Positions 1-25,561 of a stretch of DNA of 25,561 nucleotides are shown here, piece by piece. The notes below the pieces were generated by a model. It saw nothing but the letters and a program-made list of their open reading frames with translations. It was not told where the DNA came from and did no database searches. Source of the stretch: Plasmodiophora brassicae (Eukaryota); contig CP145417.1 of the NCBI GenBank assembly GCA_036867785.1, positions 1,364,001 through 1,389,561 on the forward strand, written 5' to 3'. The position numbers were made by a program, and so were the translations under genes. How positions within the stretch are numbered: the first letter of the stretch is position 1; the number at the start of each line of letters is the position of its first letter.

Positions 1-334
1 CGGACCTTGTCTACCGGTGTAGTTTACCCTGTCGGGCGCCCAACTGCAGCGTGGCAGACGAACTGCAGCGGATGACGGTGCAGTTCGTCCAAGTGCGTGC
101 GGCGTGCGCCGGTCGGCACGCCCCCGCCGGGCACGTTTATCAGTCGTGTGCTCATGTCCGGACAGGGGGCATGGCCCTCTGCGCGGAATGTGGGCGGAAC
201 GTTCCGGCGGGTCAGCGTGGCGCAGTTTTCGTCACTGCCCAACCCGAGTGCCTGCACCGTCGCTTGTGAATATTGGCGAGGGCGAACGCTTCGGGCGACC
301 TAACCGTAACCGGCTGCTGCATACGCCGTCGTCC

Positions 335-856
335 ATGGGGTAGCCAATATTATCGTCCCGCGAACAGCGCGCCGTGGTCGCTGACCGCTGTGGTGTGCGC
401 AGGCGCCGGAAGATTGCGATCGAGAAGATCGAGGAGGCGAAACGACGGCGCAGCACGTTCAAGAAGCGTCGCGTCGGCCTGCTGAAGAAGGCGGAAGAGC
501 TGGCCGTCCTGTGCGGGTGCAAGGTCGCCATCACGATTGAGTCCGACGATGGCGTCAGCCAGTACTGCAGTGACGACGTTAGCGCGATCATGCGCGCGTA
601 CTACCACGACCTCGGCAGCGTCGGGAACGCGCCCGGCCTCCACGCCATCGTCCTGTCGAACGACGACACCCCTTCATCGTCCATGGGGGGTTCGCACACG
701 GACACCACCCCTGAGGACGCGTGCCGGGCACCCAGTGCGGTCGGGCACCACCCGGACGTCGGTGTCGTTAACGACAGCTCGTACGATCTCCTGCAGCAGA
801 CGCAGGTCATGCTGCCGTCCGGGTTCGCCGACACGTCACAGCTCTATCCCGGGTAG
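335..856 (+). CDS. MADS-box transcription factor 1, MEF2-like; join(335..339,403..856)
   Basis: ATGGG at 335-339 is followed by a 63-nt intron 340-402 (GTAGCC...GCTGAC branch...GCGCAG). Splicing gives MGRRKIAIEKIEEAKRRRSTFKKRRVGLLKKAEELAVLCGCKVAITI, a canonical MADS N-terminus, then a MEF2-like segment SQYCSDDVSAIMRAY. Stop TAG at 854-856. Confidence 0.92.
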
Positions 857-926
857 GGCGCGACGTTAACAATAAAATATCGGGCGTTCGTCTATTTACA
901 CAGAAGGCAGGGGGCGGGAGGCGGAG

Positions 927-1553
927 TCACAGCAGTGCTTCAGCGGCATCGTAGTCGAGCCCGGCGAAGAAGTCGAGCGACGGCCGCGTGCACGCGGGGG
1001 GCAGGTCGAAGGCGGTGGACGTCAGGTAGTGCGCGTCGAGGTCGGTCAGGCTCATCATGCCGGACGCGAACGGCGACGGGTCGTCGGGGCTGGCGGGCGC
1101 GCTCGACAGGACCGGCGACAGGGACCAGTCGAGCAGCGCGCCGTGCTTGAACGCATGGTCGGCAAAGTCTTCCGGCCTGACGAGCGCAGGCAGCGTGCCG
1201 AGGTTGACCAGGTCGGCGGCACTGAAGCTGGCCGCCGTGCTGACCGGGGACCCGTTCTCGACGACCCCGCTGCCGCTGCTATCGTTAACCTTCGACGTCG
1301 CCGTCGCCGTCGTCGTCGTCCTTGCCACCCCGGACGTGATCTGGCGGTACTTGCGAAAGATCGAGTTGATGTCGTCGCTGGCGAACCGCTCGCAGGGCTT
1401 GACGCGGTCGTTGATGACGACGACGACCTGGCTGCCGGACAGGCGCGCCAGCTCGGCCGCCTTCTTCACCAGCCCGACACTGCGCTTCCGCAGCGTCGAC
1501 ATGCGCCGCTTGCTGTCCTCGATACGCTCGATCGGGATCGACCGCCTGCCCAT
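927..1553 (-). CDS. MADS-box transcription factor 2, MEF2-like, 208 aa
   Basis: ATG at 1553 gives MGRRSIPIERIEDSKRRMSTLRKRSVGLVKKAAELARLSGSQVVVVI...FASDDINSIFRKY, followed by an S/T/P-rich acidic tail. Convergent with MADS 1, 70 bp between the stop codons. Confidence 0.92.
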   Translation of the reverse strand: MGRRSIPIERIEDSKRRMSTLRKRSVGLVKKAAELARLSGSQVVVVINDRVKPCERFASDDINSIFRKYRQITSGVARTTTTATATSKVNDSSGSGVVENGSPVSTAASFSAADLVNLGTLPALVRPEDFADHAFKHGALLDWSLSPVLSSAPASPDDPSPFASGMMSLTDLDAHYLTSTAFDLPPACTRPSLDFFAGLDYDAAEALL

Positions 1554-1960
1554 GGTCGACGACGATGATGGCCACGATGATGCCGTGGAACGGAATGCGC
1601 TCTGAGGCTGCACCGTCGGGTCGAGCGACGGCCGAGTGCGACGACGACGCCGGAATTACTCCACCACGGGGGGCCTGACCCGAAATAGCACCGCGCGCGC
1701 GGGCCACGGTTTACGTTACGGAACGTGCGCGATCCGAGCCACGCTTTTAGGCACGTCCCGCGACGAATTTAGAACGCGCCCGGCGAGGGCATCCCGCCGT
1801 CCTTGCGAGGCGCGCCCAAGAGCGTGGGCCGCCGGCAACCCTGAGAGCCGCGGCCGATCCCGCTGACCAGCGCGCCAGCACGTACCGTCGGCCGACCATA
1901 TACAAGCTGGTGGTCACATAATAAGGCCCTCGTTTTTACTGACCGTCGTTTTCATTTGGG

Positions 1961-3361
1961 TCATGATCGGCGCAACAAGGCAAACAGGAGCCTGCAGAAG
2001 ATTCGTGAGCTGAAAGCGCAGACCTTGAGTGCAGCGCCGGCCCCGTAGAGCATCGTCGGCCAGAACCGTAAGTTCAGGGAGCGGAGGAGCGCGTTCCAGG
2101 ACAGGTCGGCGACGATATCGCCGGGTGTGGCGCGTGCATCCCGGGACGCCAGACGGTCGCTGAGCGCGTCCCAGACGGACTCCTTGACGATGCTGGCGGA
2201 CAGCGCCAGCCACGTGGGTGGCGATATCTCCAACGCCCGAGCGACCGCGCTGAACGGTCGCTTGACGAACGATTCGACGCTACGTTTGGCAGGGTTCAGC
2301 GCGAGCAGAACCGCGATGTGCAACGGATTTCGGGTCTCGATGGCTCTGAGTAGCGCCAGCGATGCCGTTAGTTCGGCGTCCATGTCGTTCGTTCCAAGAC
2401 GGCGGCGGGTCCATTGCATCACCTTTCGAATACGGGTCACGTTCGACACAGACTGGTCCATCGACAGCAACCTGGCCGTGGCCAGTACCCCCTGCGGTAT
2501 GAGGACGTTCTTCCCGACAAACTTGGCCGCACGACGACTCGGCTGCGACTTGCCGATAAACTTTACGACCGGCCAGACGGCATTGATGACGCGAGCCACC
2601 CTGTCTTTCCAAGGCGTGCCCTCCTCGGGTGAGAAATCATCATCGTCGTCCGAAAACCAGCTTGGCGCCGCGGTTGGTTCCTCCGCAGGCGACGGCGCCG
2701 CCGGTGAAGGCTGGGACGATTCCGGATTACTGGGCGACCTCAACGACGTCGGGATCGGAATGGACGGTATAAACCGATGGGTTCGCTTTGGAGGCGGCGG
2801 GCGCCTCCTCATTCGTCGCCAGACGTACGTGAGAGCGCCGCCCAGCGCGCCAACCGCCATGATGCCCGCTGCCGTCTTCGTCGGCGTGCGCTTGCTAACC
2901 GGTCGGGCGACGTACCCGGCGTCCGGGCAGTGCCCGACCGCAAACCGGCTCTTGGAGACCGACGTTGTCGTATACTCACTGGTGCCGTCCTGGTGACCGC
3001 GGCGCCATGGGACGATGACGACGACGGTGACGGCAACGGCGGCAGCGACGACGGCGAGGGCGGCAGACACGCCCAGCACGATCCAGAACGTGCGCCGAGC
3101 CATCCCACACAGGCGGCGCTTGTCGACTGCGGGTGCTGATGCGCGCTCGTCATTGTCGCTGTCAGACAGCGACAGCGACGACGGCAGGTCGTCGTCCTCG
3201 TTGCGGCGGCGCCTGACAACCGCGGCCGCAGGCGGTCCCATGACGTGCGCCTCGTGGTCCAGTTCATCCAGCTCTGCCAATAGAGCCTGTTCCGATACAA
3301 ACTGTTCGATGACCAGGTGCTGCTCCAGGCTACCTTCGGCCAGGCCGCCGGCGCCTTCCAT
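1961..3361 (-). CDS. Hypothetical membrane protein, ~466 aa
   Basis: Long ORF from the first ATG (MEGAGG). Acidic N-terminus, hydrophobic segments FWIVLGVSAALAVVAAAVAVTVVVIVPW and AGIMAVGALGGALTYVW, a Pro/Ser-rich linker and a basic C-terminal region. No family recognised; exon structure not verified. Confidence 0.65.
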   Translation of the reverse strand: MEGAGGLAEGSLEQHLVIEQFVSEQALLAELDELDHEAHVMGPPAAAVVRRRRNEDDDLPSSLSLSDSDNDERASAPAVDKRRLCGMARRTFWIVLGVSAALAVVAAAVAVTVVVIVPWRRGHQDGTSEYTTTSVSKSRFAVGHCPDAGYVARPVSKRTPTKTAAGIMAVGALGGALTYVWRRMRRRPPPPKRTHRFIPSIPIPTSLRSPSNPESSQPSPAAPSPAEEPTAAPSWFSDDDDDFSPEEGTPWKDRVARVINAVWPVVKFIGKSQPSRRAAKFVGKNVLIPQGVLATARLLSMDQSVSNVTRIRKVMQWTRRRLGTNDMDAELTASLALLRAIETRNPLHIAVLLALNPAKRSVESFVKRPFSAVARALEISPPTWLALSASIVKESVWDALSDRLASRDARATPGDIVADLSWNALLRSLNLRFWPTMLYGAGAALKVCAFSSRIFCRLLFALLRRS

Positions 3362-3914
3362 CGTGGCCCGATGCCAACGCAGTGCTGACGACGTCGGTCC
3401 GCCAGAACCTGCCAATACCTAAATATAGCAACTTGCGCGTGTGATCAATGCCGCAGTTCACAGACTGCGCAGTTTTGTGGCTTTTCGAAACTGTGGCTCG
3501 ACGAATATTCACCCACTACGGTAGGCTTTAGACGCCTCTGGGGTTGCCCTCTGAACGTATGTCACCGACGTGCCGGCGATGGTCGAGTTAGCCTTTACAA
3601 GAGGGAATCGACGGCGCCGCAGTCTAAGCATACGGTGTGTTCGATCAGATAATGGTGCCGGCGGCCAGATGCTGCTGCAGCCGGCTTCGGGCGGATCGCG
3701 TGCCAAAACTAAACTTCCGTCATGGATCGATCGCCCTCCACCCTTGGCCGGCCGCCCTTTGTGCGTATCGTTCGGTGCTAGTATCTCGTCACAACGTGAT
3801 GATGAACCGTACGAAGTCATCAGCTACGAGCGCGTACGTTACCGTAACGGGATGGGATCGCAGGCTCACTTCCGATCCGCAACCTCACAGCTGGCAAATG
3901 TTTTAATTGATATA

Positions 3915-4448
3915 CTATCGATGCCTCCGGCGAGGTGGTGTTTTCGATTTCAGAACAGGATAGCTGACCTGGTTCTTGCAGTCGTAGTAATGGAAGACGC
4001 ATTCGGCGCGGGATTTGCCTTTGAGAGCGGCGGCGATGGCTGTGAAATTCTTGGGGGTCGCCGCGAACGCCTTCAGAAACGCCGCGTGCTCGTCGTCGGT
4101 CCAGCGCGAGGTGCGGCGCTCTTCACGATCCATCTTCAGCGCCATTGGGTCAGTGACCAGCGAGGGGCGTGTTCGCGATTGAAACAACCGCTCGAACATC
4201 CCGTCTGACAGACGTCGTAACGCCCTCCATGCATCACGAAATGGCGACGTCGCAGGTGCAGGCAATGATACGTTCAGCGACGTGGACGTCGTCGAGGTCG
4301 ATTCTCGACGCTGGGTCCTTGGCGATTTCCGACTTTGTGGCTCAACAAATCCTTCCAACGCCTTACGTTTCGGTGACCGAAACGGGACTCGACCGTTGTT
4401 GGGCACCGCACCTGACGTCACTCGCCGGGCGCCCGGCCTTCCGCCCAT
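3915..4448 (-). CDS. Small SANT/Myb-domain protein resembling the N-CoR/SMRT deacetylase activation domain, ~177 aa
   Basis: SLVTDPMALKMDREERRTSRWTDDEHAAFLKAFAATPKNFTAIAAALKGKSRAECVFHYYDCK matches the DPM...WT..E...F...F...PKNF..IA..L..KS...CV..YY..K pattern of N-CoR/SMRT/Snt1 SANT1. Start taken as the first ATG (4448). Confidence 0.8.
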   Translation of the reverse strand: MGGRPGARRVTSGAVPNNGRVPFRSPKRKALEGFVEPQSRKSPRTQRRESTSTTSTSLNVSLPAPATSPFRDAWRALRRLSDGMFERLFQSRTRPSLVTDPMALKMDREERRTSRWTDDEHAAFLKAFAATPKNFTAIAAALKGKSRAECVFHYYDCKNQVSYPVLKSKTPPRRRHR

Positions 4449-4753
4449 ATTCTCGTGTGTGATGAATGTAACGCATGGGCGTTGGTGGGACGAGCTGGGC
4501 ACGCGCCAATTTATTCATGACGTATCACGTAGCGACCGAGCGTGCGCTTCCTAGGTTTCATAGCATGCCTATACATGCTGCCCATGGTTATACGTTCTGC
4601 AGCACAGGCAGCCTCCGCTACGAGCAGCGTGTGCCCCTGAAATAGCAGTCTGGCACAGCGGGCGGCGCGTCCCGAATTAGTCGCACGGTTCGAAGCTGGT
4701 GGTCGAGATCGCAGCTCGACCTTACTGATCACGGCCAGGGCGCCCGCTCGACC

Positions 4754-5335
4754 ATGGGCAAGGTTGCCGTCGCGATTGCCCGCATCCATGACAAGAAGAA
4801 GCGCTCGGCGACGTACCTGAAGCGATCGGCGGGCCTCATCAAGAAGGCGGAAACGCTGGCAGCCCTGTCCGGCTCGCACGTTGTCGTTGTCGTCCGCAAT
4901 CGTGATGTGCGACGCAAGCCGGCCGCCTCCGATGTCATGACGTACACGTCTGGAGACATCAACGTGATCTATAGCCGGTACAACGATGCTATGCGGAGCA
5001 TGCTCCAGGAAGACGTGAACGATTCGGCACCTGAACCACAGGCGGTGGAGGCAGTGCCGACAATGGCAGAGACCGCTGGCCTTTCGACGATTGAGGAGCA
5101 TGTGTCCACGACGAGCACGACGCTGGACATGGCCTGCTTACCGCGAATTAAGCTGCCAGTGGACCCGATCGTCGAAGGCGGGCACTCGGGCATGCTGGAC
5201 CTGACCCCGATCCCAGACATTTGGCGGACGCGTGATGCGTCCGGCAGGCCGATACTGACGCCGCGCCGGTCTCCCAGGAATCATGTCGGCAGCGTGTTCG
5301 GCTGGGCGACGCCCCACCTGACCACTCCCAAATGA
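4754..5335 (+). CDS. MADS-box transcription factor 3, divergent, 193 aa
   Basis: MGKVAVAIARIHDKKKRSATYLKRSAGLIKKAETLAALSGSHVVVVV...TYTSGDINVIYSRY. ACCATGG start context. Confidence 0.88.
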   Translation: MGKVAVAIARIHDKKKRSATYLKRSAGLIKKAETLAALSGSHVVVVVRNRDVRRKPAASDVMTYTSGDINVIYSRYNDAMRSMLQEDVNDSAPEPQAVEAVPTMAETAGLSTIEEHVSTTSTTLDMACLPRIKLPVDPIVEGGHSGMLDLTPIPDIWRTRDASGRPILTPRRSPRNHVGSVFGWATPHLTTPK

Positions 5336-5420
5336 TCCCTGTACCATCCGACGTCTATTCATCAACATGTTGTGCGTAAATAACATTGTCAGCTATTATA
5401 GTTGAATCGTGTAACATATA

Positions 5421-6229
5421 CTAGTTGATGGTGATGGAGCATTTGCAGCACACGATCCTGTACAACTTGTACATGCAGGATTCCATGTCGTCGCACGACG
5501 GAAGGCAGTCGCATGCGGGGCACTCGGGCATCTGGATGGAACAATCGGCGCATTCCGGGCACGACAGATCGGGGAGAGACAGTGCGGCTGCCTGTTGACC
5601 CTCCCGTCCCGCCGCAGCGCAGACCAGCGCGAACGCACCTGTCAATGTGAACCCGACGATGTACAAGACCTTCACAAACAGCCATCCGCCTTGCACCGCC
5701 TCGGACCCGTCCTATCACCGTTATCAGCGCCTCGAGGGCAACCCGGGGAATCAACGTGGAAGACCTGAACTGATGCCCCAGCGTATAGACCGTACAGAAC
5801 CAGGGAGATCGTCAGGGTGCCCAGGACGACCAGAGCCTGCCCGAGACGCGGCATTCGCAAACAGGGCGCGAACCCGTCCAGCAGAATCGACGACGGTCTG
5901 CGTTCGTCGAGGTCGCCCTGCCTTGCCGAAGTGCCGCCCTTCAACGTTGGAAGGTGTTGCTGCCCCATCGGTTGTGATGTGACTGTTTGCTGAACCCCAG
6001 CGATGCCGTCGCGTTCTCTGTCGAGTTTAGCTTTCCGGAGGCGCGAGATGATCATCATGCGATGGCCAGGTCTGAGCGGCGGCGCGTCCTTGTCGGCAGC
6101 GACCAGATCTAGCATGGCGTCCCAAGCGTCCTTATCCTCGGATAGGATGAAGTCGCGGTCGGTGAACCCGAGGCGCGTGAACGACGGCAGGTAATCGCTC
6201 AGTGGAGGGCCGCCGAGAATATCCTCCAT
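5421..6229 (-). CDS. SAM-like domain, two-TM, Cys-rich-tail protein; complement join(5421..5711,5765..6229), ~251 aa
   Basis: N-terminal LSDYLPSFTRLGF...LRPGHRMMIISRL resembles a sterile alpha motif. A 53-nt phase-0 intron at 5712-5764 (GTCTTC...GCTGAT...GATAG) joins two ORFs in frame, giving two hydrophobic helices and the tail CPECADC...CPACDCLPSC...CCKC. Confidence 0.6.
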
Positions 6230-6879
6230 ACTCGCACGTCGACCCCCTCGACGAACCTGACACTGGCTCCCCCTGCCCAGTACGTACGAATCACACCGCT
6301 CTAACTGGCTGTCAAACACGACCATGAATCGGTGGCATGATCGACAGCAAAAGTATGCGACGCCTGCAAAAGCCAATTCCACTCTCCATCCGCGGTTCGA
6401 TTGGTTCTGCAATTAGGCGCGCGCGCGCAAACGTCTTCGACGGCTCCATAGCTATCGACATCGATGTCCAACGTACGCCCTTTCTTAGCCTTCCCCAATG
6501 CTGCTGTACGTGTATAGCGCCCAGATTCTCCTTCAAGGTCGGCTATGCAGAAAGTGCCACGTCTGCTACAAGGAAAATGGTGCCCAAACGACGTTGCCAG
6601 CGGGTAGGAAATGTGTTTGGGGCGTACAAATGCGCCAATTGACTCTGCTTCCGTCTACCGAGTTCCTCCCGGAACGATGGCCATTATCTGTGCGATCACG
6701 TTCCACTATCTGCAGTGGAAGTTCGGCTGTCCCCAGTTCATCGCCGAGCTTGTCCAACTTGCTGTCCACCTGCGTCTGCAGCCCGTCACTGTGGTTGATC
6801 CATCGTCATCCGAAGTCGGCCACCATTGGTGGACGACGTCGGGAACGCGATCCGCATCTGATCCGCGTCCGCTACGCTT

Positions 6880-7330
6880 CACGAACAGGTTTCATGGCCC
6901 GGTTGACGTCCTCCTTCTTCACCGGACCGACTTGCGAAGAGCGGCGGGCAGAGAAGCGGTTGGCCGCCTTCCGCACCTTGCCCTTCTTGAACGTGTCCCG
7001 CTCTGGACCTGTTCAGGATGTCGGTATGCGCGAAACGGACGGGTGCCACAAGCAAACGATCCGGGTTTGTCGCCAATTCCTCCGGCTGCAAGACGCGATG
7101 CTCCTCGATTCTCGCGTTCAGCGCCGCACCGCAAGCGGGATCGGGGCCGGCGTTGCTCGTGGCGCCCGTCCGTTTCGCCCACACTGGTACCCTGAACGCA
7201 TCCGCGCAGGCCATGTACGTTCGAGAAGGGCAAGGTGCAGAAGGCAATGCACCGCTGCTCTGCCCGGCGCTATTCCCGAGTACGATCCTGTGAAGAAGGA
7301 GGACGTCAAGCAGGCCTTGAAAGCGTACGT
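6880..7330. repeat. Long imperfect inverted repeat, arms ~6880-7064 and ~7146-7330
   Basis: The reverse complement of 6901-6994 (ACGTTCAAGAAGGGCAAGGTGCGGAAGG...GTGAAGAAGGAGGACGTCAA) aligns with 7217-7310 (ACGTTCGAGAAGGGCAAGGTGCAGAAGG...GTGAAGAAGGAGGACGTCAA). The reverse complement of 7024-7058 aligns with 7151-7184. Confidence 0.85.
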
Positions 7331-7649
7331 ACCCGCTTCTGTCGGTCCGCGCCAGTCGCTGCGGTCGTCCAATTCACCAACGGTCGCAAGGCGATGTCGG
7401 CACAGGTCCACACCGCTGTCAAGCGCATCCTGGACGCGTGGCCTCATTCAGGTTCCCCGGATGCGTAGCAGCGTTGCCCCCCGTATACATGGAAATTCAA
7501 TCATTGGATTCATGCGGTTTACTGACGACATCCACAGTCAGCACCTGTAAGCAGTCGGCCCTCGAGGTATATATACTGGCGCCGTGCATGAAATTCTCGT
7601 CACGCCAATGAGGCACTGCAGGTCGTTCATCATGGCTTCCGCCATGCTG

Positions 7650-7745
7650 GCCGATTAATCCCTGACGTGGATGGCGATTCATGCCGATTAATACCTGGGA
7701 TGGACGGCGATTCATGCCGATTAATTCCTGGGATCATGGCGATAC
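7650..7745. repeat. 33-bp minisatellite, ~3 imperfect copies
   Basis: Unit GCCGATTAATACCTGGGATGGACGGCGATTCAT starting at 7650, 7683 and 7716. Confidence 0.85.
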
Positions 7746-7907
7746 GAGAGAATAATCTCGTTGACGGCTTCTTCCAGACAGTGGGACCGGTATGCGTACC
7801 GGTCCCGGTCCCATACTGGTTTCCAGACTATTTAGCGCAAGACACAGGACGCGTATTATCAAGCAAGACGCCCCAATTCCATCAGTATACCGGTCAAAGA
7901 ATTCAAC

Positions 7908-8312
7908 ATGGCCATGTCGAAGAACCATAAGATCATCATTGCCGTTGTCGTGTCGGTGCTCGTCTTAACCGGTCTCGCTGTCGGCCTGTACTTCGCGTTG
8001 CGGCCGAACCCCGCGGTCGAGGAGCTCAGGGACATTGTGCAACGCGCGAAGAACACCCCCAAGGATGACGCGAAAGCACAAGAAACGATTTTGAAGGACC
8101 TGTTGGAGTGGGTGAAGAAGTACGGGATAAAAATTGAAAGTATGTCCAAGAAGGATCAGAGGACGATCGGCGAGCTCAGAGACGAGTTGAATTCTGTCTA
8201 CGAGGGACATGCGCGCGGAGCTCATGTACAATTTGGTCAGCATCAGAATACGGACGCCGCGCCCGTGATGCAGAACGGTGCAGACGGCCAGCCTGAGGGG
8301 ACTGCCTTCTAA
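7908..8312 (+). CDS. 134-aa protein with N-terminal signal anchor, copy A
   Basis: Intact ATG-TAA ORF. KIIIAVVVSVLVLTGLAVGLYFAL hydrophobic helix followed by a charged helical domain. The frame is kept without indels in both duplicate copies while the flanks have indels. Confidence 0.85.
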   Translation: MAMSKNHKIIIAVVVSVLVLTGLAVGLYFALRPNPAVEELRDIVQRAKNTPKDDAKAQETILKDLLEWVKKYGIKIESMSKKDQRTIGELRDELNSVYEGHARGAHVQFGQHQNTDAAPVMQNGADGQPEGTAF

Positions 8313-8782
8313 CGGAGCCAGTGATGGGATAAACCAGGAAACCGGCTTGACGTGTTAACGAACCAACCAATATTGGTCGCTGCCTGCAGGCCTAGGCAGG
8401 ATATCGAATGTCGCCGTCTGCATGCACCAGGACGTCGCGCGCGCAGCCCGCCCTCGTCCATGCTTGCCATCGAGCCTGATGTAATCTTCTTCTTCCACCC
8501 AGGCGGGACGGAGATCACTGGCGTTTGTGCCTTGATCAACCAATGCCTGCGCACGTCAGCTTGTTCACACTCGGAACTGAGCGTGCGACACGGCGCCCAG
8601 CAATGGCGAAGGTTTGAACCCCGTTCTTTGTAGGCGTGCTCCATGGTATGCGTCTTTTTGTCCTGGTGAGGCGGTGCCACCCTGGAGCAGGCGCCGCTGT
8701 TAGTGTCGACGCTTGTGACAGCCTTCCGTCGGTCATTGACGTCATCCGGGCGGGGGGCGTCTGACGGCCACCCCAGATTTGG

Positions 8783-9029
8783 ATGTCCTTGCGTCCCATA
8801 CGCGGACGTCGCCTGCTCATCGGTTCGGGTGTCGCCCTTCTTGTCGCCGTCGTCCTCGACATCGGGTACCAGTACTGCTACCTGCTCGGCTTCCCGTCTG
8901 CCGACATGTGATACTACGTTGCTGGGGACCTGGGCGGCACCTACTGCCGCCTGATCCTCGTGCAGGTCGGGATCATACGGTCCCCACATTGGTTCCCTGC
9001 GACAGGAACCTAACCACATTGTGGTCGAC
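8783..9029 (+). pseudogene. Truncated duplicate of glucokinase exon 1 and intron 1
   Basis: Homologous to 13595-13832. CGA>TGA stop at 8909-8911, GGTN changed to GGTY, and homology ends just before the intron-1 acceptor AG. Confidence 0.9.
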
Positions 9030-9147
9030 GTACGTACAGGCCGTCTCTGGGCCCGAAGCCTTTACTGGGAGTCGCGACCAACTGGTCACGCGTCTTGCAA
9101 TGCTCGCCCTGTCTGCGTTGCTCGTCAGGCCTTGTCCGCCGTGGTGC

Positions 9148-9216
9148 AGGCGCAGGTGGGGGCGACGTAGGCGCAGGTGGGGGCGACGTAGGCGCAGGTG
9201 GGGGCGACGTAGGCGC
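9148..9216. repeat. 21-bp tandem repeat, 3 perfect copies plus a partial copy
   Basis: AGGCGCAGGTGGGGGCGACGT x3. A single related copy lies at ~24479-24502. Confidence 0.95.
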
Positions 9217-9414
9217 CCTCGATCGGCGACAGGCGTCACGCCTGCACGGATTGCAGAGAACGCCGATGTCCGGCGCCGGCTGACGCCAGGAAGATCTGGA
9301 GGTCCTGTGTACGCGCGTACCCACCTCTTCTGCTTCTATTGATCGGCCCAGGTTGTGGCGATACTCCGGCAGGGATGGTGGCGGATCGCATGTCGGCTAG
9401 CGGCTCGGGAGCTG

Positions 9415-9435
9415 CCCCCCCCCCCCCCCCCCCCC
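9415..9435. repeat. C21 homopolymer
   Basis: 21 consecutive C. Confidence 0.95.
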
Positions 9436-10283
9436 GCCGCCCTCCTGGACGGCCTGCAGGGCAGACAGGCGTCGCTCGAGATCATGCCGACTGGGAGCTC
9501 GGTGTCATCCTTGGTTGGTCGGCCCGCCATCGACGTGGTGCAGGGCAGGGGCGCACGCGACCGATTGCAGCAAACGGCAGACGGCCAGATCGCCGCCTGA
9601 GCTGAGGAGCAGGTCCGCGCGACGGTGGACCCCAACCTCCCCTCCCCCACGCCTAGGCACGACGACTGCCGGCGCCCTGCTGGTCATCATGCTGGACGGG
9701 AGACGGCATGCGACGGCAGGTGTGCCCTGTCCAGCACTCTCAGGACATCCAAACTGTTGATACGAGGTTCCAGGATCTGAACAAATAACGTTGTTAGACG
9801 CGGTCTTCACACGAGACTCCACCCAACCTGCAGCAGTGACACATATTGGCATTCCTCTATCACACCCTTCGTTGACGCTCCTGGAGGGCAACATGCTGGC
9901 CGACCGGCGTCATCAGCCTGCTCCTGAACGACTTCGGGCACATGTTCAGGGACGACGGTCCTGGTAACTGGGCGGCTGGTGAACTCGTCGCTTGGAAAAC
10001 GTTGTTCTTCAGCGTAACCGATGCACACGACAACGATGATAGTGGCCGGACAAGCCGTGCGTCACGCGCCGGTGTACCCCCTCTTAACAGGGGAGACACT
10101 GAACACCTCCCAGCTTGCAGATCGCATGAACGCAAACGAAACCACATCGCAGGCATTCTGACCGTTATAAACTGCCGCGTGATGGAGGCTGACGATGTAT
10201 ACCAAGCTCCGTTGTCGCCCTGCTGCGTCCCCTGGCACCAGGACACATAGAGCTGGATCTCCTCTAGGTGAACCGGCCTTGGT

Positions 10284-11880
10284 TTATTTCTTGGGTTCCC
10301 CGTGGAGGTAGTAGACCCAGGGCGGTACAGTGGCCTGGTCGGCGCCGCCCGTGCGTGTAACGACCAGCTTGCCGTTCGTGGGCTGGGCCACTGGAACCCG
10401 ACCTGTATGCTGACCTCCTTCTTCGTATCGACCGTTTCGCCCTTCTTCCCGATCGTGAACGCCGGATTGTCCACCGTGTAGACGAACTCGCTGCGCTGGC
10501 CAAACACGTTCCTGAACCGGACGGCCTGCGAGGCCCCCGCTGTGATGCTGATGGGGCCCTCCGGTCGTGGCACCGAGCAGTGCCCGTGCAGAGCGCATCG
10601 GTACTCGCCGGCATCCGTCGACGTCACCTTCAGCTCATCGCGGACGTCGTTCAGGCCGGACGGGTCGAACAGGACCGTCACCTGGCACTCGACACCGGTG
10701 TCGCCGTTCGCGTCTGCGCCGGCGCACGTGACCTTCTTGTCCCCGACCACCTCCAGGTCACGGCAGTCAGGCATCCATATCGAAACCTAGGCGGTTACCA
10801 ACCTGGAACGCTTGACCACCGACGAACGAACACTCGTAAGTGGTCGGCTTCTTCGACCACGACAGGAACCGGAAGCGCTGGGTGCAGGTCGCCCCGAGGT
10901 ACGCGTCGAACCTCAGCGACGCATCGACGGCGGCCGCGCACGCCTGCAACTCGAGCTCGTACGGGAAGTCGCCCAGCTCGGCGGACGATAGCGTCAGGCG
11001 GACGCGCTGTGGCCCGGCAGCAGGGCGCCCCACGACCAACGGCCGGTACGCGATCGAGACGAGCGTCTCCCGTCGCGCCGTCAGCCGTACGGGTAGACCG
11101 CGAACGTCGACATCGGGCGACTCGCACGAGAACGACGTCAGCGTGCAATCGCGACCCAGCCTGTTCTCCAGCGGCACGCTCGTCAGCGCGCGCTGACGCA
11201 CCGGCGACTGCAGGGCGATGCGATCGATGATGCCGGCGTCGGTGACGACGATCGTCAGACGGTGCACGAGGTATTCGCCTGTGGGGCCCACGCGCGTCAC
11301 ATGATCGTTCAACGGACGTCCACGCACGCATCGTGTGTGTGCCGCCCACCGTTGTCGTCGTTGACGAACTTGACGAGGGCGACCGTCGTGCCGGGACGGT
11401 ACGCGTAGATCTGGAGGCGCACGTCGCGCGACACGCCCCCGGGGACGCCGACCGAGTCGCCGGCTGTGATCGACACGGTGTCATCGGGCGGCGACTCGCG
11501 CTGGATGTCGATGCGGAACCGCTGCGGGTCGTGCAGCCAGTTGCGGACGGGCAACGTGTGGGTCGACGCGCACTTGGCCCGCACCTGGCACGCACCGTCG
11601 GATTCCAGCGCCGGCGCCTGCGTCCGACCCTGCAGCCGGTAGGACAGGGCCGACCCGGTCGGCAGCGCCATGAAGAGCGTCCCTCGGTGCAGGTCGGCGG
11701 CCGTGGTCAGCGGCGCGTACACGACGGCCAGGTTGCAGGTGGCACCGGCGGGCACCTCCAGGTCGGGGGCGGACCACGCCCCGTCGCTGATCACCGGATG
11801 CAGCTGCCACGTCGACGTCGACGTGTTCGTGATCGGCACCTGCACGGTCTGCGACCCACGTACGGTGGCGTCGAACGCCA
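10284..11880 (-). pseudogene. HYDIN: 5'-truncated HYDIN fragment (C-terminal ~490 codons, Ig-like/ASH repeats), 2 introns, 1 frameshift
   Basis: The C-terminus PRPEGPISITAGASQAVRFRNVF...VDNPAFTI...GKLVVT...WVYYLHG* matches the HYDIN end as I recall it (PKPQGPFSI...FKNVF...VDNPAFTI...WVYYLKG). Introns at 11279-11349 and 10751-10802 (the latter with an atypical GAG acceptor) join the ORFs in frame. A frameshift lies near 10390. There is no 5' part: the sequence abuts duplication copy B at 11881. Confidence 0.85.
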
Positions 11881-12523
11881 GGACGGGTGCCACAAGCAAA
11901 CGATCCGGGTTTGTCGCCAATTTCTCCGGCTGCAAGACGCGATGCTCCTCGATCCTCGCGTTCGGTGCCGCACCGCAAGCGGGATCGGGGCCGGCGTTGC
12001 TGGTGACGCCCGTCCGTTTCTCCCACACTGGTACCCTGAACGCGTCCGCGCAGGCCATGTACGTTCGAGAAGGGCAAGGTGCAGAAGGCAATGCACCGCT
12101 GCTCTGCCCGGCGTTATTCCCGAGTACGATCCTGTGAAGAAGGAGGACGTCAAGCAGGCCTTGAAAGCGTACGTACCCGCTTCTGTCGGTCCGCGCCAGT
12201 CGCTGCGGTCGTCCAATTCACCAACGGGGCGCAAGGCGACGGCGGCACAGGTCCACACGGCTGTCAAGCGCGTCCTGGACGCGTGGCCTCGGCTCGACGC
12301 CGCACTTAAGCTTGAATAATACATTCGTGCAAGTGCCCCGGACGCGCAGCAGCGTTGCCCTCCGTATACATGGTGATTCACTCATTGGATTCATGCGGTT
12401 TACTGACGACATCCACAGTCAGCACCTGCAAAGTAGTCGGCCCTCGAGGTATACTGGCGCGTGCGTGAAATTCTCGTCACGCCAATGACGCACTGGCCGT
12501 TCATCGTGGCTTCCGCCATGCCT

Positions 12524-12618
12524 GCCGTTTAATCCCGGGCGTTGATGGCGATACATGCAGATTAATACCTGGGATGGATGGCGATCAATGCCGATTAATT
12601 CCTGGGGTCATGGCGATA
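12524..12618. repeat. 33-bp minisatellite, copy within duplication B
   Basis: Three diverged GCCGATTAAT...ATGGCGAT units homologous to 7650-7745. Confidence 0.8.
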
Positions 12619-12775
12619 CTAGAGAATAATCTCGTTGACGGCTTCGTCCAGACAGTGGGACCGGTACGCGTACCGGTCCCATACTGGTTTCCAGACTATT
12701 TAGCGCAAGTCACAGGACGCCTATTATCAAGCAACACGCCCTAATTCCATCAGTATACCGGTCAAAGACTTCAAT

Positions 12776-13180
12776 ATGGCCATGTCGAAGAACCATAAGA
12801 TCATCATTGCCGTTGTCGTGTCGGTGCTCGTCTTAACCGGTCTCGCTGTCGGCCTGTACTTCGCGTTGCGGCCGAACCCCGCGGTCGAGGAGCTCAGGGA
12901 CATTGTGCAACGCGCGAAGAACACCCCCAAGGATGACGCGAAAGCACAAGAAGTGATTTTGAAGGACCTGTTGGAGTGGGTGAAGAAGTACGCGAACAAA
13001 GTTGAAAGTATGTCCAAGAAGGATCAGAGGACGATCGGCGAGCTCAGAGACGAGTTGAATTCTGTCTACGCGGGACATGCGCGCGGAGCTCATGTACAAT
13101 TTGGTCAGCATCAGAATACGGACGCCGCGCCCGTGATGCAGAACGGTGCAGACGGCCAGCCTGAGGGGACTGCCTACTAA
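12776..13180 (+). CDS. 134-aa protein with N-terminal signal anchor, copy B
   Basis: Intact ORF; differs from copy A at 6 residues. Confidence 0.85.
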   Translation: MAMSKNHKIIIAVVVSVLVLTGLAVGLYFALRPNPAVEELRDIVQRAKNTPKDDAKAQEVILKDLLEWVKKYANKVESMSKKDQRTIGELRDELNSVYAGHARGAHVQFGQHQNTDAAPVMQNGADGQPEGTAY

Positions 13181-13594
13181 CGGAGCCAGTGATGGGATAA
13201 ACCAGGGAACCGGCTTGACGCCAAACCAATATTATTGGTCGCTGCAGGCCTTGGCAGGATATCAATGTCGCCGCCTGCATGAATCAGCACGTCGCGCTGC
13301 CCGCCCTCGTCCATGCTTGCCATCGAGCCTGATGTTCCGCTTCTGCTTCCATCCAGGCGGGACGGATATCACTGGCGTTTGTGCCTTGATCAATCAATGC
13401 CTGCGCACGCCAGCTTGATCACATTCGGAACTGAGCGGGCGACACGGCGGGTGCTCCATGGTATGCGTCTTTTTGTCCTGGTGAGGCGGTGCCACCCTGG
13501 AGCAGGCGCTGTTAGTGTCGACGCTTGTGACGGCCTCCCGTCGGTCATTGACGTCATCCGGGCGGGGGGCGTCTGACGGCCACCCCAGATTTGG

Positions 13595-15011
13595 ATGTCC
13601 TTGCGTCCCATACGCGGACGTCGCCTGCTCATCGGTTCGGGTGTCGCCCTTCTTGTCGCCGTCGTCCTCGGCATCGGGTACCAGTACTGCTACCTGTTCG
13701 GCTTCCCGTCTGCCGACATGCGATACTACGTTGCTGGGGACCTCGGCGGAACCAACTGCCGCCTCATCCTCGTGCAGGTCGGGTCCCCACATTGGTTCCC
13801 TGCGACAGGGACCTAACCACATTGTGGTCGACAGGTGGCCCCGGGGCTGAAGGAGACGGTCGTCGCTGAGAAGACGTACAGGTCGGCGGAGCACGCCCAC
13901 CTGGTCGCCGTCCTGGAACGATTCCTGGTCGATTCGGGTGCCAGTCGTGGCCGGCACCCGACCGTGGCCTGCATCGCCGTGGCCGGTCCGGTCACGTCCA
14001 ATCGCTTCGCCCAGATCACCAACCTCGTAAGGCGCCGGCTACCGGCCTTGCTGTACTGCCTGCCCCATACGCGACGCTGATGAGCGGTCGCGCGTCGATG
14101 CACGTAGAACTGGACGCTGGATGCCGCCGCCATTGCCGCCCAACTGGACATCAGGGACGTGTTCTTCCTGAACGACTTTGTGGCAATCGGGTATGGCCTG
14201 CTGGCCCTGCGTCCTGGCGATTACCTGACGATCAACGACGTCGCCGGCCAGCCCGGGGCGCCGATCGCGTGCCTGGGCGCCGGCACGGGCCTCGGTGAGG
14301 TGTACCTGACACACAACGGCGACGAGTACGACGTGTGGCCATCCGAAGGCGGTCACGCCGACTTCCCGGCGCGGACGCGCACCGAGTTCGACCTGATGGA
14401 GTTCATACGGCGCCGCGCCGGCATCGATCGCGTCAGCGTCGAGCGGATCGTGTCCGGGTCCGGCCTGCCCCTGATCTACGACTACTTCAAGGACGGGCAC
14501 GCCGACCTGGTCAGCGACCGCGTCGACGCCGACCTGTCCGCCAGCGGCGCCGACCGCGCCGAGATCATCGCGCGACACGCTCTGCAGGACACCGATGTCC
14601 TGTGTCGTCGGGCGTTCGACACGTGGCTGTCTGCGTACGGTGCGGAGGTACGTACGTCGGCACACACGCACACGCCGGGATCGTTCTGTTGACCGCGCAC
14701 AGGCAGGCAACATGGCGCTGAAGACGCTGTGCTTCGGCGGGCTATACATCGCCGGCGGGATTGCCCCCAAGGTCGTGTCGTCGTTCAAGACGGGCGACGA
14801 CCTGTTCTGGAAGGCGCTGTCGTCCAAGGGGCGCATGCGCGATGTGCTCGAGCGTATCCCGGTGCACGTCGTGACGCGGCCGAACGTCGGCATGCTGGGC
14901 GCCCAGCTCGTCTGCCTGAGGCGCTTCCAGCGCGTCCTCGATCACGACGACAAGGATGACGACGACCCGAAGCTGACCGCAGATGACGGAACAAACAAGA
15001 CCAGCTTATAG
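13595..15011 (+). CDS. glk: Bacterial-type (Glk family) glucokinase with N-terminal hydrophobic anchor; join(13595..13777,13835..14026,14108..14647,14703..15011), 407 aa
   Basis: Motifs GDLGGTNCRL, VAGPV, ITNLNW, NDFVAIGYG, GAGTGLG, SEGGH, SVERIVSGSGL, GGLYIAGGIAPK and KGRM..L..IPV. Three phase-0 GT-AG introns (57, 81 and 55 nt) restore one frame. Confidence 0.95.
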
Positions 15012-15201
15012 GCGGGTACATATATACGCGTCTTCCTGCCTGCATGCCTACCCGTAGCAGGGACGCGCAGACTGAGGACACGAGGAGCGTTAGGAGAGAG
15101 ATGCATGAGTCGTACAGGGGGGCGCCTTGCAGTGCAGTGACGTGTGCTTCCGGTCACCCGACGCTGAGCCCGGTGCTGACCGGCACCACAGACCCCCTGC
15201 G

Positions 15202-15816
15202 ATGGCCAGGCGCCTGCTCGTCGGCGCGGCAATCGGCGCGCCCGCCGCGACGATCGCGGCGTTGCACACGTGCATCGTGCAGGTGCCCGTGCCGGACGCG
15301 TCGCTGCTGGCGCGGGACGCCGCCCACCGGGCGAGCCTGGACCCAGCGTACCGCTCGTACACGGACGCGTTCCGCGTCCGCGTTCGGACGCGTCGCCGAC
15401 CGTCGATCGACCAGTGCCTGCAGGCGTTCATCGAGTCGCCCGTGTTCACGCTCGAGCGCCGCCTACACGTGTGGAACGGGCTGGCCCGCCCTGATCCGAC
15501 GGGCCGGTCGACGTTCGACGTCGGCAGCGTCGTCTCCCTGTGGACGGTCGTGCACAAGACGGACCGTGCCGTCCTGCTGCGCTGGGGGCATCCCAGCCTG
15601 GCGCTGCGAGGGTCGACGTTCCTGCAAGCGACGCGGGTCGACGGGGACGACGACGCCCACGCCATCGACGTCGTGTTCGGATCGGGGCTAGACCTCCCAG
15701 CCAGCCTCGATGACACGTCGCTGGGCTGGAGAGCGGCGTCGGCAGCGCATCGCCTCTTCTCCCGCGTCCTGCTGGCGTCCACCGTCCTCCAGATGAAGTA
15801 CCACGGGGTCATCTGA
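15202..15816 (+). CDS. Hypothetical protein, 204 aa (possibly DUF2867-like)
   Basis: ATG at 15202, strong G/C third-position bias, hydrophobic N-terminus. Motifs YTDAF, AFIESPVFTLER, WTVV...VLLRWG, VFGSG and HRLFSRVLL. The family guess is tentative. Confidence 0.75.
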   Translation: MARRLLVGAAIGAPAATIAALHTCIVQVPVPDASLLARDAAHRASLDPAYRSYTDAFRVRVRTRRRPSIDQCLQAFIESPVFTLERRLHVWNGLARPDPTGRSTFDVGSVVSLWTVVHKTDRAVLLRWGHPSLALRGSTFLQATRVDGDDDAHAIDVVFGSGLDLPASLDDTSLGWRAASAAHRLFSRVLLASTVLQMKYHGVI

Positions 15817-15908
15817 CGCGCGCTGTGAGCGTCGTGTGTGGCACACTGGCGGCCTCGGGGAACTTCCCTGGAACGGGAACGCATCCGGCGACATATATTG
15901 TAGACTGA

Positions 15909-16646
15909 TTACAGGGGTAGCGGGTACTGCTGTTGCTGCTGCTGCTGCCGTACACGGTCGGTGATGCCACCTTGGGACGGCGGCGGTGGCGGCATCGGCC
16001 ATCCTTCCCAAGGAGACCCGGCGCCGATGATGACATCACCGAACAGTTCGGTATCGGGCGGCGGCGCCCATTGCTGCTGCTGCTGCTGCTGCTGCTGCTG
16101 GGTGCGATTGTGGTGGTGCGCCGCCTGCAGAATCTCGGCCGCCACCAAGTTGCTCGCAATGTGCATGCTCGGCGACGTCGGCATGGCGGCGGCCGCCTCC
16201 TGCTGCTGCTGGTGCGCGGCGTCGACGTCGTAGTGGTAGCCGAGCGGAGGGAACGGGTTCGCGCCTGGCATCGGCGCCTGCCCGCAGAGCTGCGGTGGCG
16301 GCTGGACGACCTGGGCGACCAGCGGCTGCGTCAGCTGGTGACGCGTCGTCGTGATCACCTGGTTCGTGCCCTTGTACAGGCGGGACGATCGCCCCGGCTG
16401 GTCGACGACCTCGACCTCGCCCTCGAACGCGACGTACGACTGCCACAGGTGCTCGATGTCGTCCGCCGAGCTGAACTGGGCGCATTTCGCCTTCGACTTG
16501 TGCATGACGACCAGTGCGACGTCGACGTCGCAGAGGACGGCCAGCTCTTTGGCCTTCTTGATCAGGCCCAGGTTGCGCTTGCGGAACGTCGCCTCGCGCT
16601 GCTTGCGCTCGTGGATGCGCATCATGGGCAGCTTGCCGCGACCCAT
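15909..16646 (-). CDS. MADS-box transcription factor 4, MEF2-like with polyQ/Pro-rich tail, 245 aa
   Basis: MGRGKLPMMRIHERKQREATFRKRNLGLIKKAKELAVLCDVDVALVVM...AQFSSADDIEHLWQSY. Q10 tract at 16071-16100 plus shorter Q runs. Confidence 0.93.
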   Translation of the reverse strand: MGRGKLPMMRIHERKQREATFRKRNLGLIKKAKELAVLCDVDVALVVMHKSKAKCAQFSSADDIEHLWQSYVAFEGEVEVVDQPGRSSRLYKGTNQVITTTRHQLTQPLVAQVVQPPPQLCGQAPMPGANPFPPLGYHYDVDAAHQQQQEAAAAMPTSPSMHIASNLVAAEILQAAHHHNRTQQQQQQQQQQWAPPPDTELFGDVIIGAGSPWEGWPMPPPPPSQGGITDRVRQQQQQQQYPLPL

Positions 16647-17038
16647 AGGATTGGATGGGCCGCCGGAGCCGCCGTCCCGATGTCTGTGCCGATGCGCCAC
16701 ACAGGCCCGGGCGCGACGCGCACTGGGCGGCAAATGGAGCTCCTGGGGCCGACGGGCGACGTTACTGGCCGCAGCGCTCTCTTCTCGCTCTCCCTCTGTG
16801 GCCCGCGCAGTCCGCCACGCAGTGCCCCGCACCGGACCCTTACGACACGCCTTACCTTTGCCCGACGACACCAGACGCGCTCGGTCAGATAGGGTACGCC
16901 CGGGCGTCATGTTGCCAGCGTTGACCCAGTGCAGCAGCGGTAATTGGACGGCGGCACCGCAGCCGCCGTCCTGTGCAGCACCGGCCGCGCATAGACAATG
17001 TGGGCGCGCGCCCGAGGCAGCCGCCGTGCCGTGCCGTG

Positions 17039-17198
17039 CAGCGCAACCGCAGTGCAGCTGCCGCACAGTGCAACTGCAGTGCAGCTGCCGCACAGCGCAA
17101 CTGCAGTGCAGCTGCCGCACAGCGCAACTGCAGTGCAGCTGCCGCACAGCGCAACTGCAGTGCAGTTGTCGCACAGTGCGACTGCAGTGCAGCTGCCG
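17039..17198. repeat. 27-bp minisatellite, ~6 copies
   Basis: Unit CAGCGCAACTGCAGTGCAGCTGCCGCA repeated head-to-tail with few substitutions. Confidence 0.95.
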
Positions 17199-17269
17199 TG
17201 CCCTGAGTGACACAATGCCGTGGGGCGGCGTTGCGGGCCTCGCGCGCTGACACCGCCGCCACTGCACCA

Positions 17270-19300
17270 ATGCTGCTGGTAGCGCGGCTGTCGTCGCCGC
17301 ACATTCGTCGCCCGCCCTGGCGGCGCCTGGCAGGGCGTTGCTGCTGGCGCGCCCTGCACGCGGATACGGCACCGATCGGCGCCGAGCCGCCGTCGCTGTG
17401 CGACCTGGTGGCGGCCGGCACCGAGAAGGACCACGGCCTGGACCGGTTGCACCCGGACGCCGAGCGGCGCAGGCACGCCTGGGCGACGGCGCTCTGCGAC
17501 GCCCCGTTCGTGCAGGTGTCGTCGGTGGCCGACCTGCCGATAGCGGCGCCGGATGGCACCCTGTACCGCTGCCGGGTGGACCTGGCGCCCGACCAGGCCG
17601 TCGCCGACCTGCTCCCCGACAGCCACCTGGCCACCAGCGCTGCGTTCGTCCCGAAGCAGCCTGCCGCCGACGACGTGCCGCTGGCGTCGCCGTCGTTCCT
17701 CGACGTGATCTGCCTGCCGGCGCCGATCGGCGATTTCGATCGCCCAGGCGGGCATTGGTCGCACGTCCTGTTCCTGAGCGAGGACGACTACGACATCGCC
17801 GGCGACATGCTGGCGGACGCGGCGAACCGGGTCCTGCTGGTCGGCAGCCCGGGCATCGGCAAGACGGCCCTGTTCTACAAGCTGGTCGCCTGCCTGGCCC
17901 GGCGCGCCGACCTGCTGCCCGACGAGGCGAGCGCGCGTATCCCTGCGGCGACGTCGATATCGACGATCGCCCGCGTCACGTCGCACAAGGCGTACCTGGG
18001 CATCGACGTGTACCGCCTGTGGCGTCCGGCGACCAGCAGCAACGACGTCGCGTGGTTCACGGTCACCTGTCACGACCTGCCGCTGGCGCTGCTGGATCGG
18101 CCCGACGTGCTCGTCCTGCTGGACCCGGCCGAGGCGAACACGCAGGCGCCGATGCAGCGGGCGAAGGTCGTCGCGATTCAGACGGCCGACAAGGAGCGCG
18201 ACCGGTACAAGGTGTTCGGCGCGACGCTGCCGTACGCGACGTACTTCTACCCGTGCCCGTCCGCCCAGCAGCTGCTGACGATGGGCAGCGTCATGCGACG
18301 GGCCGACGAGCGCCTGCACCAGCTGTACAGCGTCGAGGCGGTTCGCGACCGGATCAAGCGGTTCGGGCGGTACCCGCGCTACGTGCTGCCGGCGAACGAC
18401 AGCGATACGCGCCTGCACGCCATGCAGCAGGAGGGGGCCATGGCGAACCGCACGATGAACAAGCAGCACATCGACACGATGCTGCAGGTGCTGACGTCGC
18501 CGCCGGCGCCGAACACGACGAACCTGCAGATGTTCTACCACTGGGACCTCGTCATCGACGTCGAGCGGCGCGGCCCGCACCGGTACAGGGCGTACGCGCT
18601 GAACCTGGCCAGCCACGCGGTCGAGAAGGTCGTTCGGCGGCGCCTGTTCCTGATGAAGCTCGAGCTGGCCGGGCGCACGCTGATCGGGTACCAGACGGGC
18701 CGTCTGAACCTGTCGCCCAGCCCGATCTGGATCCTGTACCTGGCCTTCTTCGTCCAGCAGGTGCGCGTACGCGGCGGCATCCACTGGGATCGCGCCGTGA
18801 CGGCCTTCACGCTGGGCGGGCACTCGTTCGAGGCGGCGCCGGACGTCGCCGCCGACCCGGTCTGGGAGACCATCTCCATCGCCAAGCGCAAGAACTACGA
18901 GTTGGAGCAGGTCAAGCACTACGAGATGTACTTTGACTCGATCTACACGCCGCAGCAGGCCAGGTACCCGTTCGTCGACGCCGTCTGGCACGACGACGGC
19001 AAGACGTTGCACGCCGTGCGCGTGTCGCTGTCGGACACGCAGCCCAAGTCGGTGCAGGAGCTCAAGGACTTCATCGACGCGATCGGCCTGATGGACGAGA
19101 GCGCCAAGCGCCCGAAGAAGGTCATCGTCCACTACCTGCCGCTGCCGCGCGATGCGGCCAAGATGGCGATCGCGCCGCCGTCCGCCTTCTTCCTCAACGC
19201 CGACGACCCGGACACGCAGAAGGAGGTCAAATTCCTTCTGGACAGGTACCGCATCGAGTTCGACGTTATTCGGTCGCCGATCGGCGTTAATATCGAATGA
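17270..19300 (+). CDS. Crinkler/RHS-type P-loop NTPase with C-terminal restriction-endonuclease-like domain, 676 aa
   Basis: Single long ORF with strong codon bias. Walker A VLLVGSPGIGKT, Walker B-like VLVLLDP, IKRFGRYPRYVL helical-domain motif, and C-terminal YPFVDAVW...LHAVRVSLSDTQP resembling the P..DA...QxT core of CR-REases. Confidence 0.75.
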   Translation: MLLVARLSSPHIRRPPWRRLAGRCCWRALHADTAPIGAEPPSLCDLVAAGTEKDHGLDRLHPDAERRRHAWATALCDAPFVQVSSVADLPIAAPDGTLYRCRVDLAPDQAVADLLPDSHLATSAAFVPKQPAADDVPLASPSFLDVICLPAPIGDFDRPGGHWSHVLFLSEDDYDIAGDMLADAANRVLLVGSPGIGKTALFYKLVACLARRADLLPDEASARIPAATSISTIARVTSHKAYLGIDVYRLWRPATSSNDVAWFTVTCHDLPLALLDRPDVLVLLDPAEANTQAPMQRAKVVAIQTADKERDRYKVFGATLPYATYFYPCPSAQQLLTMGSVMRRADERLHQLYSVEAVRDRIKRFGRYPRYVLPANDSDTRLHAMQQEGAMANRTMNKQHIDTMLQVLTSPPAPNTTNLQMFYHWDLVIDVERRGPHRYRAYALNLASHAVEKVVRRRLFLMKLELAGRTLIGYQTGRLNLSPSPIWILYLAFFVQQVRVRGGIHWDRAVTAFTLGGHSFEAAPDVAADPVWETISIAKRKNYELEQVKHYEMYFDSIYTPQQARYPFVDAVWHDDGKTLHAVRVSLSDTQPKSVQELKDFIDAIGLMDESAKRPKKVIVHYLPLPRDAAKMAIAPPSAFFLNADDPDTQKEVKFLLDRYRIEFDVIRSPIGVNIE

Positions 19301-20717
19301 TGCGCGGAAGGGGGGCTACGACGACAACTGATGAACATATCTACCTTACGTACATTGTACAATATCTGGACAACATTACAGACGGTTTCTCCCTTCGTTG
19401 ACGTCGACGGCCGCAGGACGCGGATGGCAAGGTACGGCCCGGGATGCCGTCAGCCCAGTAGGGTGCCAGCTGGGCGACGTGGAACGCGTTGTGAGTCCAA
19501 CATGAGGCGGTGAACGCGACGCCCGTAAGGCAACTGAATGAGCCGCTACCATGCGAAGGTCGCTCACGGCATACGCTGTTGACGTCGGTGTGCGACGCTT
19601 GCCAACCTGGCACATGATTGCGTCTTCTCGAAACCTGCAATCAGAACATATGTTGCAGGACAAGGTCGGTACGCTCGGCGGACATGATCGTTCAGATCAT
19701 AGGACGACAATCGGCGATGTTGGACTCGGCAGGCGATCCACCACCACTGCGGAACCCGATCACCACCTCGGGCGCAGGGGCGGCAAAGCGCAAGGAGCTA
19801 GTACATGAGCTTGGCAAGGAGACACCCTGGACGAGGAGCAACAACGTGCTCGCACCCGCCGACGGTCGGTCATCAAGCCACGAGACCTGTAGCTGCCTGC
19901 GTGCGCTGTTGGCGCCTAACTCGATCGAGTCGTGGGGGCGACCCCGCAGCCGACGACGACCCCGCGGCAACGAACATGGGACAGACTGGGTGACGTGCCC
20001 GCACTCAGGCACGTCAACGAAGTGGTCCCTATGAGGCTCACCACAGGCTCTGGCAACAGGCGCCGTTCGGGAGCCGGTCCTTGCAGGCCTCGAGTTGCCG
20101 AACCAGATCGCGGGTGAAGCAGCTGTTCTCGTAAGTACTGCATGTCCTGATGGAATGAACAGTCCGCGTTCTGGTCGGCGTTGGCGACCGCGTTCACCTG
20201 CGGTGTAAGAATTTGAAGAGGTCGGAAGCCGCAAGAAGCGGCTTCCGCGTTTCCACCAGAGGTGGTTCGTTGCAGACCCTATACCGCTTGATCCGCAGCG
20301 GACGCGGAACGCCGCTGCCAACGATCACAGACAAACAGTACTGTCATCGCTGCCACCTTGATGACACCTTTGTCAGGTGCCTCCGCCGGTCTGGCGCTTG
20401 TCGATTAAGCCGGCCCACTCTCGCACCTTAAAACAGCCGTGATGCAACGCGATCGGGCAGAGGCCCAGCGAACGACTCCTGTGGCAACGGAGCCCTGCGA
20501 CCCCAAGCAGCATAGCCCCACGCTTTACTACGCGGGAAACGAGCTGCAACACTACGCGCACCGTCGTTAGCCCCGGGCGACGCATCACGCGGACACCACG
20601 ACGGATCATGCCTGGTGCCGTCGTTCGTCCTGGAGCCCGACCTAGTCGCTACTGATTGCGGTTACGTGCGCGAATGGGGACTTTAGCACTACGGAAAACG
20701 TGCATGACCAGCGGTCA

Positions 20718-22684
20718 TTATGTAAGCCGTTTCCCAGCCAATTCGGCCTCATACTTGTTGACGATGGGCTCAAGGACCTGCAAGACGCGATCGACGTTGA
20801 CGAACAGCTCGGATCCGTGTTCGCCGCTATCGGATCGTATGATCGTGTACGAAACGTTCAGCTTCGTTGCCGTGATCTTGTGGCAATCGTTGTACCAGTC
20901 GTTACCGAGCATGCCCACCTTCATGTAGATCTCAAGGATCGATGCGCCTGCACGCATAAACATTGAATTGGACAGCCCTGTGAAGGCATCCAGATCAGTT
21001 AACAGATAAGGGACCTGAAAGGGAGCCCCATCACGAACCTGCGCCATGAGGCCCGACGACGATATCAGCGTTATAGTGCATCGTGATCATATCGGGGACG
21101 CTGTCGCTAGGTGCAAACACGACTGTGTCCGCATTGGAGAACTTCCGGCGGATGGCTTCGACCAGGTCATCGTGGTTAGATATCGTCCTGGAGCCCGACC
21201 CACGATGCTGGATGACTATCTGGACATTGTCCTTGCGATCGCATAGCTCCGGGTGACGTTTGCTCCATTGCTCGCGGAACAGATCGCGAAACTGCCGCGC
21301 GGCTCTCGTATTCGCGCGAACTGAACTCAACGCTGTCAGTTGTATACAATGCATGTCAGCAGCAGATGAACCCACTCAGAGCCGTTGCTGTTGGCACCAG
21401 CAAACGCTCAACCTTGTACGCAGAACGAGGCGAATATGAAATGAAACGTGAGCGATCCAGCCCTGGTTGTAAGATGTGTAAGCCGGTGAGCAGAGTCAGT
21501 CGCAATCAAACCATGCTAACCGATGAGTTCATGGAGGAGCCATAGGCCATCTCTCGGCGGGTCATACGCGATGACTTTGACGCTAGGATTCTGCAGAAGG
21601 AAGTCGCGCACCAAGGCGAGTCGCAGGAACGACTCGATGAACCAGTGGTAGTACCTGACGACCCTACGCTTAGAACCCGGAACGCCAATGACTCTTGAGT
21701 GCGCCTTACCATGACCCCCAGTACTGTGCGATCAGTACGGCCGTCCCGGGGACCTCGTTTACAGCAGGATGCACTCGGGACAGAGGGTATGGGTCTACAA
21801 ATTTGTCAGGTCCTCCCTCCAGACCTGGGACAACGTGGGGGGCGACTTACTCCAGTGCGGAACGTCAGCTCCTCCAGGACGATACACCGTCGAACAGTCA
21901 TAAATGACGGATTCGTCACCCGTCACGTACGCCTATAGGAGACAGCGAATCAGAGACTGCAGCGGCGTCACGAGACACGCCAAAGGCAGACATGTTTGAA
22001 CAGGACGACCATGCCCTTCACTTCGTCGTAGTCGTAAGCGGGCAACCGGACGAACGAGATGCCGTGCGTACTGGATGATTCCAAAACGCCAATATCCTTG
22101 ATAACAGTGGTGATCGCGTTAGGTTCGTGGAACAAGGCCATGGACAAACAATTCCGCCGTCAGTAAGTACATACATGCTGTTGGTTGCCGATCGAAACCT
22201 CGATGCTGGATCTCGGGCAGCATGCGGATTGATGGCTTCAGAGCGAGAGTATCGAACGACGGCGCCCTCAGAGGGCGACCAATATGGTTATCGAGGTCTT
22301 TCGGTACAGAGACCTCGAAGGAGGAGGATACCCAGGGTGCGGCGTAGAGGTTGGAAACCAGAGCCCGGATCGCGAATGCAGTAGCAGTGCAGAGTGCGAG
22401 CAGGGTCAGTGAGGCGATCGCGGCGCGACCGGGATGCCTCTTCCAAGTCGCCAAACGGTATCGTATCGATGCACGCCACCGATGTGGAAGGAACGTAGGC
22501 AGGCCATGCACAGGCTGCCGTTGCATCTGCATCAACACTGGACGCTTGGATCTCGGCTCGTCTATTTCCGTTTCGCGGACCGGAGTCCTCTTTGATCCTT
22601 GCTGCCCCGAAGATCCGATCCTTCGGAACGGTGGGCGTGATTCACGGGCCGTCCGCTACGGAACATACCTCTTACATTCCCCAT
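20718..22684 (-). CDS. Glycosyltransferase family 61 (DUF563-like), type II membrane protein, multi-exon
   Basis: Spliced exons give the TM segment AAIASLTLLALCTATAFAI, QYWGSW|YYHWFIESFLRL (~21650), R..SRTISNHDDL, and ADIVVGPHGA|GLSNSMFMRAGASILEI (last intron 20978-21038). The 5' end is uncertain: either ATG 22684 with a mini-exon, or an ATG near 22530. Confidence 0.85.
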
Positions 22685-22977
22685 GAGGGTGATTCACGAT
22701 CCAGATAATGCGCTAAGGACCGTAACGACGGCAACTGTTAAACTTTGTCCATTACGAAATAACCGCAACTTGACCACGTGTCACGCCTTGACGGCGTCGC
22801 GTTGGTGAACCAAAGCAAGCAACGTTCCGGTCCATCAATGGCCCAAGAGTGCGCCATCAATGGAAACGGAATCGTCATTGTCCACGGTAACGACAACACC
22901 GACGGACGTCCTCGAGCAGATGAGGGTTCCGAATTAGCACATCCGGTATGGTGCCTGCACATAACAGTGGAAAAACA

Positions 22978-23736
22978 TTAGTGCCGAAGTAGTGTCCTTC
23001 CTTTAGCGACTTCTATACATGTATTGTAAGAATACAGCTGAGGCGTCGTGAGATCGGCGAGACAAACGTTGGCGGGACAGGAGGGACAGCGAATGGGGGC
23101 GGACTGCGACGACGGGCGCCACGACCGCGCGCGGAGCTCTAAGTCGGCCGCACTGTGTACGTCCGGTGGCGACGGGGCACGACATGGCGGCGGTGCTGGC
23201 AGCGGCGTGCCGTTCCAGGGCGGTAGGCGTGCTTGGCGCTTCGTACCAGCGTCTGGTTCGATCGATCGACTGATGACGCTAGCAATACAGCTTAGCACGA
23301 TGCCCGTTACCATCGTCGTCGGCGTGTGATGTTGAGCGCGTCGACAGCGACCGGCACGGCCGGCTGTGTCCTCTTGGGGGTTCGGCGGGATCCTCTCGGC
23401 GCTGCGGTCGTCGGTGTCATCGCCTGGCTCGTCGATGTCGATGGCGGCGTCTTCCGCGTTGCCGTTCTCGATGCTGCGCTCGGGAGGTTTCGCGACGCCG
23501 TCCTCGCGAATGATCAGCACGGGATCGTCGCGGGCATCGTCGCCGGTGCCGATTGCGTTCGGCGGTGCTGGTGCGTCGATGTCGTCTTCGACGTACGGTG
23601 GTCTTGCCTCCACACCGCCCAAGAACTCGGCCAGTGTCGGGTCGTCAAGGGCGCGTTCGGCCGTTTCCACGGCGACTCGCGCGTTGTCGTTCTCCACATC
23701 ATCGCTGAACTCCCCCGGGCGTCCAGGCGATTGCAA
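22978..23736 (-). other. Acidic low-complexity ORF lacking an ATG start; probable gene fragment
   Basis: A D/E/P/A-rich frame reads like real protein for ~120 codons, but its 5' end runs directly into the subtelomeric repeat boundary (~23730). Confidence 0.35.
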
Positions 23737-25213
23737 TGATCGGCGGGCGGCCAGGGCGCCGCCCTGCTCAGGAGCAGGTCGGCCCGAGGTTGGCTCCGCC
23801 CCGCCTAGGAACGACGACTACTACCCTGCAGGTGCTCGTGCTGAACAGTCGCTTGCAGGCCGGTCCTGCCAAGCATGTTAGAGGGTCTGCGCGCCTGCGC
23901 ATCAAGGAACAACTCGTACCTGTCCTGCAGCAATACGTCCAGCTGGACGTGTCGCCCACGCGTACGACACGTCTGGGCGAAAGGGGGTCCGTTGGGCCAT
24001 GGCGTCGTACGGCGGTGATGGCGGCGCGGGTCCTCAGCGGGCAGGCTGACGCCCCGGGGCGTCGACGACCTGCCCCACGTGGTGCCGAGCACAACTGGAT
24101 ATCGGGCGGCCTTGTAGGACGTTGCAGTGGGCGGCGACGGCGAGGCGACCGGCAGCGTCGTCGGGTGGTCGTTCGCGTCGACGACGCCCACCTGCATGTG
24201 ATGATGGCTGTGTACAGACCTGGTACCTGAACTGTACCTTGCCTCGACGTAACGTAGATAGGCGCCATCCAACGGCACATCGACAAGAGTCGCATTCCGA
24301 TGCCATGCGCGCGCCACCAGGTCGACAACGACGTGGACCTGGGGCGCACGTACGCACATTGGCGGGCGCTGGACGCGAGGCGTTGCTGGGCGTCGGGCGC
24401 GATCAACTGTTCTACATGCGTGTGTCCGTGTCCGACATGCCTGTATTGCTCGTCTGGTCGGATTGGCTGTAGCCGACACGCAGGTGGGGGCGATGTCGGC
24501 GCACGTCATCGGTGATGTGTGCCGCCGCTCTGCACCTAGTGCAGCGAGTACTGCTGTCCGGCGCAACCAAACGCCCGGACGACCTGCAGGGAGCATTTCC
24601 GCGCGTTTGCAACTGGTCTAGTTGTTCTGAACGGTTCTGGTAGTGGGTATACGCCGGGCAGGGAGGGCGGCTGGTCGTCGACGGCGGCGGTGGACACTAC
24701 AGCGTTTGCTGGAACCCGGTTGCCAGAAACTTTGTACGTGGCGCCCGCGGTCATGCCCGACCTGCGCACGTCGCTGGGATGGTCTGATCTGCCATCATTT
24801 GCCATGATCGACACACAGGAGGGGAGCGACGACGGCGCCCACGCCTGGCAACGGGCGCCGCCCCCTGCACCGGCCGTTTCTTCGAACGTTGCCGCTCGGT
24901 GCCGGCTGACGCCAGGACGACCTGCAGGTTCGGTGCACGCACGTGTAGACCTCTTCTGCTTGTGACGGCCGGGATGGCGGCGGGTCTTCGACGGCAGGCA
25001 GGCGTCCGCATGTCGACCGGCGGCAAGTGGCGCTGGGCACCGCTGGCCTGCTGGACGGTCTGCACGACAGGCAAGCGACGCTCGCCAGGTGGACGGGGAC
25101 CTCAGTGGCGCCCTTGGTTGTTCGGCACACACATCGATGCATGGTGTAGGTCAGGGGCGCGCCAGACCGATCGCAGCGACCGGCGGGCGGCAAGGACGCC
25201 GACTCAGCTGAGG
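23729..25213 (+). pseudogene. Telomere-adjacent ~1.44-kb repeat unit; probable decayed RecQ-like helicase
   Basis: Imperfect direct repeat at 23729-23772 and 25169-25213, period 1440 bp. Broken + frames give QEQV (23769), VVVRVDDAHL..YRP (24165-24221), VPCLDVT*IGAIQRHIDKS (24234-24290), PTRR (24473), VDTTAFAGTRLPETLYVAPAVMP (24690-24758) and TQEGSDDGAHA (24813-24845), resembling RecQ motifs Ia, II, III, IV, V and VI in order. Confidence 0.5.
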
Positions 25214-25561
25214 GTTTTTTTTAGGGTTTTTTTAGGTTAGGGTTTTTTAGGGTTTTTTAGGGTTTTAGGGTTTTAGGGTTTTAGGGTTTTAGGGTTTTAG
25301 GGTTTTTTAGGGTTTTAGGGTTTTAGGGTTTTAGGGGCTTTAGGGTTTTTAGGGTTTTAGGGTTTTAGGGTTTTAGGGTTTTAGGGTTTTAGGGTTTTAG
25401 GGTTTTAGGGTTTTAGGGTTTTAGGGTTTTAGGGTTTTAGGGTTTTAGGGTTTTAGGGTTTTAGGGTTTTAGGGTTTTAGGGTTTTAGGGTTTTAGGGTT
25501 TTAGGGTTTTAGGGTTTTAGGGTTTTAGGGTTTTAGGGTTTTAGGGTTTTAGGGTTTTAGG
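25211..25561 (+). repeat. Telomeric array (TTTTAGGG)n
   Basis: About 350 bp of TTTTAGGG to the window end, G-rich strand running 5'->3' toward the end, with variant units in the proximal ~140 bp. Confidence 0.99.

Follow-up and report, generated by a model that had tools for sequence, protein, structure and literature searches.

Four divergent MEF2-type MADS-box genes clustered near a telomere of Plasmodiophora brassicae

The window analyzed here is a stretch of 25,561 bp at the very end of a Plasmodiophora brassicae chromosome. Its 3′ end is closed by an array of the telomere repeat (TTTTAGGG)n (Table 1), and degenerate copies of the repeat start at approximately 25196, ahead of the main array. 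The same repeat is given for P. brassicae in two earlier papers (PMC6823432, PMC11191646). Four MADS-box genes, referred to as g1 to g4, lie between 24.9 kb (g1) and 8.6 kb (g4) from the telomere, which bears out an earlier reading of this DNA as subtelomeric. All four fall within the tens of kilobases from a telomere that define subtelomeric families. The host had been taken for a protist, and it is one, the rhizarian P. brassicae: the 90% cluster of g1 includes the P. brassicae protein SPQ98500.1, the telomere type matches, and g4 has a relative in Spongospora. No tRNA genes or Rfam matches were found in the window.

Table 1. Positions of the MADS-box genes and other features in the window.
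Feature	Position	Strand	Details
g1, MEF2-type MADS-box gene	335-856	+	152 aa; PF00319 60.8 bits
g2, MEF2-type MADS-box gene	927-1553	-	Single exon, 208 aa; PF00319 41.2 bits
MEF2-consensus word CTAAATATAG	3419-3428	.	Sole perfect match in the window
Myb/SANT-domain gene	3915-4448	-	Pfam PF00249 33.9 bits (cut-off 24.4)
g3, MADS-box gene	4754-5335	+	193 aa; PF00319 42.1 bits
g4, MEF2-type MADS-box gene	15909-16646	-	245 aa; PF00319 55.0 bits
Telomere repeat (TTTTAGGG)n	25245-25561	+	TRF period 8, 38.9 copies, 96% matches; also read directly

The four genes lie in mixed orientation within approximately 16 kb, as the preliminary description had it, and all score above the PF00319 (SRF-TF) gathering cut-off of 26 bits. 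Gene models were compared with contigs from four runs (X1, X2, X5, and X15) of four studies. X1, X2, and X5 are RNA-like, as judged by spliced joints, and X15 is DNA-like. The g1 gene consists of a 5-nt first exon (335-339, ATGGG) and a second exon (403-856) that ends with the stop codon at 856. The 63-nt intron between them (340-402, GT..AG; joint 338->402) is spliced in the RNA-like contigs of all three runs, and the joint is absent in X15. The g1 and g2 genes are convergent, with 70 nt between their stop codons. The public protein P0262 equals the g1 model, P0261 is identical to g2, and P0265 is identical to g4, which has a glutamine-rich tail. GC3 is 0.76-0.92 across the four genes and well above GC2 in each.

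A profile built from g1-g4 and scanned against the six frames of the window gave four matches with E-values of at most 2.2e-38, and the next best match had an E-value of 0.28. Given this gap, the window holds exactly four boxes and no relics. The pattern of the DNA-binding helix (KR..GL.KKA.EL..L) is present, and the columns that are invariant in it (K, R, G, L, K, K, A, L, L) hold throughout g1-g4 and 32 relatives. Most of the motifs quoted in the preliminary description were found, namely KRSxGL and LSGSxVVVV in g2 and g3, ELAVLC in g1 and g4, and an extension of the form (Y/F)xS..D(I/V)..I...Y; the DD claimed for every extension does not hold for g3, which has GD. The C-terminal tails were said to be unrelated, and indeed they do not align.

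To assign a type, a profile of g1-g4 and the Spongospora protein was searched against PDB sequences. Fourteen MEF2 sequences scored 77-85 bits and aligned through profile position 72-83. SRF and MCM1 scored 47 bits and aligned only to position 62-66, and SEP3 scored 43 bits. The alignment thus runs through the MEF2 extension on MEF2 chains and stops short of it on SRF and MCM1, as expected of the MEF2-like proteins first proposed. By sequence, all four genes are classified as MEF2-type and not SRF-type. PF00319 was the sole domain in g1-g4; a search for a K-box (PF01486), which would mark MIKC-type genes, found none. The MEF2 fold (helix, two-stranded sheet, and C-terminal MEF2 helix) was matched in a structure model of g3, the sole gene modelled. 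Residues 1-100 have a pLDDT of 86.7, with helices at 14-39 and 69-89 and strands at 44-48 and 61-65. The best matches of the model are MEF2 chains (rmsd 2.0-2.5 Å, TM by target 0.61-0.82), compared with an rmsd of 6.7-10 Å to SRF chains.

Three of the four genes are transcribed. RNA-like contigs cover g2 at 882-1591 (X1), 402-1589 (X2), and 926-1630 (X5), and g4 at 16108-17000 (X1, X2), 15143-16064 (X2), and 15988-16528 (X5). Expression, which had been put forward as a check, was therefore confirmed for g1, g2, and g4 by spliced RNA contigs from three studies; the intact g3 is not among the genes covered. Between two strains, residues 1-75 of g1 have no amino acid changes and two synonymous differences, and the tail (residues 76-152) has five changes in 77 residues. 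The box is under constraint relative to the tail. The g2 protein differs between strains at 1/208 residues and g4 at 0/238.

The identity among the boxes of g1-g4 is 40-52%, and their branches in the tree are long, which upholds the claim that they are old paralogues and not recent copies. The IQ-TREE tree comprised 32 rows and 85 columns and had no SRF-type rows. The four genes all fall within one clade of seven rows (support 87/72). Within it g2 pairs with g3 (98/83), the grouping (g1,(P0136,(g2,g3))) is supported at 91/85, and g4 pairs with P0002 of Spongospora (92/84). CEO95830, the sole other named P. brassicae MADS gene included, is on another contig. The tree places it outside the g1-g4 sub-clade, and forcing it into one clade with g1-g4 is rejected (AU p = 0.0029). 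The tree thus suggests, for an incomplete sample of the family, that the genes of the cluster have their nearest paralogues within it. Among 30 representatives looked up there was no further named P. brassicae MADS gene except CEO95830, and a word-index search that used g4 as the query returned no paralogue.

The order of duplication is less clear. A link between g1 and g4 had been drawn from the shared ELAVLC; the motif stands, but in the tree g1 groups with g2 and g3. The AU test rejects neither a g1 + g4 pair (p = 0.083) nor an exclusive clade of the four genes (p = 0.0875). Since g1, g2, and g3 have long branches, long-branch attraction may also inflate their grouping. When g3 and P0136 were removed, g1 and g2 still paired (82/43). 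The best non-self relative of g4 is from Spongospora, and P0002 of Spongospora subterranea, with which g4 shares 40/58 box residues, is its likely orthologue. No Spongospora members of the g1-g3 clade were present among the best 150 representatives. A metagenome scan yielded 11 loci, ten of them between 1.0 and 1.5 kb long and the other 12 kb, with one box each and no close relative. These loci have a G+C content of 0.32-0.42 and identities of 30-38%, and they carry no information on synteny since they are not close relatives.

The MADS family of P. brassicae is already known; its clustered subtelomeric position is new. Table S1 of Qiu et al. (2023; PMC10484287) lists 11 MADS genes for the species, all MEF2-type, a count derived from the annotation of another assembly, which may cover only some of g1-g4. 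This is the family of g1-g4, of the same species and the same type. Most of the protist rows examined in that table have 0-3 MADS genes, and the P. brassicae complement is the largest among the SAR protists in these rows. The available material of that study, including supplementary tables 1-3, gives the count, accessions, and structure scores, and mentions no map positions or clustering. Among open-access papers and preprints we found none that describes where the MADS genes of P. brassicae lie, whether they cluster, or what they do. Four genes in approximately 16 kb, set against 11 published MADS genes in approximately 25 Mb, make the local density as remarkable as had been claimed, and one 16-kb block near the telomere appears to hold more than a third of the complement. 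When 11-14 family members are placed randomly in 25.3 Mb, 4e-7 to 1e-6 groups of four genes within 16.3 kb are expected by chance. A grouping this far above chance points to an origin by local duplication and to nothing more. In the accession list of Qiu et al. (2023), four of the entries span just 27 consecutive numbers and another two span 9; such close numbers would fit clusters.

The cluster is probably a set of four paralogous MEF2-type transcription-factor genes that arose by old local duplications in an unusually large P. brassicae MADS family. Under this reading g2 and g3 would be sister copies, g1 their next relative, and g4 an older lineage held in common with Spongospora. Each protein keeps the N-terminal MADS box and the MEF2 extension and, by analogy with solved MEF2 structures, would act as a dimer on A/T-rich sites. 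The short, unrelated, and fast-evolving tails presumably recruit different partners. DNA binding and dimer formation by the g1-g4 proteins are proposed by analogy, and a possible role in switching developmental or stress programmes, e.g., resting-spore germination or sporulation, is proposed from reports on MADS factors of other protists.

Misassembly, or the chance proximity of genes that are unrelated, is an extremely improbable cause of the grouping. Subtelomeric regions are prone to misassembly and the window holds a 2-kb internal duplication, but the DNA-like contigs of X15 are collinear with the window, with zero differences over 1-2468, 2500-4687, 5020-7066, and 13641-16064, and a single RNA contig spans g1 and g2. 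Chance co-location is at odds with an expectation of at most 1e-6 such groupings and with a tree that groups the four genes together. A weightier alternative concerns g3, which is doubtful as a working gene. The g3 gene, and perhaps g2, may be a pseudogene in the making or a non-DNA-binding dimer partner that damps other MADS proteins, a reading we regard as possible but rather unlikely. The end branch of g3 (2.28) is the longest in the tree, and its box has the lowest identity of the four to the MEF2-like protein P0191 (19/57). Its N-terminal arm reads MGKVAV, where the other three have MGRR or MGRG, and is without the basic residues that MEF2 has there. An 8-residue insert lies between the two strands of the box. 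The g3 protein is recorded only from the window's own contig, the annotation of no other assembly has it, and no g3 look-alikes of 30-338 aa were found among recorded proteins. The g3 box is covered by just two contigs, an RNA-like one from X5 and a DNA-like one from X15, and within it both have +1 and -2 indels that disrupt the frame twice. Neither X1 nor X2 yielded a contig across 4537-5103, a gap that carries no weight on g3 expression. Against decay, the 193-codon frame is open in the window's assembly with a GC3 of 0.76 versus a GC2 of 0.49, the invariant helix residues K23, R24, G27, K30, K31, and L35 are retained, and the fold is predicted confidently. The indel contig is also covered approximately twice as deeply as its flanks and ends loosely at 4632, and so it may stem from a second genomic copy and not from a g3 allele. 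With respect to the sharing or exchange of copies among chromosome ends that is typical of subtelomeric multigene families, the doubled depth of this variant box is a hint that another copy may lie elsewhere, and one named paralogue (CEO95830) is on another contig.

Two functional readings go further than old local duplication. The roles in life-cycle control, mating, or combinatorial pairing put forward in the preliminary description remain conjectural. One version, which we consider unlikely, is a developmental switch locus specific to the Phytomyxea. Divergent MEF2-type paralogues would pair combinatorially to set life-cycle stages (resting-spore germination, zoospore, plasmodium, and sporulation), and the telomere-adjacent position would give stage-dependent silencing and fast copy turnover. 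If so, g3, together with its frameshifted counterpart, would be a sign that copies are still being gained and lost among pathotypes. The other is a mating-type or compatibility locus in which the compatibility of two partners would depend on which of several sets of MADS alleles each carries, and this we judge very improbable. Yeast MADS proteins work with mating-type factors, a circumstantial point in its favor, and the g1 tail does vary between strains. Meiosis-related genes are reported for P. brassicae in PMC6823432. Control of mating or compatibility had been suggested in the preliminary description, but the haplotype check went against it: the contigs of the four runs, a small sample and hence a weak test, carry the same genes in the same order at at least 95% identity, with no alternative unalignable haplotype. 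In X5, a divergent strain, 541 nt of g4 show no difference from the window. The divergence of 0-2.3% is within the whole-genome range; two P. brassicae strains have a whole-genome similarity of 98.67%, a figure taken from PMC11191646.

Among known systems, the products of the four genes share their architecture with animal MEF2 (MEF2A-D; PDB 1EGW, 8PDE, 6BZ1, 3KOV, and others), in which the MADS box is likewise followed directly by the MEF2 extension. In contrast to animal MEF2, the boxes of g1-g4 are just 33-48% identical to the MEF2-like P0191, their tails, at about 75-170 aa, are short and bear no relation to the animal tails, and g3 departs in its arm and insert. Vertebrate MEF2 paralogues are dispersed, whereas the four of P. 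brassicae are linked. Flowering-plant type I (M-type) MADS genes form tandem arrays that grow by local duplication, diverge fast, and encode short proteins without a K-box. The P. brassicae cluster shares the local expansion, the fast divergence, and the short proteins without a K-box, but it belongs to a different kingdom and expanded independently, and the plant arrays do not usually lie in subtelomeric regions. MADS factors have been tied to sporulation or spore maturation in Phytophthora infestans (PiMADS) and Dictyostelium (SrfA), and a Spongospora MADS transcript rises in resting-spore germination (PMC8256667). PiMADS and SrfA are single genes with tested functions, whereas the P. brassicae genes are four linked divergent paralogues known from sequence and transcript contigs.

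As candidate stage regulators, the four genes form a small set that is amenable to study. P. brassicae is not culturable and, to our knowledge, the control of its life-cycle transitions is largely unknown. The cluster is also a rare case outside land plants in which a MADS family has expanded locally and diverged strongly, and it bears on how such families grow.

Possible regulatory sequences and a second transcription-factor-like gene lie within the window. In the 300 nt upstream of each of the four genes, no promoter word of at least 8 nt is common to more than two genes, and the single CArG box match (0.33 expected) is not notable. The MEF2-consensus word CTAAATATAG has one match in the window versus 0.01 expected from 100 shuffles. 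This word precedes, by 58 nt, the ATG of a gene of 466 aa (1961-3361, minus strand), whose RNA contigs stop at 3396-3414. As a putative MEF2 site the word may serve as a lead; it could equally be a TATA box. The Myb/SANT-domain gene sits between g2 and g3 as a neighbor, with no demonstrated part in the function of the MADS family. It is spliced, with a joint (4133->4189) present in contigs of X2 and X5.

Four MADS-box genes, g1 to g4, lie in the window with PF00319 scores of 60.8, 41.2, 42.1 and 55.0 bits, respectively, all above the Pfam gathering score of 26 bits. Their positions, their motifs and their unrelated tails match those given in the preliminary description. The spliced translation of g1 begins MGRRKIAIEK. 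A six-frame scan of the window with a profile of the four genes found these at E ≤ 2.2e−38 and nothing further better than E = 0.28, so there are no relic MADS boxes among them. We did not find a K-box or second domain in g1-g4. The public proteins P0262, P0261, P0119 and P0265 are identical to the four gene models and are all on one contig. The source annotation names g1 only, as a MADS-box domain-containing protein, and the 90%-identity cluster of g1 includes SPQ98500.1 (P. brassicae).

Features of the window (nucleotide positions)
Feature	Position	Strand	Description
g1	335-856	+	ATG 335, stop 856; 5-nt exon 1 (ATGGG), 63-nt GT..AG intron
g2	927-1553	-	MADS box
466-aa gene	1961-3361	-	Between g2 and g3
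CTAAATATAG	3419-3428		Perfect MEF2-consensus word
Myb/SANT-domain gene	3915-4448	-	Between g2 and g3; 55-nt intron
g3	4754-5335	+	MADS box
Direct duplication, first copy	7037-9029		Between g3 and g4; 2.0 kb
Membrane-anchored ORF	7908-8312		134 aa, in first copy
Inward subtelomeric copy	9028-9697		67-68% identical to 23728-25213
Gene	9860-12058		5′ part within the duplication
Direct duplication, second copy	11881-13832		About 90% identical to first
Membrane-anchored ORF	12776-13180		134 aa, in second copy
Glucokinase gene	13500-15011	+	PF02685; three introns
g4	15909-16646	-	MADS box
Tandem repeat	17032-17198		27-nt unit, 6.2 copies, 92% matching
676-aa ORF	17270-19300		Weak P-loop/STAND-like matches only
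Glycosyltransferase family 61 fragment	20718-21354	-	
Telomere-abutting sequence	23728-25213		
Telomere repeat	25245-25561		TTTTAGGG, 38.9 copies, at 3′ end

Another assembly's g1 model (P0263, 201 aa) begins at an in-frame ATG that precedes the g1 start by 150 nt (185-339), and RNA contigs reach upstream of position 335 by 320 nt or more. The g4 frame is open upstream as far as an ATG at 16910 (16625-16910), where RNA contigs continue beyond 17000. A public g4 model, P0001 (238 aa), begins 7 codons within the MADS box, at MMRIHERK, and thus has a truncated N-terminal arm.

The four genes are of the MEF2 type, as had been proposed. A profile of the four boxes and a Spongospora subterranea MADS protein (P0002) was searched against all PDB sequences. 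Fourteen MEF2 sequences scored 73.5-85.1 bits, with alignments through profile position 72-83 that included the MEF2 extension; SRF and MCM1 reached about 47 bits in alignments that stopped at position 62-66, and SEP3 scored 42.8 bits. Residues 1-100 of g3, the most divergent member, were folded with a 32-row alignment (mean pLDDT 86.7), giving a helix (14-39), two strands (44-48 and 61-65) and a second helix (69-89). MEF2 chains were the top Foldseek matches of this model (rmsd 2.0-2.5 Å, TM by target 0.61-0.82), and SRF chains aligned at 6.7-10 Å. Qiu et al., 2023 (PMC10484287) give the same type: in their main text P. brassicae has MEF2-type genes only, and their supplementary table 1 credits it with 11 MADS genes, 11 MEF2-type and 0 SRF-type.

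The results support the description of the genes as old, linked MEF2-type paralogues located in a rhizarian subtelomere. Box identity among the four is 40-52%, as low as that to a MEF2-like protein (33-48%). The best non-self relative of g4 is the Spongospora protein (E 3.2e−26), with 40/58 box residues identical. Searching 1.84 billion representatives with a profile yielded 9956 matches at E ≤ 0.001, headed by the genes of the window itself and the Spongospora protein. From the best 150 of these 9956 matches, after a FastTree of 128 single-box matches, we picked the rows of an IQ-TREE tree (32 rows by 85 columns); the row-choosing profile was built from g1-g4 themselves. Every named phytomyxean sequence falls in a 19-row clade (support 99/96). 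Within the tree, g1-g4 fall in a 7-row clade (87/72) whose other members are P0136, an unnamed protein that comes from sequencing-run data, and two proteins of Spongospora. The recovered groups are (g2,g3) at 98/83, (g1,(P0136,(g2,g3))) at 91/85, and g4 with Spongospora P0002 at 92/84. Our reading of these sequences is that the block probably arose through local duplications, that the g4 lineage would be older than the split from Spongospora, and that g1-g3 would form a separate, fast-evolving lineage. The long branches of g1-g3, the origin of the row-choosing profile and the presence of only one other named P. brassicae paralogue in the tree are caveats to this reading. The AU test rejected neither an exclusive clade of g1-g4 (p = 0.0875) nor a pairing of g1 with g4 (p = 0.083), and both are possible alternatives to this arrangement. 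A tree without g3 and P0136 kept a g1+g2 pair, weakly (82/43). The one other named P. brassicae paralogue taken into the tree, CEO95830.1 (P0151), is on a different contig from the window's, and its union with g1-g4 in one clade was rejected (AU p = 0.0029).

The grouping is far beyond chance. With 11-14 genes in 25.3 Mb (genome size from PMC11191646), 4e−7 to 1e−6 groups like this one are expected. This argues for local duplication and nothing more. The family size is less common for a protist than clustering by local duplication, which is a common route of gene-family growth. In part 2 of 14 of the PMC10484287 table, protist rows mostly have 0-3 MADS genes, and outside land plants the 11 of P. 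brassicae are equalled or exceeded only by two fungi, Allomyces macrogynus (11) and Absidia repens (14). Four of the 11 accession numbers listed there fall in a run of 27 and two others within 9, a lead consistent with the present block plus another of smaller size. We found no literature on positions, clustering or function of P. brassicae MADS genes among open-access papers and preprints. Both the genes themselves and the size of their family were public before; the new details, of moderate interest, are the chromosome-end clustering, the separate lineage of g1-g3 and the peculiar state of g3.

Contigs from four sequencing runs of four studies (X1, X2, X5, X15) were compared with window positions 1-17000. 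Contigs of X1, X2 and X5 contain the spliced joints 338→402, 4133→4189, 5710→5764, 13774→13832, 14026→14108 and 14645→14701, with GT..AG ends (CT..AC for minus-strand genes). None of the six occurs in the DNA-like run X15, and X1, X2 and X5 therefore contain RNA that has been spliced. In 3/3 of these runs the g1 intron is spliced out. Their contigs cover g2 at 882-1591, 402-1589 and 926-1630, and g4 is covered at 16108-17000 (two runs), 15143-16064 and 15988-16528; such data give neither expression rank nor life-cycle stage. Strain X5 has 10 listed differences from the window in g1. The box has two of them, both synonymous, and the tail the other eight, which give T91A, M96I, P105A, A114V and S127I, the same five changes as in proteins P0115 and P0263. 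One residue differs in g2 (I72V), and all 238 residues of g4 are identical in another assembly's protein. G+C at third codon positions is 0.76-0.92 vs 0.42-0.52 at second positions in all four genes. Thus, the boxes are conserved and the tails drift, the pattern to be expected if these are functional DNA-binding proteins whose effector tails evolve quickly.

Of the four genes, g3 is the weak one. Its branch (2.28) is the longest in the tree, its N-terminal arm reads MGKVAV where a basic arm is expected, and an eight-residue insert separates the two box strands. The protein is recorded from the window's own contig only, and a collection of 5.8 billion proteins held no look-alike of 30-338 aa. 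Over the g3 box, one contig each in X5 and X15 has a G inserted after 4857 and a 2-nt deletion at 4895, which together break the frame twice; no RNA-like contig thus gives an intact g3 transcript. The indel form may be an allele of g3. The depth of the X15 indel contig (143.9 vs 74-79 in flanking contigs ending at 4687 and starting at 5020) and a loose end at 4632 suggest instead that another copy of the segment at about 4632-5020, frameshifted, lies elsewhere in the genome.

By analogy with MEF2 structures, the box and extension of each protein would dimerize and bind an A/T-rich site, and the divergent tails would recruit different partners. The g4 tail is glutamine-rich and the end of the g2 tail is acidic-hydrophobic. 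Our best guess is that g1-g4 would control life-cycle or stress programmes, because passages of PMC8256667 describe MADS-factor control of spore stages in other protists and a MADS transcript that goes up in Spongospora resting-spore germination. The suggested mating or compatibility role is without support, as all four runs carry the same genes at ≥95% identity with no alternative haplotypes. G+C in the window is high, at about 0.55-0.72 per kb. The window contains a single perfect MEF2-consensus word, CTAAATATAG (0.01 expected), 58 nt upstream of the start codon of the 466-aa gene, which matches no Pfam family. The word could be a MEF2-type site or equally a TATA box. We did not find a shared upstream word linking the four promoters.

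The window is a P. brassicae chromosome end, and the subtelomeric position had been recognized correctly: g4 is 8.6 kb and g1 24.9 kb from the array of TTTTAGGG, the telomere repeat reported for this species in passages of PMC6823432 and PMC11191646. The telomere-abutting sequence has its copy about 15 kb inward, starting directly after the first copy of the 2.0-kb duplication, a likeness that may be the trace of an older chromosome end or a subtelomeric repeat element. The 27-nt tandem repeat sits between the g4 upstream region and the 676-aa ORF. In the Myb/SANT gene, the intron (joint 4133→4189, X2 and X5) has a length not divisible by three, so splicing parts the upstream ATG from the Myb frame; its retention gives a 177-aa Myb ORF. 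The glucokinase gene, its three introns confirmed by joints, and the glycosyltransferase family 61 locus are ordinary neighbours.

Follow-up and report, generated by a model that had tools for sequence, protein, structure and literature searches.

A small gene on the minus strand of a 25,561-nucleotide stretch of Plasmodiophora brassicae DNA (the window, by which we mean the whole stretch analysed) encodes a SANT-type domain that is very probably an NCoR/SMRT-type deacetylase activation domain (DAD). The product is 94 aa long, or 177 aa if the ATG at 4448 is used, and in both cases it is the DAD with no further domain. We read it as a minimal, functional activating subunit of an HDAC3/Hos2-type enzyme, an NCoR/SMRT/Snt1 family member reduced to its DAD; this reading is drawn by analogy and we give it a probability of roughly 0.55. 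Counting against it are the asparagine at the K475 position, a frame-breaking splice form, the lack of any ortholog found and an unsettled start codon. The domain itself is known, but as the sole domain of a protein it is unreported, and the lineage is poorly studied: no paper was found on PBRA_008378, its public counterpart, or on a Plasmodiophora brassicae SANT-domain protein, and a literature search on the domain and Snt1 turned up nothing on stand-alone DADs among the matches listed.

Domain identity and ligand contacts

The Pfam profile Myb_DNA-binding (PF00249) matches residues 115-156 of the 177-aa ORF (E 3.4e-8, 33.9 bits, cut-off 24.4). Against PDB sequences, phmmer returned 11 sequences at E<=1, headed by two entries of the SMRT DAD (1xc5_A, E 8e-9, query residues 96-163; 4a69_C, E 1.2e-8, query residues 95-163) and followed by NCoR1 (2eqr, E 6.6e-6) and then by CoREST, MIDEAS and RERE at E 0.14-0.3. 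The first-pass annotation, made from the letters of the DNA alone, had called this an N-CoR/SMRT DAD-like domain, and the call is borne out by the E-value of 8e-9 for the SMRT DAD vs at least 0.14 for the other SANT corepressors. Identity between the SMRT DAD and the P. brassicae protein is 38-39% over about 65 residues, and the SMRT alignments begin at residue 95-96, about 20 residues ahead of the SANT core, pairing LVTDPMAL of the ORF with GLMADPMKV of SMRT. The elements of the domain lie as follows.

4137..4160, minus strand: DAD-specific N-terminal helix motif LVTDPMAL, residues 97-104 (SMRT alignment, codons checked)
3981..4106, minus strand: SANT three-helix core, residues 115-156 (Pfam PF00249, AF2 and Foldseek)
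3972..4052, minus strand: positions matching the SMRT inositol-phosphate contacts (structural register, as in the next four lines)
4050-4052, minus strand: K133, equivalent to SMRT K449
3984-3989, minus strand: Y154 and Y155, equivalent to SMRT Y470 and Y471
3975-3977, minus strand: K158, equivalent to SMRT K474
3972-3974, minus strand: N159, where SMRT has K475

Two elements expected of a DAD are present, the SANT three-helix core and the [LIV]xDP[ML] helix motif, which in the family stands about 16-18 residues ahead of the SANT Trp and here occupies residues 97-104 with the Trp at 116. The D and P of the motif are invariant in a 15-row DAD alignment (A3) that has the P. brassicae protein as its first row, and an HMM of the helix region alone ranks the LVTDPMAL site first of 603 ORF pieces (E 0.16, conditional 0.003), an E-value at which the helix motif by itself is not significant window-wide. 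A profile of the P. brassicae protein and 14 DAD segments finds 4a69_C at 1.3e-28 over profile positions 2-77, whereas the same profile finds CoREST at 9e-18 over positions 27-90, the SANT part only. W116, F124, P132, K133, I138, Y154, Y155 and K158 are invariant in a second alignment of 18 rows (A1); one departure from the family is that the E-x-K after the Trp is E-x-H. The fold model (AF2) places the SANT helices at 118-130, 135-141 and 147-157 with pLDDT 91-96 and a further helix at 101-113, and the top Foldseek match is the HDAC3-bound DAD 4a69_C (TM 0.77 on target, rmsd 1.4, 61 columns).

The residue register was taken from a structural alignment (VIA-align), in which model residues 96..160 equal 4a69_C 412..476, and the codons were checked. 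Of the five SMRT contact positions four are kept (K133, Y154, Y155 and K158), which was counted as the contact set being present. We take SMRT K449, K474 and K475 to be inositol-phosphate contacts, and their roles as such were reportedly described by Watson et al. in 2012. Three papers (PMC6606711, PMC3710971, PMC4848466) describe Y470 and Y471 of SMRT as Ins(1,4,5,6)P4 contacts on which both the binding and the activity of HDAC3 depend, and a fourth presents the DAD as the SANT-like domain that attaches SMRT/NCoR to HDAC3 and in doing so makes the inositol-phosphate pocket (PMC9488896). On the enzyme's side, H17, G21, K25, R265, L266 and R301 are the pocket residues of human HDAC3 that were mutated in one of these studies (PMC3710971). 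The DPM helix, PKNF and YYxxK residues that had been picked out at first sight were all found, as LVTDPMAL at 4137-4160, K133 within TPKNF, Y154-Y155 and K158. Since the best PDB match is the SMRT DAD and the DPM helix and K/YY/K positions accompany it, the domain is assigned to the DAD rather than to generic SANT.

Gene model and transcripts

The minus-strand ORF at 3915-4448 runs for 177 aa from ATG 4448 and is the longest ORF, not an established product. It is divided here into two parts, the first of which is interrupted by an optional intron.

3915..4199, minus strand: well-supported coding part, Met84-Arg177 with stop TAG at 3915-3917 (public model, codon log-odds)
4200..4448, minus strand: upstream extension, basic, 83 codons in frame beginning at ATG 4448 (open frame)
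4134..4188, minus strand: optional 55-nt intron in the coding region (joint in runs X1 and X2)

Residues 84-177 are 100% identical, by exact look-up, to a protein of 94 aa (P0001), and the public annotation holds a 94-aa hypothetical protein, PBRA_008378 / CEP01066.1 (P0151), that starts at Met84 (ATG 4199), differs from P0001 at one residue and is its cluster mate. With a codon log-odds model trained on six local ORFs (2,070 codons), residues 84-177 score +35.2 bits in frame and the other two frames are negative; the GC3 of this 94-codon part is 0.71, local genes having 0.71-0.86, and a sliding codon scan confines the coding signal to about 4200-3930, ending at the stop codon. Residues 1-83 score -24.3 bits, with a GC3 of 0.57 that is below their GC2 of 0.67, and it is because this extension carries no local coding bias that the product is given as 94 or 177 aa. 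Up to residue 68 the fold model has neither helix nor strand (pLDDT block means 50-60 over residues 1-70), and a helix follows at residues 69-88. The first-pass annotation's 177-aa protein thus survives as an open reading frame, but as a product it has the 94-aa public model and the missing coding bias of codons 1-83 against it. Further sense-strand ATGs stand at 4518, 4476, 4234 and 4230. RNA-like contigs extend to 4472 (X3) and 4499 (X1 and X2), so ATG 4448 lies on transcripts, and on transcripts reaching these ends the ATGs at 4476, 4448, 4234 and 4230 all precede ATG 4199. For residues 1-83 there are two readings, a tail at the protein's N-terminus or a 5' leader. The idea of a secreted effector was dropped, as neither N-terminus has a hydrophobic, signal-peptide-like stretch (judged by eye).

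X1 and X2 are RNA-like runs of one study and X3 belongs to another, the run kinds being guessed. Contigs from all three together cover 3874-4499, which speaks against the initial concern that the ORF might be an unexpressed fragment: those of X1 and X2 cover 3874-4134 and 4189-4499, and that of X3 covers 3982-4472 unspliced. X1 and X2 appear to hold spliced RNA because within a single contig of the next gene they carry a 53-nt GT..AG-type splice (5710->5764, side 255). Both also have a joint 4133->4189 that skips 55 nt, with a depth of 4.1 vs 5.9-7.4 in the flanks and a shorter side of 29 letters (flagged as short). The skipped piece is CT..AC on the plus strand and hence GT..AG on the strand of the DAD gene, an orientation that agrees with that gene's sense strand; CTGAC lies 16 nt ahead of its 3' end, as in three other joints seen here, and its length fits the 60-bp average intron given for the P. 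brassicae genome (PMC4471660).

Without the 55 nt the gene loses residues 88-105, among them the DAD helix, and changes frame; the main ORF then stops after 109 aa and lacks the SANT domain. Residues 84-112 have a codon score of +8.6 bits. Since the skipped piece lies in frame, scores positively for codons and encodes the conserved motif, we take the unspliced transcript to be the coding one; the splice would be an optional, unproductive event, and a sizeable share of transcripts may not encode the DAD. Among the joints listed for X1, X2 and X3 none leads from the ORF to sequence outside 3874-4499. No contig of these runs lies on 3420-3873, where absent cover is not evidence, and the contig ends at the 3' side of the gene differ between the studies (3874 vs 3982). 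An alternative upstream exon joined by the 55-nt splice was considered in the form of a 30-codon window at 4335-4246 that scores +17.6 bits; it was ruled out, as 17 of 310 presumed non-coding windows score as high, the frame holds stops and a fitting alternative GT..AG with a CTRAY branch is lacking. Compared with the window, the X1/X2 contigs show 12 differences in 2800-3408 and 8 in 5764-6287, with 0 over about 1,400 covered bases in 3874-5710, and strain differences here are patchy.

Stand-alone architecture and proposed role

A HMMER search of 1.84 billion representatives gave 582 matches at E <= 0.001 and 13 at <= 1e-10; at <= 1e-30 there was only the P. brassicae protein itself, and no ortholog was found among these representatives. 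The signature DP[MLIVF]-(24..34)-PKx[FWY] is present in 41 of 149 relatives among the matches listed, and the query fits its register. The printed segments of these 41 read NGLVxDP...W[TS]xxE[KR]xxF...PKxFxxIA...K[ST]xx[DE]CVxxYYxxKK, a pattern the query follows, and every one of the 41, again among the matches listed, belongs to a protein of 307-2478 aa. When a profile search was limited to lengths of 48-167 aa, its 310 candidates yielded 9 proteins with E <= 1e-8. One of the short look-alikes is labelled "partial", one is a EukProt record without a contig and six are on contigs of 548-13,067 bases, several with junk-like ends, and those other than the P. brassicae protein appear to be fragments. 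The 109-aa DAD-like protein P0079, 43% identical and filed as Beta vulgaris BVRB_041240, lies on a 548-base contig; either it is fragmentary or perhaps it does not come from a plant. Word-indexed homology searches, whose index is coarse for a short domain, gave 0 at E <= 0.001 among 519 candidates of near length and none among 7977 scored candidates of longer lengths, and of 145 pattern matches to metagenome loci with P0001, 0 were confirmed.

The first reading had described a protein consisting of little besides the SANT domain, and indeed no other domain was found in the 94 or the 177 aa. Nor was a second Myb/SANT domain found in 213 of the 219 stop-to-stop pieces of at least 70 aa in the window and the two focal ORFs, in a scan that omitted four pieces inside 2072-2636. 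The whole-protein architecture of NCoR/SMRT/Snt1, a long scaffold with a second SANT and partner-binding regions, is absent, and at 94-177 aa without a second SANT the protein should therefore, as far as architecture goes, not be classed with the NCoR/Snt1 orthologues.

The gene product would be made up of the DAD helix, then the SANT core, with a basic tail that is short. A role in HDAC activation is drawn from the way in which the SMRT DAD behaves in isolation: by analogy, the DAD-only protein would dock on an HDAC3/Hos2-type class I deacetylase and, once docked, would complete the basic inositol-phosphate pocket and activate the enzyme. Because the repression, TBL1/GPS2-binding and receptor-binding regions of its long relatives are absent, its part would be that of a free activating subunit, not of a targeting scaffold, and the frame-breaking splice that removes the DAD helix may limit the amount of active protein. 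To our knowledge, the HDAC3/Hos2 activator of animals and fungi has always been described within a very large scaffold. If the activator reading is true, a natural DAD-only gene would show that HDAC activation and targeting are separable in evolution, would provide the smallest natural reagent with which to study how inositol phosphates control a class I HDAC and would suggest that chromatin is regulated unusually in Rhizaria, a poorly known lineage. As P. brassicae is an uncultivable crop parasite (clubroot), a 94-aa protein that can be tested wholly in vitro is also practical.

The ORF could instead be a transcribed remnant of a once long NCoR/Snt1-like gene, with little or no function and drifting, which we consider unlikely. 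The length of all 41 signature-bearing relatives among the matches listed would suit such a history, as would the non-coding look of the 83 upstream in-frame codons, a frame-breaking splice form comparable to its flanks in depth and the failure to find an ortholog among 1.84 billion representatives. Against drift stand a domain that retains all of the family's invariant positions, four of the five ligand contacts among them, a codon bias of +35 bits maintained across 94 codons and a reading frame that is intact in two isolates and differs by one substitution.

A somewhat poorer candidate is a decoy, in which the DAD-only protein would vie for the HDAC with a full-length NCoR/Snt1-like scaffold encoded by another gene, freeing the enzyme from chromatin targeting. 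The evidence for a DAD interface serves this idea as well as it serves activation, and the absence of all targeting regions agrees with it. The rival scaffold has not come to light, though this is a weak argument: in the best 20 of the 582 matches, looked up by cluster, there was no P. brassicae protein among the relatives and hence no full-length NCoR-like one. A bolder form of the activator reading, which we regard as improbable, would have P. brassicae lack a long NCoR/Snt1 scaffold altogether and run its HDAC3-type enzyme with the free minimal DAD subunit, the supply of which would be set by the exonic intron, with targeting provided in trans, possibly by the expanded set of MEF2-type MADS factors that cluster round the gene.

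The MADS-box neighbour and known systems

The gene lies head-to-head with a MADS-box gene.

4449..4753, no strand: spacer between the two ATGs (ORF coordinates)
4754..5335, plus strand: MEF2-type MADS-box gene "MADS 3", 193 aa (Pfam SRF-TF and PDB matches)

MADS 3 matches Pfam SRF-TF (PF00319) over residues 10-50 at E 6e-11, and its exact 193-aa protein is present in an NCBI-derived collection. In the PDB it matches MEF2A/C over residues 1-90 (E 1.3e-5) and SRF over residues 2-49 (E 2.2e-3), so that the MEF2 alignment extends beyond the MADS core, whereas that of SRF does not; with a MADS domain and a MEF2-like extension both present, the initial description of the neighbour as MEF2-like is upheld. 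One paper states that the MADS genes of P. brassicae are all of MEF2 type (PMC10484287). X3 holds joints for a 51-nt 5'-UTR intron at about 4688-4738 and for an optional, frame-breaking 64-nt GT..AG removal at about 4978-5041, an unspliced contig also being present. The 64-nt joint removes part of the MEF2-like stretch and leads into an Arg/Trp/Cys-rich tail, and is a second frame-breaking "exonic intron", adjoining that of the DAD gene. Four MADS-box ORFs lie within 17 kb, at 344-853 (plus), 930-1655 (minus), 4754-5335 (plus) and 15912-16910 (minus). In all four the MADS core is followed by a MEF2-like stretch of the form S-DDI..I...Y, and the other three are 22-36% identical to MADS 3, a local cluster of diverged paralogues.

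A further claim of the first-pass annotation was a module of transcription factor and corepressor, in which the DAD protein and MADS 3 would be co-regulated from a shared promoter and the DAD protein would bring HDAC activity to MADS 3 targets. Animal MEF2 factors work with HDAC corepressors, and the arrangement is divergent as described, with 305 bases (4449-4753) between the ATGs of the two ORFs, or 554 bp with the 94-aa model. RNA-like contigs leave only about 4500-4576 of the spacer without listed cover. Contigs of both genes occur in the same runs, but contig depth cannot show co-expression. The spacer 4449-4753 contains no MEF2 (YTAWWWWTAR) or CArG (CCWWWWWWGG) consensus; the single exact MEF2 consensus of the window is at 3419-3428 and its single CArG box at 8367-8376, both outside the spacer. 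None of the other three MADS ORFs (344-853, 930-1655, 15912-16910) has a SANT neighbour in the window. A complex prediction for MADS 3 (residues 1-95, two copies) with the 177-aa ORF, run without alignments and with an uncertain fold of the partner, scored 0.02 vs a mark of 0.34 and speaks neither for nor against binding. The genome is put at 404 genes per Mb (PMC4471660), a density that would make divergent neighbours with a spacing of a few hundred bases common and unremarkable. The adjacency looks like ordinary tight gene packing and alone adds little, and the module, having neither a site in its spacer nor an exceptional spacing, is very unlikely.

The MEF2 consensus at 3419-3428 is CTAAATATAG, of which 0.02 are expected in the window. 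It stands about 60 bp upstream of ATG 3361, the start of a 466-aa membrane-protein-like gene, and 11 bp past the end of an X1 contig, and may simply be a TATA box. A perfect palindrome, TGACGTCA, is found at 4413-4420 inside the doubtful N-terminal extension (3 in the window vs 0.69 expected). As shared promoter motifs nothing usable emerged, TGACGTCA occurring once in the extension and the repeats in 4190-4760 being weak. Elsewhere in the window a glucokinase is split over three frames by short introns (13817-15008, plus strand), a glycosyltransferase-61 fragment lies at 21034-21375 (minus strand) and a 676-aa ORF at 17270-19300 (plus strand) has weak STAND/AAA NTPase matches below the cut-off.

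That the protein is a generic small SANT/Myb protein, binding histone tails or DNA without an HDAC role, is more doubtful still, as its signature, including the upstream helix and the K/YY/K positions, is specific to the DAD clade.

Among known systems the closest is the DAD of SMRT/NCoR (human NCOR2 about 389-480, 4a69 chain C and 1xc5; NCOR1, 2eqr), with which the P. brassicae protein shares an LVxDPM helix and, at the family spacing after it, a SANT core that bears PKNF and ECVxxYYxxK. Equivalents of K449, Y470, Y471 and K474 are kept as in SMRT, whereas the K475 position is Asn and the interval from helix to Trp is longer by two residues. The human DAD sits in proteins of ~2,400-2,500 aa that also carry repression domains, a further SANT domain and boxes for receptor interaction; the P. 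brassicae protein, at 94-177 aa, is the DAD alone. In the ELM2-SANT corepressors (MTA1, CoREST, MIDEAS and RERE), too, the SANT and a class I HDAC together make up an inositol-phosphate pocket, and MTA1 resembles the P. brassicae protein in lacking one of the ligand-binding Lys residues of SMRT (PMC3710971). These proteins, however, carry an ELM2 motif upstream where the P. brassicae protein has the DPM helix, and they match it at E 0.14-0.3 by single sequence and over the SANT core only with the DAD profile. Fungal Snt1, which works with Hos2 in the Set3C complex, is linked by the DAD signature common to the fungal matches and the P. brassicae protein, and the Tilletia protein P0010 shares GKSRAECV with it. 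Snt1 is stated in one paper to keep the inositol-binding residues (PMC4848466), and S. pombe Snt1p is equated with NCOR2 in another (PMC3485120). Snt1-type proteins are about 1,000-2,000 aa long with a second SANT, whereas the P. brassicae DAD stands alone.
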